Source: Omnitrophica WOR_2 bacterium GWF2_43_52
Lineage (GTDB): Bacteria; Omnitrophota; Gorgyraeia; Gygaellales; UBA12090
Assembly (NCBI GenBank): GCA_001805445.1
Contig: MHGF01000034.1
Span: forward strand, 33,929-97,928
DNA length: 64,000 nucleotides
Reading direction: 5' to 3'
The notes beneath the pieces were generated by a model. That model searched no databases. It was not told the origin of the DNA and worked only from the letters and a program-made list of their open reading frames with translations. This document shows positions 1 to 64,000 of the stretch, piece by piece. Position numbers and translations under genes: made by a program. The number at the start of each line of letters is the position of its first letter. Position 1 is the first letter of the stretch.

Positions 1-1981
<1,981 letters not shown>

Positions 1982-1987
1982 TTTCCG

Positions 1988-3076
1988 CTATATCCTCATG
2001 GGCAAGACTATATAAACATAGCCGTTATCGCGGATTACCCCCGGTTTCTCTGAATCTGTAACCTCAAAATTGATACTTTCGTCCTGAAGATTTTTTAACA
2101 CATCGATAAGGTATGACGGATTAAACCCAATGGCTAACTCTTTTCCGGCATATTCCGAAAGCAGTTCCTCTCTTGACTCACCAATATCTGGTGTCGATTT
2201 TGAAATCACCAGTTTATTTTTAAAAACCTCCAATTTTACCGCCTGATAATCAAGCGTTGATAAGATCGCGGCTCGCCGCAGCGCGAGTAAGAATTTTTCG
2301 CGGTCAAGCAATAGTGCTTCTTTCTGCCGCTCAGGAATAACTTGGTGATAATCCGGAAATTCTCCTTCTATAAGGCGGGAAATAACCTGGACTGCTCCTA
2401 AGTCGAACAATGCCTGATTTTCTCCTAAGATAAGTGAAAGATCTCCCTCATCTGACAAGTTGCGGCTTAACTCATGGATTGTCTTGAGAGGAACGATCAT
2501 CTGTATTTTTTTGTTGCCGGATGATTTTAATTTTTTCTCAATTAAGGCCAGTCTTCTGCCATCGGTGGCGACAAGGAGAATTTTATCATTTTCTATTTTA
2601 AAGAGTATGCCGTTTAATACATACCGGGTTTCGTCATGTGATACCGCGAAGCTTGTTTTTCCCACCATCTCCTTTAACAGGCTTTGTTCTATTTTTATAA
2701 CTTCTTTTTCCTTAAATTCCGGAAGCTTCGGAAATTCTTCTTTAGGAAGCCCCATAATTTTAAATTCGCAGGTCTCTGTCTGTATGGTTACCATATTATT
2801 TTTCTTTACCGCGATCACTACCGGCCCGGAAGGTAGCTCATGAATGATTTCCGCGAATCTTTTTGAAGGAACCGTGATTGCGCCGTTTTCCACAACTTCC
2901 ACAGGATATTCACATGATATGCCGATATCCAAATCTGTGGTAATAAGCTTTATTTTTCCATCTGTTGCCTCTAAAAGCATATTTGATAAAATAGGCAGGC
3001 TCACCCGTGGAGTAACTATATTCTGGGTGATTTGAATATGGCTGAATAAGTTTTCTTTAGTGGTTTGAAACTTCAT
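1988..3076 (-). CDS. dnaN: DNA polymerase III beta sliding clamp
   Basis: MKFQTTKENLFSHIQITQNIVTPRVSLPILSNMLLEA... is a typical DnaN N-terminus. The start at MKF (3076) is preferred over the upstream in-frame M at 3094. Confidence 0.9.
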   Translation of the reverse strand: MKFQTTKENLFSHIQITQNIVTPRVSLPILSNMLLEATDGKIKLITTDLDIGISCEYPVEVVENGAITVPSKRFAEIIHELPSGPVVIAVKKNNMVTIQTETCEFKIMGLPKEEFPKLPEFKEKEVIKIEQSLLKEMVGKTSFAVSHDETRYVLNGILFKIENDKILLVATDGRRLALIEKKLKSSGNKKIQMIVPLKTIHELSRNLSDEGDLSLILGENQALFDLGAVQVISRLIEGEFPDYHQVIPERQKEALLLDREKFLLALRRAAILSTLDYQAVKLEVFKNKLVISKSTPDIGESREELLSEYAGKELAIGFNPSYLIDVLKNLQDESINFEVTDSEKPGVIRDNGYVYIVLPMRI

Positions 3077-3242
3077 GAAAGGCTCCTTAACCAAAAGTAC
3101 TATTATTAATAGTTTTTAAATAGAATAAATAGTATTGGTAGTAATGGGGTTTCGCTTCTGTTGAAAAACGTAAGGTTTACCCACACCTATATACAACAAA
3201 ACTGGAAAATTATCAACAAGAATCTTTGTATTAGCTGTGGAT

Positions 3243-4574
3243 TTACTGTTTAAGGAGTTGCATAATTTTTTCAATGTCATGCCTTATTTTTGAGTCTTTT
3301 TCTTTACACGTTTTTATTTTGTTATAGGAATGAAGCACTGTCGTATGGTCCTTGCCGCCAAAAAAACCGCCTATTTCCGGAAAAGAAAAACTGGTCAGCT
3401 CGCGGCAGAAATACATGGCGACCTGGCGCGCCAAAACGATATTTTTATCCCTTTTGCTGCCTTTTAAGTCCTGGAGGCCAAAATGATAAAAATCGCTTAC
3501 CTGCTTTTGAATTAACTCAATGGTAATCGTTTTGGTGTTTTCTTTAAGCTGGTCCTTTAATACCTCTTTTGCTAATGCCAGGGTTATGGGTTTATTTTCT
3601 AAGAGCGAATACGCGAGCACCCGGATTAACGCGCCCTCAAGCTCCCGGATATTGGATTTAAGCGTTTGGGCGATAAAAAAGATAACCTCGTCGGGAATTG
3701 TGGTTGATTCATGCTCAATTTTTTTCTTTAAAATCGCGACTCTGGTTTCAAAATCCGGAGGCTGGACATCGGTAATCAGCCCCCAACCGAAACGCGAAAC
3801 GAGGCGCTCTTCAAGGTTAGATATATCTTTCGGCGTGCGGTCAGAGCAGATAATAATCTGTTTATGGGCGTCATGCAAAGCGTTAAAGGTATGGAAGAAT
3901 TCTTCCTGAGTAGCTTCCTTGCCGGCGATAAAATGGATATCGTCAATTACCAAGACATCAATAGTGCGGTATTTCTGGCGGAAACGGTTGGTTGAATGAT
4001 GTTGGATAGCGTCAATAAGCTCATTGGTGAATTTTTCAGAGGTGATATAGCATATTTTCATGTTTTGGCCTTCACGCTTTAAAATAGCGTGGCAGATTGC
4101 CTGCATCAGGTGCGTTTTGCCTAATCCTACGCCGCCATAAATGAAAAGAGGGTTATATGTCTTTGCGGGAGCTTCGCTCACGGCAATAGCCGCGGCATGT
4201 GAAAAACGGTTAGAAGGGCCAACCACGAAGTTCTCAAAGGTATAGCGCGGATTTAAATTTATAGAAGACGCGTTTTTTTCAGAAGGAGCGCTTTTAACAG
4301 AAGATGAAAGTTCCGCCTTAGGAGCAGGACGGCATAAGACCGAGAATTCAATCTGAATCCCCTTGGGGGTAAATCTGTTTAAGGCGTCTTCGATTAACGA
4401 ACGGTAATGTTTCTTTACCCAGTCTTTGGAAAATTCATCCGGCGCGCCTAAAACCAGAGTGTCAGAATTCGACTCTCTGGCTTCTAATCTATTGATCCAG
4501 GCTTCGCAGGCAGCTTCTCCGATGTTTTTTGAAAGAACCTCTTTTGCCTTTACCCAAGATTCTACAAGACTCAT
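3243..4574 (-). CDS. dnaA: chromosomal replication initiator DnaA
   Basis: MSLVESW... (compare E. coli MSLSLWQQ), Walker A GGVGLGKTHLMQAI, AAA+ and a C-terminal DNA-binding domain. The ORF track extends to a GTG at 4586, but the ATG at 4574 fits DnaA N-termini. Confidence 0.9.
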   Translation of the reverse strand: MSLVESWVKAKEVLSKNIGEAACEAWINRLEARESNSDTLVLGAPDEFSKDWVKKHYRSLIEDALNRFTPKGIQIEFSVLCRPAPKAELSSSVKSAPSEKNASSINLNPRYTFENFVVGPSNRFSHAAAIAVSEAPAKTYNPLFIYGGVGLGKTHLMQAICHAILKREGQNMKICYITSEKFTNELIDAIQHHSTNRFRQKYRTIDVLVIDDIHFIAGKEATQEEFFHTFNALHDAHKQIIICSDRTPKDISNLEERLVSRFGWGLITDVQPPDFETRVAILKKKIEHESTTIPDEVIFFIAQTLKSNIRELEGALIRVLAYSLLENKPITLALAKEVLKDQLKENTKTITIELIQKQVSDFYHFGLQDLKGSKRDKNIVLARQVAMYFCRELTSFSFPEIGGFFGGKDHTTVLHSYNKIKTCKEKDSKIRHDIEKIMQLLKQ

Positions 4575-4578
4575 GGTT

Positions 4579-4607
4579 TTTTCCACAGTATCAACAGTTT
4601 ATCCACA
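4579..4607. promoter_or_regulatory. DnaA box pair (TTTTCCACA and perfect TTATCCACA) immediately upstream of dnaA
   Basis: ttttccaca at 4579-4587 and ttatccaca at 4599-4607, read directly from the sequence. Consistent with dnaA autoregulation or part of oriC. Confidence 0.5.
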
Positions 4608-4937
4608 GAAACAAAAGACAAAAATTCTCGCTTTTCCCTAATGGCATAAGAATGTAAAGCACTAGGCTTTATTGTGTACGCAATCGTGAATAGATGGCTA
4701 TAGAGAATAAAACAATTAGGGAATTAGAGTTGCGGGATTAAATACTCTCTTCTCGAACTCCTCAACGTCGCACCCAGGAATTAAGCTTTTCGTATAACCG
4801 GAAAATAATTATAGCAGGAATAGAAACCATTGCAAGTAAAAAATTAATGGTTCTATGAGAAAAAGAGGCTAGATAGAAAAATGGCTTGTTGTTTGTCTGG
4901 AACGTCTTTACTTGCAAATTCCTGAAGGTATGTACTC

Positions 4938-5190
4938 CACTAGTACACCGTGACATAAATTACTGTTATATAGGGCGGAGGTCCTGTCAAGGTTATGTCT
5001 TCGCGGGGACGAACGGCTCAGCTCCTGCGGCAGGCCTCACTCGGCGTAAATTTCTGCACGCCTCGCTCACCGCTCGGCGGCCAAGCTGCAAAAATTTCCG
5101 TACGCCCCGCTCACACATAACCTTGCCACCCCCGCTTTCAAGATAAAGCGCGGTAGCATGAATTTATGTCATAACGCACTAGTGTATAGG
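4938..5190 (+). repeat. MITE-like repeat family A, copy 1 (~250 bp, imperfect terminal inverted repeats, highly structured core)
   Basis: Left end cactagtacaccgtgacataaatt, right end catgaatttatgtcataacgcactagtg (inverted). Core gggcggaggtcctgtcaaggttatgtcttcgcgggg...gcaaaaatttccgtacgccccgctcacacataac shared with 54905-55127 and, inverted, 34271-34513. Confidence 0.6.
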
Positions 5191-5241
5191 TAGGCAAAAT
5201 TCAGAATTAAGGCCGTTGTTTGGGTGCGGATAGAAAAGGGC

Positions 5242-5913
5242 TTATTCGTTGGAAAACGTGTACGCGGTTAAATGCAGGACGATTGCTTGGAGGGGGACAA
5301 TTTCTTTTTTACGTTCAATAGCGATATGTTCAATGGTAATCATTCTTTCCAGGGTATGGATTTTTTGCAATAGCGCAAGCAGTTGAGCATAGGTACCGTT
5401 AAACGTCATTTCAAAACGCAAAGGCTTTAAGGTTTGCGCAGTTGCCTGGTACGAGACCGTTTGCGTTTCTTGGCTAACCATGGTGTCACCTGTTTCTTCG
5501 TCAGCCATCGGTGCCCCCTGGGTTTCAATTCCGAAAGTATTCTCTGCGAGGCTCTCTTCTTTGACGCGAAAACCTGCTTTTTGCAGCCCTAAGGTATCAG
5601 CTATGGTAGTGAGGGTTTTGATGAGGCTAAAAGGGTGTTTTTCATCAAGAGGAACCTGTTTAAGTATCGCCGCTTCTTTTTCGGTTAAGTCCTGGGCCTG
5701 GCGTTCTAATTTTTTTAAATGTTTACTGGTTTTTTGAGCCCTGGCAAGTTCCACCTTTTTTTCAACAAGGGTTTTTTTTAAGCCTATACTTGTTGTCGTC
5801 TGCCACAGGCAGATGGCTACGAGGCCAAGAAGCACTATTACCAGCAGCGTATTTTTGATAAACTGCTTTTTGTCTTTTATTTCTAACTTAAGAGAAATGT
5901 TTGTGTCAAACAC
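5242..5913 (-). CDS. pilO: type IV pilus assembly protein PilO-like (single TM, coiled coil, C-terminal domain)
   Basis: TM segment TLLVIVLLGLVAICLW followed by a coiled coil. Lies directly downstream of the pilM-pilN fusion. Confidence 0.55.
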   Translation of the reverse strand: MFDTNISLKLEIKDKKQFIKNTLLVIVLLGLVAICLWQTTTSIGLKKTLVEKKVELARAQKTSKHLKKLERQAQDLTEKEAAILKQVPLDEKHPFSLIKTLTTIADTLGLQKAGFRVKEESLAENTFGIETQGAPMADEETGDTMVSQETQTVSYQATAQTLKPLRFEMTFNGTYAQLLALLQKIHTLERMITIEHIAIERKKEIVPLQAIVLHLTAYTFSNE

Positions 5914-5923
5914 CGACGACTCC

Positions 5924-7747
5924 TTATTGCGATTGCGCGGGAACGGCTATTTGGGCATTAAGCGAAAATATCCTGGTTTGGGATTTGGTTAACCCGGTTA
6001 CCTTGCCTGTCTGCGTGTTTCTTTGAGGGCTAATCTCTTCTAACTGCAAGTCTGAAGCGGTAATATTTTTTAAATAGGGTATGTTCTCTAAGTTGCCGCG
6101 GAAACGTTTGATGAGGCCAAGCGCTGTTTCATAATCACTCACTACGGCAGCCGAAATGCTTAGACGATACGTTTCGGCAATAGCACCATAAGAAACATCC
6201 GGATTCTCCGCGGCCTCTTGCGCCATATCTGCAGCCTGTCCTTTAGCGATGGTTACGTGGGTTAAAAGAATGGCCTGAGGCGTACTTTTAGCCAAAGAGG
6301 CAAGGATTAAGAAGAAAGGAATTCTTTGGTTATGTATGGCTTCAATGGCCATTGTATCCTGGGTTATCTTTTTTTCCCGCCTGTCGAATTCCTTGAGGGT
6401 TTCGGCAACGTCTCTAACTATTGCCAAATCTGTTTCTATTGTGGCAAGCGCCTTGGTATATATCAGAGTGTGAACGAAGGCTATCGCCGAAAGCGTGGCA
6501 GTGCTACATACCAAAACGATAGCTGCAATAAGAAACCACAGGCGTTTTTTGGCATGTGTTTTTTTGGCTTTTAAATTTGGCGGCAGGAAATTAATTACCG
6601 CGATCTCTTTCTGTCCACAGCTTAAAGCAATGGCCGCGGCATTACTAAAAATAGGCGTCTGCGCATGGTTCTCGATACCGGTGCCATGTATCTGCATATT
6701 CTTAAAAGGATAGACTATCTGCCATTCACCGCCGAGCTGTTTGACCAAGAGCGCGATCAGGTTTTTAATATGGGCGCCGCCGCCTAAAAAGCAGATATGT
6801 TCCACCCTTCTACCTTCGGATTGTTCCTTATAAAACATAAGCGAACGCCTTAACTCATGAAGCATGCGTTCAATATGCGCCTGCCAGAGCGAACGTAATT
6901 CCAGGGCATTAATTTCCTCCAGTTCATTCTTACCGGCAGTATCAACGCTTGCCTCATATTTTTGGCGCATGATTTCTTCGGCAAGGGCAACTTTGTCTTT
7001 TAAATCAAAATCTACCTCAGGAATTCCCTTTTCTAGGAGTACTTCTTCCGTCCGGTTTTCGGAAAGGGCGAGGTTTTTAGCAAGATCTTTGATTATATCA
7101 TTGAGGCCAAACGCGGTATTCCTGAAAAAACTAAGTTTCCCTTCCCGCAGGATAGAGGTGTTGATAGAGAGCATTCCGATATCAACAAACGCGGTATCGG
7201 CATTTTTGTCGGCAAGGGCCTGCGCGGGAAGTAGAGAAAATAAGGCGGAGCTCGAGAATCCAATAAGTTCAGGCTCAAGGTGCAGGTATCCAAAGAGCTC
7301 AAGAAGGTGTTTTACCAGGGATATATCGGAACGGGCAACCATAACCTCATAGCGGGGAATTTTCGCGGTAATTCGCGAGCCAACAAGGAAATTCTCAAAA
7401 ATATGGTTTGGCCCTGACACAGGAATCATTTTACGCTTTGCCTCGGTCGTGGCTATCGCGGTAAGTTCATTTTTAGCAACCCGGGGAAGTAACAGCGTCA
7501 TGGCGCTTACCGCGTTTGAAGGCAAGGTGACGGCAATATGGGCAGCGCGGAGTTTTTCCTGCGGAATATGTTTGGTTGTCTCTTCCCAGAATATTTTTAT
7601 ATCAAGGGGATTCCCGCTTGCGGCGGCTTGTGAGAGATAGGGGGTTTTAAACTCAAGCCACGCGGTAAGCGTAATGGCGGGTTTACGTTCCAGAGCTACT
7701 ATCTTGGTGTAACGGCTTCCGATATCTATGCCGATATAATTTTCCAT
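5924..7747 (-). CDS. pilMN: PilM (actin-like ATPase) fused to PilN-like TM/coiled-coil domain
   Basis: N-terminus IGIDIGSRYTKIVALE (PilM), then TM WFLIAAIVLVCSTATLSAIAFV and a PilN-like periplasmic part; 607 aa. Confidence 0.75.
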   Translation of the reverse strand: MENYIGIDIGSRYTKIVALERKPAITLTAWLEFKTPYLSQAAASGNPLDIKIFWEETTKHIPQEKLRAAHIAVTLPSNAVSAMTLLLPRVAKNELTAIATTEAKRKMIPVSGPNHIFENFLVGSRITAKIPRYEVMVARSDISLVKHLLELFGYLHLEPELIGFSSSALFSLLPAQALADKNADTAFVDIGMLSINTSILREGKLSFFRNTAFGLNDIIKDLAKNLALSENRTEEVLLEKGIPEVDFDLKDKVALAEEIMRQKYEASVDTAGKNELEEINALELRSLWQAHIERMLHELRRSLMFYKEQSEGRRVEHICFLGGGAHIKNLIALLVKQLGGEWQIVYPFKNMQIHGTGIENHAQTPIFSNAAAIALSCGQKEIAVINFLPPNLKAKKTHAKKRLWFLIAAIVLVCSTATLSAIAFVHTLIYTKALATIETDLAIVRDVAETLKEFDRREKKITQDTMAIEAIHNQRIPFFLILASLAKSTPQAILLTHVTIAKGQAADMAQEAAENPDVSYGAIAETYRLSISAAVVSDYETALGLIKRFRGNLENIPYLKNITASDLQLEEISPQRNTQTGKVTGLTKSQTRIFSLNAQIAVPAQSQ

Positions 7748-7763
7748 GCGTTTTAGAGTTTTT

Positions 7764-8972
7764 TCATCCGCCCATCGCGTCTGACATCTTAAACATTGGC
7801 AGAAAGAGCGCGATCGCGATGCCTCCGACGATAAGCCCCATTAAAACAATCATTGCCGGTTCAAAAAAGGAAAACATCGTGCGTATGGTTGCCGGGACCT
7901 CGCGGTCATAAAATTGATTTACTTTTTCCAGAGTCTCGCCAAGCGAGCCGGATTGCTCCCCCACGTTAATCATTCTTAAGACAAGGGGAGGGAATTCTCC
8001 CGAAATCTGAAAGGATGTCCCGAGCTTTTCTCCCACATTTACCGAATCCCGTGCTTTTTCGATAGAGCGTTGGATACGCGTATTGCCCACTACTTCAGCC
8101 GCAAATTCTAAGGCGGTCAATATATTTACCCCTGATTTTAAGCCGAGGCTAAAGGTGTGGCAGAATCTGGAGATGGCGATTTTTCTGAGCAGGCCTCCGG
8201 CAATAGGAATCTTTAATTTTAGGCTGTCCAAGGCGTATTTGCCCTTTGGGGTGGCATTATAGAATTTATACCCGGCAATCAGGCCGATAACTATACCGGT
8301 AATTATATACCAGCTGCTACGGACAAAACGGCTGATATCTAAGACAATCTGGGTAGGCGCGGGAAGGGTTATGCGCATTTCTTTAAATATCGGCTCGAAG
8401 GTAGGGATCATTTTTACTACCAGAAGCGTTACCACCCCCATCATGACGCAAAAAAGAATCAAAGGATAGGTCGCGGCCTCAGTGATTTTTGCCTTTAATT
8501 CTAACTGCCATTCTAAGAGCCTTGCTAATTCATTGAGGCAGGCAGGCAGTTTTCCCGTGGATTCGCCTGCCCCCACGATCGCGGTATAGAGCTTAGGAAA
8601 AGAGCGGTATTGTATAGACAGGGCTTCTTTTAGGGAAGCGCCTGATTCCACGCGATAGCGGATATCGTCAATAAGCTTTTGCATGGTTTGTTTTGTTTCA
8701 TCCTGCGCTAAATCCCGAAGCGCTGCCACTAGAGGCACTCCGGCATCAAGCAGGGTGCCCATATGAATGGTAAAATTAAGCAGCTCTTTTGAGTTGAGGC
8801 GAAACAGCGTCGTGGTTTTACGCGCCTGTTCTTCAGAAAGCGTTTTATACTGGACAAGATAATAACCAAGGTTTGAGATTTTGTTGGAGAGGTCCACATC
8901 GTTATCCGCCATCATGGTGCCGCGGACGACTTTTCCCATAGTGTCCCGCGCGGTATACGAAAAGTTTTGCAT
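7764..8972 (-). CDS. pilC: type IV pilus inner-membrane platform protein PilC/GspF
   Basis: Two T2SS-F repeats, 402 aa, three TM segments, typical PilC layout. Confidence 0.85.
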   Translation of the reverse strand: MQNFSYTARDTMGKVVRGTMMADNDVDLSNKISNLGYYLVQYKTLSEEQARKTTTLFRLNSKELLNFTIHMGTLLDAGVPLVAALRDLAQDETKQTMQKLIDDIRYRVESGASLKEALSIQYRSFPKLYTAIVGAGESTGKLPACLNELARLLEWQLELKAKITEAATYPLILFCVMMGVVTLLVVKMIPTFEPIFKEMRITLPAPTQIVLDISRFVRSSWYIITGIVIGLIAGYKFYNATPKGKYALDSLKLKIPIAGGLLRKIAISRFCHTFSLGLKSGVNILTALEFAAEVVGNTRIQRSIEKARDSVNVGEKLGTSFQISGEFPPLVLRMINVGEQSGSLGETLEKVNQFYDREVPATIRTMFSFFEPAMIVLMGLIVGGIAIALFLPMFKMSDAMGG

Positions 8973-8974
8973 GG

Positions 8975-9415
8975 TTATTGTTCTCTCCAGCTCCAGGCTG
9001 CTTGAATATCGTTTGCAGTATCAATATTAGGAGTCTCGATGTTGGTAATTTGTAGGCTAATTTGTCTTTCGGCTATCGGGTTAGCCGCGGCATCTAAAGT
9101 CTGTCCTGCCGAAATAATGTTCCTATTGACGCCACCAAGAGTATTTACAGTATAGCCATATCTTCCACTGCCAAAGTTTTGCCATGGTGAGTTAAAAGGG
9201 AACAGGCCTCCGGGATTATTCCTGATCCAAATTTTAGCCTCTTCAATTCCAGCCTGCGCCAAATACAAGGCAATCAGCCCGTCCCTGTCAGATGAGCGGG
9301 TGCGTAGCTCCGATTCCCACATTGAAGCAAGCCCTGAGCCTAAAATAGCAAAGACAGCTGTAACAAAGAGGATAAAAATCATGGCCTGGCTTTTTACATT
9401 GCTAAATTGTTTCAT
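8975..9415 (-). CDS. PilX-like minor pilin / pseudopilin (N-terminal hydrophobic segment without canonical G|FTLIE)
   Basis: MKQFSNVKSQAMIFILFVTAVFAILGSG... Its N-terminal region is paralogous to that of the 31488..32597 product. Confidence 0.45.
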   Translation of the reverse strand: MKQFSNVKSQAMIFILFVTAVFAILGSGLASMWESELRTRSSDRDGLIALYLAQAGIEEAKIWIRNNPGGLFPFNSPWQNFGSGRYGYTVNTLGGVNRNIISAGQTLDAAANPIAERQISLQITNIETPNIDTANDIQAAWSWREQ

Positions 9416-9425
9416 TGTTAAATTG

Positions 9426-9797
9426 CTACACAGTTAACCGATCATTAGTAAATTTAATCAAGGAGTTGACTTCTTTAGGTAATCTCTCTAGTTCGCCAGA
9501 GATATGCAGATATTCGTTGTTTCCCAGCAATTTTCTTTTATTTGCTTTTTCCGCCCAATCCACGCTTTCCTCTATTGAACCATAACTGTAGCGATAGAAA
9601 TTAATCTTATCCTTCTTAAAATATCTCCCAAAACCTTCCGCGATATTAGCTGAGATAGAATCGACTGCTTTAACCAGTTGTCTACCCACGGTATCTTTAG
9701 CAAAATAATCCCATTTAATCACTATTCTCCAGATATAATTAGATAAATCAAAAGCAATTCTATAGGAACTCAAGTCTTTTAGCCCCAGATATTTCAT
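9426..9797 (-). CDS. four-helix-bundle protein (TIGR02436 / 23S rRNA IVS protein / Avd-like family)
   Basis: ...RQLVKAVDSISANIAEGFGRYFKKDKINFYRYSYGSIEES... carries the S(I/V).ANIAEG and GS..E signatures of the family; 123 aa. Confidence 0.7.
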   Translation of the reverse strand: MKYLGLKDLSSYRIAFDLSNYIWRIVIKWDYFAKDTVGRQLVKAVDSISANIAEGFGRYFKKDKINFYRYSYGSIEESVDWAEKANKRKLLGNNEYLHISGELERLPKEVNSLIKFTNDRLTV

Positions 9798-9827
9798 AAC
9801 AATTTAACCTTTTGACAATTTAGCAAT

Positions 9828-10418
9828 TTAATTCCTCGGCCTCACCTGCGTGCGCAGGGTGTAATCGCGGTTTTCCCTGCCGATCGGCAGCGTTGGTTGT
9901 GGGCGGACGGTGAGCTCAATAGTATACAATCCTCCTCCGGCATCGGTAAAAAGGGCGTTGCCGCTGGGATTAGGAAGGACAATAAAATTTGCTAATTCTT
10001 CCCAAGCGCTCCAGGCGCTCCAAAGAGGCCCCGGAGGGCCGGTTCTGGTTCTTTGTCTCCTTTGTATCTGCGCAGTCGCCCCTGCGGGCCTTCGAAATTG
10101 TACCTGAATATCTCCAATATCAACGTCATTGTCACCGTCAGAATCTCTGCCGAGCTGTATGCCGTTACCTACGAGGATAATCTGAGTTTGTGCCCATGCA
10201 GGAGCAGCGCTTACAGTGGCGTGTCTTACCTCGTTTGCCATAAATTCCATTGCCCAACGGGCATTCTGGACTAAATCAAGGGTGTTTCTTTGTTTGCGCC
10301 AGGCCTGTTGTACGGAGGAAAATATGCCGCTGGCTCCCGCCATAACCAATCCAAGGACGGCAATGGCGACTAATACTTCAAGTAAGGTAAAACCCTTTTC
10401 ATTGCTACATTGTTTCAT
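9828..10418 (-). CDS. type IV prepilin-like minor pilin
   Basis: MKQCSNEKG|FTLLEVLVAIAVLGLV is a class III signal with Glu at +5; 196 aa. Confidence 0.75.
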   Translation of the reverse strand: MKQCSNEKGFTLLEVLVAIAVLGLVMAGASGIFSSVQQAWRKQRNTLDLVQNARWAMEFMANEVRHATVSAAPAWAQTQIILVGNGIQLGRDSDGDNDVDIGDIQVQFRRPAGATAQIQRRQRTRTGPPGPLWSAWSAWEELANFIVLPNPSGNALFTDAGGGLYTIELTVRPQPTLPIGRENRDYTLRTQVRPRN

Positions 10419-10458
10419 GGCTAAATTGCTAAGCCTGTTAACAGTTTGACCGTTTGTT

Positions 10459-10902
10459 TTAATAATTCGCCTTTAAGGTTGATACGGAGATATTCCTTGC
10501 AATACTCCCATCTGTCCAATCAACAGTGGTATTTAGTAATTTTAGCTGCGCAGGGCTTATCGGGCCATCAGAAATTGTTAACGTAGGAGTATAGATAATA
10601 TTGTTAAGCGTAACTGCAGGGCGTCCGTTTACCTGGTTGGTTACTATACCATCAAGCCCATCTAACTGGTCAAGGCTTGTCCAATCCGAATACTGTTCCA
10701 GAACCGCTCGGGCTAAATTATAGGCAATAGTTTGCTGTTGGGTTTTTCTCGCGGCTTTGGCGCCTGCGGCAAACACACTAACCACAGTCCCTGCTACTAA
10801 TCCCAGAACAGCAATGGCAATGGCGACTTCAATGAGGCTGAAGCCCTTTATAACCATCTTTCTTTTTTTTAGCAGACCTGTGGCTAGTTGATATTGTTTC
10901 AT
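10459..10902 (-). CDS. type IV prepilin-like protein
   Basis: ...VIKG|FSLIEVAIAIAVLGLVAG. Long leader if it starts at MKQ; the alternative start MVIKG gives a 5-aa leader. Confidence 0.7.
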   Translation of the reverse strand: MKQYQLATGLLKKRKMVIKGFSLIEVAIAIAVLGLVAGTVVSVFAAGAKAARKTQQQTIAYNLARAVLEQYSDWTSLDQLDGLDGIVTNQVNGRPAVTLNNIIYTPTLTISDGPISPAQLKLLNTTVDWTDGSIARNISVSTLKANY

Positions 10903-10954
10903 GGTTAAAATGCTATAAGCAATTTAGCAATTGAGCAGTTTGACAGTTTAAGGC

Positions 10955-11479
10955 TTATTGTACCCTCACATAGCCGGTGTTGTTAAAAACCTGCACAGTT
11001 CTGGTTTTGCCTTGGGCGTTGAGCGTAATGGTTGTGGTGCCAGCGCTTGAGGCGTTTCCTTGAGGAAAAAGAAAAGAGAATTGCGTCAAAGGGAGTACTG
11101 ATACTAAATCAATTCCTGCGCTTAATGTTCGCCGTTTTATTTCTTCATTGGCATCAGGCGCGCTATTCGCGTTTAGATCGTCGTAAATGGCATAGCTTTC
11201 GCTTGAGGTATCAAAAACCACAATCTGATTTCGGTGTTTAGCTACTGCCATCTGGCGCATCCAGCAGAGGTCAGCGGCAATTGACCGGGCATCAAGCGTA
11301 AGCCTGTTTCCAGTAAGAGAAGAAAATGAAACCATGCTTAAGGCGCTGAGTGTGGCGATAATGGCAATGACAACCATGAGCTCTATTAGGGTAAACCCCG
11401 TTGGAAACCCTATCTTCTTTGCGGGTCGCCCTGTAGTTTCGAACGGGGTAAAGCTGGTTATATAGTTACATTGTTTCAT
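10955..11479 (-). CDS. type IV prepilin-like protein (long leader)
   Basis: ...GFPTG|FTLIELMVVIAIIATL; 174 aa. Confidence 0.7.
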   Translation of the reverse strand: MKQCNYITSFTPFETTGRPAKKIGFPTGFTLIELMVVIAIIATLSALSMVSFSSLTGNRLTLDARSIAADLCWMRQMAVAKHRNQIVVFDTSSESYAIYDDLNANSAPDANEEIKRRTLSAGIDLVSVLPLTQFSFLFPQGNASSAGTTTITLNAQGKTRTVQVFNNTGYVRVQ

Positions 11480-11508
11480 GGCTACATTGTTAAAACAAAA
11501 GCACCTTT

Positions 11509-11557
11509 AAAAAATTATTTTAAAAAATCCCTCCCTCTAAATACAGAGAGGGAGGGA
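11509..11557 (-). terminator. rho-independent terminator downstream of pilA
   Basis: Minus-strand RNA: ccctccctct-ctgtattt-agagggaggg, followed by auuuuuuaaaauaauuuuuu. Confidence 0.6.
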
Positions 11558-11576
11558 TAAAAAGTAAGGAAAACTT

Positions 11577-12158
11577 TTAATTTGTCGGGCCATCACGGGA
11601 GACTAATATGTTTATGTTGGCGGCAAGACCTCCTGCGTATCTCATCCAGCCAGCGGTACCGGTTTGGGCTTTGTCTATGTCCATATCCAGTTTATTGCGG
11701 TCTGGAAGAGTCATAGTATTTCCGGCAACCGGCGCTACTATAGTTAAATATCTTTCTCCAGAAGTAGCGCAGGCGTTACAAAATAAATTGGTAGCAGGCG
11801 GGGGTAACGTCCCTGTTCTGACCCAGTTATACGTTCCTCCCCACGGCGTAAGAGTTGGCCACCTTTCAAGATACGGGCCATCCCAGTTACCTAGCACAGC
11901 AGGCGGAGTTATGAAACCACCTACAGCGGTAGCGCACGCGTTGCCAATACAGGATGGCGGCCAGCTTCCCATATCAGAAAAATAAGCATTAGCGGCTGTC
12001 TTTACCGTGTTATAAAAGGATTCAGCATTAGAAATCCTGCCTTTTGCAATCTGCCTAAATACCTGCGGCGCAGCTACTGCCGCTAACACGGCAATGATGG
12101 CAATAACCACCATTAATTCAATTAAGGTAAAACCAAGTTTCTTTTTTAGAAACAACAT
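11577..12158 (-). CDS. pilA: major type IVa pilin PilA-like
   Basis: MLFLKKKLG|FTLIELMVVIAIIAVLAAVAAPQ with a short leader; 193 aa. It is the only pilin gene in this block whose own terminator was recognised. Confidence 0.8.
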   Translation of the reverse strand: MLFLKKKLGFTLIELMVVIAIIAVLAAVAAPQVFRQIAKGRISNAESFYNTVKTAANAYFSDMGSWPPSCIGNACATAVGGFITPPAVLGNWDGPYLERWPTLTPWGGTYNWVRTGTLPPPATNLFCNACATSGERYLTIVAPVAGNTMTLPDRNKLDMDIDKAQTGTAGWMRYAGGLAANINILVSRDGPTN

Positions 12159-12281
12159 TTGTTCCTCCTTTCATAAACAGCATACGTAAGAAAAAAGAAT
12201 TCTTTGTTTACAATATAAATGGAGAGCATCCACCTCCTTTCCTAATAGTAGACAAACAGTAAAATGTGTTTTTCATTATTG

Positions 12282-13958
12282 TTACTCGCTAGCCTCTAAG
12301 GTTACCCGCATAACTTCTTCTGGAGTAGTCAGTCCGGCAAGGAGTTTTTGTAAGGCGGCATCACGAAGAGTGCTAAGCCCTTCTTTTATGGCGATCGCCC
12401 GTATATCATCGGCGGAAGACCTTTTTAAAACTGTCTCTTGTACTTTTGGAGAGACTTTCAGTATCTCGTAGATACCCAGGCGCCCTTTATATCCGCTTGA
12501 ATTACAGAGTTTACAGCCAATGCCTTTATTAAAGGTAATATTCTGCCCGATTTTATCGGCTAAGCCGATGTTCCTTAAGGCTTCCTCAGAAGGGGCATAC
12601 GATTCTTTGCATCTTTCGCAGACCCTGCGGATGAGCCGCTGGGCCATGACTCCTAAAATTGAAGAAGAAACCAGAAACGGCTCGATTCCCATATCGATGA
12701 GGCGGCTAAACGCCGAAGAAGAATCGTTGGTGTGCAGGGTTGAAAGCACGAGGTGGCCGGTCAGGGCTGCTTGTATCGCGATTTCCGCGGTTTCATGGTC
12801 GCGGATTTCTCCCAGCATTATGATATTTGGATCTTGGCGCAGGAATGAGCGCAGGGCGGCGGCAAAGGTAAGCCCTGTTTTTACATTAACCGGCACCTGG
12901 CGTATCCCGGGGAATTGGTATTCAACAGGGTCTTCGACGGTCATAATATTCACCGTTTCTTTATTAAGAATCTGTAAGGCTGAATATAAGGTGGTTGTTT
13001 TCCCACTTCCGGTTGGCCCGGTAACCAGGATGATGCCGTAAGGCGAGTGAATCATTTCCTGAAACATGCCAAGTTCCTTTGCCGGAAACCCTAGGGTTTC
13101 CAACCCCAACACAACGCCGCTTTTATCCAGGATTCTTAATACCACATTTTCCCCGTGAATGGTGGGGCATGTGGAAACGCGGAAGTCGATATCTTTGTTG
13201 CCGATTTTCATGATAATCCTGCCGTCTTGAGGAAGGCGCTTTTCCGAAATATCAAGGCCGGACATAATTTTAAAGCGCGAGATAACCGCTCCGGATAGAT
13301 CTTTCGGCAGCGGTGACTGCCTGCGCAGGAGCCCGTCGACGCGGTAGCGTATATTGAGTGTTTTTTCTTCAGGCTCGATGTGGATGTCTGATGCCTTAAG
13401 CTGGACCGCCTGCATAATCAGGTAATTGACAATCTTGATAATCGGGGCTTCTTCCCCTAACTTCTCCCCTTCCGAGAGTTTACTTCGGTCAATAGAGGCG
13501 ACGATTTCTAAAAGCGTGCCCGAGCCCCCGTAATACTGGTCCTGGGATTTTTTGATTTCCAGTTCCTGCGCCAGGACAGGCTCAACCATAAGCTTGGTAA
13601 GCCGCTGTAATTCGTCAATGATAAAGACGTTGGTAGGGTCGGCCATGGCGACGGTGAGGGTGTTTTCGATTAAAAAAACGGGCAGGAGTTTGTACTTTCG
13701 GGCGAAATCTTCCGGGATAAGCTTGAAAAGAGAGGGTTCGATAATGTAATTGGAAAGGTCAAAACGGGCTATTCCTTTTTGCTTGGAAAGAGCAAGTTCA
13801 ATTTCTTCTTGTCCCACAACGCCCTTTTTAACTAAAATCTCGCCAACTTTTTCACCGGTGAGTTTTTGCTCTTCAAGGGCCTCACGCAGCTGCTCCATGC
13901 TGATGAAGCCTTGCTCGATTAAAATCTCGCCTATTTTTTTGTAACTGATTTCAGCCAT
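12282..13958 (-). CDS. pilB: type IV pilus assembly ATPase PilB/GspE
   Basis: N-terminal GSPII_E_N domain, Walker A GPTGSGKTTTLYS, C-terminal tetracysteine motif CERCKESYAPS...CKLCNSSGYKGRLGIYE. Confidence 0.9.
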   Translation of the reverse strand: MAEISYKKIGEILIEQGFISMEQLREALEEQKLTGEKVGEILVKKGVVGQEEIELALSKQKGIARFDLSNYIIEPSLFKLIPEDFARKYKLLPVFLIENTLTVAMADPTNVFIIDELQRLTKLMVEPVLAQELEIKKSQDQYYGGSGTLLEIVASIDRSKLSEGEKLGEEAPIIKIVNYLIMQAVQLKASDIHIEPEEKTLNIRYRVDGLLRRQSPLPKDLSGAVISRFKIMSGLDISEKRLPQDGRIIMKIGNKDIDFRVSTCPTIHGENVVLRILDKSGVVLGLETLGFPAKELGMFQEMIHSPYGIILVTGPTGSGKTTTLYSALQILNKETVNIMTVEDPVEYQFPGIRQVPVNVKTGLTFAAALRSFLRQDPNIIMLGEIRDHETAEIAIQAALTGHLVLSTLHTNDSSSAFSRLIDMGIEPFLVSSSILGVMAQRLIRRVCERCKESYAPSEEALRNIGLADKIGQNITFNKGIGCKLCNSSGYKGRLGIYEILKVSPKVQETVLKRSSADDIRAIAIKEGLSTLRDAALQKLLAGLTTPEEVMRVTLEASE

Positions 13959-13977
13959 GCCAAATGTTTTTGAGAAA

Positions 13978-15243
13978 CTATTTTTGAGTGGGGTGTAATG
14001 ATTTTAAGTTTTTCTTTTCCTCGAGCACCGTTGCTTCCAAATTTTCTTTTTCCTCTTGCAGGGTTTTTTGCTTATCAACGGCTGTTTCTATTTTCTTATT
14101 GAGTTCGTTTTTCTGCTCTTCTTTGCGCAAGGCCTCTGTTTTTAGGAATTCTCTTTGCTTCGCATAGTTTTTGTCCCAAAGTTTCGGCTCTTCCTTTGCC
14201 ATATGGATGAGATCATTGGAGGTAATGATTTTGGGAGATACAAAGATGAGTAATTCCGTCTTTTCGACGATATCCTTTTTGCTTTTAAAAAGATATCCCA
14301 GATAGGGAATATCTCCAAGAAGGGGAACCTTTGACTCTCCCTTGGTAATTTTGTCTTTAATCAACCCGCCGATAATTAAGGTTTGGCCGTTACCAACAAC
14401 AACTTTGGTTGAGGCGCTGCGCGAATCAATGATGGGCACCGTATAGGTTACCGAGGTGCCGCTTGCGGTGGCGGTAAGGGAATAATCGCTGGTTTTTTCG
14501 CTGACCTCAGGGGTAAGCACCATGGTAATGTCGCCGTTTTCATTAATGGTCGGGGTAGTTTTTAAAACAATCCCTACCTCTTCAAAGTTAACCGTCCAGG
14601 TAGTTGAGGCGGTTCCGGCATCATCAATAGTTATTGTCGGTTCCGCCCAGGGAAGCCTTTGGATGATTTTGATTTCTGCTTCGCGGTTATTGACGGTAGT
14701 TACCTTGGGCGCGGAAAGGATATTGGTGTTGAGTTCGCTGGCTAATGTCTGCACTACGATATTAATGTTATCGTCAAAAATAGCAAAGGTAAAGGGAGAT
14801 TCCTGCCCCGTGGTCGTTTGAGCAGGGGGATAAAACGTCGGTTTGTAATTAATCGTCTGTTGCGGCGGCACAGGAGGGCTGCCTAAGGCAGTAGAATAGC
14901 CGAGTTTAAACCTGCCGAAGGGAATATAACCTTTATCCGCGAATGCCTTCCAGTTTACCCCCAAGGCATGCTCTTTCTGAAGCTTTACCTCAACGACCCG
15001 CGCTTCAATAAGCACTTGGGCCGGAGCCACGTCCATTTTATCCAGATAGTCAGCCACCTGCTCGATATTTTCAGGATAGTCAATCACAATGATGGAATTA
15101 GGCTCATCGCCGTATATCGCCTTTCCCTGGCTTGAGAGCAGGTTCTGTATATTATTGCTTATTTCCTGGGCGTCAAGCGGCAGGTTTCCCGCGCAGGCAA
15201 GAAGGAGTGCCGAAAGGAAAAATACAACGCCATATTTTCTCAT
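13978..15243 (-). CDS. pilQ: type IV pilus secretin PilQ with signal peptide and unusual C-terminal coiled-coil tail
   Basis: Secretin core VVVGNGQTLIIGGLIKDK...VPLLGDIPYLGYLF. N-domain motif NSIIVIDYPENIEQVADYLDKMD. C-terminal ~90 aa is a K/E-rich coiled coil. Confidence 0.85.
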   Translation of the reverse strand: MRKYGVVFFLSALLLACAGNLPLDAQEISNNIQNLLSSQGKAIYGDEPNSIIVIDYPENIEQVADYLDKMDVAPAQVLIEARVVEVKLQKEHALGVNWKAFADKGYIPFGRFKLGYSTALGSPPVPPQQTINYKPTFYPPAQTTTGQESPFTFAIFDDNINIVVQTLASELNTNILSAPKVTTVNNREAEIKIIQRLPWAEPTITIDDAGTASTTWTVNFEEVGIVLKTTPTINENGDITMVLTPEVSEKTSDYSLTATASGTSVTYTVPIIDSRSASTKVVVGNGQTLIIGGLIKDKITKGESKVPLLGDIPYLGYLFKSKKDIVEKTELLIFVSPKIITSNDLIHMAKEEPKLWDKNYAKQREFLKTEALRKEEQKNELNKKIETAVDKQKTLQEEKENLEATVLEEKKNLKSLHPTQK

Positions 15244-16133
15244 GAGCCTGTATCTCCTGTTGATGAAGATGAGGCCGACTCTGCTGAAGAAGAAGAGCTC
15301 TCGCTTGAGGAGGTTGTAGTGGAACTTTTCCCGACAACATCCGCGGCCTTTAGATAGTTAAGTTTAAAGACCCTGCGGGCCATTTTTTTATCCATTTCGT
15401 TAAGGTAGGTTTCAACTTTTTCCACGTTTGGGGGATAATCAATGACTACAATAGAATTCGGCTGCTTTCCCAAGAAAACTTTCCCTTTTTCAGAGAGCAG
15501 GTCGCCGAAAACATTGCTTGTTGAGGAGCTTGACGCGTCTTCGGAAGAACTTGATGAATCAAATATTCCTTGTGCCTCAATATATTTTAACCTAAATATT
15601 TTAGTTACAAAATGCGGGCTGACTCTCGTAACATTGCCCTTTTTTTGTAAAATCAGATTTTGGGATTCGGCGATAGTTTCCAGCGCCTCTTCCAATGAAA
15701 CATTGGCAAGGCTCGCGGTAACCGTGCCGTCAACCTCTTTGTCAACCAGCAGATTGAGCTTATAGTCATGGGCTAATGCCCGGAAGAGATCGCCTATGGC
15801 AACATCCCGCAACTCAAAGGAATAAAGAGATTCTTCGGTTTCTGAGCGTTTTATCTCCATCACTGGAGCTGCTTCCGGAAGCGCGGTTTCTGTGTTGGTA
15901 TCATCTAAAGGTGCTGGTGAGTTTTCTGCTTCGGAGATTGGCAGGTCTTGAGAGATAGCTTCTTGGGCAAAAATATATGCGGCCTTCCAGCAAAGGCTCA
16001 GGCAGAGAAAAAGTAACAAACATCCCGATATTTTTCCTGCCGGTAGAACAGGGGTATCTTTGTTTCGGTGTTTTCGCTGAAAGATGGTTTTTGACAATTG
16101 CCCAACCGGAATCAGAATCAATAAGAGCGCCAT
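15240..16133 (-). CDS. secretin N-domain-only protein with Ser-rich tail
   Basis: NSIVVIDYPPNVEKVETYLNEMD and FKLNYLKAADV parallel the PilQ N-domains. It lacks the secretin C-domain. Ends SSTTTSSSESSSSSAESASSSSTGDTGS. Overlaps the pilQ start by 4 nt. Confidence 0.5.
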   Translation of the reverse strand: MALLLILIPVGQLSKTIFQRKHRNKDTPVLPAGKISGCLLLFLCLSLCWKAAYIFAQEAISQDLPISEAENSPAPLDDTNTETALPEAAPVMEIKRSETEESLYSFELRDVAIGDLFRALAHDYKLNLLVDKEVDGTVTASLANVSLEEALETIAESQNLILQKKGNVTRVSPHFVTKIFRLKYIEAQGIFDSSSSSEDASSSSTSNVFGDLLSEKGKVFLGKQPNSIVVIDYPPNVEKVETYLNEMDKKMARRVFKLNYLKAADVVGKSSTTTSSSESSSSSAESASSSSTGDTGS

Positions 16134-16141
16134 ATTTTCGG

Positions 16142-16597
16142 TTATTCCCTTAATTTCACCAGGTATTCGTTTCCATCATCTTTGAGGGTAACGGTTTCCG
16201 GCTGAATTTTGGTAACCTGCTTATTATCTATGCTGTCTCCTGTTTCTATAATCTGGCCGTTAATGATCGCCTTGCTTGTGCCTCTCTCCGAATAAAGAAT
16301 TGCCGACGCGCTCAGATAGTCAATAAGTATTGTTTTCTTTGCCTCAGCGGGGACGGTATTCTCTGCTTCGGTTAAAAATGGATTGCGGGTTATTTCGTTA
16401 AGCGAAAACTCTGCCTTTTGTTGAGGTGCCTCTCCTTGAGTTTGAACGGCAGCCTGCGTATCTGCCGCGGGTTCATTGTGGCTTTGCGCTATTTCTTTTT
16501 TCGCGCATCCAGTAAAAGACAGCGCGCATAAAAAAAACAAAAATAGTTTATTCACTATGCCCCCGCATAATTTCTTTGAGCTTGACGATATCTTCAT
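16142..16597 (-). CDS. PilP-like lipoprotein
   Basis: Lipobox LSFTGC|A. C-terminal beta domain AIINGQIIETGDSIDNKQVTKIQPETVTLKDDGNEYLVKL fits the PilP pattern. Confidence 0.5.
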   Translation of the reverse strand: MKISSSSKKLCGGIVNKLFLFFLCALSFTGCAKKEIAQSHNEPAADTQAAVQTQGEAPQQKAEFSLNEITRNPFLTEAENTVPAEAKKTILIDYLSASAILYSERGTSKAIINGQIIETGDSIDNKQVTKIQPETVTLKDDGNEYLVKLRE

Positions 16598-16739
16598 GTG
16601 TGTATTGCCGCCAGCGGTTTATCGCGTTACGCTGGGGCTTGGGAAAAACACCCTTTTTTTCATAGCGATAGAGCGTCTGTTTGGAAATGCCTAATTCTTG
16701 AGCAGCCCGCTCAATGGTAAGAAATTTATTGTTAATCAT
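16548..16739 (-). CDS. small MerR/excisionase-like HTH DNA-binding protein
   Basis: LTIERAAQELGISKQTLYRYEKKGVFPKP is a HTH; 63 aa. Overlaps the 5' 50 nt of the PilP-like ORF. Sits 47 bp from MITE-B copy 1. Confidence 0.45.
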   Translation of the reverse strand: MINNKFLTIERAAQELGISKQTLYRYEKKGVFPKPQRNAINRWRQYTHEDIVKLKEIMRGHSE

Positions 16740-16785
16740 AGTTTTTAGGTTATCAGAAATAGAGAATCTGTATCATAATAATGGT

Positions 16786-17099
16786 TCATTCGTAAATTTT
16801 GTGGATAGTGTGCTTCACGAAACTAATACTTTTTTCGCTCAGGACGATTTTTTCACGTCAAAAAGTCTCTCACAGTTTCGGCGACTGCGGAACTCGCCCG
16901 TCAGCTTGCGCCAGGACGGGCTCAAACATCCTCGTCGTCCGCTATTACATTAGTGGCGGATTCCCGAAACTGTTCGGACTTTTTGACTAAAATCGTCATT
17001 CGCTGAAAAAACCATTAGTTTCATTGCGCACAGTAATTTTAGCGTTTCTCTTTTACTATTAAATAGTTACGATAACTGCTCCACATTATTTGCGAATGA
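16786..17099 (+). repeat. MITE-like repeat family B, copy 1 (~314 bp, 16-bp TIRs tcattcgtaaattttg / cattatttgcgaatga)
   Basis: About 90% identical to 31156-31469 in the same orientation. The interior folds as nested inverted repeats (gacgatttt/aaaatcgtc, gtcaaaaagtc/gactttttgac, cagtttcgg/ccgaaactg, gcccgtc/gacgggc). Confidence 0.65.
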
Positions 17100-17273
17100 T
17101 TCATACTATCAATAGGTTAAAGCAATGCCTCAGAAAGCGCAGATTTTTTGGCTATCTTGTATATGTTTGATAGTATTTAGCTATATCTTAAGCTATTAAA
17201 TAGTATCTGTCAAGCTTATTTAGTTAGTGCTGAAAAACTCATTCCTATTCTAAAATACCTTTTTCAGTGGAAA

Positions 17274-18110
17274 CTATTTAGGCGTTGCTAATTTAAATAG
17301 TTGTTCCCGTGCCTCGGAAGTGATTTCAGTAAATTTTATCCCTAAAAAATACTGCCGGCCCTTCTCCATTCGGCAGTAAACGATTTCTCCTTTTGTTTTG
17401 ATGCTGTACCCGGAGGAAAAGAGCGATGCCTCTGGCCTGAATTCCAAAGCGATGTTGACGCCTTTTGGTAAATACAAAAATACCTCTAATCCTATTGCCG
17501 TGCCGTTATGGGAAATATCGCGGGTATATCCGTCAATAGGCGTGGCATACGGCAGGGATAAGGCCTCATCTTCGATGCTTAAGCTCATGGGGATAGTAAG
17601 CGGCAGCCTTTGAGATTCTCGCCAAAAGGTAAGCCCTTGTAGAGGCTTCTGCTGGACAATGGATTTTTCTAAGATAAACGTTTTTTCTTCAGGGCCCCAG
17701 GAGGCATCTAAGGCGGCGGCTATTGAGCGAGGAGGTGCCAGAAGAAATTCTATCGCGCAGCCAAGAGTTTTGGGAAGCGTATCCGTTAATTCGGCATCGA
17801 AAGGGTTGGTGCAGGCAAGATATACCGTATCTTTTATTTTAAAAAGCGGAATAAGGATATACTGGCGGCAGAAATCTTCATCTAATAAAGCAAGCACCTC
17901 AGGCTTAATTTTATAATCGGAAATTCGCACATAAGGAATACCGCTTTCCTGCGCGAAGAATATACTTAAGTCATCAAGTGACAGGTAGCTTGCTTTTACC
18001 AGCATTGACCATACCGATTTATTCGTTTTCGCGGCCTCTTGGCGTGCCGCTTCAAACTGCTCTTTCCTGACCCAGTGGCCGTCGACAAGTTTATTTTCTA
18101 GAGATTCCAT
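17274..18110 (-). CDS. T2SS-E N-terminal (MshEN-like) domain fused to PilZ-like domain; candidate c-di-GMP effector
   Basis: N-terminal GSPII_E_N-like fold (..LDDLSIFFAQESGIPYVRISDYKIKPEVLALLDEDFCRQYILIPLF...VYLACTNPFD). C-terminal RESQR and DISHNG motifs (RxxxR / DxSxxG). Confidence 0.55.
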   Translation of the reverse strand: MESLENKLVDGHWVRKEQFEAARQEAAKTNKSVWSMLVKASYLSLDDLSIFFAQESGIPYVRISDYKIKPEVLALLDEDFCRQYILIPLFKIKDTVYLACTNPFDAELTDTLPKTLGCAIEFLLAPPRSIAAALDASWGPEEKTFILEKSIVQQKPLQGLTFWRESQRLPLTIPMSLSIEDEALSLPYATPIDGYTRDISHNGTAIGLEVFLYLPKGVNIALEFRPEASLFSSGYSIKTKGEIVYCRMEKGRQYFLGIKFTEITSEAREQLFKLATPK

Positions 18111-18154
18111 AAGGTTTGTAGCATGGCGTACTCAACCTACGAGGTTGAATACGG

Positions 18155-18724
18155 TTATTTTGACCCGTCAGGATAATATTTTTTCATGAAATCTTCCAGG
18201 GTTTCTGAAATCCGCTGCTCGTCAATAATATAGAGGCCGGTTTTATCGATTTCATTCGGCGAGAGCTGCGGATATTTTTTTTGAACATAAGAAAGAAAAT
18301 CCCTTTGCTGTTTGGCAATCTTGAGGAGCTCTCGGTTATCTTTGAGTATGGCCGAATAGTCCAATGCCTGTTTCACCAACAGCTTAAACTCTTCGTTTTG
18401 CCAGGGTTTGGTAATAAAACGGTAGATTTGGCCGTTATTGACGGCTTTAATCACCGATTCCAGGTCTGGATAGCCGGTGATAAGAACGCGGATGGTGTCA
18501 GGGTATAATTGCTTTACCTTGATGAGAAACTCCACCCCGGACATATTCGGCAGCTTGTTATCCGAAATGACCAAATCCGCGCCCTGGTTGTTTTTTAGTT
18601 TTTCTAAAGCCTCTGCGGCGTCAAGCGCCGTTATTATCTCGCGGTCGTCGCTGCGCAAAAGCCTCGAGAGGCTGTTTAAAATATTTTGCTCATCATCTAA
18701 CAATACAATACAATGTTTTTGCAC
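18155..18724 (-). CDS. response regulator, receiver domain with C-terminal extension
   Basis: CIVLLDDEQNILNSL...ADLVISDNKLPNMSGVEFL...RFITKPW; 189 aa. Confidence 0.8.
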   Translation of the reverse strand: MQKHCIVLLDDEQNILNSLSRLLRSDDREIITALDAAEALEKLKNNQGADLVISDNKLPNMSGVEFLIKVKQLYPDTIRVLITGYPDLESVIKAVNNGQIYRFITKPWQNEEFKLLVKQALDYSAILKDNRELLKIAKQQRDFLSYVQKKYPQLSPNEIDKTGLYIIDEQRISETLEDFMKKYYPDGSK

Positions 18725-18727
18725 GTC

Positions 18728-19102
18728 TTATCCTCCGCTATTCTTTATCATATCATCAATAAATTGTTTTGAGAGAAAGGGGGTGATTTTGGTGAACATG
18801 ATTCCCATGCCCGCCGGAAGGACCTCGCCATCTGCAGTTTTGATTGATTGGGTTCTGTTCCATGCCACGACCCCTTCTGCACGGATGGTTTTCTTATTTT
18901 CTTTGCCAAGCTCAAACATGACCTCTATTTTTGTCTGTGCCGGCTCGACTTTTTCAGTGGCGATAAACATGCCTCCCGCGGAAAGGTCCTGGGCCTCGAC
19001 CATTTGCCAGAAACTTTTCCCGCGGTATTCAACCTTCAGTTTGACCAACGCGCGTTTATGCTTTCTTTTTTCATTTTCATTCATCGTATCTGCTCCTTCC
19101 AT
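18728..19102 (-). CDS. PilZ domain protein (c-di-GMP receptor)
   Basis: RKHKRALVK (RxxxR) and DLSAGGMFI (DxSxGG); 124 aa. Confidence 0.7.
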   Translation of the reverse strand: MEGADTMNENEKRKHKRALVKLKVEYRGKSFWQMVEAQDLSAGGMFIATEKVEPAQTKIEVMFELGKENKKTIRAEGVVAWNRTQSIKTADGEVLPAGMGIMFTKITPFLSKQFIDDMIKNSGG

Positions 19103-19108
19103 ATGCCT

Positions 19109-19999
19109 TTATAGGAATGGGGTATTTTTTTCGTTTTTAGTTTCCTTGCTTCTTTTGGGCAATTGTATGGTAAAGGTTGTTCCCTGCCCCGGCGAACTGT
19201 CAACGTTTATATCGCCGTGATGCTGTTTTATAATGTTATAACTTACCGAAAGCCCGAGGCCGGATCCTTTCTTTTTCGTTGAAAAAAACGGGTCAAAAAT
19301 TTTTGGCAGGACTTCTTTCGGGATGCCGCAGCCGTTATCTTTTATTATTACAAAAAGGTTATTCTGATCCTCCCGAGTAGATAAATTGATGGTGCCTTTT
19401 TCGGTAATCGTTTGAGAGGAATCAATTGCCTGTGAGGCATTGAGGAGGATATTCAGGAATACTTGTGAGAGCTGGGTGGCATCGGCTAAAATCTCCGACT
19501 GCGCCTGATACTCTTTTGTCAGCGAAACTTTGTATTTTATTTCGTTCCAGATAATCGAGAGCGTGGAATCGAGCACCTGATGGATATCGGTTAAAACCTT
19601 TTCCGTCTCATTTTGGCGGCTGAAGGTGCGCAAGTCAGAAACGATTTTTTTAATGCGTAAAGCCCCTTCCAGGGATTCTTCGGTCATGGGCAGGAAATCC
19701 TCAAGAATGGTTTTGGCATGCGGGCTTTCCGCGGGTAATTCCCGCGCGAAGCTTTTTACGTAATCCCGCAGGCTCTCGAGGTTACTGATAAGAAACCCCA
19801 GGGGATTATTGATTTCATGGGCAATGCCGGCAGCAAGCGTTCCTATGGATGCCATTTTTTCCATCTGGATAAGCTGTGCCTCGGTTTCCTTGATCAGCTT
19901 GACCTTTTCATGAATGGTTTTTCCCAAGCGCCGGTTCACCATAAAGGCGTAGCCAATAAAGACACAGATTGAAACAATTAAAACTATCGTAATTACCAT
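19109..19999 (-). CDS. membrane-anchored sensor histidine kinase
   Basis: N-terminal TM, H-box IAHEINNPLGFL, HATPase G-box GSGLGLSVSYNIIKQHHGDI. Confidence 0.85.
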   Translation of the reverse strand: MVITIVLIVSICVFIGYAFMVNRRLGKTIHEKVKLIKETEAQLIQMEKMASIGTLAAGIAHEINNPLGFLISNLESLRDYVKSFARELPAESPHAKTILEDFLPMTEESLEGALRIKKIVSDLRTFSRQNETEKVLTDIHQVLDSTLSIIWNEIKYKVSLTKEYQAQSEILADATQLSQVFLNILLNASQAIDSSQTITEKGTINLSTREDQNNLFVIIKDNGCGIPKEVLPKIFDPFFSTKKKGSGLGLSVSYNIIKQHHGDINVDSSPGQGTTFTIQLPKRSKETKNEKNTPFL

Positions 20000-20018
20000 A
20001 GATTCCTTTCCTGAAGCA

Positions 20019-21251
20019 CTAGCCTCCTCCTTTCATTACCGAAATCATTTCCCAGAGCGGCAGGAATATCGCAAGGCACATGGTCATAACAACGATACCG
20101 AGCGTCGCGGTCATAATCGGCTCAATCAAACCGGTGAGGCCTTTAACCGCGGCTTTGACTTCCAGGCTAAAATACTCGCATACCGAATCAAGCATCGTTG
20201 GTAACGATCCGCTTCTTTCGCCGACGGAAATCATGAATCCGACGATGCGGGGGAAATATTTGCTGCTAAGTACCGCCGTGGAAATGCCTTTCCCGTCAGC
20301 CAGGGCCTGTTTCATTGTGGCAATTTCCTGGGATAAGACCACATTACCGATAGTCAGGCCGACGATATCCATGGTTTTGAGTACCGGCAGGCCCGCTTGG
20401 TAAAGGACGCTCAGCATTGAAGTGAAACGCTGCATCGTAATTTTGGTGTAAATTTCACCGATCAGGGGAGTTTTAAATTTAAGGCCGTCCCACCAAAACC
20501 GGCCTTTTTTGGTATTGATATGATGGTTGAACATAAAGAAGCCGCCGATACAGGAAGGGATAAGAAGATACCAATAGTGCTTCATAATGGTGCTGATAAG
20601 GATCATAATCTGGGTCGGCAGGGGAAGTTTCATCTTAGCGTCAATATAAATTTTAGCAAACTGCGGAACGACAAAAATAGAAAGGACAAATACCGCTATC
20701 ACCAAGGCAATCATAACCATAATGGGATAACGCATCGCCTCATTGATTTTGGCGCGGGTTTCAAAATCATCTTCAAGCATACGCGAAAGCTTGGCAAGGA
20801 CGGTTTCCAGGACGCCCGCGCTTTCTCCGGCGACAATGGTATTGACGTAAAGTTCGTTAAAGACATTAGGATGGCGCATCATTGCCTGGGAAAGGCTAAT
20901 GCCGCCTTTGACTTCGTTGACAATATTTTGGAGCGCCTGTTTTAAGGCAATGTCCTCGGTTTGCTCGGATAATACCGTCAGCCCGTCGACGATAGGAATG
21001 CCGGCCTTGATAATGGTTGAGAATTGGCGGGAAAATATAATAATTGATTGGGTGCTTGCTTTCCCCGCCTTTTTTACCGCTGTTTCGGAAACCTGCTTGG
21101 TTTTTACGGTTTTAAAGCTTATGCTTATACTGATAGGCATGTACCCTATCTTGGCAAGATGGGTGGTTACTTCCATTTCGTTGGCAGCTTCTAATTCGCC
21201 TTTTACCAGTTTACCGCCTGCGTCTGCCGCTTTATAAAGGTAGAGGGGCAT
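20019..21251 (-). CDS. PilC/GspF/MshG-family platform protein (second copy)
   Basis: Two T2SS-F repeats, 410 aa; paralog of the 7764..8972 product. Confidence 0.85.
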   Translation of the reverse strand: MPLYLYKAADAGGKLVKGELEAANEMEVTTHLAKIGYMPISISISFKTVKTKQVSETAVKKAGKASTQSIIIFSRQFSTIIKAGIPIVDGLTVLSEQTEDIALKQALQNIVNEVKGGISLSQAMMRHPNVFNELYVNTIVAGESAGVLETVLAKLSRMLEDDFETRAKINEAMRYPIMVMIALVIAVFVLSIFVVPQFAKIYIDAKMKLPLPTQIMILISTIMKHYWYLLIPSCIGGFFMFNHHINTKKGRFWWDGLKFKTPLIGEIYTKITMQRFTSMLSVLYQAGLPVLKTMDIVGLTIGNVVLSQEIATMKQALADGKGISTAVLSSKYFPRIVGFMISVGERSGSLPTMLDSVCEYFSLEVKAAVKGLTGLIEPIMTATLGIVVMTMCLAIFLPLWEMISVMKGGG

Positions 21252-21315
21252 GTATAGTGTGTAAGTTTATAAGTGTAAAGTGAGTAAGTATATAGGTATA
21301 AAGTGTGTGCATTTT

Positions 21316-22146
21316 TCAGCTTAGATTAAAATCCTTGATTACCGAACTTACTAAGGCGGCATCAACCGTTTCCGCTTTTTGCGCGAAGCCGGACATCAAG
21401 GCAAAATCGCAGAGGGTGTTGATGCGCCGGGGAATACCCCCCGAATATTGAAACACCGCCTTTAACGCGTCTTTATTAAAAACAGGGTTTCCAGATTCCG
21501 GCCGTCCCGCGACCTTAAGGCGGTGGCTGATATATTTATCCACATCTTCCTCAGAGAGCGGCCCGAGTGAACAGCGTATCGCTACCCGCTGGTCCAGCGG
21601 CTTATTGTTCTCTACCTTCTCCTTTAATTCCGGTTGGCCAAAAAGCAGGAGGGTTAAGAGAAATTTGTTCTCCATCTGGAAATTTAAAATCATGCGTAAT
21701 TGTTCAAATAATTTCGCGTCTTCTATGGTGTGCGTCTCATCGATAATGACGATATTTTCTTTTCCGTCCCGCGCGTTATCTACGAGAATGGCGTTAAGTT
21801 TTTCTAAGAGTGAGTCGGCAAGCAAATCGCTTTTTTTATCCGGCAGAGGCTGAGGGCTTAAGCCCCGCACTATAGCCCTCAGTAATTCAGCCGGTTCGCT
21901 ATATGAGGGGCTGGAAACAAAGGCGGAACGCACCTTATCTTTACCCAAATCATTGAGCAGGGCCTTGCCCAAAAGCGTTTTCCCGCAGCCAAAGACTCCC
22001 ATAAGCATGCCGCAGCCTAACCCCTGGGTAACGCAATAGCTGAGCTTCATAATCGCGTCTTCATGCTGGGCGGATAAATACAGGTACCGCGGGTCAGGCG
22101 TATTTTGAAAAGGTTTTTCCTTAAACTGCCAGTGTTGTTCGTACAT
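21316..22146 (-). CDS. ExeA/MshM-like AAA ATPase
   Basis: Walker A GVFGCGKTLLGKAL; sits in the MshM position of an msh-like operon. Confidence 0.6.
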   Translation of the reverse strand: MYEQHWQFKEKPFQNTPDPRYLYLSAQHEDAIMKLSYCVTQGLGCGMLMGVFGCGKTLLGKALLNDLGKDKVRSAFVSSPSYSEPAELLRAIVRGLSPQPLPDKKSDLLADSLLEKLNAILVDNARDGKENIVIIDETHTIEDAKLFEQLRMILNFQMENKFLLTLLLFGQPELKEKVENNKPLDQRVAIRCSLGPLSEEDVDKYISHRLKVAGRPESGNPVFNKDALKAVFQYSGGIPRRINTLCDFALMSGFAQKAETVDAALVSSVIKDFNLS

Positions 22147-22198
22147 TAAATGAGCACACAGCTTACGGAACGTAGTGAACGTAAGTTGTTGTGCGAAT

Positions 22199-24019
22199 TT
22201 ACTTCTTTCTGCTGAGCCAATTCGCTACGCGTTTTTGGTATTCCTCAAAATCGGTAGTTTTGACGTCTACTTTTTCGCTTCCCGCGGCTATCGGCGCCTG
22301 AGCGCCTCGTGTTAAAGGCTCAACCTTTACCTCATGAGAGGGTTTGAGTTCAATATGCTCTTCGCAGACCCTGGCGATTTCTTCGATGGTCGTCATGCCT
22401 TTTAAGGCTTTGGCAACGCCGTCTTCAGCCAAAAGGAGCATTCCTTTCTCCTGGGCTTTTTTACGCAGTACCATGGTAGAGGCTTCAGCGATAATCAATT
22501 CGCGCAATTCATCGTCAAGCACCATTAATTCAAATACCCCCAGCCTTCCTTTATAACCGGTCCCTTTACATTTATCGCAGCCTTTTCCCCGGTAAAGCTT
22601 AATGCCTTCCTTGCCTTTGAGCCCCCATTTGTCTAAAAGCGCCTTTGACGGCTCATAGGTTTCTTTGCAATCGGAGCAGATGAGCCGTATCAGGCGCTGC
22701 GCCATAATACCCATTAAGCTCGCGGAGATAAGAAACGGCTCTATCCCCATATTGACTAATCGTGTTATTGAAGAGGGCGCGTCATTGGTGTGCAGGGTGG
22801 AAAATACCAAATGGCCGGTAAGCGCTGCTTGTATGGCAATGGTCGCGGTTTCCAGGTCACGGATTTCTCCTACCATGATAACATCGGGGTCCTGCCTGAG
22901 AATCGCGCGTAAACCTCCGGCAAAACTGATGCCTGCCTTGGGGTTTACCTGTATTTGGCGGATGAGCCCTAAGCGGTATTCAACAGGATCCTCGATGGTG
23001 ATAATATTGCGGTCAATGGTATTAATTCTCATAAGCGCCGAATACAGCGTTGTTGTTTTTCCGCTTCCCGTTGGCCCTGTAGAAAGAATAATGCCGTAGG
23101 GCTTCGCGATAAGTTCTTCGTATTTTTTAAGGTGTTCATAGCTGGAAAAGCCTAATTTTTCAAGGCCGATCATGACCGACGCGGTATCCAAAATACGAAG
23201 AACCAGATTTTCTCCATAGATAGTCGGGATAGTCGCGACGCGGAAGTCAATGATTTTATCTTCTGTCTTTGCCTGAAAATGGCCGTCTTGAGGAATCCTG
23301 CTTTCGGCAATATCCATACCCGATAATACCTTGATGCGGGAAATTATCGCCACTTCCCAAGGTTTTGGAGGCGAAGGAATTTCATGGAGGATGCCGTCAA
23401 TCCTGAAGCGTATGCGGGTTAATTCTTGCTCCGGCTCGATATGGATGTCAGAGGCATGGTCCCGTACTGCTTGAGCGAGGATTAAATCCACAAGCTTGAT
23501 AATGGAGGAGCCTTCCGCCATCATTTCTTTAGCCGATGTTTGGGGGCCTCCCTTATGCAAATCGGATAATAAATCAGCGATAGCGGAACGTTCCTCGTAT
23601 ATCCTGTTTAAGGCATCGTTGATTTCCTGGGGGCTTGAAAGCGCGATATCTAAAGGCATGCCGGTTTGCATTTGGATTTGGTCTATAGAGTAGAGGTCAG
23701 TGGGGTCGGCCATGGCAATCTGCAGGGTGCCGTTTACTATTTTTACCGGTACAGCCAGGGTCTGGCGCGCCAAGGCCGCCGGCATAACCTTGGTAAGTTC
23801 TTCGTCGGCTTTATTGAGCCCCTCAAGGCTTAGGTATACAAAACCCAGGTGTTTGGCAATTGCTTCATAGAGAGCGGCCTTGGACAAAAGGCGGTTTTCG
23901 ACAACGATTTTCTCAAGCGGCCGTTTTAATTTTTTAGTTTCTTCAATAGCCTTATTGAGTTCGTCTTGATTAATCAGATTACGTTCAAATAATAAGTTTT
24001 GCAGCTGCTCGTCGTTCAT
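22199..24019 (-). CDS. PilB/GspE/MshE-family secretion ATPase (second copy)
   Basis: GSPII_E_N domain, GPTGSGKTTTLYSAL, CSDCKETYEPS...CDKCKGTGYKGRLGVFE. Confidence 0.9.
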   Translation of the reverse strand: MNDEQLQNLLFERNLINQDELNKAIEETKKLKRPLEKIVVENRLLSKAALYEAIAKHLGFVYLSLEGLNKADEELTKVMPAALARQTLAVPVKIVNGTLQIAMADPTDLYSIDQIQMQTGMPLDIALSSPQEINDALNRIYEERSAIADLLSDLHKGGPQTSAKEMMAEGSSIIKLVDLILAQAVRDHASDIHIEPEQELTRIRFRIDGILHEIPSPPKPWEVAIISRIKVLSGMDIAESRIPQDGHFQAKTEDKIIDFRVATIPTIYGENLVLRILDTASVMIGLEKLGFSSYEHLKKYEELIAKPYGIILSTGPTGSGKTTTLYSALMRINTIDRNIITIEDPVEYRLGLIRQIQVNPKAGISFAGGLRAILRQDPDVIMVGEIRDLETATIAIQAALTGHLVFSTLHTNDAPSSITRLVNMGIEPFLISASLMGIMAQRLIRLICSDCKETYEPSKALLDKWGLKGKEGIKLYRGKGCDKCKGTGYKGRLGVFELMVLDDELRELIIAEASTMVLRKKAQEKGMLLLAEDGVAKALKGMTTIEEIARVCEEHIELKPSHEVKVEPLTRGAQAPIAAGSEKVDVKTTDFEEYQKRVANWLSRKK

Positions 24020-24681
24020 TTAGTCTCAAGCTCTTTTTTTATCTGCCGTACCCACTCCCTAACCTCGTTTCCTGCTTCCTTAGGCGAGATAAATTTAAGG
24101 TAGCGGTTGTAGTAGGTTAAGGCCATTGATTTATCCTTAAGATAGCTTTCATAGAGCACGCCCAAATTATAATAGGCATCAGTATCCTTAGGGTGTAACT
24201 GGATCACTTTCTTCAAAAATTCCGCGGCTATTTTGTATTCACGGGCCTTGAGGTAGAGCATAGCGAGGTTATAATAAAGATTCGGATTTTGCGGAGCGGC
24301 TTCTATGGCTTTGGTGTAAAAGGCAAGAGACGTAGGAAGAAGCGTGTTTTCCGGTTTTTCAATGGCCGTATTCGGCAAAGCCCTTTCGGCTTTTGTTTGA
24401 GCAGGCAGATTTTGAGGCGCGTCCGGAATGTCTGCCGCGGAAACCGGAATATCTGAGGTGCCGGTAAGCAGGAACTGCGCTTTTTTAAAAGATTCGTTAG
24501 CTCCGGTATAGTTACCCTGCTCAAGGAGTTTTTTACCGGCCAGATGATATTCCCGGGATTTTTTGATTTTGTCTTCAGGGGAAATTTCCGCTTCCTGCTG
24601 GCAAAAGCAGTCACTCGCCGCGAAAAGAAAAATGATACCCGCGGTAAAAAACAAAGGCAGTAATTTATTTTTCTGTCGCAT
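24016..24681 (-). CDS. TPR-repeat protein with signal peptide (PilF/MshN-like)
   Basis: TPR-like helices (YYNLAMLYLKAREYKIAAEFLKKVIQL, YYNLGVLYESY). Confidence 0.55.
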   Translation of the reverse strand: MRQKNKLLPLFFTAGIIFLFAASDCFCQQEAEISPEDKIKKSREYHLAGKKLLEQGNYTGANESFKKAQFLLTGTSDIPVSAADIPDAPQNLPAQTKAERALPNTAIEKPENTLLPTSLAFYTKAIEAAPQNPNLYYNLAMLYLKAREYKIAAEFLKKVIQLHPKDTDAYYNLGVLYESYLKDKSMALTYYNRYLKFISPKEAGNEVREWVRQIKKELETK

Positions 24682-26323
24682 TGTTTTGTTCTAAAAGCAT
24701 GGTTTCTTGGTTTGGCGTTTCTTGTCGTGGCGGCTCTGAAGGTTCAGTATCTTTTACCGGAGTAATCTCAAGCTTTATCTTTTTAGTTTCATGGGATAGT
24801 GGTGGTTCAGGAGGTTTTGTGTTTTGTAAGATAGTGGTGATGAGCGAGGCCTGGCCTTCAAGCTCGCTGAGCCTTTGCGTTACCCGGGCAAGCTGTGTTT
24901 TCGCCGTTTCTTTTTCTATTTGTACTGCTACATTTTGTTCCCGCAACAGGGCGCTTTCCCTTTCCAGTTCTTTAGCCCGAGCCTGAACTTCGGACAGTTT
25001 ATAGTGGGCATCAACCTGTTTTTCTTCGGCAGACAAAATTCTGTTTGCGCGTTTTCCCAGCTCAATTTCATTGTTGGAGAGGGTTTCTTTTACGGCGGTG
25101 TAGGCATTCTGCAGCTGGGCGTAGGCATCAGTAAGCTGGGTAAGCTGCTTCTGAAGCGCCGCAGCCTCATTTTGCAGTTTTTGGGTATTAGTAAGTGAAT
25201 TTCGCGCGTCGGCCAAGCTTTTTACCAAAACTTGTTTTTCCTCATCCGTGTTTGCTAAGTGCCTTTGCGAGGATTCCTGCAGGTTTTTTAAGGATGCGTT
25301 ATAGTGCGTGGTAAGCGTTTCTTTTTCTTTCTCAAAAGCCGCAAGCCGGCGTTGCGCCTCGTTGACGGTTTTTTCTAAACGCGTGTTTTCTCTTGCGAGA
25401 GCGGCATTTGCTTGCGCGAGTTCCGCGCGCACGTTTTCCAAGCCGGTAATTTTCTTGTCGAGGCCCTCGCGATCCTGCCGCATTTTCTTAAGTTCTTCAG
25501 GTATGTTGAGCGCATCTGTTTTTGATGGTTGATTTTTCTGAGCCTTAGCCGCGGCCTGATTCTCTAATTCCTGGATACGAGTTTCTTTTTGGGAAAGCAT
25601 AGCCTGCAAATTTTCCGCCCTTTGCTTAGAGGAGGCATTTTCTTTAAGGGAAAGCGGTGCTTGGGAATCTAGGGCGTCTAATTTTTTATGTATATCCTTC
25701 AGGATATGCTTAAGCTCATTTTTTTTAGGGCCGGTAGCCGAAGACTGATCAAGCGATGATTCAATAGCTGTAATTTTCTGTCGGAGAGGCTGGGTTGCCG
25801 TAACTTCTGCTTTTGCCTGAGCGAGTTCTTTTAAGAGCGATTGTTGTTGTTGGGCAAGCACACGCTGTTGATCGAGAAGGGATTGTTTTTGCTCAACCAG
25901 CGATTGTTGCTGGGCAACCAGCGATTGTTGTTGAGCGTTCGCATCGTTTAAGGCTTGTTCCAGGCGTACCCGCTCTTTTTTTTCTTCTTGCAATGAGCCG
26001 TCGATTTTTCGGTTGATCTGTACAATGGCCTGAAAGGAATCTTTTAGCTGCTCGAGTTGCCGCGTCGTTTCGGCGGCTTCCTGAGGCTTTATGTGGGTTG
26101 TGCGAATAGTCTTTTTACGCGCAGGGCTGCCAAGGTATGCCAGTACTATAGCGCTAAAGATAAGCGCCAAAAGAACAAACAACAGGGTTTTTTTATCTTT
26201 CATAATGCGAGGCCTTATGATTTTACCGGAAGGGGCATTATTTTTAGCTGTCTCGGGAGACTCCGGTACGAAAGCGGCATTTTGTTCTTTGTGTTCGATA
26301 TCGTCCATCGAGGTATTCCTCAT
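24665..26323 (-). CDS. membrane-anchored long coiled-coil protein (Q-rich heptads)
   Basis: TM segment LLFVLLALIFSAIVLAYLG followed by ~450 aa of coiled coil (QQQSLVAQQQSLVEQKQSLLDQQRVLAQQQQSLL). No recognisable catalytic domain. Confidence 0.4.
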   Translation of the reverse strand: MRNTSMDDIEHKEQNAAFVPESPETAKNNAPSGKIIRPRIMKDKKTLLFVLLALIFSAIVLAYLGSPARKKTIRTTHIKPQEAAETTRQLEQLKDSFQAIVQINRKIDGSLQEEKKERVRLEQALNDANAQQQSLVAQQQSLVEQKQSLLDQQRVLAQQQQSLLKELAQAKAEVTATQPLRQKITAIESSLDQSSATGPKKNELKHILKDIHKKLDALDSQAPLSLKENASSKQRAENLQAMLSQKETRIQELENQAAAKAQKNQPSKTDALNIPEELKKMRQDREGLDKKITGLENVRAELAQANAALARENTRLEKTVNEAQRRLAAFEKEKETLTTHYNASLKNLQESSQRHLANTDEEKQVLVKSLADARNSLTNTQKLQNEAAALQKQLTQLTDAYAQLQNAYTAVKETLSNNEIELGKRANRILSAEEKQVDAHYKLSEVQARAKELERESALLREQNVAVQIEKETAKTQLARVTQRLSELEGQASLITTILQNTKPPEPPLSHETKKIKLEITPVKDTEPSEPPRQETPNQETMLLEQNNATEK

Positions 26324-27732
26324 TTTATTGCCCGGAGATCCATTTTAAGCGGCCGCGCCGGCGAAGTGACAATATTGCTCTCATACGCCAGGAGCTGTTC
26401 ATCGGTATCTTTAATTATACGGGCGGTAACGAAAATTAGCAAGTCTGTTTTTTCCTGCGGGTTTGAGCTTGAGCCAACCTCTTTTCGGCTGAAGAAAAAG
26501 CCAAGAAGAGGAATATCCCCCAAGAAAGGAACCTTGCTTACTTTTGTAAATGATTCATCTTTAACCAAGCCGCCGATTACCACGGTTTGTCCGTCACGAA
26601 TGAGCACTTCGGTTTCTACGGTTCTCGTTGAAGTAATAGGCGCGGCGTCTTCGCCCTCGATCTTTATAAAATCGCTAATGCTGCTTACCGCGGGTTTAAG
26701 CTTTAATTTAATATGGCCATCAGGCGAGATTTGCGGAGTGACTTCTAATTCTACGCCGACCTTTTTATCTTCGGACCATCCGGTAATCTCCATTTTTCCC
26801 GTAGTATCATTTCTTTCATAAACTGGAATGGGGACATCTTTGCCTACGTGGATGAGCGCTTTTTGATTATTAAGGGTAACGACTCGCGGATTGGCGATGA
26901 GTTTCGTATCGTTACGGTTCTTCAAGAAATCCAGGATCAATTTTAAAGAGCTTGCATCAAGGGTTCCAAGGGTAAAATCACCTTTAACCGCGGTAGGAAA
27001 ACCATAGGGATGGCCAGTAGGGAAATCGGAGCCCGATGCCGGATTCGGCGGGAAGACATTTTCCATCCACCCTCTGTCTCCCTTGGGAGAAAACGGTAAT
27101 GTCATTGGCCTTTTAGCGCCGCTGGCACTCAAGGTTGTGGTCCAGTCTATGCCTAATTTATCGCTTCTGGTTAATGAGGTTTCGATAAGCTTGGTTTCAA
27201 TCAAAACCTGAAGCGTAAGCCCGTCAAGGGTGGGGAGTATTTCGGCAACTTTATTGATAACTGAGAGGATATCGGTAACAATAATAGAATTAGAACGGGA
27301 GTCCGCTTCAATAGAGCCGTCAGGAGTTAAGACTTTGGAAAGGGTCCCTTTCAAGGTCATAGCATCCGCGTTATTGAGCCGGAATAATTTAGTTTGTTTG
27401 CCTTCACGTTCTGCTTCGTCGGGAGTCGTTACCTTAATCACATTGTCTTTTTTGGCGTAGACAAAACCGTTAACCGTAATAATGGAATCAAGCGCCTCTT
27501 CAATAGAAACATTGCTCAGCTGGACGGTAACCAGGCCGCTTACTTTTTCGGAGAAGACGATGTTAAGGTTATACTGCTTGCTGAGCTGGCGCAGCACGTC
27601 TTTGATATCAAGCTCACGGAATTCCAACGATTCAATGATGTTGTCTTCGCCGGTTGCCTGCTGGCTATGAGTAAACGCCGCAGGTAAGAGCAGCGCGTAG
27701 ATGAATGCAGCTACTACCGCATACTTTTTCAC
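26320..27732 (-). CDS. secretin (GspD/PilQ/MshL-family), second copy
   Basis: Signal peptide, N-domains, secretin core VVIGGLVKDE...VPFLGDIPLLGFFF. Confidence 0.85.
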   Translation of the reverse strand: MKKYAVVAAFIYALLLPAAFTHSQQATGEDNIIESLEFRELDIKDVLRQLSKQYNLNIVFSEKVSGLVTVQLSNVSIEEALDSIITVNGFVYAKKDNVIKVTTPDEAEREGKQTKLFRLNNADAMTLKGTLSKVLTPDGSIEADSRSNSIIVTDILSVINKVAEILPTLDGLTLQVLIETKLIETSLTRSDKLGIDWTTTLSASGAKRPMTLPFSPKGDRGWMENVFPPNPASGSDFPTGHPYGFPTAVKGDFTLGTLDASSLKLILDFLKNRNDTKLIANPRVVTLNNQKALIHVGKDVPIPVYERNDTTGKMEITGWSEDKKVGVELEVTPQISPDGHIKLKLKPAVSSISDFIKIEGEDAAPITSTRTVETEVLIRDGQTVVIGGLVKDESFTKVSKVPFLGDIPLLGFFFSRKEVGSSSNPQEKTDLLIFVTARIIKDTDEQLLAYESNIVTSPARPLKMDLRAIK

Positions 27733-27765
27733 CTTTTCACCTCGTTTTGTATTTACTTCAATAGG

Positions 27766-28239
27766 TTATTCTTCAGGCAAAGTTATGTAAAAACTCTGCT
27801 CGCCTTTACGTAAGAGTACCTTGTCTTTTTCGATTTCCACCACTTCATACGCTCCCAAGGTGTCTCCCTGCTTGACAATCTCAGTATTGATAAAGGCCAA
27901 TGCTTTTTTATCTTTACCCACTGAAATGCCTTTTAGTTCAAGATGGGCTTTTTGGAATTCCTGGCTTACCTTCAGCGCGCTGAAAGGGTTTCTTCCCCAG
28001 GCTATTTGAGCGCGCTCTTTTTGCAGGGTGTCCATTTTTTTGGCCGCGTTTTCGTCTTTAACTTCCGGCATAGGGGCAGCCTTTGGCAAGCCTTGCGGTT
28101 GCGCGGGTTTTATCGCCTCTTCCGGGGCCTCGGCAACAGGCTTTTTTTTTGCCTTTCCTTTGAGGCTCCCAACAACGAGTAACGCCAAGACGCCAATAAG
28201 TACTGCGGTAATGACAATTTCCGTTTGTTGCTTGCTCAT
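27766..28239 (-). CDS. PilP-like protein (TM anchor plus PilP-type beta domain)
   Basis: C-terminal ALAFINTEIVKQGDTLGAYEVVEIEKDKVLLRKGEQSFYITL parallels that of the 16142..16597 product. Confidence 0.45.
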   Translation of the reverse strand: MSKQQTEIVITAVLIGVLALLVVGSLKGKAKKKPVAEAPEEAIKPAQPQGLPKAAPMPEVKDENAAKKMDTLQKERAQIAWGRNPFSALKVSQEFQKAHLELKGISVGKDKKALAFINTEIVKQGDTLGAYEVVEIEKDKVLLRKGEQSFYITLPEE

Positions 28240-28862
28240 ATCTCTACCACCGTAAAGGTGCTGATTAAAAGCGCTGCCACGAGTTTTTCTTCTTGCTCAG
28301 CGGTTTTATTAAAAGGTTTTTCTGCCGCAACGGATTCTTGGGAGGTGTCAGTTTTTTCCATGGTTAAACGCTCGATGATAAAGGTATTGGGCAGCTCGCT
28401 TAAGGCCTTGGTGTATTCGGCGATAGCTTGATAAGAGCCGCTTAAGATAAGTTCGATATATACTTTATTTACTCCCGGCGGCAGGATCTCGGCGCCTAAA
28501 GGTATATCCTGGCGCGGCTTGATGGAAATAACGGTAGCGTTCAATTTATTTGCCGGAAGCGCCAATAACTGGATAAGCCTCGGGATTTGGCGGCTCGTTG
28601 CCCCCATTTCTTTTAATTCCTCCGCCTTTTTTTCTATTTCTTCGCTTGCCTTTTGAGGGTTTGGAAAGCGCCGGATAAGCTCTTCTGCTTCTTTAAGCTT
28701 ATCCTGAGAAAGGGTAAATTCAGCCTTGAGTTTCTCTTGGTATTTCATGATCGGCGTGCGGATAAAAAAATAAGCAAGGGCCAAAACAATAACGCACATA
28801 ATAGCGGTAAGAGCTACTTGTATCATTTTATTCGTTTTTATTCGCGCGATAAAGGCTACCAT
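28236..28862 (-). CDS. PilO/MshJ-like bitopic protein
   Basis: Single TM, coiled coil, C-terminal domain; positioned between PilM/N-like and PilP-like genes. Confidence 0.45.
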   Translation of the reverse strand: MVAFIARIKTNKMIQVALTAIMCVIVLALAYFFIRTPIMKYQEKLKAEFTLSQDKLKEAEELIRRFPNPQKASEEIEKKAEELKEMGATSRQIPRLIQLLALPANKLNATVISIKPRQDIPLGAEILPPGVNKVYIELILSGSYQAIAEYTKALSELPNTFIIERLTMEKTDTSQESVAAEKPFNKTAEQEEKLVAALLISTFTVVEI

Positions 28863-28866
28863 AGAA

Positions 28867-30654
28867 TTAATACGTTAAGAGGCAGACAATTTCAAAGCTT
28901 GCCGTGGGAATTGCCGAATACATATCCTGTTTGGTTTTTTCCGGGACCTGGCGCACCTGCTCAAAAAACGGGGAGTCTTCAAGGGTCAGCACATACTGTG
29001 ATAGTTCCAGGTCCACGATGGTATATTTCGCCGATATTTTTCCCTCAATATGCATTTCCTTGGTGTTGACAACGGTTATTTTTGAAAAGACGACTTCCTC
29101 GGGCGTTATCGTGCCTAATTCCTTAAACGCCCCCCACCACAGCGGCTGATGGCTGCTGGTTTGCTCTAAAAGCTTTTTTCTCTGCTCGAGTTTTATATAG
29201 GTGTCGCGGTACTCGCGCGCCTTTGCCACAATGGGTTCTAATTGGCGCAACTGGATATTAATGCTATTAACGGAAGCCTTGTGTTTACGCGCATTCTTGA
29301 GAAGAATCCCGTAATACAACATGCTTAAGCCAAGGATTATCGGAACGACGATTTTTAATATGGTAATAAGAAAAAAGGCTTGCTGCTCTATTTTTTCCTT
29401 GAGCGGGAGAAGATTGATTTTAGCCCCTTTCCCCAGGCAAAGGCCAAAAGCAGCCGCCAGATGCGGCACTGCCTGCTCCATCATTAATTCCTGCCTGTAG
29501 ATGCCGGTATCTTTCCAGCCCTTGACCGCCTTTAAGGCATCGAGATTCTCAATCTTTTTTAATTCCTTTAAATTATCGAGAAAAAATTTATTGATATTCT
29601 TAAGGCGCGATGAGCCTCCGGTAAGAAATAATTCCTCTATCGCGCTCGCCTTGAAGGTAGAGGTGTAATAGGCGAGGGTACGGTTAATTTCCATGACCAG
29701 CCGTTCTAAAAGCGAGCGGAGCATTGATGAAATTTGTTCGCCTAGTATGGTGCCGAAATCGGTGAGGAATTCTATCTTTGCTTCTTCCGCGGAAGGGATG
29801 CCGCATTGGCGTTTAATCTTTTCCGCGTCTTCCTGGCTTATGGTGACGCTGCCGCTGGGAGTAGTTATGGTCCTGGCCAAGGCGCCGGTAAGATGGTCTC
29901 CGCCGACGGGTATTTCACGGGAAAAACTCAAGATACCGCCTTTATAGAAATTAAGCGTAGAGCTGTTTGCCCCCATATCCAGAATGGCTATGGATTTTTG
30001 GGGATTGATTTTTACGCAGTGAGAAAGCAGGTTACCGATGGCATCAGGGATAACGCAGAGGCCAAGCGGCCTTAGCCGCATGTCTTTTAAAAGCTGGACC
30101 TGTTCCTCAAGGGTGAAACGGTCGCAGGCAATACAGGTTACCTGGAGAATGGTGATGCCCTTTTCATCGCGCTGCTGGCCGGTAACAAAAAAATCAAAAG
30201 AAATCGTATCTAAATTAAGCTGAAACGGCAGGCGTTTTTTTAACTCCATACTGACCGCCCCGCGCAGGTCTTTTTTGTTTAACAAAGGGACATTGAGCGA
30301 AAAGATAAAAACGCCTTTACCCCAGATGGCTAAACGGCCAAGAGTGGTTTTTATCCGCGAGTTTTTAATGAATTCCTTGATAAATTCCTGAATAATCCTT
30401 TTTTTCTCGGCAGGATTGTCTTTTATCGAGCGGGGGATCGCGCGGGTAATATAATTGGCAATCAGGTAGCCTTTCGCGGTTTTCTGAAGCTGGACTATTT
30501 TAAAGGTATTTGAGCCGATATCAATACCGATGATATTCTGGGTCGCGCTAAAAAAGCTTGTGATGGGGGAAAGAATCGCTCCGAGAGAAAATTTTACCGC
30601 GGGCTTAGCGGCGGACGGATGGGCTTTTGCTTCCGTGGCATTTGGGCTATCCAT
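28867..30654 (-). CDS. PilM-like actin-fold ATPase fused to PilN-like domain (MshI-like)
   Basis: IIGIDIGSNTFKIVQLQ (PilM), then TM FFLITILKIVVPIILGLSMLYYGILL and a periplasmic domain; 595 aa. Confidence 0.7.
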   Translation of the reverse strand: MDSPNATEAKAHPSAAKPAVKFSLGAILSPITSFFSATQNIIGIDIGSNTFKIVQLQKTAKGYLIANYITRAIPRSIKDNPAEKKRIIQEFIKEFIKNSRIKTTLGRLAIWGKGVFIFSLNVPLLNKKDLRGAVSMELKKRLPFQLNLDTISFDFFVTGQQRDEKGITILQVTCIACDRFTLEEQVQLLKDMRLRPLGLCVIPDAIGNLLSHCVKINPQKSIAILDMGANSSTLNFYKGGILSFSREIPVGGDHLTGALARTITTPSGSVTISQEDAEKIKRQCGIPSAEEAKIEFLTDFGTILGEQISSMLRSLLERLVMEINRTLAYYTSTFKASAIEELFLTGGSSRLKNINKFFLDNLKELKKIENLDALKAVKGWKDTGIYRQELMMEQAVPHLAAAFGLCLGKGAKINLLPLKEKIEQQAFFLITILKIVVPIILGLSMLYYGILLKNARKHKASVNSINIQLRQLEPIVAKAREYRDTYIKLEQRKKLLEQTSSHQPLWWGAFKELGTITPEEVVFSKITVVNTKEMHIEGKISAKYTIVDLELSQYVLTLEDSPFFEQVRQVPEKTKQDMYSAIPTASFEIVCLLTY

Positions 30655-30870
30655 AGTTTATATAATTCTATCAGTTTATCTGATTATGTCAAGGTAATCA
30701 ACGGGGTATTCTGTAATCGGCCGATAAGCGGGGGAAATGGGTGGCCCCGCCGTAGGCGGGGACAGGACCCATTTTCTTGGATGCGCGGAAATAAGAAAGA
30801 AACCGTGTCTAACGCGGTAATTAAAAAACCGCTTCTTTTTGACCTTGTCAATGACCAAGCCTTCTTTGGA

Positions 30871-31122
30871 TTAGCGGCTGGCTCGCACTTTGATAATTCC
30901 CAGCTCCGCGATGATTTTCTCTTGGTTGCTCAAGACGCGGTCTAATTTTTTATCCAAGTCCTTTTGTGAGCGCGTGATGGCTGTCAGCTCTTCGAGCCTT
31001 GATTCTATATGTTGCAGGGTTTGCGGCGGTTCCGCGGGTTCTTTCTGCGCGCATAAAGTACGCAGGCTGAGCCCGGCGACACATATCAAGAAAATAACGA
31101 CAAGAAAAATTTTTTTTATCAT
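30871..31122 (-). CDS. small secreted/membrane coiled-coil protein
   Basis: Signal/TM IFLVVIFLICVAGLSL; 83 aa. Its start lies 34 bp from MITE-B copy 2. Confidence 0.3.
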   Translation of the reverse strand: MIKKIFLVVIFLICVAGLSLRTLCAQKEPAEPPQTLQHIESRLEELTAITRSQKDLDKKLDRVLSNQEKIIAELGIIKVRASR

Positions 31123-31155
31123 GGCCCATTCTCCTTCTTTAGGTAATTTAAGGTC

Positions 31156-31469
31156 CTTTCGTGAATTTTGTGATTAGAGTAGTTTGCGAAACTAATAATT
31201 TTTTCGCTCAGGACGATTTTTTCACGTCAAAAAGCCTCTCATAGTTTCGGCGACTGCGGAACTCGCCCGTCGGCTTGCGCCAGGACGGGCTCAAACATCC
31301 TCGTCGTCCGCCACTATTGCACAGTGGCGGATACCCGAAACTATTCGGGCTTTTTGCCTAAAATCGTCATTCGCTGCAAAAACTATTAGTTTCGCTATGC
31401 ACAGTGATCTTAGTGATGCCCTTGATTATCAAACAGTTATGTTACTTGCTCCACATTATTTACGAATGA
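31156..31469 (+). repeat. MITE-like repeat family B, copy 2
   Basis: Collinear with 16786-17099, including the terminal cattatttacgaatga. Confidence 0.65.
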
Positions 31470-31487
31470 ATTTAATTTCGCGTATCT

Positions 31488-32597
31488 TTATTGTTCCTGC
31501 CAGGTTGTTGACGAGAAATTCCCGGAAATGCCCATGCCGGTAGTGTCTACATACCTATCGGCATATTTAAGTTCAATATTGCCTCTGAGGTAAATAGCGG
31601 CTCCCATCAGGCCGCCTTCATTGTGTATACAATTAAAATCTATCGTTCCGTATTGCGTATAAATCAGGCCAGTAAAGTCGCGGCTTGAAGAAAGGTCCCC
31701 ATCTGGCGCAGAAGAAATAATGTTTCCGTTTTGTGTAGCCAAATTCGGAAAAGTTTCCGGCCCACCTTGTTTATTATGGGCAGAGATACTCATTTTTCCA
31801 ATTCCAATAATGGTAATGTTTCCTTCGGCAACGATACTTGTTTTTGAAAAAGTGATTTTATTGTTTCGATTAGTGCCGGTATCAATAGTGACATTTCCCG
31901 TAACGTAATAAAATTTGTTGTTATAACTGTTCTCTGCAAAAGTAGAAGAGCCGTTAGTGTAGTTGCATTGATTGCCGCAGGTTTTAGCATAATCTTCAAA
32001 ATACGTCATATTAATCGCGGGGATGCTGGTTGGCCCGACAATAGCAGTTGCATTTGAAGGCGGAGGAAAGGTCCAATCTTCGTCTTCATTGATCGTTGCA
32101 TCACTATCATCCCCTTCAAAATTTGGCGAGGCGATAGTTCCGTTGACGCTTATAGAATAACCGCTGGTATTATTCCAGTCAAACCTGTCTCCTCCTGCCG
32201 CGACGTTACTAAAGCCTCCCTGGGTAAGCGTAAGGTTTACCTGCCGCAGCGCGCGGTAGTTTGCCTGAGAAGGAACGTAACCTGTTGTAATAACAGTGAG
32301 TGCGTTGCCTGAGGAGGTGCAGTTACAGGCGTATTGCCCTGGCCCAAATGTGTGAGTTACATTGGTAATATTCGTGCAGTTAAAATTCCGGGAGAGTTGG
32401 TTTTGCGCCCATTGCGCTCCGGCCTCGGCTATATTGAGTGCTTGTTCAGAATTAAGGGTACGCAGGTTTATTTCAAAATCGCCGGACTCAAGATTGAGTA
32501 ATGCCCAGCCCAGAATGCTAAAAACCAGCATCGCGAAGATGACGATGATCAGGGCGGCCGCTTTATTATTACCGTGTATATTGCTAAATTGATTCAT
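31488..32597 (-). CDS. PilX-like minor pilin, Asn-rich with many N-x-S/T sequons
   Basis: MNQFSNIHGNNKAAALIIVIFAMLVFSILGWALL is paralogous to the N-terminus of the 8975..9415 product. About 15 NxS/T sequons in 369 aa. Confidence 0.45.
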   Translation of the reverse strand: MNQFSNIHGNNKAAALIIVIFAMLVFSILGWALLNLESGDFEINLRTLNSEQALNIAEAGAQWAQNQLSRNFNCTNITNVTHTFGPGQYACNCTSSGNALTVITTGYVPSQANYRALRQVNLTLTQGGFSNVAAGGDRFDWNNTSGYSISVNGTIASPNFEGDDSDATINEDEDWTFPPPSNATAIVGPTSIPAINMTYFEDYAKTCGNQCNYTNGSSTFAENSYNNKFYYVTGNVTIDTGTNRNNKITFSKTSIVAEGNITIIGIGKMSISAHNKQGGPETFPNLATQNGNIISSAPDGDLSSSRDFTGLIYTQYGTIDFNCIHNEGGLMGAAIYLRGNIELKYADRYVDTTGMGISGNFSSTTWQEQ

Positions 32598-32639
32598 TGT
32601 TAAATTGTTAAACGATCATTGGTAAATCTAATAACCTTA

Positions 32640-32745
32640 ATTAATTGTTTGCCCACAGTATCCTTGGCAAAATAATTCCATTTAAGCATAGTTTCCCGCA
32701 TATAATTTGATAAATTAAAAGCAATTATATGCGTACGTATATCTT
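32640..32745 (-). pseudogene. truncated remnant (N-terminal ~35 codons) of a four-helix-bundle gene paralogous to 9426..9797
   Basis: Nucleotide collinearity between 32640-32745 and 9690-9800 (ttgtttgcccacagtatccttggcaaaataattccattt.. versus ttgtctacccacggtatctttagcaaaataatcccattt..). Minus-frame translation ..LKDIRTHIIAFNLSNYMRETMLKWNYFAKDTVGKQLIK, then a stop. Confidence 0.5.
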
Positions 32746-32999
32746 TTAACTCCAGCAGTTTAGCAATTTAACCATGTAACAATTTAATTCCATCACTTTA
32801 ACTCCAGCAGTTTAACAATGTAGCCATGTAACAATTTAATTCCGTCACTTTAACTCCAGCAGTTTAACAATGTAGCCATGTAACAATTTAATTCCGTCAC
32901 TTTAACTCCAACAGTTTAACAATGTAACCATGTAACAATTTAATTCCGTCACTTTAACTCCAGCAGTTTAACAATGTAGCCATTTAACAATTTAATTAA
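32741..32999. repeat. tandem array, 5 copies of a 52-53-bp unit carrying the pilin 5' motif
   Basis: Unit ctttaactccagcagtttaacaatgtagccatgtaacaatttaattccgtca starts at 32745, 32798, 32850, 32902 and 32954. It contains catggctacattgttaaa (minus strand), identical to the start-codon region of the 10955..11479 gene. Confidence 0.8.
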
Positions 33000-33553
33000 A
33001 GGTTTCTCGGATACACCTTTGTTTTTATTGTCTTAGACTGCGTGCCCGACTGAAACGTCGCGTTAATATCTATCCGATAGACATCGGTCGCGGTAGGCGC
33101 GACAAGCGGCGTCGTAATAAGCTGGTTAGTTTTATTGTAATAACTAAAGGTGAAATTGTTTACCCCTGCGGCAAGGATGTCGGTATTACGCAGTAAATTA
33201 TTGCCTGATACTTGATAGGAAATTGACGTGCTCTTGGTGTCAGTAAACTGTAATTGCCAGGCGCTGGCGGCTGCAAGCGAGTCGGCATCCCGCATCTGCC
33301 GTATTTCCCTTGACATTCTCATCAGCGCCAGCCTTCCCTGCGAAATCACTTCATTACGAAAGGAAAGGAAACGCCAGAGATTAACGGTTTCTCGGATATA
33401 GAGCGACGAGATGCCGGTTAAGATTCCCACGATAACGATTACCGTAATCAGTTCAATCAGGGTTACGGCTTTGGTTGAGTTTTTTTTACTCGTTTTCTTT
33501 TGTGTTGTCATATAAAGATACAGAGAGTACTGAAAAAATACCTTTTTACACAA
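32996..33553 (-). CDS. type IV prepilin-like minor pilin (FimT/PilW-like)
   Basis: ...NSTKA|VTLIELITVIVIVGILTG. The likely start is the internal MTTQKK at about 33511. Confidence 0.65.
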   Translation of the reverse strand: MCKKVFFQYSLYLYMTTQKKTSKKNSTKAVTLIELITVIVIVGILTGISSLYIRETVNLWRFLSFRNEVISQGRLALMRMSREIRQMRDADSLAAASAWQLQFTDTKSTSISYQVSGNNLLRNTDILAAGVNNFTFSYYNKTNQLITTPLVAPTATDVYRIDINATFQSGTQSKTIKTKVYPRNL

Positions 33554-33602
33554 AGTCGTGTTTACCTTAATTTTTCAGCAACCTCATACATTAAGTTTGC
33601 GC

Positions 33603-34199
33603 TTAATGCGCGCTTATAATTGTAGTCATCGCGGTATCATTAGTAAGGCCGCGGCCTGATACCGAAACCGTTACCTGTTTATAACAACATTCATTACAGC
33701 TGGTGCAATTGTTTATTGCTCCGCAGGTAGCCGTGGTGCAGGCTTGCCAGGCGGTATTATTGAGTACTGCGTACTGGATGTTTACTGTTCGATTGTATCC
33801 TGTGACCGGGATATCCGTAGCGTTACGGAAATCATCAATATCATCCCAATTGTCTCTTGCCGCGGCGGTTTCATTAGTCACATTGTTTAAGCCTTTTGTG
33901 GTGTTGTCGATTCCAAGGTTCGTGCTCCAGGGAGCGGCCGTATTCTCGTCAAAGCGTTTTGTTCTTATTTCTTCCATAAGCTCTTGGGTGTAAAATGCCG
34001 CGTCCGCGAGCGCCTCCGAACGACCCGAGCGCCAGGCGACATTTGCCCACATATTCAGTAGCGGAGGAATAGCCACCCCCAGGACAACAATGATAACGAT
34101 AATTTCAATAAGGGTGAGGCCGCTTGCTTTTTTTTTCCGCGATTTTAAATTCAAAAAGGTAATCCTCATAGAATATGTTTTCTGTAAGTTAATCACCAA
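33603..34199 (-). CDS. type IV prepilin-like minor pilin, Cys-rich and sequon-rich C-terminal domain
   Basis: ...KKKASG|LTLIEIIVIIVVLGVAI. Eight NxS/T sequons; cluster CTTATCGAINNCTSCNECC. Confidence 0.65.
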   Translation of the reverse strand: MVINLQKTYSMRITFLNLKSRKKKASGLTLIEIIVIIVVLGVAIPPLLNMWANVAWRSGRSEALADAAFYTQELMEEIRTKRFDENTAAPWSTNLGIDNTTKGLNNVTNETAAARDNWDDIDDFRNATDIPVTGYNRTVNIQYAVLNNTAWQACTTATCGAINNCTSCNECCYKQVTVSVSGRGLTNDTAMTTIISAH

Positions 34200-34270
34200 T
34201 AATCAAGATACAATAACCATATAATAAACAATCACCAATTTACCAATATTTAAATAGTTTTGTTGTTTGG

Positions 34271-34513
34271 ACATTAGTACATTGTTACATAAGTTTTTAA
34301 AATAGCTGTAAAAATGGGTGGCCGGGTTGTGTTTGAGCGGGGCGTACGGAAATTTCTGCGGCTTGGACTCCGCCGCAGGCGGAGCGCAGAAATTTACGCC
34401 GAGTGAGGCTTGCCGCAGGAGCAAGCCGAACGTCCCCGCGAAAACATAACCTGGACAGGACCCATTTTTACCATCATATCTATCAAAGAACTTATGTAAC
34501 AATGCATTAGGTA
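34271..34513 (-). repeat. MITE-like repeat family A, copy 3 (inverted orientation)
   Basis: Core is the reverse complement of the 4973-5150 core (gagcggggcgtacggaaatttctgcg...). TIRs cattagtacattgttacataagtt / aacttatgtaacaatgcattagg are homologous to the copy 1 TIRs. Confidence 0.6.
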
Positions 34514-34609
34514 TTGGAATTTATTTGGTAATTGTATTTTGGTTATTGATTATTGTATACTCTTATAATTTCTTTTCCATTTTAACCTGCAACCTGTGGC
34601 CTGTGGCGG

Positions 34610-35143
34610 TTATTCCACCCGCACCCTTCCCGTGTTAGGGTTTACATAGAGTGTAGAATTGTTTCCCTTATAGATAAAATTTACCCAACCATCACTGCTT
34701 AAATTTGTTCCGGTCGCGTTTTGAGGAATCCCTTCCCAGTTAAAACGCAAGGTAGCTCCTCCTCCAAAGTTAGCCGCGGTGATGTTGATGCCGTTATAGT
34801 AAGGGTCTATTCTAAAATTCACCGTAAGATTAGCCTTAGTGAAAGGATCGGGAATTGCCACCCAGGCATTGCTTCCCTGGGGAGATTCCTCCTCAGCCGC
34901 ATAGGTATCGATTGTTTCGTCAAAGATAATCCTGCAATTGGTATGCTTAGCGATAGCGATTTGCTGGACAAAACGGACATTTTGGGTGATTTTTTTGAGC
35001 GCGCCGCTAAACTGAATCATGGCAAAGCCGGCGATACGGGGAAGCGCTATCATGGCGATGATGCCGATAATGACTATCACCATAATAAGCTCAATAAGGG
35101 TAAAAGCGCCGGGAAGGGTTTTCTTTTTTATCCTAAGGTTCAT
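34610..35143 (-). CDS. type IV prepilin-like protein
   Basis: MNLRIKKKTLPGA|FTLIELIMVIVIIGIIAMIALP; 177 aa. Confidence 0.7.
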   Translation of the reverse strand: MNLRIKKKTLPGAFTLIELIMVIVIIGIIAMIALPRIAGFAMIQFSGALKKITQNVRFVQQIAIAKHTNCRIIFDETIDTYAAEEESPQGSNAWVAIPDPFTKANLTVNFRIDPYYNGINITAANFGGGATLRFNWEGIPQNATGTNLSSDGWVNFIYKGNNSTLYVNPNTGRVRVE

Positions 35144-35239
35144 AATTACTTTATTTTATGTTGTTTACGCGTAAATAGCAAGCAAAAAAGGCAAAAAAAT
35201 ATTACAAAACGCGGTATTTATGGTATAGTATCTTTCACT

Positions 35240-36352
35240 ATGGCGGAAAAACAAAAAAATATCATGGAAGATATCGCCCGCGATTTTATCAAGCATTCTC
35301 TGACGATGCGCTATGATATTTGCACCTGTGGGCAATGCAAAGAGGATATGGTTGCGTCAGCGCTTACCACTCTTCCTGTTGAGAATGTTCCGCTACAGGC
35401 GGTATCGGCTTCGCTCATAGACGAGACAAAGCTTAAGTATAAGGCAGAGCTTGCCCGGGCAATGTTTAACGCTATAGATATGGTAAGTAAAAACCCCAGC
35501 CATAAGCTTACCGAAGACAGAATTGAATCATTTCGGTTGTTGCTTAATAATATTCTTGAAGATAGAGGCCTTGATTTCAGGCAGTATAACCAGGGGGTAA
35601 TCAGGCGCAAGGTCGGATATAGAATGCATATGAACGGAGTAAGTTCTTATGGCGAATACGCGCGGTTTTTAAGAAAAAGCCCTGATGAGTATGAAAAAAT
35701 GCTAGAGGCCTTATGTATTAACGTCACCGAATTTTTCCGCGATATGGAGGTGTGGGTAACCATACGCTATCTTTTGGAAACCCTCATTAATCAAAAAAAA
35801 CTCAAAGGCCATAACACCCTGCGCATATGGTCGGCGGGCTGCTCAAGCGGCGAAGAACCGTATTCTCTGGCCATTGTGCTTAAGGAATTATTAAAGGCGG
35901 GGCTCAAAAATTTCTCTTTTGAACTCTACGCCACCGATATTGACAAAAAATGTTTATTGATGGCCAGCGATGGGGTGTACCCAAAAAATAACCTGAAGAA
36001 TGTGGAGGAAAAATATCTCAAGAGTTATTTTACCCTTCTTGGCGACGGAAATTACCGCATAAAAGAAGAAATAAAAAACATGGTGAAATTTCAGTATCTG
36101 GATTTGATAAAGCAGGATTTTTTAAGGGAAACCGATGTTATTGTGTGCCGGAATGTCTTTATTTATTTTAACCGCGAGCTCCAAGAGCAATTGCTGAAGA
36201 AATTCTATTTTTCGTTATGCCCCGGAGGGTATTTAATTAAAGGTAAGGCCGAGACCATTATCAATGAGGCAAGTGGATACCATTTTGAGGATGTGGACAC
36301 CAATGCCCGTATTTATAGAAAGCTCATACCTACAGATAGCCTAGTAAAGTAA
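35240..36352 (+). CDS. ComFB-like domain fused to CheR-type SAM-dependent methyltransferase
   Basis: N-terminus MAEKQKNIMEDIARDFI...YDICTCGQCKEDMVASALTTLP..KNPSH has the ComFB Cys cluster and ALN.LP motif. Then a CheR fold (VTEFFRD..LRIWSAGCSSGEEPYSLAIVL..ELYATDID..VIVCRNVFIYF). The ORF-track start at 34721 is a spurious upstream extension. Confidence 0.7.
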   Translation: MAEKQKNIMEDIARDFIKHSLTMRYDICTCGQCKEDMVASALTTLPVENVPLQAVSASLIDETKLKYKAELARAMFNAIDMVSKNPSHKLTEDRIESFRLLLNNILEDRGLDFRQYNQGVIRRKVGYRMHMNGVSSYGEYARFLRKSPDEYEKMLEALCINVTEFFRDMEVWVTIRYLLETLINQKKLKGHNTLRIWSAGCSSGEEPYSLAIVLKELLKAGLKNFSFELYATDIDKKCLLMASDGVYPKNNLKNVEEKYLKSYFTLLGDGNYRIKEEIKNMVKFQYLDLIKQDFLRETDVIVCRNVFIYFNRELQEQLLKKFYFSLCPGGYLIKGKAETIINEASGYHFEDVDTNARIYRKLIPTDSLVK

Positions 36353-36491
36353 CGGCGCGCTCTCTTAGGTGTGTGTATTAAAAGATGCAAAAACTTTTCT
36401 CACAAGGCTCGCTTTAGAGGTTACTGAAAAATTAAGGTAAACACGAATTTGTGTAAAAAGGTATTTTTTCAGCACCCTCATTCTATTTTGC

Positions 36492-36520
36492 TTGACAAAA
36501 AATGCTTTAATTTTATAATG
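36492..36520 (+). promoter_or_regulatory. consensus sigma70-type promoter TTGACA-17-TATAAT
   Basis: ttgaca at 36492-36497, 17-nt spacer, tataat at 36515-36520. About 205 nt upstream of the REC-GGDEF start. Confidence 0.5.
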
Positions 36521-36725
36521 AAAAGATATGTTGTTTTCTTTTTGAAAGAAAATGTTTTATTAAGACAGCGATTTTTTTAGCAAGAAAATGCGCTTTTGGG
36601 AAAATAGGATTGTAACACTATGGTTTGCAGCGTATTGTAACTCAAAGGAAACAGAAATCGCCAGAACTTATTTTTACAAAAGTATAGTGTTATAAGCGAT
36701 TTGATGCTTCAATAACGGGATTACT

Positions 36726-37661
36726 ATGAGCGATTCTGATGGCAGCATCTTAGTTTTAGTAGAAGATAACCCTACGCAAGAATTATTATCGGGGCTTCTT
36801 CAGGGTGAAGGTTATGCTATAATTACCGCGCATAGCCAAATCGAGGCGTTAGATATTTTGAGCCGGCAATCCTTTAGCCTGGTAATTTTGGATTTTGAAA
36901 GTTCGCGTATTAAAGGGATTGAGTTTTGCAAAACGATACGTAAAAATTTCAGGCTGCGCCATATCAATTTGATCCTTTTAATGGCCAATAAAGACCCTTT
37001 AAATAAAATTAAGGGTATTTACGCGGGAGCGGATGATTATATCGATAAACCAATCGATTCCGCGGAATTTTTAGCGCGGGTAAAGGCCTCGCTTGTGCGC
37101 ATGACCAGGGATTTGGACGCGAATCCTTTAACGAAGCTGCCCGGTAATTTCTCCTTATTGAGGGAATTGGAAGAAAGGACAAAAGCCCATGCCCCTATGG
37201 CAGTAGGGTATTTGGACTTAAGCAAATTTAAGGAATTCAACGACCGCTATGGTTTTGAAAAGGGAGACCATGTCATTGCCCATACGGCAAGCATTATCAG
37301 TAAAACCTTGGAGGAAATGGGCAATTCCACGGACTTCTTAGGCCATGTTGGAGGCGATGATTTCATTTTCATTACCACTCCTGATTGCCTGGACGCGGTG
37401 TGCAAGAAGATCATCGGCGATTTTGATACAAGTATCCTCTCTTTTTATGATGAAGAGGACAGGAAGCGGGGTTATATTGTTACCAAAAACAGAATGGGCC
37501 AAATATCCAAAGTTCCTATTATGACCGTTTCTATTGGTATCGCAACCAACGAATGCCGGAAATTTTCTCATATCGGCGAGATAATTCAGGTGTTTACAGA
37601 GCTGAAAAATTACGCCAAGACCTTAGGCAAAAGTATCTATGTAAAGGACAGGCGCAAATAG
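36726..37661 (+). CDS. response regulator receiver fused to GGDEF domain (motif GGDDF)
   Basis: REC domain ([20 protein letters not shown]), GGDEF fold ([30 protein letters not shown]). Confidence 0.8.
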
Positions 37662-37850
37662 GAAGATACTGTAAATATCCCGCCTCGCCTGCCTCGCCGG
37701 CAGGCGGGTAAGCTGTGCTAAAATTTCGATTCGATGATTTTAGCGCATTCGGCGGGATCAATTCCGGCAAACAACTTATGACGCTCGTACAAAAATAAAG
37801 GTTTCCCGTTTAACGGCAGGCATAAGTTGTGTCGTCATTGAGGAGGCGCG

Positions 37851-38156
37851 ATGGACGAAAAGCGTAAATACAGAAGGACTCCCGCCAGGGAAAAGGCATT
37901 TTTAAAATGCAAAGAAAATAATTCGCACGAGGGTGAGCTTATGGATGTCAGCTCGGGAGGCTTGCGTATGCTTTCGGCAGATAAGGTTAAAGTGGGAAGC
38001 ACGCTTACCGGGAAGTTTAAAATTATGCCGCAGATGGGAAGTTTTTATATATCAGGCGAGGTTATATGGGTGAAGCCGATGGCCAGTGAATCAAATCAGG
38101 CAGTGTATGAAGTAGGGATAAAATTTAATAAAGTAAGCACAATTCCTTCAGAATAA
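37851..38156 (+). CDS. PilZ domain protein
   Basis: RKYRRTPAR (RxxxR) and DVSSGGLRM (DxSxGG); 101 aa. Confidence 0.7.
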   Translation: MDEKRKYRRTPAREKAFLKCKENNSHEGELMDVSSGGLRMLSADKVKVGSTLTGKFKIMPQMGSFYISGEVIWVKPMASESNQAVYEVGIKFNKVSTIPSE

Positions 38157-38249
38157 CCTTTTTTATAGATACACTAAAAATCCATAAAAAGAAACTCCGT
38201 TAGAAAAAAACTAACGGAGTTTCTTTTTTACAACGTCATTGAAAGCGCG

Positions 38250-39584
38250 TTAGAACGCGTATATTGCTTCTAAAGCTATAGTATCCTGATGATCGCCGGA
38301 TTTAGGCGGCGTGTAAGGGCTAAAGATATTAGAGCTTGATTCATCATAGCGGTACTCTAAGCGGGTAATCAGGTCTTTATACGGCCTTAGCTCAAAGGTA
38401 AAGGTCGTTTCCCAGATGTCCTGGGGATTTCCCGCGGTAAGCCTCAGGCCCTGAGGGTCGCTGAAGAATTCAGTCCTGCTGATGAGGCTTATCTTATCGG
38501 TCATATCGTACTTTACATACCCTGCCACCCCGCTCCATGCGCCGTCTTTTCCCGCGGTTACGGCATCTTCATCATGGGCGTAATCGGCATTGAGCATAAG
38601 GGTCCACTTCGGATGCAGCTTATAGATGGTAACGAAGTCTATAAGTGCTCGTTGGGAATGGTTATTGGTGGTTTGTTCCGGGCCGTACATCCCGGCTAAG
38701 TTAAAAGAAAGCTTATCGGTCGCTGTCCAGCCAAGAGCGGCTTCTACGGACTTAGCGTTATTATTATCTTTGACATTATCCCAGCCGTTGACTAACCCTA
38801 GATAACTACTTAATTTTTCAGTAAGCTGATACCCAGCGCGGATACCGGTATGGGTAAACGGTATGGCATAGCCGAAGAGGAGCCCCCGGCTAAAGTTCCA
38901 GTTGTCTTTTGCCTCAATTACCTCAGAGCCGTGCATCGTCACGAATTTCCCAATCTTTATCCACTGCCAATGCCCAAAAGGCAGGTTAAAACCATTAGGC
39001 TTTAACTGGATATACGCCTGTTCAAGGTCAAATTGATCCCTGGCTGAACCATTGGGAGTGATAACCTCCGCGTCTGAACCAAAGTAGAGGTCAGTGCGAA
39101 AACCTGCCCCTCCTTCATCAGGCGGAAGCTTTTCCATAACCAGCTCAGCGGCACGCACATTGAAATTATTGGCTTCGGTATCAAACACCCGGGCAGGATT
39201 GGTAGCGCCGGTCGTTGAGCTTGTGTCGGGATTTTGGGCGTTATAGGTATAGCTGGTATCCACAAATCCGCTTATGTTGATACCCTTTAACAGATCCATC
39301 GTCTGGGTTACCGCTTCTTTTCTTTTATCAAGCGCTGCCTGCACCTTCTTTTCAACGATCTCTTCCCCGATTTTGCTTGCCTCAAGGGTAGACTGCATCT
39401 CCAGCTTCCTGTTTAAGGACTCTACCTTTTTCTCTAAGGCGTCAATCCTGTTTAGAAGTGTTTTTGTTTTTTCGTCTGCCTCATCGGCAAAGGCAAAAAC
39501 CTGCATTGATACCACAAGAGCGATAATAAGTAGAAGCTTCTGTTTAAAGAAAAAACCATGGGATAATACTTTTTGTTTTTTCAT
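38250..39584 (-). CDS. outer-membrane beta-barrel protein (porin-like) with N-terminal coiled coil
   Basis: Signal peptide, coiled coil, alternating amphipathic strands, C-terminal ...ALEAIYAF. Confidence 0.5.
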   Translation of the reverse strand: MKKQKVLSHGFFFKQKLLLIIALVVSMQVFAFADEADEKTKTLLNRIDALEKKVESLNRKLEMQSTLEASKIGEEIVEKKVQAALDKRKEAVTQTMDLLKGINISGFVDTSYTYNAQNPDTSSTTGATNPARVFDTEANNFNVRAAELVMEKLPPDEGGAGFRTDLYFGSDAEVITPNGSARDQFDLEQAYIQLKPNGFNLPFGHWQWIKIGKFVTMHGSEVIEAKDNWNFSRGLLFGYAIPFTHTGIRAGYQLTEKLSSYLGLVNGWDNVKDNNNAKSVEAALGWTATDKLSFNLAGMYGPEQTTNNHSQRALIDFVTIYKLHPKWTLMLNADYAHDEDAVTAGKDGAWSGVAGYVKYDMTDKISLISRTEFFSDPQGLRLTAGNPQDIWETTFTFELRPYKDLITRLEYRYDESSSNIFSPYTPPKSGDHQDTIALEAIYAF

Positions 39585-39617
39585 CGTGTTTTTAACCCTC
39601 CTTTTCTCGCGTTTTAG

Positions 39618-40100
39618 TTAGCGGATAATTGTTTTAATAGCCTCGATTTCTTCGGAAGAAAGTACCTCCGCCAAATCTATTAAAATAAGCAGGCGCTCAT
39701 TTCCTAATTTCCCTATTCCCTTGATACAGCCATGCTGGCTAATGCCGCCAAGGATATGGGGAATGTCTTCAATATCATCTTGGGGAAGCCGCAGGACCTC
39801 GGTAACTTCGTCAACAATCATTCCCACAATATTCTTTTCTATCTCTACAACGACAATCCTCGTTTTTTCCGAATGAGGCTTGCCTTTAAGATTGAGCCGT
39901 TTGGCAAGGTCTATAATAGGCAGTATCCTGCCGCGCAGGTCTATAAGCCCCTCAACAAAACTGGATACTTTGGGCAGGGGGGTTATAGCGGTAAGCTTGA
40001 TAATCTCAATTACCTGGCGTATCTCTACGCCAAAATCCTCATTGCCGATAGCAAAGATGGCTAATTGCAATTCGTGGGATTCCGCGGAAGATTTCTCCAT
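39618..40100 (-). CDS. cheW: chemotaxis coupling protein CheW
   Basis: EDFGVEIRQVIEIIKL..LIDLRGRILPIIDLAKRL..GMIVDEVTEVLRL. Confidence 0.85.
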   Translation of the reverse strand: MEKSSAESHELQLAIFAIGNEDFGVEIRQVIEIIKLTAITPLPKVSSFVEGLIDLRGRILPIIDLAKRLNLKGKPHSEKTRIVVVEIEKNIVGMIVDEVTEVLRLPQDDIEDIPHILGGISQHGCIKGIGKLGNERLLILIDLAEVLSSEEIEAIKTIIR

Positions 40101-40168
40101 CAGGGATTTTTTTATACTCCTTGATTATCAATAAATCTTTTATAACTGCCGCTCGTATACGCTAAGGC

Positions 40169-41914
40169 TTACAGCTTAAATTTGGTCACCATGTTTTTAA
40201 GTGATAGAGAAAGATTAGAAAGCTCCTGCGCGGACGCTGACATTTCTTGCATTGAGGCAGTCTGTTCCTCGGTTGAGGAAGAAACCTCTTCCGCGGTTGC
40301 CGCTGATTCTTTGGCAATGCTGGAGACGTCGTTAACAGCCTTAGAAACGAGCTCATTATCTTTTACCTGCTGCTGCATAGAAGTAGATATCTGATTTGCC
40401 ATGGCGTTGACTTCTTGCACAGCCTTGTTGATCTCGCCGAGGATATCGGTTATCTTGGTTACTTCGGCTCTGCCTTCCTGCACTTCTTTGGAACTTGCCT
40501 GTATGGCGCTGACTGCTTCCTGAGTCTCTGACTGAATGGATTTAATGAGTTTTCCAATCTTTCGCACTGCCTCGGCAGAGCCTTCGGCAAGCTTTCGCAC
40601 CTCTTCGGCGACAACCGCGAAGCCGCGTCCTGCTTCACCGGCTCGCGCTGCCTCGATGGCCGCGTTTAATGCCAGAAGATTGGTTTGGTCGGCGATAGAA
40701 GTAATGGTATCGGTGATTTCACCGATAGCCTGGGATTTTTCTCCCAAGCCCTGGATGACTTTCGCGGTTGAGACAACCGTGTCCGCGAGCCGGGTGATCT
40801 TTTCCACCGCTTCCTGGGCCGCGGTTTTTCCGTTCTGGGCGTAATTTGAGGCTTGGTTTACCGCGCTTGAAGTGCTTTGGGCATTAGCTACCGCTTGTTT
40901 TAAGTTTACCGATGACCTTTCCATTGCCAGGGAAGTCTGCGAGCTCTTTTCTGCCTGGGTGCTGGCGCCTTTGGCAACATTGTTGATGGCGGTAGATACT
41001 TCCTGGGTTGAGGCATTCATTTCTTCCGCAGAGCTGGATAGTTCTTGCGATGACGAGGCAACTTTATCCGCGGTTGAGCGCACCTCAAGGAATATCGCGC
41101 GGAGTGAGTCTAAAAGTTTGTTGAACACCTCGCCAAGCCTGCCGAGTTCGTCTTGAGAGCTTATCTTTATCTTATCCGCGGTCAGGTCTCCCTGGGCTAT
41201 TCGTTCCGCGGTAGCAACTACCTGTTGCAAAGGAAGCGTAATTTGGCGGATGATTAACACGCAGATGATGAGGATTAAGACAATGTCTCCAAGGCCAATC
41301 ATAATCAAAAGGAAGGTCCTCCATCTGATGGTAGCTGTCCCGCGCTGCTCATCAACTTTGTTTCTTTCGATGGACATAGAAACCACCTTGTCAACGCCGA
41401 CGCGGTGCTCTTCGTATTTTTCATTGAGAAAAGTTTTGGCTAATTCCCGCGCCTTATCCTTTTCACCCTTTTGAATGAGAGGAATGAATTCATCAAAGAA
41501 TTTCTTATGGAATTCAATAGCCGGATTATACGAAAGGCTGATGATCGCGTCTCTGAGTTCTTTATCCGTTGCCAGATCTCCAAAACTTTCAGAGATCCAG
41601 TACTCATGGCGGGTGTCGTATTCGCTTTTTAAGAATTTGGCATTTTCAATGAGCTTCTCAATCTTTACGGAATTTGTTTCATCAAGAAGCTGAAGGCTGA
41701 TGAGATAGGTTTCAATGATATATTCAGGTGGAGGAAGGACATCCGCGATAAGGTCTTTTCCCTGCACAATCCTCTTATAGAGGGGGCCGTTGACCTTTAC
41801 CGTGTTCAATGTCCAATACGACATTATCCCAAAGATAAAAAACCCTAGTATTGATACCCCAGCCAGCAGCATCAGGCGCAGCTTTATGCTAAGGCCTTTG
41901 ATTACATTCATCAT
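40169..41914 (-). CDS. methyl-accepting chemotaxis protein (TM, HAMP, MA domain)
   Basis: [25 protein letters not shown]; signalling hairpin [33 protein letters not shown]. Confidence 0.9.
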
Positions 41915-42233
41915 GGCGTTCCTCCTCCTTTTTCGGGAATGGTATCCCGTTACTTATTAGTATAAGTAAAATCGCGGTGTCTTTGGTAACTGCCGCCTTT
42001 AAAGTTACCCCTTTAATTGCAAGAGGTTAACATGATTCAGATTTTACAATATCATACGATGTTGAAAAGTCAAGAATTATTTTGACGCGAATTTTTAGCA
42101 TGCTCATCGGCGTAGAGAAAATGCCTCGCTGACTTAGTGGAGGGTATGCTTTTTAGTAAAATAGCTTGATAAGCGGAAATCAAGATGTTACTATGATGAA
42201 CGCGAAAAAAAGATTTTAGAATATCTCTCACAA

Positions 42234-43013
42234 TTGAAGGTATGCTCACATAAAAGGAATATGAAGAAATCTGCGAAGGATTCTTTTGTACGCTTGTTTT
42301 GTTCAATAAAGTTCGTTGTTACGCTCTTAGCGTTGATTATTCTCACGATTATTAGCGGTACGCTCATACCTCAAGGGGCTTTGGCGCAGGCGTATAGTGC
42401 CCGGTATGGAGAGCGGTTCTATCGCGTTCTTTCTTTTCTGCGGTTAACCGATGTGTATCATTCCTGGTGGTTTATCGGTTTGGTATTTTTTCTGTGGCTG
42501 AGCCTTTTAACCTGTACCCTGCGCCAAGTAAAAACATGGAAAAAATCACTGGCTTCCCTTATTGCTCATCTGGGGCTTTTAATAATTATCGTCGGAAGCC
42601 TCGTTACCTGTATTTTCGGCCACACGGGTTTCTTGGTAGTATATAAAGGCCATTCCCAGGATACCTTTATAACCGCGGGCAACACCTTAAAGCCGTTAGG
42701 TTTTAGAATATACCTTGATGATTTTGAGATTGAATGGTATGATGCTACCCGTAGCCATATAAAAGATTATAGGAGTAAAGCGGTAATCCTTGATGGGAGC
42801 GGCAGGCCTGTTTTTGCTAAAATAATAAAGGTGAATCATCCCTTGAGCTTTAAGGGGTATACCTTATGCCAGGCAAGTTATGATGAGAAGCATGGCCTTT
42901 GGACAGGGCTGCAGGTATCCAAGGACCCAGGGGTACAGATAGTATACGCGGGCTTCATTTTTCTTAATATAGGGGTAATCTTTATCGTCAGCGGCAAATC
43001 AAAGCACAAGTGA
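42234..43013 (+). CDS. ccsB: ResB/CcsB-like cytochrome c biogenesis protein (short form, system II)
   Basis: Membrane protein directly upstream of ccsA; 259 aa with TM-loop-TM topology. Alternative start at MKKSAKD (42261). Confidence 0.55.
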   Translation: MKVCSHKRNMKKSAKDSFVRLFCSIKFVVTLLALIILTIISGTLIPQGALAQAYSARYGERFYRVLSFLRLTDVYHSWWFIGLVFFLWLSLLTCTLRQVKTWKKSLASLIAHLGLLIIIVGSLVTCIFGHTGFLVVYKGHSQDTFITAGNTLKPLGFRIYLDDFEIEWYDATRSHIKDYRSKAVILDGSGRPVFAKIIKVNHPLSFKGYTLCQASYDEKHGLWTGLQVSKDPGVQIVYAGFIFLNIGVIFIVSGKSKHK

Positions 43014-43274
43014 GGTAGTAACATGTTAAAAGCGCCTGCCTGCCGCAGGCAGGGATATCTGGGTATCAGGGAATTGGGATTTTCCCGCTATAGTCTTTGA
43101 TGAGGCGGGATCCCGCCTTGGGCGGGAGGGTATCGGGAAATCGGGAGATTAGGGAAAACCCGATATTTTGTTCCCAATATCCTGATATCCTAATTACCAA
43201 ATCCTAATCTCCCGATCACCTAATCCCCGCATTTAACATGCTCAATTACATATATTATACGAGGAGTAAAGGCC

Positions 43275-44060
43275 ATGAATTTCACTTTGATTAATGTGGT
43301 AATGGGCGCGTATCTTTTTGCCGGCATAGGCTTTTTTTTATACACAAACTTCCAAAAAATAATTTTTAAAAGTTTCGCAATCGCTTTATTATCAATAGGT
43401 TTTGCTTCTCATACCGGATTCCTCATTCAACGCTGGATAAGCGCGGGCCATTTTCCTATTATCGGCTTATATGAATCCCTGCTTTTTTTTAGCTGGTCAA
43501 CGGTGTGTGTGTTTTTCATCCTCTTAAGAAATTTCAAGCTTGAGTTTTTGGCTATGCCCGTGAGTATCGGCGCCGCCCTGATTGTAGGATATACCTCAAT
43601 TCTTGACAAAACCCTAAAGCCTCTTATGCCGGCATTAAAGAGTAATTGGATTGTTATCCATGTGGTAAGCTATTTTCTCGGCTATGCTTCGGTCGCGATT
43701 TCTTGTATTGTCAGTATCAAATACCTTGTCAATGCCCGTAAAGCTTCTCCTGATTCGTTGACAGCTTTAGATACGCTTAGTTATCGTCTCATCGCCTTTG
43801 CCTTTCCTTTTTTGACTATCGGGCTTACTACCGGAGCGGTATGGGCAAAGACCGCCTGGGGCAGCTATTGGAGCTGGGACCCTAAAGAGACCTGGGCGCT
43901 GATTACTTGGTGCGTCTACGCGGCGTATTTACATTTGCGCCTGCTTAAAAACTGGCATGGCCGTCGAGGCGCCTATATTAATATCATAGGGTTTTTTTGC
44001 GTTCTTTTTACCTTTATCGGGGTAAATTATCTTTTTAAAGGCTTGCACAGTTATTTATAG
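43275..44060 (+). CDS. ccsA: cytochrome c assembly protein CcsA/ResC
   Basis: W-rich haem-handling motif WAKTAWGSYWSWDPKETWAL plus conserved His residues. Confidence 0.8.
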   Translation: MNFTLINVVMGAYLFAGIGFFLYTNFQKIIFKSFAIALLSIGFASHTGFLIQRWISAGHFPIIGLYESLLFFSWSTVCVFFILLRNFKLEFLAMPVSIGAALIVGYTSILDKTLKPLMPALKSNWIVIHVVSYFLGYASVAISCIVSIKYLVNARKASPDSLTALDTLSYRLIAFAFPFLTIGLTTGAVWAKTAWGSYWSWDPKETWALITWCVYAAYLHLRLLKNWHGRRGAYINIIGFFCVLFTFIGVNYLFKGLHSYL

Positions 44061-44062
44061 CT

Positions 44063-44120
44063 TTCAGCCTTCAGCCTTCAGCTTTCAGCTGATTGCTGAT
44101 AGCTGATAGCTGAAGGCTTA
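44063..44120 (+). terminator. GC-rich hairpin after ccsA (gccttcagc...gctgaaggc) containing repeated TCAGCTGA units
   Basis: agctttcagccttcagccttcagctttcagctgattgctgatagctgatagctgaaggc. The 22-mer ctttcagctgattgctgatagc recurs at 47507-47528. Confidence 0.4.
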
Positions 44121-44125
44121 TTTCT

Positions 44126-46765
44126 ATGCGTCTTAGGACAAAATTCCTTCTTACGTTTCTGGCCATTTCCATCATTCCCCTTATTTTCATTAGTGCCTTA
44201 AGCTTTTCTTACGCGAAAAAGTCGTTAGAAGCGACTGCCTTAAAAGGCCTGAATATTGTGGCTCTGGCCAAGAAGGCCGAAGTCCTGGAGTATTTAAGCG
44301 GTAAAAAAGGCAGGACCATTGATTTTGCCTCCGACGGTTTTATCAGAGATCAGGCAGAAGCTATCTTTAAGAGCGCCGCCGCAGAGAAAACACGCTTAAG
44401 CAGGTCTTTAAATGAGCATCTTAGGGTTAATAAAAAACCTCTCGATGAGGAAATTTTAGAAATCCGCGTCCTTGATATAACCGGTAAGATTATCGGCGAT
44501 AGCGAGGGCGAGGCCCTACTAGGGCTTGCCACAGGCAAGACGCAAGCCTATTTTCTTGAAGGGCAGCATACGGCCTATATTCAGGATAGCGGTATTTTTA
44601 TGCATTGGGGCGCGGAAGAAGAAATTATTGCCATTGGCACGCCTTTAAAAAGCAGAACGACGAATACACTCATCGGAGTCTTGGTTAATTTTTATACCTT
44701 AGCCAATGTTCAGGATGTCCTTCTGGGAATAAAAGGCCACCGCTGGGATAAACAGAGTATTGTCGGCGGCCAAGAAACCACCATGGATATATTCTTGGTG
44801 AATCAGCAAGGCCTGCTTTTAACCCCTTCCAAAAAGCTCGATACCTATAGGCCGTTAAAAACGAAAATAATCACCGAGCCTGTTCTCCAGGCAACGGCAG
44901 ATTTTGGCGTTCTTAATAGATCGTGGGTAGATATGCGGGGAAACAATGTATTGGGCGCATCGGTGCTTTTAGATATTGAGGAGGACTGGAAGTGGCTTTT
45001 AATCATAGAGCAAGACCAAAAAGAGGTACTTTTGCCGGTGTATGAATTAAGGAATTTTTTGGCAACGGCAGCGGTCATTATATGGCTTTTTGTAGGGTTC
45101 ATCGCGGTAGCAATAGCTGAATCAATTACGGCGCCGGTACGCAAGCTTACCAGGGTTGCCGATAGGATTAGCAGGGGTGAAGCAGGATTACGCATAGAGA
45201 ATACGTCAAAGGATGAAATCGGGACACTCGCCTCTTCCTTTAACCGGATGGTAGAGATCCGCCAAAGTGTCGAAGACGAGTTGAGGCTGGCTAAGACGCG
45301 CATCAGCGAAGAAAAAACCAAGTGCGAGCTTGTCCTGGCGAGTATCGGCGAGGGTATGATTGTCATTAGCCAAGATGCCAAGGTGATGATGATGAATAGC
45401 GAAGCCGAGCATATGTTCGGCTGGGAGCTGATTGAGTTGGTAGGAAAAAATTTTGGCGAAGCGCTTATTTGTGAAGATGAAAAAGGCAACCCGGTTCCCG
45501 AAGCAGAGAGAATTATGGCCCGTCCGCTTGAGGATAATAAAACTATCCATGTCAACGCGTACTATTATCGAAGAGATGCGACGAGGTTTCCTGTTTCCGT
45601 GACGGCCTCCCCTATCCTTTTTGAAAGCAAGGTCATCGGGGCAATCGGGATATTCCGCGATATTACCAAAGAGAAAGAAATAGACAGAATGAAAACTGAT
45701 TTTATCTCGACGGTTTCGCATGAAATCCGCACACCCCTGACGACGATACGCGAGGGGGTTTCTCAGGCGCTTGACGGCCTTTTGGGAGGTATTACCGAAA
45801 AACAAAGAGAAATATTTTCCATTGTCCTTGAGGATTCCGACCGTCTCAAGCGTATTATTGACAGCCTCTTGGATATAGCGAAAATAGAAGCCGGGAAAGT
45901 AGAATTAAAAAAAGAGTTAGTCGATATTGCCGCCGTAGCTAAAACCGTAGCCGCTGCCTTCGGCCTGCAGGCGCAAGAGAAGAAACTGCAAATCCGCACG
46001 CATTTTTCTAAGCCAAAAATCAAGGCATACGTTGATAGAGATAGGATTAACCAGGTTTTTATAAATCTGGTGGGAAATGCCCTTAAATTCACGGAAAATG
46101 GCAGTATTACTATTTCAGTAGAGGATACCGCCGCGTCGATAGAATGTTCGGTTGCCGATACGGGGAAAGGCATTGCCAAGGAGGACCAGCCGAAATTATT
46201 CAGTAAATTTCAGCAGTTTGGCCGGGCGCACGGCCCGGGAGAAAAAGGAACCGGCCTGGGGCTTTCCATTTCTAAGGGCATCGTTGAACTGCATAAAGGA
46301 AAGATTTGGGCTGAGTCCCAACCGCGTAAAGGGACAAAAATCAGTTTCACGATTCCGCGCTATAGCCAAGAACAGCTCTTTAAAGAATATGTGGCAGGCG
46401 GGATAAAAAAGGCTATGCGCCAGAACAATGTTTTATCTCTGGTGCTTTTTAGCCTTTGGGATGTATCGGATACGCCCTTAAGCGATAGTGACGCGCTGGC
46501 CGATAATTTAACGGATTTTATCAGAAAAAAGATCCATTGGGACTCTGAGGCCATTGTGGAAAGCGGCAATCGTATTCTTATGCTTTTTCCCGGGGTTACA
46601 AAAGAAAACGCGCGGGTGATCGCCGGAAAGATCCGTAACATATTCGTCCACTACACGGCACGGCAAGGCGGGGAAAAACATATAACAATTTCTTTTAAAG
46701 TCATTACCTATCCTCAAGACGGCTCGCACGAAGAAGGCTTGGTCTTGGGGATATTGAATATATAA
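44126..46765 (+). CDS. sensor histidine kinase with periplasmic Cache-like domain, HAMP, PAS, HisKA, HATPase and a ~130-aa C-terminal domain of unknown type
   Basis: H-box SHEIRTPLTTI; G-box GTGLGLSISKGIVELHKG. The N-terminal sensor region is paralogous to that of the MCP at 50694..52799 (KKGRTIDFASDGFIRD versus [16 protein letters not shown]). Confidence 0.85.
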   Translation: MRLRTKFLLTFLAISIIPLIFISALSFSYAKKSLEATALKGLNIVALAKKAEVLEYLSGKKGRTIDFASDGFIRDQAEAIFKSAAAEKTRLSRSLNEHLRVNKKPLDEEILEIRVLDITGKIIGDSEGEALLGLATGKTQAYFLEGQHTAYIQDSGIFMHWGAEEEIIAIGTPLKSRTTNTLIGVLVNFYTLANVQDVLLGIKGHRWDKQSIVGGQETTMDIFLVNQQGLLLTPSKKLDTYRPLKTKIITEPVLQATADFGVLNRSWVDMRGNNVLGASVLLDIEEDWKWLLIIEQDQKEVLLPVYELRNFLATAAVIIWLFVGFIAVAIAESITAPVRKLTRVADRISRGEAGLRIENTSKDEIGTLASSFNRMVEIRQSVEDELRLAKTRISEEKTKCELVLASIGEGMIVISQDAKVMMMNSEAEHMFGWELIELVGKNFGEALICEDEKGNPVPEAERIMARPLEDNKTIHVNAYYYRRDATRFPVSVTASPILFESKVIGAIGIFRDITKEKEIDRMKTDFISTVSHEIRTPLTTIREGVSQALDGLLGGITEKQREIFSIVLEDSDRLKRIIDSLLDIAKIEAGKVELKKELVDIAAVAKTVAAAFGLQAQEKKLQIRTHFSKPKIKAYVDRDRINQVFINLVGNALKFTENGSITISVEDTAASIECSVADTGKGIAKEDQPKLFSKFQQFGRAHGPGEKGTGLGLSISKGIVELHKGKIWAESQPRKGTKISFTIPRYSQEQLFKEYVAGGIKKAMRQNNVLSLVLFSLWDVSDTPLSDSDALADNLTDFIRKKIHWDSEAIVESGNRILMLFPGVTKENARVIAGKIRNIFVHYTARQGGEKHITISFKVITYPQDGSHEEGLVLGILNI

Positions 46766-46900
46766 AGAGCAAAGGTAAACCCTTAAGAAGAATGTTGTTT
46801 GTGAAGTGTAGAGTGAAAAAAAGTCAAGGGTTTCCTTCGCGCGTGTAACGCAAGGTGTGTGTGAGAAATTTGCAGGCGCCACCGCCTGCGTTCTGTGGTT

Positions 46901-47049
46901 ACTAGTACACTGTAACAAAAGTTTTTAACTCTTCCCCTCCCTTGATGGGAGGGGTTAGGGGAGGGAGATGCCCGACTAATATCACCCCCACCTATCCTCC
47001 CCCATTAAGGGGGAGGAAATTCAATAACTTATGTTATACTGTACTAGTC
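46901..47049. repeat. small element bounded by family-A-type TIRs (actagtacactgtaaca / tgttatactgtactagt) with a G/C-rich hairpin core
   Basis: The TIRs are read directly from the sequence. Core ctcttcccctcccttgatgggaggggttaggggagggag...cccccattaagggggagg. Confidence 0.4.
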
Positions 47050-47064
47050 ATTCTAAGGAGGTAG

Positions 47065-47454
47065 ATGCGTATGGCAAAGAAAAAGATTTTAGTTGCTGAT
47101 GATGACCCTAATATCGTGAAGCTGATTAAGGCGCGGCTGGAAGCGAATAATTACGAAGTAATTACTGCCGCTGATGGCGAGGAATGCCTGCAAAAGATTT
47201 CCGCGGAAAAACCTGATTTGTTGATTTTAGATGTCCTGATGCCTAAGGCCGACGGCTATAATGTCCTTATCGGCATGAATGAAATCAAGGCCCTTACCGG
47301 AGAGATGCCCATTGTTCCGGTTATTGTCTTGACCGCTTTAAGCGACCCCAGGGTTAAAAATATGATTGAAAAGGAAGAAATCAAAGATTATGTGGTTAAG
47401 CCTTTTGAATCCGAAGAACTCTTATCAAAAATAAGAAAGGCTTTGGGAGAATAA
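47065..47454 (+). CDS. single-domain response regulator (CheY/DivK-like)
   Basis: KKILVADDDPNIVKLI...LLILDVLMPKADGYNVL...VKPF; 129 aa. Confidence 0.85.
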   Translation: MRMAKKKILVADDDPNIVKLIKARLEANNYEVITAADGEECLQKISAEKPDLLILDVLMPKADGYNVLIGMNEIKALTGEMPIVPVIVLTALSDPRVKNMIEKEEIKDYVVKPFESEELLSKIRKALGE

Positions 47455-47628
47455 CGTATAGCTTTCTCCGCCGCAGGCGGATACGCCTACGGCGTAAGCT
47501 TTCTGCTTTCAGCTGATTGCTGAGAGCTTTTTATGCGCGGTTTTACCTGTAGTAGCCATGTGTCGGCAGTACGCCTTGCAGGGGGCAAAACCAAACTGCG
47601 GAAATTGGGATAATAAGGATAAAAAACA

Positions 47629-48009
47629 GTGCCAAAGAAAATACTGCTGGCGGATGATGACCCGAATATTTTGAAGCTGGTAAAGCTGCGGTTAGAGGCA
47701 AATGGCTATGAAGTAGTTACCGCCAGCGATGGAGAAGAATGTATGGCGAAGGTTTTTTCAGAGAAGCCGCAGCTTATCCTTTTGGACCTTATGATGCCTA
47801 AGGTTGACGGTTATGCCGTGCTCGTGGGCTTAAAAGAAATGCATGGTCTCCAAGAGGGAATTCCCGATATCCCGGTGGTCGTGCTTACGGCTATGGGAGA
47901 TTCCCGGGTTAAGGATTTGGTGCAAAAGGAACATATTGCTGACTATGTCCTCAAACCGTTTAATTCCCAGGATCTATTGGCAAAGGTTAAAAAGGCCTTA
48001 GGCGAGTGA
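47629..48009 (+). CDS. single-domain response regulator, tandem paralog of the 47065..47454 product
   Basis: KKILLADDDPNILKLV...LILLDLMMPKVDGYAVL...LKPF. Confidence 0.85.
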   Translation: MPKKILLADDDPNILKLVKLRLEANGYEVVTASDGEECMAKVFSEKPQLILLDLMMPKVDGYAVLVGLKEMHGLQEGIPDIPVVVLTAMGDSRVKDLVQKEHIADYVLKPFNSQDLLAKVKKALGE

Positions 48010-48204
48010 GTTTATCCCGACGCTTCAAAACTGCGGCCTTCAGGCCGCGGATGGAGTTCCGACGTTTTCGGTCGGAACAAGTCGGTCGGGATTCCGCCCC
48101 GAAGGGGCAAGAAGAAAAGGAACTTCAGGCTTTAGCCCGGGTGGGCTCCATTTTATTATTTATTTATTACCAAGTAGTTACAAAAATATTTTTTGAAAAA
48201 ATAC

Positions 48205-48233
48205 TTGACAAAGCTATAGATTGAAGCTATATT
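48205..48233 (+). promoter_or_regulatory. sigma70-like promoter TTGACA-17-TATATT with AT-rich upstream region
   Basis: ttgaca at 48205-48210, tatatt at 48228-48233. About 230 nt upstream of the 48461 gene. Confidence 0.4.
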
Positions 48234-48460
48234 TAAACCTAACTTTAGTTAATAATTGTTCGTTGAAATTTTGTTTAATTGTGTCTACAATGAACCTCTT
48301 TACCTTGGAGTTTTAAAAAAAGGCTAAAAAAGAAAGCTTCAAAAGGTAAAGCTATCTTATCCCTTATCTATAACATATAATACAAATATCTATAATTTAT
48401 AGAAAGGGATAGGATAATAGTTAGGCGCAGAGCTTGCGTGGGCAGGTGTTCACGTAGGAT

Positions 48461-49852
48461 GTGCCTTATATAAAGGAAAGGAGAGCGAAAAAGATGAAAC
48501 GGAAAAGACAGAGTTGTCTTTTGGCAATGTTGCTTGCTCTTGCGGTAGTAATGGTTACGCAGGCCCATGCAGGAGCTACCAGTGAAGGGTTTTTTATTCA
48601 AAATTATCTTCCCAAGGAATTAAAAGAAAAGCTTAAAGTAAGCCTCGAAATGCGCTATCGGCTTGAGGCGCGCGATGATTTTGATTTTAGCGAAACTGCC
48701 GATAGGACTACGAACGAAACCGATACCTTCCATCTCTTAAGAACCCGCCTTATGCTTGATGCCACTATTTCAGAATCTCTGCGCGGCTTTGTGCAGCTGC
48801 AGGATTCCCGTATTTTTGGCACTACTCCGGCAAATAGATGGAGCATTGCTTTTCGTGATGAGTTTGACGTGCGCCAGGCGTATATTGATTATAAGATAAA
48901 GCAAATTTCAGACGCGCTCACCCTGCGCTTAGGAAGGCAGGAGCTTTCCTACGGTGACCAGCGGTTAGTCGGAGGTTTTGACTGGTCAAATGTGGCGCAG
49001 TCTTTTGACGCGGCAAAGGTTATCTTCGCGCAAAAGCAGTTTACCATTGAAGGTTTTCTTTCGGAAAAAGTAAATATCGACCTTGCCAATCCTAATAATT
49101 GGTATGATGATAATGAAGGGTTTCACGGAGTGTACACCAGCTATAAAGGTTTAGATAAGCATGTTCTTGACATGTATTATCTTTATCGGAATAGCTCGGA
49201 ACCGGTTTCCTTTGGCCCCAGCGGGTCAAGGAAATTAAACGAGTTAACTTCAGGTATCAGATTAAAAGGCGATAAGGTGAATAATTTTGATTATACCTTG
49301 GAATACGCCTATCAGTCTGGTGAATTCGGCTCTCAGGATATTAACGCCTATGCCCTTATCCTGCAGGCAGGCTATACCTTGAGTGATATTCCCTGGACGC
49401 CGCGCCTTGGCCTGGAATGGGATTTTGCCACTGGCGATGAGGATTCAACCGACAACGAAAGAAACACCTTTGATAATCTCTGGCCTACGAACCACCTCTT
49501 CTATGGTTATATTGACTTCGTGAGCCTGCAGAATATCAATGCCTATAACCTCAGGTTAAATCTTAGCCCTACCAAGAAACTCAGCCTGCAGGGAGATTAT
49601 TGGCTGTTTTATCTTGACGAGACAACCGACGCGTTATATAATGCGGGAAGAGCCCAGCTAAGAGCGGCTAATCAAAGGGTTGGCAGCGGCTACGTGGGTT
49701 CTGAGGTGGATTTCCTGCTTAAATACGCCTTCAATAAAAATATCAATCTCTTAAGCGGCTATTCCCATTTCTTTGCCGGGACATTCTTAGCCCGCACCGG
49801 CGCCAATGACGACGCGGATTTCTTCTATCTGCAGAGTCTTTTGAAATTTTAA
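48461..49852 (+). CDS. outer-membrane beta-barrel protein (alginate-export/porin-like), C-terminal Phe
   Basis: Signal peptide MKRKRQSCLLAMLLALAVVMVTQAHA, beta-strand-rich, ends ...FFYLQSLLKF. Confidence 0.5.
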   Translation: MPYIKERRAKKMKRKRQSCLLAMLLALAVVMVTQAHAGATSEGFFIQNYLPKELKEKLKVSLEMRYRLEARDDFDFSETADRTTNETDTFHLLRTRLMLDATISESLRGFVQLQDSRIFGTTPANRWSIAFRDEFDVRQAYIDYKIKQISDALTLRLGRQELSYGDQRLVGGFDWSNVAQSFDAAKVIFAQKQFTIEGFLSEKVNIDLANPNNWYDDNEGFHGVYTSYKGLDKHVLDMYYLYRNSSEPVSFGPSGSRKLNELTSGIRLKGDKVNNFDYTLEYAYQSGEFGSQDINAYALILQAGYTLSDIPWTPRLGLEWDFATGDEDSTDNERNTFDNLWPTNHLFYGYIDFVSLQNINAYNLRLNLSPTKKLSLQGDYWLFYLDETTDALYNAGRAQLRAANQRVGSGYVGSEVDFLLKYAFNKNINLLSGYSHFFAGTFLARTGANDDADFFYLQSLLKF

Positions 49853-49867
49853 CTTAAGGGTCAGTTC

Positions 49868-49901
49868 GTCCTTCCTGTTTCTTCAATGAAACAGGAAGGA
49901 C
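49868..49901. other. perfect 14-bp stem hairpin (gtccttcctgtttc / gaaacaggaaggac) between the porin and haem-sensor genes
   Basis: Read directly from the sequence. It is followed on the plus strand by an A-run rather than a U-run, so it is not a canonical terminator. Confidence 0.4.
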
Positions 49902-49940
49902 GAAAAAAGATAAAAAACAGATGCGCGAAAGGAGGAAACA

Positions 49941-50573
49941 ATGTTAAAAAAGGTGAGCGTAACAATGGTTTTATTTGCCTTCATCATAGGTTGTGTAGGC
50001 ATTCTTCCGGCAATGGCTGCCGAGAAGATAGATGTGCGTAAGGTGGCCGAGGATTTAGCCCAATACCTGGTTTCTACCCGCCGTATGATTTCGCAAATGG
50101 TAGATGTTATTAATACCCATGGGGCAAAGGTTGAAGAACCTCTTCCTAAGGATGCTCCTTATGCCTTTAAAGGGGTTATTCCCGCGTATATGGGAAGAAT
50201 TATCGGCGACGATTTCTTTAAAAATAGCGGTATCCGGGTAAAACAGACCACCTTAGGTAAGGGCGAATACGGTGTACGTAACACCTATAACACGGCCGAT
50301 GACTGGGAAAAAGAGGTGTTAACCCGTTTCTATGAGCCATCATATCCTAAAGGAAAAGGCTATGGTGAAGAAGCTGACTGGGAAGGCAAAAAAGTGTACC
50401 GTTATATGCTTCCCCTCTATATTGAAAAGAGCTGCCTGAAATGCCATGGGGACCCTGCCACCTCTCCTACCGGAGACGGAAAGGATATGGCGGGAAAGCC
50501 TATGGAGAATTATCTGGAAGGCGAAATACGAGGCGGGATTAGCGTTATTATACCTTTAGAAGAGAAAACCTAA
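49941..50573 (+). CDS. periplasmic c-type haem protein, DUF3365 (Tll0287-like) sensor domain
   Basis: Signal peptide; CXXCH as SCLKCHGDP near the C-terminus, preceded by VYRYMLPLY. Immediately upstream of the MCP gene. Confidence 0.6.
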   Translation: MLKKVSVTMVLFAFIIGCVGILPAMAAEKIDVRKVAEDLAQYLVSTRRMISQMVDVINTHGAKVEEPLPKDAPYAFKGVIPAYMGRIIGDDFFKNSGIRVKQTTLGKGEYGVRNTYNTADDWEKEVLTRFYEPSYPKGKGYGEEADWEGKKVYRYMLPLYIEKSCLKCHGDPATSPTGDGKDMAGKPMENYLEGEIRGGISVIIPLEEKT

Positions 50574-50693
50574 TACCGAAAAGCTAAAAATAAAACATAT
50601 GGCGGGGGTAGATACGGTATAAAGAATCTACCTCCGCATAGTTTTAGGAAACCATAGCATAAGAATTTCTACTAAAAAAGGAGCTGAGAAAGG

Positions 50694-52799
50694 ATGGGGA
50701 AAAAATCATATACCAGTATACGGGTGAAGCTGTTGAGGTGGTTTATCCTTATCTCTATAGGGCCTCTATCGTTAGCTAGTATCCTTATCTACCTTAACAG
50801 CCGTACCATAGTAACCGAAAGAATCGCCAGCGAATTAAATATCTTGACCAAAGGTATTGAAGGAAAGGTAGCGGCATTTATCGAAGGTAAAAAAGGCAGG
50901 ACCCTTGATTTCTGTTCAGATGGTGTGGTCAAAGACGGCCTTACCTATTACGATCCTGATGATTCTGCCGTAGCGACTCTGGTCAAAAATACCAATAATC
51001 ATTTAATTAAAAACAAGATGTCCTTGGATAGTTATTTAGTGGATCTTATGATAATTAATCTCAAGGGAAAAGTCGTTTTTGCCACGAATGATAAGCTTCT
51101 GGGAAGGGATGAATCAAAGAAGGAATATTTTATTAATATCAGTAAATATTTTAAAGATAAGGCAATGCAGGAGAAACTAAAAAAAGATCCTACAGTCTTA
51201 GTCTATGCTACGGATTTTTATATGGCAGAAGATTTAGGCAAGCCGGTATTAGCCATAAGCAATGTGGTTACCGCGCGGGCAACATCGCTTCCTTTGGGGG
51301 TATTGGTTAACCGCTATAAGGGCGATATGCTTAATCAGGTGCTTGCGGAAGAAGGCGATACCTTAGGAACGGGCGGAAAGTCCTATGTGGTAAATAAGGA
51401 TGGTTTTCTATTGACCATACCTAAATTTATGGAAGGAAAAGGCGATCAGGTTATTCTTAAGGAACAGCTTAAGAGTTTTCCCATCATTCAGGCGCAGAAA
51501 AAGTCAGTAGGAACAGACGCGAAAACGTATCAGGATTCTACCGGAAAGACTGTTTTGGGCTCGGCTATGATTGATAAGGCAAAAGGCTGGATTATTCTGG
51601 CAGAACGGGACGTTAAGGTGGCATTCGCCCCTTTAAACAGCTTAGTAAGTCTCTTATGTATCATAGGTATTATAGCGCTGGTGATTGTAATCTTATTGTC
51701 AATCTTTATCTCAGGACGGATTGCCAGCCCTATTCTAAAACTTTTAGGTATTTCTGAGGTGATTACCAAGGGAGACTTAACGACAGAGGTTAACGTTCAC
51801 AGTAATGATGAAATAGGCCGTTTAGCGGATTCTTTTAAAAGTATGGTTGGCGCTATGCACGATATGGTTTCTCAGGCGCTGAGTACCGCGGATAAAGTTG
51901 CTTCGTCAGCACAAGAGCTATCCAGCTCTTCGGAAGAAATGAATGCCTCTACCCAGGAGGTATCCACGGCGATTCAGAATGTGGCAAAAGGCGCGATAAC
52001 CCAGGCTGAACGCGCGGCCCAGACTTCAGAGGCAATGGAGCAGGCATCGGTAACCTTAAAAGAAGTGGTCGCGAATGCCCAGAGTACGACAAACGCGGTA
52101 AATCAGGCAAGCGCGCGCGTGCAAAAGGGTAAGGCCACTGCTCAGGAAGCAGTGAATAAGATTACCGGTTTGACCGATACGGTTGTCTCAACCGCGAAAG
52201 TCATCCAGGGCTTAGGAGAAAAATCCCAGGCTATCGGTGAAATCACTGATACTATCACTTCTATTGCCGACCAGACCAATCTCCTGGCATTAAACGCGGC
52301 CATAGAGGCGGCGCGTGCCGGTGAAGCAGGCCGCGGCTTCGCGGTTGTTGCCGAAGAGGTGCGAAAACTTGCCGAAGGTTCTGCCGAGGCAGTGCGAAAG
52401 ATTGGAAAACTCATTAAGTCCATTCAGTCAGAGACTCAGGAAGCAGTTAGCGCGATACAGGCAAGTTCCAAAGAGGTGCAGGAAGGGCAGGCTGAGGTAG
52501 CCAAGATAACCGATATCCTCGGTGAGATCAACAAGGCAGTGCAGGAAGTCAACGCCATGGCTGGCCAGATTACGACTTTAATTCAGCAGCAGGTTAAGGC
52601 TAACGAACAGGTTACTAAGGCAGTCAATGATGTTTCGGTAATTGCCAAAGAATCAGCGGCAACCGCGGAAGAGGTTTCTTCCTCAACCGAGGAACAGACT
52701 GCCTCTATGCAGGAGATGTCCGCCTCAGCCCAGGAGCTTTCCAACCTCTCGATGAGCCTGAAGAATTTGGTTGGAAGATTCAGGGTGCGCGGAAAATAA
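50694..52799 (+). CDS. methyl-accepting chemotaxis protein with periplasmic Cache-like sensor domain
   Basis: TM-sensor-TM-HAMP-MA architecture. The C-terminal ~300 aa are nearly identical to the 40169..41914 product. Confidence 0.9.
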
Positions 52800-52861
52800 A
52801 ATAGTAGCAAGAAAAAACACTTTTAAGATTGTATATAAAGATTGTTGGTAGCTGTCAAAAA

Positions 52862-52908
52862 AATATATACCCTGCCGGAGATTACTCTGGCGGGGTATAT
52901 TTTTCCCC
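52862..52908 (+). terminator. rho-independent terminator after the MCP gene
   Basis: ataccctgccggagattactctggcggggtat followed by atttttcc. Confidence 0.5.
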
Positions 52909-52914
52909 AAGAAA

Positions 52915-52990
52915 GCCTCTAGTACACAGTAAAGATAGTTTTTATGAAAAATATACTGTGCACTAGTAGAACGTGACATTACTTATTGCA
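52915..52990. repeat. TIR-only remnant of MITE family A (ctagtacacagt ... actgtgcactagtagaacgtgacattacttattg)
   Basis: Palindromic pair read directly from the sequence. The right half matches the copy 1 left TIR (actagtacaccgtgacataaattactg). Confidence 0.35.
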
Positions 52991-53125
52991 AAATAACCAA
53001 ACATCAATTTCCAATAATCAAATAATAACCAATATGCCAATGACCAAACGATTTGGTTATTGGGTATTGTTACGAGAAGCTGGTCTCTTGCCTCTATAAG
53101 ATAATAGGCAGGTGACTTTATTGTA

Positions 53126-53689
53126 ATGAGATATTATCCTATTCTTTTAGATTTAAAAGGCAAAGAATGTGTCGTCGTTGGGGGGGGGAGCGTAGCGCAA
53201 AGAAAGGTTTATGCTCTGCTTAAAGCCGGCGCGCGCGTTAAGGTAATCAGCCCTAAACTTACGAAAGGCCTAAGGGAGCTAAAAAAAAAGAAGAAGATTG
53301 CTTGCCTATCTTCAACCTACACCAAAGGTTCTCTTCAGGATGCTTTCTTAGTTATTGCCGCAACCAATAGCCAAGTAACCAATAAACAAGTAGCGCTTGA
53401 TGCGGCATCGCGCGGCAGTTTGATTAACGTGGTCGACGCCTCTGTTTTAAGTAATTTTATTGTTCCTTCAGTAATAGCAAAAAAAGATTTGATTATTAGT
53501 ATCTCGACAAGCGGTAAAGCTCCTTGTTTAAGTAAAAGAATACGCAAAGATTTAGAAAAGCTTTTGGTTCCGGAATATGCCATCTTCTTGAGCCGGTTAA
53601 AGGAAATCCGCGGTAATATAAAGTTGCGATGCCTCAACGCAAAGCAAAAGGCGCAAGTATTACATAGCCTGGTTGAGGCAAAGGTATAA
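53126..53689 (+). CDS. sirC: precorrin-2 dehydrogenase / sirohydrochlorin ferrochelatase (SirC/CysG-N-like)
   Basis: YPILLDLKGKECVVVGGGSVAQRKVYALLKAGARVKVISP Rossmann N-terminus; 187 aa. Confidence 0.65.
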   Translation: MRYYPILLDLKGKECVVVGGGSVAQRKVYALLKAGARVKVISPKLTKGLRELKKKKKIACLSSTYTKGSLQDAFLVIAATNSQVTNKQVALDAASRGSLINVVDASVLSNFIVPSVIAKKDLIISISTSGKAPCLSKRIRKDLEKLLVPEYAIFLSRLKEIRGNIKLRCLNAKQKAQVLHSLVEAKV

Positions 53690-53692
53690 CGC

Positions 53693-54742
53693 ATGCATTT
53701 TCAAATCGTCGGTATAAATCATAAGAGTGCCCCCATAGGGATACGGGAAAAGGTTTCTTTCTCCGCTAAAGAGCTTGGTAGCGCCCTCAGGCAGTTAGCG
53801 GCAAGCGAGGCTATAGCAGAAACCCTGATTTTATCTACCTGTAACCGTGTCGAGCTTTATAGTATCACCGGTGACCTGCATCAAGGTTTTCAATCCGCGG
53901 TTGAGTTTTTATGCGGCTTCCATAAGATTGAGAATGACTATCTCAAGAAGCACCTCTATTGCTTACATGATACCCATGCCTTGAGGCACCTTTTTAAGGT
54001 AGTGTCTTCTTTAGATTCTATGGTAGTAGGAGAAACCCAAATCTTTGGCCAGGTTAAGGATGCGTTAGCCAAGGCAAAAGAATCGGCTACCATAGGCAAA
54101 CAGCTCAATAAAATCTTTGAAGAAGCCATCCGCGTGGGTAAAAAGGCCCGCGCCGAAACCGCGATCGGAAAGGGCGCTGTTTCTATAAGTTCAGCGGCGA
54201 TAGTATTAGCCAAGAAGATTTTTGGAAACCTTAACAACAAAAAGATATTGATTATCGGCGCGGGGAAAATCGCGGAACTTGCCGTGGATAATCTCTACGC
54301 CAAGGGCGTAAAGACCGTCATCGTCGCAAACCGCACCTTTGATAAGGCTAAGGAATTAGCGTCTTTATTTGGAGGACAAGCCGTCGGCTTTGATCAAATC
54401 TTTGGCTGCCTGCAGGACGCGGACATCCTGATTAGCTCAACCAGCGCGCCTCACTACATTATTACCTATAAGCATATCGCGGAAGCTATGAAGCTAAGAA
54501 ACCATCGGACGCTCTTTCTTATTGATTTGGGGCTTCCCCGTAATATTTCTCCTGAAGTTTCTGAGCTTGAGCAGGTGCATCTTTATAATATCGATGGTTT
54601 AACCAGTGTGTGCGACGCGAATATCAGAGAAAGGCTTTTAGAGGTCAAGAAGGTAGAGCAGATTATAGAGCGGCGCATGGCGCGCCTTGAGAAAGAATTG
54701 TTTTCCCCACAGCAAGAAGCATTATCGGAGTCCGTAGCATAA
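53693..54742 (+). CDS. hemA: glutamyl-tRNA reductase
   Basis: LSTCNRVELY, HLF.V.S.LDSMVVGE.QI.GQVK, IIGAGKIAELA. Confidence 0.85.
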   Translation: MHFQIVGINHKSAPIGIREKVSFSAKELGSALRQLAASEAIAETLILSTCNRVELYSITGDLHQGFQSAVEFLCGFHKIENDYLKKHLYCLHDTHALRHLFKVVSSLDSMVVGETQIFGQVKDALAKAKESATIGKQLNKIFEEAIRVGKKARAETAIGKGAVSISSAAIVLAKKIFGNLNNKKILIIGAGKIAELAVDNLYAKGVKTVIVANRTFDKAKELASLFGGQAVGFDQIFGCLQDADILISSTSAPHYIITYKHIAEAMKLRNHRTLFLIDLGLPRNISPEVSELEQVHLYNIDGLTSVCDANIRERLLEVKKVEQIIERRMARLEKELFSPQQEALSESVA

Positions 54743-54904
54743 ACCCGCATTGTAGTTTCTTACGCATTCCCTTATGAAACTTTCATGCCCCGCTAAAGGC
54801 GCGGGGCACTAAAGAGAATGAAAATTAGGATACCCCCGAGGTGCAACGTGTTGCTCTTTTGGGGTGAATGATGGTTATATCGGTGATTATGGTAATCCGG
54901 ACAG

Positions 54905-55127
54905 AAGTGCACTACTGTCATAGATTTCTCTTAGGCAGGGCGGAGGTCCTGTCAAGGTTATGTCTTCGCAGGGACGTTCGGCTTGCTCCTGCGGCAATCC
55001 TCACTCGGCGTAAATTTTCGCGCCCGCCACTAAAAGCGATGGCGGGTCCAAGCCGCAAAAATTTCCGTACGCCCCGCTCACACATAACTTTGCCACCCCC
55101 GCTTTCGAAGGTAGTGACTAGTTCAAT
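54905..55127 (+). repeat. MITE-like repeat family A, copy 2
   Basis: Core gggcggaggtcctgtcaaggttatgtcttcgcagggacg...gcaaaaatttccgtacgccccgctcacacataac, collinear with copy 1. TIRs partly degenerate. Confidence 0.6.
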
Positions 55128-55154
55128 GCGGGTTTAGAATAAGGAGATTTTCGA

Positions 55155-56102
55155 GTGAAAAAACAGGAAATAATAGTCGGCGCCAGGGGAAGCCTGCTCT
55201 CGGTTACTCAGGCCCAAGGGCTGATTCGTTCTCTGAAGAGAAAATTGCCGCGCCATAGCTTTTTGCTCAAGAAAATCACAACATTTGGAGATAAGGCTAA
55301 AGACTGGCAGCGTTTGGAGGTAGGGATATTTGTCAAGGAATTAGAAGACGCACTTTTGCGTCATGAAATAGATCTTGCCGTTCATAGCGTTAAGGACTTG
55401 CCTTCCAGCCTTCCTAAAGGGTTATCGTTAGCGGCAATTCCTCGACGGCAAGACCCGCGAGATTGCGTCATTACGAGGCGAAGGGCTACCCTTTTAAAAC
55501 TTAAAAGAAACGCTATTATCGGTACCAGCAGCCTGCGCAGGGCCGCGCAGTGTTTAGCCCTGCGTCCAGATATACAGATTAAAGATTTACGGGGAAATGT
55601 AGATACCCGGATTAAGAAATTGTTGTCCGGTGAATATGAGGCACTTATAATAGCCTTAGCCGCTCTTAAGCGGCTTGGATATAAGGCTCCTTTGGCGTAT
55701 ATGGGGAAAGAGCGATTTTTTATCCAGCCTCTCCCTATTGGGTTGATGACTCCTGCCTGCGGGCAGGGCGCTTTGGGAGTTGAAATACGAAGCGATAATC
55801 AAAAGGCGCGCTTTGTGGCAAAAGCAATCAATGACGATAAAAGTTTTCTCCGCGTCCAGTGCGAACGGGTATTTTTAAAAGAGTTTGGCGCTGGATGCCG
55901 TATCCCTTTAGGGGCTTTGGCTAAGATTAGGGGCAGGCAGATTCATTTGTCAATAATGGTTGCACGTAGCGATGGTAAGAAAATAGTCCGTTTCAGCCGT
56001 AAGGCGGATATAAAAGACGCGAAAATATTAGCAAAGCAGGCAGCGCGTGAAGTCTTTAAAAGAGCGGATAAGGACATCTTAGAAGGGGTGGACAAGCTTT
56101 GA
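55155..56102 (+). CDS. hemC: porphobilinogen deaminase (hydroxymethylbilane synthase)
   Basis: IIVGARGSLLSVTQAQ..., GTSSLRRAAQ; 315 aa. Confidence 0.85.
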   Translation: MKKQEIIVGARGSLLSVTQAQGLIRSLKRKLPRHSFLLKKITTFGDKAKDWQRLEVGIFVKELEDALLRHEIDLAVHSVKDLPSSLPKGLSLAAIPRRQDPRDCVITRRRATLLKLKRNAIIGTSSLRRAAQCLALRPDIQIKDLRGNVDTRIKKLLSGEYEALIIALAALKRLGYKAPLAYMGKERFFIQPLPIGLMTPACGQGALGVEIRSDNQKARFVAKAINDDKSFLRVQCERVFLKEFGAGCRIPLGALAKIRGRQIHLSIMVARSDGKKIVRFSRKADIKDAKILAKQAAREVFKRADKDILEGVDKL

Positions 56103-57616
56103 AAAAGACAGGTAAAGTATATTTGGTAGGGGCAGGCCCGGGCGATCCTGGCTTACTTACTATCAAAGGCCTTGAGTGCTTACAGGGTGCCCAGGTTGTT
56201 ATCTATGACCGGCTGGTGAATCCATACTTACTTACGCTTGTATCTCCTTTAGCAGAGCGTATTTACGCGGGAAAATCTCCCCGCAGGCATACCCTCTCAC
56301 AGGAGGATATCAACGCGCTTTTGGTGAAAAAAGCCAAGGCAGGTAAAATAGTCGTGCGGCTTAAATGCGGAGACCCTTTTTTATTCGGCAGAGGCGCTGA
56401 AGAGGCATTAACCTTGGCGTGTTGCCATATTCCTTTTGAAGTGGTTCCGGGAGTTTCCAGCGCTTTCGCGGTGCCTTCGTACGCGGGCATTCCCCTTACC
56501 CACCGAGGCCATACCTCATCCGTAGGCATATTTACCGGCCATGAAGATGCCGCTAAACAGTGTTCGGCTATAGACTGGGAAAAGGTTTCGTGTGGTTTGG
56601 GAACGCTTGTTTTTTTAATGGGCGTAGAGAACCTTTCAGAAATTGTAAAAAATCTCATTCGCTATGGCAGGCCGCGGCAGACCCCCTGCTGTGTGATTCA
56701 ACAGGGCAGCCTCCCGGAACAAAAAACTGTGAGCGCTGATTTGGCAACTATTGTTGATAAGGCCATAAAAGAAAACATTACTCCTCCTGCGATATGCGTG
56801 GTTGGCGAGGTTGTCTCGTTAAGAAAAGAAATTAATTGGTTTGAAACCAAGCCGCTTTTTGGCAAAAAGATTTTAATCACCCGTCCCTCCGAGAACGAGG
56901 AGCACGCGTTATCAAGGCTTTTAACGGCATACGGGGCATCGTGTACGGAATTTCCGGTGGTTGAAATTAAGCCGCTTGCTTCCTATGTGTCGCTTGATAG
57001 GATTATTAAACAGATAGACAGGTTTGATTGGGTGATCTTTACCAGTCAAAACGGAGTCCGGTTTTTTAATACACGATTAGCTTTTCAAAAAAAAGACTGG
57101 CGAATACTGCAGGATATAAAGCTTGCCGCGATAGGCCCAAGAACCGCCGCGGCCATCAAAGCTTTCGGTATTCGGGTTGATTCTGAGGCACGCACTTTTT
57201 GCCAGGAAGGTTTATTGGAACAATTTAGGAAAATAAAAGTAAAAGGGAAATCTATCGCCTTGGTCAGGGCCCAAGAAGCGCGGGATATTCTTCCTCAAGG
57301 CCTTAAAAAAATGGGAGCGGCAGTTACTCTTGCTCCGGCCTATCGGACCGTTGCCAAAAGCTCTCCTAAAGCCGCCGTGGGCTTTCTCGCTGATTTTGAT
57401 AGTATCAGTTTTACCAGCTCATCGTGTGTTCAGGGTTTTTTTAACATTTTTTCTACAAAAGCTATCAAGAGCCGAAAGAATAAATTTAAGGTTGCAAGTA
57501 TTGGCCCGATTACCTCAAAAACCGCGCGTGGCTTTGGGCTTAAGGTAGATATTGAAGCTACAGAGTATACGTTCGACGGCCTGGCACAGGCGATTGCAGG
57601 ATATTATAAAAAATAA
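56099..57616 (+). CDS. cobA-hemD: uroporphyrinogen-III C-methyltransferase fused to uroporphyrinogen-III synthase (CobA/HemD)
   Basis: VYLVGAGPGDPGLLTIKGLECLQGAQVVIYDRLV (SUMT) plus a C-terminal HemD-like half; 505 aa. Confidence 0.8.
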   Translation: MKKTGKVYLVGAGPGDPGLLTIKGLECLQGAQVVIYDRLVNPYLLTLVSPLAERIYAGKSPRRHTLSQEDINALLVKKAKAGKIVVRLKCGDPFLFGRGAEEALTLACCHIPFEVVPGVSSAFAVPSYAGIPLTHRGHTSSVGIFTGHEDAAKQCSAIDWEKVSCGLGTLVFLMGVENLSEIVKNLIRYGRPRQTPCCVIQQGSLPEQKTVSADLATIVDKAIKENITPPAICVVGEVVSLRKEINWFETKPLFGKKILITRPSENEEHALSRLLTAYGASCTEFPVVEIKPLASYVSLDRIIKQIDRFDWVIFTSQNGVRFFNTRLAFQKKDWRILQDIKLAAIGPRTAAAIKAFGIRVDSEARTFCQEGLLEQFRKIKVKGKSIALVRAQEARDILPQGLKKMGAAVTLAPAYRTVAKSSPKAAVGFLADFDSISFTSSSCVQGFFNIFSTKAIKSRKNKFKVASIGPITSKTARGFGLKVDIEATEYTFDGLAQAIAGYYKK

Positions 57617-57747
57617 CATAACTGTCAAAAATAGCGCAGTCGAACCATCGAATCTCGTCCGCGGCCTTACCGCCAGCTAGAGGGCAGTGCCAAGGCGCAG
57701 CCTTAAGAATGTAAGTAACTTTCTAAGGCCGCGCCTTGATTAAATAA

Positions 57748-58905
57748 ATGATTAACATCACCAAACTACTCTATAACGTCTCTTCCTACGGGGATGAATT
57801 GCGGTACCGTAAGGATTTAAGCCTTGGCGAACGAAAGCCTATTGTCGTCTGGAATACCTCCCGCCGATGCAATCTTTCTTGCGTTCATTGCTATTCAGAC
57901 TCGGGCAATCAAAGCTATAGCGGTGAACTAACTACCGAAGAAGCGCAAACGATGATTAAGGATTTAGCTGTTTTTAAAGTTCCGGTACTGCTTTTTTCGG
58001 GAGGTGAACCTCTGCTGCGCAAAGATATATTTATCCTCAACGCCTTAGCTCGAAGCCTTGGGATTCGCAGTGTTATTTCAACTAATGGAACGCTGATAAC
58101 CGAGGCAATGGCCAGGAAGATTAAAAAAGAAGGCTTTGATTACGTGGGGGTTAGCCTCGATGGGATTGGTAAAAATAATGACCGTTTCCGTGGCAAAAGG
58201 GGGGCATTCACGCAAGCCGTACGAGGGATACGAAACTTAGTTGCTGCTGGACAAAAAGTTGGCCTGCGTTTTACGATCACGCGGCATAACTACCATGATC
58301 TATCGGCTATTTTTAAGCTTGTTGAAGATGAAGCTATTAACCGGGTTTGTTTTTATCATTTAGTGTATGCCGGCAGGGGCAGCTCTATGATTGAAGATGA
58401 TGTAAGCCATAGAGAAACGCGACAGGCTATTGATTCTCTTTGCGCGTGGACGGACTACCTGAATACTAAGGGCCTGCAGAAGGAAATCCTGACGGTTGAT
58501 AATCACGCGGATGGGCCCTATATTTATTTGCGGTTGCAGAAAGAAAATCCCCGGAAGGCAGAGAAAGTTTTAGAGCTTTTGCGCTGCAATGGCGGAAACA
58601 GTTCCGGTATCGGCATTGCCAATATTGATACTCAGGGCAATGTCCACGCGGACCAGTTTTGGCAAAGCTATTCTTTTGGAAATATCCGCGAAAATACTTT
58701 TGGCGCGATCTGGCTTGACACCAGTGATGAACGTATGCGTAAGCTCAAAGACAGAAAGGCTTTTATAAAGGGCAGATGTTCTTCTTGTAGGTTTTTGGAT
58801 ATTTGTAACGCTAATTTCCGGGTGCGCGCGGAAGCAGTCTATAACGATATTTGGCAAGAAGATCCCGCCTGTTATTTAACCGACGAGGAGATAACCAAGC
58901 CTTAA
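57748..58905 (+). CDS. radical SAM / SPASM protein, AhbC/AhbD/NirJ-like (candidate alternative haem biosynthesis enzyme)
   Basis: WNTSRRCNLSCVHC (CxxxCxxC); C-terminal Cys cluster CSSCRFLDICNANFRVRAEA. Confidence 0.55.
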   Translation: MINITKLLYNVSSYGDELRYRKDLSLGERKPIVVWNTSRRCNLSCVHCYSDSGNQSYSGELTTEEAQTMIKDLAVFKVPVLLFSGGEPLLRKDIFILNALARSLGIRSVISTNGTLITEAMARKIKKEGFDYVGVSLDGIGKNNDRFRGKRGAFTQAVRGIRNLVAAGQKVGLRFTITRHNYHDLSAIFKLVEDEAINRVCFYHLVYAGRGSSMIEDDVSHRETRQAIDSLCAWTDYLNTKGLQKEILTVDNHADGPYIYLRLQKENPRKAEKVLELLRCNGGNSSGIGIANIDTQGNVHADQFWQSYSFGNIRENTFGAIWLDTSDERMRKLKDRKAFIKGRCSSCRFLDICNANFRVRAEAVYNDIWQEDPACYLTDEEITKP

Positions 58906-58911
58906 AGGAAA

Positions 58912-59010
58912 AGGGGTCACACCTATTTTTTCGCTTTTCTCTTCGTTGTCTGAACTACTGTAAAAGATATATTGTGAGGAAAAAGTGAATAAAAATAGGT
59001 GTGACCCCTT
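58912..59010. other. long-range perfect inverted repeat (17-bp arms ggggtcacacctatttt / aaaataggtgtgacccc) between convergent genes
   Basis: Read directly from the sequence. The ~60-nt loop is AT-rich. Confidence 0.4.
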
Positions 59011-59024
59011 TTCTCTCTAAAGTT

Positions 59025-59555
59025 TTAAACTTCTGCCTTCTGTCCGGAAACGACTTTTTCTACATGCTGAATTTCCGTAGGAGTCAAAACTTTCTTTAAA
59101 TCTAAGAGAACCAGCAGCCTGTCCTTGAGTTTCCCTACGCCGGAAATATAGTGCTCCTGAACCTCGGTTTGGATAACCGAAGGAACTTCTTCCACATGCT
59201 CGGAAGAAAGCCTTAAAACCTCAGAAACAGAGTCTACAATCATTCCCATGGTTAGCCCTTCGATTTCCACAATAATAATCCGCGTGTTCTCACCCCGCTG
59301 CTTAGAGGGAATTGATAGCCGTTTTGCCAGATCAATAACCGCGACTACCTGGCCTCTAAGGTTAACTACGCCTTCAATAAAGTCCGGGGCCTTGGGCAGA
59401 TAGGTGATGGCGATAAGCCGCACAATTTCCCGTACCTGGCTGATATCAACCCCGAATTCTTCATCGCCGATGGCAAATACTACTAATTGATATTCTTTCT
59501 GCTTGTCTTTAGCCATGTTCTCCTCCTTAGCGTTAATGTAATCCCAGCGACTCAA
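59025..59555 (-). CDS. cheW: CheW
   Basis: EEFGVDISQVREIVRL..VVNLRGQVVAVIDLAKRL..GMIVDSVSEVLRL. Confidence 0.85.
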   Translation of the reverse strand: MSRWDYINAKEENMAKDKQKEYQLVVFAIGDEEFGVDISQVREIVRLIAITYLPKAPDFIEGVVNLRGQVVAVIDLAKRLSIPSKQRGENTRIIIVEIEGLTMGMIVDSVSEVLRLSSEHVEEVPSVIQTEVQEHYISGVGKLKDRLLVLLDLKKVLTPTEIQHVEKVVSGQKAEV

Positions 59556-60141
59556 AGATACGTTTCAGTGAGTCGGTGGAAGGGAAAAATAAAAATAGGC
59601 CTTCTAAGTTTACGTCGCTTACTTTTAAATCTGTTTTTATTATAAGCGCCTCTTCTGAATATTGGGCAATTTGGATAAAGATAAAATCCAGGATCGCCCC
59701 TACCATATCTAAAGCTAAAGATGGCGAGGAAATAAGCATATTTAAATTCGTCATATCGGCAAGTGCCGAGATATACGAGCCGCAAAGAATATTAGCGCAT
59801 TCTTTAATGGATGATTGCAGCATTTCATCTTTTAAATCTATTTCCTCCTGAGGCTTGCCTAAGAGATTATTGGCTAAGAGTTTCGCGTCTTGCGGAGAAA
59901 AGAGGAGAAAGATTCTTCCGGAGATATCCCCTGTGATTTCCATATCAATGACAAAAAAGGTGCGGTCTCTGGCGGTTAATAAAGTAGAGATATTTTCTAT
60001 AGGGATGAGATTTACCTGCGGCACCGTAATCTGGACTTTTTTAGAAATTAAGTCCGCCAAGGCCGTTGCCGCCCTTCCGGCTCCGATGGTGCCCGCTTCT
60101 TTCAAAGCGTCAAGCTGGGTAAGTGATAGTTTTCTGTCCAT
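59533..60141 (-). CDS. cheC: CheC-family CheY-P phosphatase
   Basis: LDALKEAGTIGAGRAATALADLI and a second ..ECANILCGSYISALADM repeat. Confidence 0.7.
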   Translation of the reverse strand: MDRKLSLTQLDALKEAGTIGAGRAATALADLISKKVQITVPQVNLIPIENISTLLTARDRTFFVIDMEITGDISGRIFLLFSPQDAKLLANNLLGKPQEEIDLKDEMLQSSIKECANILCGSYISALADMTNLNMLISSPSLALDMVGAILDFIFIQIAQYSEEALIIKTDLKVSDVNLEGLFLFFPSTDSLKRIFESLGLH

Positions 60142-60144
60142 GGA

Positions 60145-61194
60145 TTATTTAGAGATTTCCCTAACTATAGCATCGGCAATTTTTGAAACGGGTAAGACCT
60201 TATCAGCAAGCTTTGCCTCATAGACTGCTTTGGGCATACCCCAGACTACCGAGCTTTCTTCATTTTGGATGATAACCGTGCCGCCTTCTTCTTTGATCCT
60301 GCGGCAGCCTTCCAAACCATCTTTTCCCATGCCGGTTAAGATAACGCCGATAACATCTTTTCCAAAGAGCTCTGCTGCCGAACGCATGGTTACATCAACG
60401 GATGGCCTGACGAAATTAACCAGCGCCTCCTGATTAAGCTGAATTTTAATTTGGTCGCCGTCTTCGGCCAACACCATATGGTAACCGGCAGGGGCAACAA
60501 AGGCTTTATCCGCCAACAGGATATCCCCTTCTTCGGCCTCCTTAGTTTTAATCCCCGATTGCCAGGAAATCCGTTCCGCGAAACTTAAGGTAAAGCCCTT
60601 AGGCATATGCTGGACAATCAAGAAAGCGGCGGGGGTTCCCGATTTTATTTCATGCATGACGTCAAGGACCGCTTTTGGCCCGCCGGTAGAAGCGCCGATA
60701 ACTACCAGTTTTTCAATCGCTACCGTTTTCTTTTTTACTCGGCTTGCCGCGGTAGGCGCGATGCTTGTCAAGAATTTATCAAGATCTATTTTTGCCGCTA
60801 ATTTTATTTTAGAGATAATTTCATCTTTTAATTTGTAGATATCTAAGGAAATTTCTCCCGAGGGCTTGGCAATAAAATCTATGGCGCCTAATTCCAGCGC
60901 CTTCATGGTCGCGGTTGTGCCTTCACGGGTATAGGCTGAGAGCATAACGATACGCGTGGGCTGTTTTTTCATTACCTCTTCCAGGACGCTTATCCCGTCT
61001 ACTAAAGGGATATTAATATCCAGGGTGACGACATCGGGCTTTAAGGAGAATATTTTTTCCAATGCTTCATGGCCGTTTTTTGCCTTATCGATGACTTCTA
61101 AGTCAGGGTCGCTTGAGATGCTATCCGCTATAATTTTACGCATTAACAGCGAATCGTCAACCACCAGTACCCGGATTTTTTCTGTATTTTCCAT
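60145..61194 (-). CDS. cheB: chemotaxis methylesterase CheB (REC plus esterase)
   Basis: IRVLVVDDSLLMRKII..VVTLDINIP; esterase VVIGASTGGPKAV. Confidence 0.9.
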   Translation of the reverse strand: MENTEKIRVLVVDDSLLMRKIIADSISSDPDLEVIDKAKNGHEALEKIFSLKPDVVTLDINIPLVDGISVLEEVMKKQPTRIVMLSAYTREGTTATMKALELGAIDFIAKPSGEISLDIYKLKDEIISKIKLAAKIDLDKFLTSIAPTAASRVKKKTVAIEKLVVIGASTGGPKAVLDVMHEIKSGTPAAFLIVQHMPKGFTLSFAERISWQSGIKTKEAEEGDILLADKAFVAPAGYHMVLAEDGDQIKIQLNQEALVNFVRPSVDVTMRSAAELFGKDVIGVILTGMGKDGLEGCRRIKEEGGTVIIQNEESSVVWGMPKAVYEAKLADKVLPVSKIADAIVREISK

Positions 61195-61682
61195 TATACC
61201 TCTTTTCTTCCCCAGGAAATCGTATCCACAATAACTTTGCCGTTCTCAAGATTTAACTCAATGGTTCTTCCAAAGGTCCCCCCGACTTCTTCAGCGATCG
61301 TCTTTAAGCCCAGTTCTTCAAAGACAGCCCTTGCCATAACAATATTTTTCTCGCCTACATTTAACGCGCTGTCGGCGTTGATAAAACTGAACATGTGCGC
61401 CCCGCCAAAGATTTTTACGGCGAGGTTAGCGCGAAGGTTGCCCGCGCTCTCAAGCTCTTCAAGCATTTTTCTGATGACGTAATTGACGTAGCGGTTAGGA
61501 TTAAGTTTTGTCCGCGATTTGTCAATGTCGGGAAGCATAGGGTGTGCCATTGCCCCTATTTTTTTAAAAGGATTGTAAATGGTAATGCCTAAACAGGAGC
61601 CGAGCGCTCTGGTCACTAAGCGCCCCGGGGCAGTGCCTTTTTGCATGTCTCCCATGCGGACTTCGATAATAGTTTCTTCCAC
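61194..61682 (-). CDS. cheD: chemoreceptor glutamine deamidase CheD
   Basis: ALGSCLGITIYNP..GAMAHPMLP. Confidence 0.8.
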   Translation of the reverse strand: MEETIIEVRMGDMQKGTAPGRLVTRALGSCLGITIYNPFKKIGAMAHPMLPDIDKSRTKLNPNRYVNYVIRKMLEELESAGNLRANLAVKIFGGAHMFSFINADSALNVGEKNIVMARAVFEELGLKTIAEEVGGTFGRTIELNLENGKVIVDTISWGRKEV

Positions 61683-61695
61683 GGTAGGGTTCCTG

Positions 61696-62067
61696 CTAGC
61701 CGTTTAAGGTGCGATTAATTGCCTCAACAACTCGTGAGGGTTGAAATGGCTTCGTAACGAAGTCTTTTGCTCCTGCCTGAATTGCCTCTACCACCAGCGA
61801 ATGCTGGCCCATTGCCGAAACCATGATAATCTTTGCCTTGGGGTCAAACTTTACAATCTCTTTGACCGCGCCAATGCCGTCAATCTCATTGACCTTCGGC
61901 ATGACAATATCCATGGTCACCACATCCGGTTTTAGCTGCTGGTATTTGTCAAACGCGTCTTTTCCGTTTTCCGCCTCCGCGCAGATCTCGAATCCCTCTT
62001 TCTTCAGGATATCCGAAAGCATCTTACGCATAAATAACGCATCATCTACAATCATTACTTTCGCCAT
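61696..62067 (-). CDS. cheY: CheY
   Basis: KVMIVDDALFMRKML..VVTMDIVMP..FVTKPF. Confidence 0.9.
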   Translation of the reverse strand: MAKVMIVDDALFMRKMLSDILKKEGFEICAEAENGKDAFDKYQQLKPDVVTMDIVMPKVNEIDGIGAVKEIVKFDPKAKIIMVSAMGQHSLVVEAIQAGAKDFVTKPFQPSRVVEAINRTLNG

Positions 62068-62079
62068 GTCTTCCTCCTT

Positions 62080-62928
62080 TTATTCCTTCTCTATTAGTGA
62101 TGCCTTTTGATAGATCTTTGCCCTGAGGTCTACAGGGATAAATAAGGCCCTTTCCCACAAACTTTCCACTTTTCCCAGCACTAGGAATCCTCCCGGATTT
62201 AAGAGCTGGTGGAATTTCTTAAAAAGCTCTATCATCTGCTGGCGGCTTAAATAAATCATGATGTTGCGGCAGAAGATAACGTCTATATTTTTAAATCCCG
62301 GGGTATGGAAGATATTATGCTGCTGGAATTTTACCATCTGTTTTATTTCATCAGTAAGATAATATGTTTCGCTGTCAACAGTTGTGAAGTATTTTTTTAA
62401 GATATCCCTGGGTATTTTTTTTAGTTCTTTTAAGGGATACGCGGCTTTTTTGGCTTTTTCCAAGGCTTGGGCGTCAATGTCAGTTGCTAAAATTTTTACC
62501 ACAAGGTGACGGTTGTCTTTAAGCTCTTCTTTGATTAAAATAGCTAAAGAGTAGGCTTCTTCTCCGCTTGCGCACGCAGACGACCAGATGCGCAGCGACC
62601 GAAAATCAGAAGCTGCTTTGCGCGTTATGAGCCCCGCGAGCACATTCTTTTTAAATGCTTCAAAGACATCGGGGTCGCGGAAAAACTCAGTGACATTTAT
62701 AGAAAGAGCGTCTAAGAAAAGGGCATATTCCTCAGGGCTTTTTTCAAGTAATCCGATATATTCATACGCCCCTAAAACTTTGGTTGTTTGCATCCTAAGG
62801 CGCAGCCGCCGGTAAAGAAAATTATCGCGGTATGAATGGAGGTCTAATCCTTTATTTTGATGAATGAATTTCAGTATTTTCTTTAGGCTTTCTTCATCAG
62901 CGATAGTATGTGTGTTTACCAAGGTCAT
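62080..62928 (-). CDS. cheR: chemotaxis methyltransferase CheR
   Basis: VTEFFRD..LRIWSSACASGEEAYSLAILI..ILATDID..VIFCRNIMIYL. Confidence 0.9.
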   Translation of the reverse strand: MTLVNTHTIADEESLKKILKFIHQNKGLDLHSYRDNFLYRRLRLRMQTTKVLGAYEYIGLLEKSPEEYALFLDALSINVTEFFRDPDVFEAFKKNVLAGLITRKAASDFRSLRIWSSACASGEEAYSLAILIKEELKDNRHLVVKILATDIDAQALEKAKKAAYPLKELKKIPRDILKKYFTTVDSETYYLTDEIKQMVKFQQHNIFHTPGFKNIDVIFCRNIMIYLSRQQMIELFKKFHQLLNPGGFLVLGKVESLWERALFIPVDLRAKIYQKASLIEKE

Positions 62929-62939
62929 TTTTTAAAAAA

Positions 62940-63203
62940 TTAATGCTGTGGCTTCTTGCTGATGTATAAAATTGCTTTGGTCAATTCCCGTATCACATCA
63001 ACCTGAAATTGCACGTTCTGTTCGGTGATCTTAGTAAAGACCCTGCCTTTTTCCGAAACGATGTACTTCGGAGGCAGCCGGTTGAGCGCCCAGGCAAGCA
63101 TATCTAATTTGCATTTCTGGCATTTACAGATATCTTTGGTATCTTCAAGGAGCCTTTCTAATTCATTGGCCGCGATATCTTCCATATAATTGAGCAGTTT
63201 CAT
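62940..63203 (-). CDS. comFB: standalone ComFB-family protein (cyclic-dinucleotide-binding family)
   Basis: MKLLNYMEDIAANELERLLEDTKDICKCQKCKLDMLAWALNRLPPKYIVSEKGRVF..KKPQH closely follows the ComFB pattern (C.C..C, ALN.LPPKYIV). Confidence 0.65.
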   Translation of the reverse strand: MKLLNYMEDIAANELERLLEDTKDICKCQKCKLDMLAWALNRLPPKYIVSEKGRVFTKITEQNVQFQVDVIRELTKAILYISKKPQH

Positions 63204-63232
63204 GTTTAACCCCCTTATGCGAACCGCACCCT

Positions 63233-64000
63233 TTATGCTTCCATTTTCCTATCTTCAAACAAGATGTTTACTCTTGAGCCTTCGGCTAAAGGAGTAGTAA
63301 AGCCGGCAGGCATATCGTTAACCAGGATGGTCATTTTCTTGCCAAAAGCTTTGCGGGGATCAAAGTCGATATACCTGAATATTTCAGAAAGCATCACTGA
63401 GCGTTCTTTTAAATAATACACCTTAATGTCTGCTCTATCAATAAGAAATTCTTGCGAATTTACCTGTTGGCCATTCATGAAAATTTGGACCGGCTCAATA
63501 GGCATTTCAATTTCTTTGCCGGATACGGTAACGCGCATTTTTTCGCGGCTTTCAGGCAGGTCTATGATATCGCTTATCCTGTAGGCAGTTGGTGTGGAGC
63601 GTGAAAAGGTAACCGTATCCCCCGCGCCGAGTGGTGCCGTGAGCCCTGCGGCTTGGCCGTTGAGTAAAAGGGTAAAATTTCGTTGGGTCAGCACCCTAGG
63701 GTTTGCGTTAAGGTTAACCAGAATCTGGCGCTCGAAAAGTTCTTCTAAAACAACTCCTTGAGAGGCAAGCAGATGTTCTATGGTAAGGGCTGGGGTGCGG
63801 ATTACCGCGCGGTCCTCAAGCGGGGTATCAATGCTCACCACTTTTTCATTCATGGCTACCGGTGGTATTACGTCTAAGGTTTCTTGGTTATAGGTTATGG
63901 GAATAAACTTAAGTTTCAGCAAGTCTTTTAATAGGCAAAAGCCGTTTTCTCCATCAACAGCCTCAGAAAATTCTAATCTATCGCCGGGCTCCACTTTTTC
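63233..64000 (-). CDS. hypothetical protein with three similar ~60-aa repeats (beta-grasp-like NG..AG.T.PL..GD.V), 5' end probably beyond window
   Basis: LLLNGQAAGLTAPLGAGDTVTF / IFMNGQQVNSQEFLIDRADIKV / ILVNDMPAGFTTPLAEGSRVNILF. The frame is still open at position 64000. Confidence 0.3.
   Translation of the reverse strand, partial: EKVEPGDRLEFSEAVDGENGFCLLKDLLKLKFIPITYNQETLDVIPPVAMNEKVVSIDTPLEDRAVIRTPALTIEHLLASQGVVLEELFERQILVNLNANPRVLTQRNFTLLLNGQAAGLTAPLGAGDTVTFSRSTPTAYRISDIIDLPESREKMRVTVSGKEIEMPIEPVQIFMNGQQVNSQEFLIDRADIKVYYLKERSVMLSEIFRYIDFDPRKAFGKKMTILVNDMPAGFTTPLAEGSRVNILFEDRKMEA

Follow-up and report, generated by a model that had tools for sequence, protein, structure and literature searches.

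Chemoreceptors that carry the same signalling domain behind different sensors have been described in Campylobacter. In Tlp2, Tlp3 and Tlp4 of C. jejuni, dCache sensors that are dissimilar are joined to identical signalling domains (PMC9769880), and Campylobacter Tlp repeats bound an element of ~92 kb that is found in both orientations, for which homologous recombination is the proposed mechanism (PMC6433261). The locus described here resembles the group A Tlps of Campylobacter jejuni (Tlp2/3/4/11), in which dissimilar sensors (~30% identity) are joined to a common C-terminal signalling half, and resembles them further in that the signalling halves form long inverted chromosomal repeats (PMC6433261; PMC9769880). 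In Campylobacter, however, the signalling halves differ little or not at all, and both orientations occur in finished genomes and were checked by PCR, whereas here the arms are ~84% identical, no perfect match exceeds 65 nt, the segment between the arms measures 11 kb, and the inverted state is found on two possibly chimeric contigs. The arrangement is of the same kind as in the Campylobacter Tlps, in another phylum, with far more diverged repeats and without a validated inversion. It extends the pattern of receptor paralogs that share a module and form recombining repeats to an uncultured candidate phylum.

A second point of comparison is the tufA/tufB pair of Salmonella, inverted duplicate genes that reportedly undergo concerted evolution by RecA-dependent gene conversion. 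As is said of tufA and tufB, the inverted copies at the present locus resemble each other within a genome more closely than they resemble their counterparts in other species, a likeness that non-reciprocal exchange would produce. Repeats of the tuf type can occasionally give rise to an inversion. The tuf copies are said to be whole genes of ~99% identity with frequent, ongoing conversion, whereas here one domain is shared, the two genes are otherwise unrelated, and conversion appears to be mosaic and old. The locus is also consistent with modular chemoreceptor evolution by sensor swapping: one receptor has a 4HB-like and the other a dCache-like sensor, the latter kind being found on the neighbouring histidine kinase as well. 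Beyond domain shuffling, the main point here is the silent-site evidence of homogenisation, which in this receptor pair tells conversion apart from selection.

The two receptor genes lie in a 64-kb stretch of DNA (the window) from an uncultured Omnitrophota bacterium, of the species of the MAGs GWF2_43_52 and GWC2_44_8, under which the same proteins are recorded. The window corresponds to contig DMEX01000076.1 of GCA_003451255.1. MCP1 (40169..41914, minus strand) is an ORF for a 581-aa chemoreceptor with a small helical sensor followed by HAMP (Pfam, 8.8e-14) and MCPsignal (2.6e-41) domains, and MCP2 (50694..52799, plus strand) is an ORF for a 701-aa chemoreceptor with a dCache-like sensor followed by the same two domains (HAMP 2.8e-11, MCPsignal 1.5e-40). 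Both belong to PF00015, with MCPsignal scores of 141.8 and 139.3 bits (cut-off 34.6), and their HAMP domains score 52 and 44 bits (cut-off 25). The sensors are unrelated, as the initial annotation had it: that of MCP1 has a weak match to 4HB_MCP_1, below the cut-off, and that of MCP2 a weak match to dCache_1. The sensor and HAMP region of MCP2 is similar to that of the neighbouring histidine kinase (28% identity, E 1e-34). The signalling module comprises ~308 residues after HAMP, a length that the 44-heptad class would have, as judged by length alone. Che genes occur within the window, which has no MCP genes besides these two, and both receptors presumably couple to a common CheA/CheW machinery. 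When the signalling domain was searched against protein sequences, no match closer than 66% came up, although this search missed even the window's own proteins.

MCP1 and MCP2 are divergently oriented, with the sensors inside and the signalling halves outside. MCP1 is the first gene in an MCP-CheW-porin run, with CheW (39618..40100, minus strand; Pfam CheW 3.2e-38) immediately 3′ of it. MCP2 lies directly 3′ of the gene for a Tll0287-like haem protein and is followed by a sirohaem-synthase-like gene identified by Pfam (53126..53689, plus strand; hereafter the sirC side). The segment between the receptors (42234..50573, plus strand) had been read from its translations as ccsBA, a kinase, CheY-like proteins, a porin and a haem sensor, and Pfam bears this out: it encodes a ResB-like protein, CcsA, a histidine kinase with a dCache-like/HAMP/PAS architecture, two CheY-like regulators that are single-domain response regulators, an AlgE-type porin and the Tll0287-like protein. 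The Pfam scan took in ten genes, running from CheW to MCP2 and covering the segment completely, and none of them is a recombinase gene. A site-specific invertase switch of the Hin/Gin/shufflon type was consequently rejected, as the locus has no recombinase and its repeats are a matter of coding-sequence paralogy. Rfam has no matches in the 64-kb window, and promoter and terminator scans were uninformative.

The inverted repeat of ~0.9 kb, with copies 11 kb apart, that had been proposed from the sequence is real. Repeat search and BLASTN place its arms in the signalling halves of MCP1 (40188..41074) and MCP2 (51885..52771), with inner ends 10.8 kb apart. The repeat search resolves it into two blocks, one of 650 nt at 86% identity (40188-40837/52122-52771) and one of 126 nt at 85% (40949-41074/51885-52010), and BLASTN aligns the arms over 872 nt at 84.2% identity with 6 gaps. 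The C-terminal ~300 residues are alike, as had been claimed, but at a level lower than the ~90% given: over 303 aa the identity is 86.5% in protein and 82.0% in nucleotides. A fully identical stretch of ~100 aa, ending in SKEVQEG, was likewise confirmed. It comprises 104 residues (MCP1 aa 378-481) and corresponds to the hairpin core, encoded at 40472..40783 (minus strand) in MCP1 and at 52176..52487 (plus strand) in MCP2, with 20 silent differences between the two. The longest exact match anywhere in the repeat is a run of 65 nt in the C-arm, at 40254..40318 (minus strand) in MCP1 and 52641..52705 (plus strand) in MCP2. The arrangement has the features of a receptor-bounded element in that similar, inverted C-terminal halves bracket a conserved gene set, but the repeats, at 82-86% identity, fall short of near-identity over hundreds of bases.

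It is likely that the shared module has been kept alike by purifying selection combined with episodic, old and mosaic gene conversion, the 11-kb inversion being without convincing evidence. According to this reading, two receptors have different sensor modules joined to one kind of cytoplasmic signalling module; purifying selection on the hairpin tip would account for most of the amino acid identity; and the excess of silent-site identity would come from gene conversion, a non-reciprocal recombination that took place episodically between the inverted copies. RecA-type crossover could use the repeat itself, but as a substrate it would be poor.

The strongest competing idea, which we nevertheless regard as doubtful, is that the 11-kb segment is naturally invertible, with a crossover in the signalling repeats flipping it in part of the population and exchanging tails and operon contexts. 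Because the sensors face inward, such a crossover leaves both ORFs intact and swaps only the distal tails and the flanks. The geometry is thus that of an inversion substrate, as the initial annotation proposed, but in practice the substrate is weak given the divergence of the arms and the shortness of their perfect matches. An arm identity of ~84% (14-18% divergence) is expected to depress recombination under RecA/MMR control by orders of magnitude, and on such general grounds recombination between these arms should be strongly depressed.

Junctions were surveyed in public assemblies through exact-protein look-ups, with CheW and sirC as markers of the left and right flanks. Two public contigs have the junction of sensor 2, MCP1 tail and CheW that an inversion predicts. 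The first (L093/L120; 19.4 kb, ERZ28564302) carries ResB through Tll0287, a 698-aa chimeric receptor, CheW, porin, PilZ, GGDEF and CheR. Among its private features is an in-frame deletion of 30 nt in the MCP1 sensor. Its chimeric gene is intact and consists of MCP2 nt 1-2012 and the last 150 nt of MCP1, so that the crossover lies inside the 65-nt run. The second (L099; 3 kb), from a different sample and strain, carries Tll0287, a chimera and CheW. Its crossover is elsewhere: the switch falls in the interval from nt 1590 to nt 1611 of MCP2, and at this point the window copies have no more than 20 nt in common. Further points in favor of an inversion are the rearranged locus of the species E14, in which a third MCP follows MCP2, and the precedent of the Tlp-bounded invertible elements of Campylobacter (PMC6433261).

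Against this, neither of the two collections examined contains the reciprocal junction, in which sensor 1 is followed by the MCP2 tail and sirC. None of the 24 sirC-bearing contigs has it, and exact look-up among ~15 billion proteins gave no match to the chimera predicted for it (584 and 583 aa). The parental junction is found in at least 12 contigs for the CheW side and in at least 20 for the sirC side, and several contigs that reach across both have the window's orientation. A metagenome scan anchored on the Tll0287 alignment for loci with both receptors yielded at least one relevant locus (L102) among the matches listed, and in the Tll0287-anchored survey one contig in 24 was recombinant. 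In the species L013, the order MCP2, sirC, hemA is maintained at the right-hand junction. Moreover, the shared tract is a site at which assemblies break. Two independent MEGAHIT contigs (L128 and L130) run for exactly 59 nt into the 65-nt tract and then stop, as expected of an unresolved graph branch at k=59, and the crossover of L093 therefore sits where mis-traversal is expected. A pair from a UBA MAG breaks in the same tract, P0009 ending at MCP1 nt 1662 and L097 starting at nt 1638, and an inter-species chimeric MCP (P0006) indicates that chimeras through the core do occur in such data.

With one novel junction type in two contigs, its reciprocal in none, and signs of assembly artefact, the recombinant contigs L093/L120 and L099 are probably assembly chimeras, which graph mis-joins may have produced. 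This follows from the missing reciprocal junction, the ~30 contigs with parental junctions and the breaks at k=59. That both contigs are real, and that natural populations are polymorphic for an 11-kb inversion through crossover in the signalling domain, is an unlikely prospect, but one with consequences: the inversion would re-pair sensor 2 with CheW and the porin, and sensor 1 with the haem-synthesis genes, and the mosaic homogenisation of silent sites would have its source in these exchanges as well. In metagenome assemblies, contigs are especially prone to break or to be joined chimerically at conserved receptor cores, and gene order in MAGs, as well as chimeric receptor proteins near such cores, need to be regarded with caution.

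The preferred reading, selection together with old and mosaic conversion, depends on comparisons with related genomes, which were obtained from a scan of species-representative genomes and represent three related lineages. Two of the related MCP1 sequences end early at contig ends, and the MCP1/3 sequence of E14 is a composite of two contigs. L013 and L015 (with L020, which belongs to the same genome as L015) have the gene order of the window, MCP1(-), ResB, CcsA, histidine kinase, response regulator, AlgE, Tll0287, MCP2(+). It is partly conserved in L014 and L053. The kinases of the related genomes are 55-65% identical to that of the window. This conserved synteny indicates that MCP1 and MCP2 are positional orthologs across species.

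A history without any conversion, in which an ancient duplication of the signalling module was preserved by purifying selection alone for CheA/CheW docking, is very improbable, even though it has the amino acid data on its side. The hairpin tip is nearly invariant in protein across several Omnitrophota species, with the same core in L016, and dN is ~0.01 in the core both between the window paralogs and in comparisons with L013 (0.005-0.014 for the window versus L013). Since dN is ~0.01 in every comparison, the identity of the core in amino acids reflects purifying selection and, taken alone, needs no conversion. The silent sites do not conform to this. Identical, degenerate residues of the core use the same codon in 77 of 96 cases (80%) between the window paralogs and in 43 of 94 (46%) between orthologs (Fisher P = 1e-6). 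The range between species is 46-52%, and 36% would be expected from the codon usage of the window alone. The core dS of the two window copies to MCP2 of L013 is 2.68 and 1.82, values in the saturated and imprecise range above ~1.5, as compared with 0.36 between the window paralogs. Adjoining genes, used as controls between the window and L013, have a dS of 1.2 to saturated and the same codon in 44-61% of cases, and the response regulators RR1 and RR2, which are paralogs within the same genome, have no such excess (41%). A codon bias common to the genome was rejected as the cause of the silent-site likeness on the basis of the RR1/RR2 control and the expectation from codon usage. Within E14, the cores of the paralogs likewise share 65-70% of codons as compared with 41-47% across clades.

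Trees inferred by neighbor-joining on p-distances, a simple method, with 500 bootstraps, also contradict selection alone: the paralogs group by lineage at 95-100%, contrary to positional orthology. The two window copies form a group (95% support with the whole domain, 100% with the core alone); MCP1/3 of E14 and the MCP2 sequences of L015 and L014 form another (100%); and the grouping of window MCP1 with MCP1/3 of E14 that orthology would demand has 0%. In the N-arm (MCP1 aa 279-368), by contrast, window MCP2 groups with MCP2 of L013 (92%). As the N-arm follows orthology while the core groups by paralog, the history of the domain is mosaic. These are the features of concerted evolution: the paralogs of one genome are closer to each other than to their positional orthologs in other species, the excess likeness lies at synonymous sites and goes beyond codon usage, and different segments yield different trees (N-arm 92%, core 100%). 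They support, at the level of sequence comparison, a non-reciprocal homogenisation of the signalling modules on an evolutionary time scale.

Within the repeat, silent differences are unevenly distributed, affecting 22% of the silent-capable codons in the core and 41-42% in the arms (chi-square P = 0.003), and the hairpin core is the region with the strongest apparent signal of past conversion. Counted after Nei-Gojobori over the 301-333 shared codons of MCP1 and MCP2, dS is 0.70-0.76 and dN is 0.09-0.14, whereas dS in the core is 0.36 overall and 0.24-0.54 in windows of 30 codons. Conversion confined to the L013 lineage was rejected, given that a core dS of 0.36 between the paralogs is far below the divergence of the species (at least 1.2). 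The whole domain was probably homogenised separately in the lineage of the window and in that of E14 and L014. After the split from L013, the window lineage would have homogenised its core (MCP1 aa ~369-483) a second time, most likely together with the C-arm, with the N-arm retaining its orthology. The last event in the core would be old, its dS of ~0.36 being comparable to the divergence of L014 from L015. The 65-nt perfect run contains 21 consecutive codons that are identical at silent sites, which is longer than expected (permutation P = 0.011), and may be a younger, small conversion patch that postdates the last event in the core.

Recent gene conversion along 250 bp or more of perfectly identical sequence, to which the initial annotation was led by the 104 identical residues and the nearly identical translations of the antisense ORFs, can be dismissed, since the nucleotide alignment has scattered synonymous differences (85 silent among 262 identical residues) in place of the zero or near-zero silent divergence of a recent tract, the perfect runs reach at most 65 nt, and the core dS of 0.36 is hundreds of times the 0.05-0.1% by which strains of this species differ. 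Scattered synonymous differences of this kind are what the initial annotation had itself specified as evidence against recent conversion.

The exact identity of the DNA had been deduced from two antisense ORFs, one opposite MCP1 (40536..40844, plus strand; 102 aa) and one opposite MCP2 (52142..52423, minus strand; 93 aa). Their translations, reported as identical over 84 codons, come close to this, agreeing at 83 of 84 positions with a single M/I difference. The DNA beneath them is not identical: 40536-40787 and the reverse complement of 52172-52423 differ at 19 of 252 nt (92.5% identity), and 18 of these 19 mismatches are at the third codon position of the sense frame, which is also the third position of the antisense frame. 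As the two frames share their third positions, changes that are silent on one strand are silent on the other, both translations are preserved, and the appearance of identical DNA results. The ORFs themselves were rejected as genes, as neither has a Pfam match and the coincidence of frames accounts for their conservation; they are open frames opposite Ala/Glu-rich coiled-coil codons and by-products of the MCP coding sequence. Identical translations of sense and antisense frames thus do not imply identical DNA where the frames have their third codon positions in common.

The dCache-like sensor and HAMP of the histidine kinase (44126-46765) are paralogous to those at 50694-51870 in MCP2, the plus-strand chemoreceptor of the inverted pair. 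The two modules share 28% amino acid identity (E 1e-34), and a 50-nt patch (44300-44349 in the kinase, 50886-50935 in MCP2) is 78% identical. One type of sensor is thus wired to two outputs at the same locus.

A chemoreceptor pair with unrelated sensors is also found in L016, a locus from another Omnitrophota genome that encodes two MCPs (9170-10945 and 12144-14333), one bearing a CxxCH haem motif. The signalling domains of this pair are 65% identical and group together in trees, suggesting that the clustering of signalling modules by genome may be general in the phylum. The genome of a related species, E14, which is represented by the loci L015 and L020, has, immediately 3' of MCP2, a third MCP whose sensor is of type 1 (L015:11036-12271, L020:3-662). 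From the HAMP domain on, this third receptor is nearly identical to the MCP1 of the same genome, and the E14 contigs end within these MCP repeats. L020 overlaps the right end of L015 by ~141 nt, an arrangement of the sequences that would be consistent with the porin being located on the MCP2 side of the locus; in the E14 species it may thus sit there.

A 30-nt in-frame deletion in the MCP1 sensor (L120:836-866, window 41530-41559), which replaces 11 residues by D, is private to the scaffold that carries the recombinant sensor-2/MCP1-tail/CheW junction. P0006, a 712-aa protein from SRR3989339, matches the window MCP2 over its N-terminal two-thirds and the L015-clade MCP2 over its C-terminal third. 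P0006 is thus a chimera of two species, joined through the conserved core, and most likely arose as an assembly artefact.

An alternative join is found at the first response regulator, which in the JGI contig Ga0103681_1000089 (L008/L114) adjoins TPR/PqqD/radical-SAM genes, not the kinase. Identity of this contig to the window begins at 46900. The same sample also yielded a sister contig, which stops at window position 46979. Within the 46900-46979 overlap lies a G/C-rich hairpin (46935-46965), an element that occurs nowhere else in the window. This configuration reflects a genuine rearrangement or else a further assembly join. L117, L118 and L119, contigs that come from different assemblies, all start 170-200 nt 5' of sirC (window ~52924-52955), in the spacer after MCP2 and outside the repeat.

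Short periodic or palindromic spacers of the AGCTTTCAGC type occur at 44059-44118, after CcsA, and at 47497-47528, between the two response regulators, where the spacer forms a terminator-like hairpin.

The window also contains other repeats. A ~190-nt intergenic element, without a match in Rfam, is present in three copies with 85-97% identity, one of them inverted (4951-5139, 34316-34462 and 54916-55106); the third copy sits in the hemA-hemC spacer, which is ~115 nt shorter in other strains. A direct repeat of ~320 nt (16783-17099 and 31152-31469, 81-90% identical) is separated by 14.4 kb. An intergenic tandem repeat at 32745-32997 comprises 4.9 copies of a 52-nt unit with 95% matches, and the recombinant-junction scaffold terminates inside it. 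Finally, a 47-nt A/T-rich motif occurs four times (9383, 10386, 11447 and 32565), apparently adjoining gene starts.
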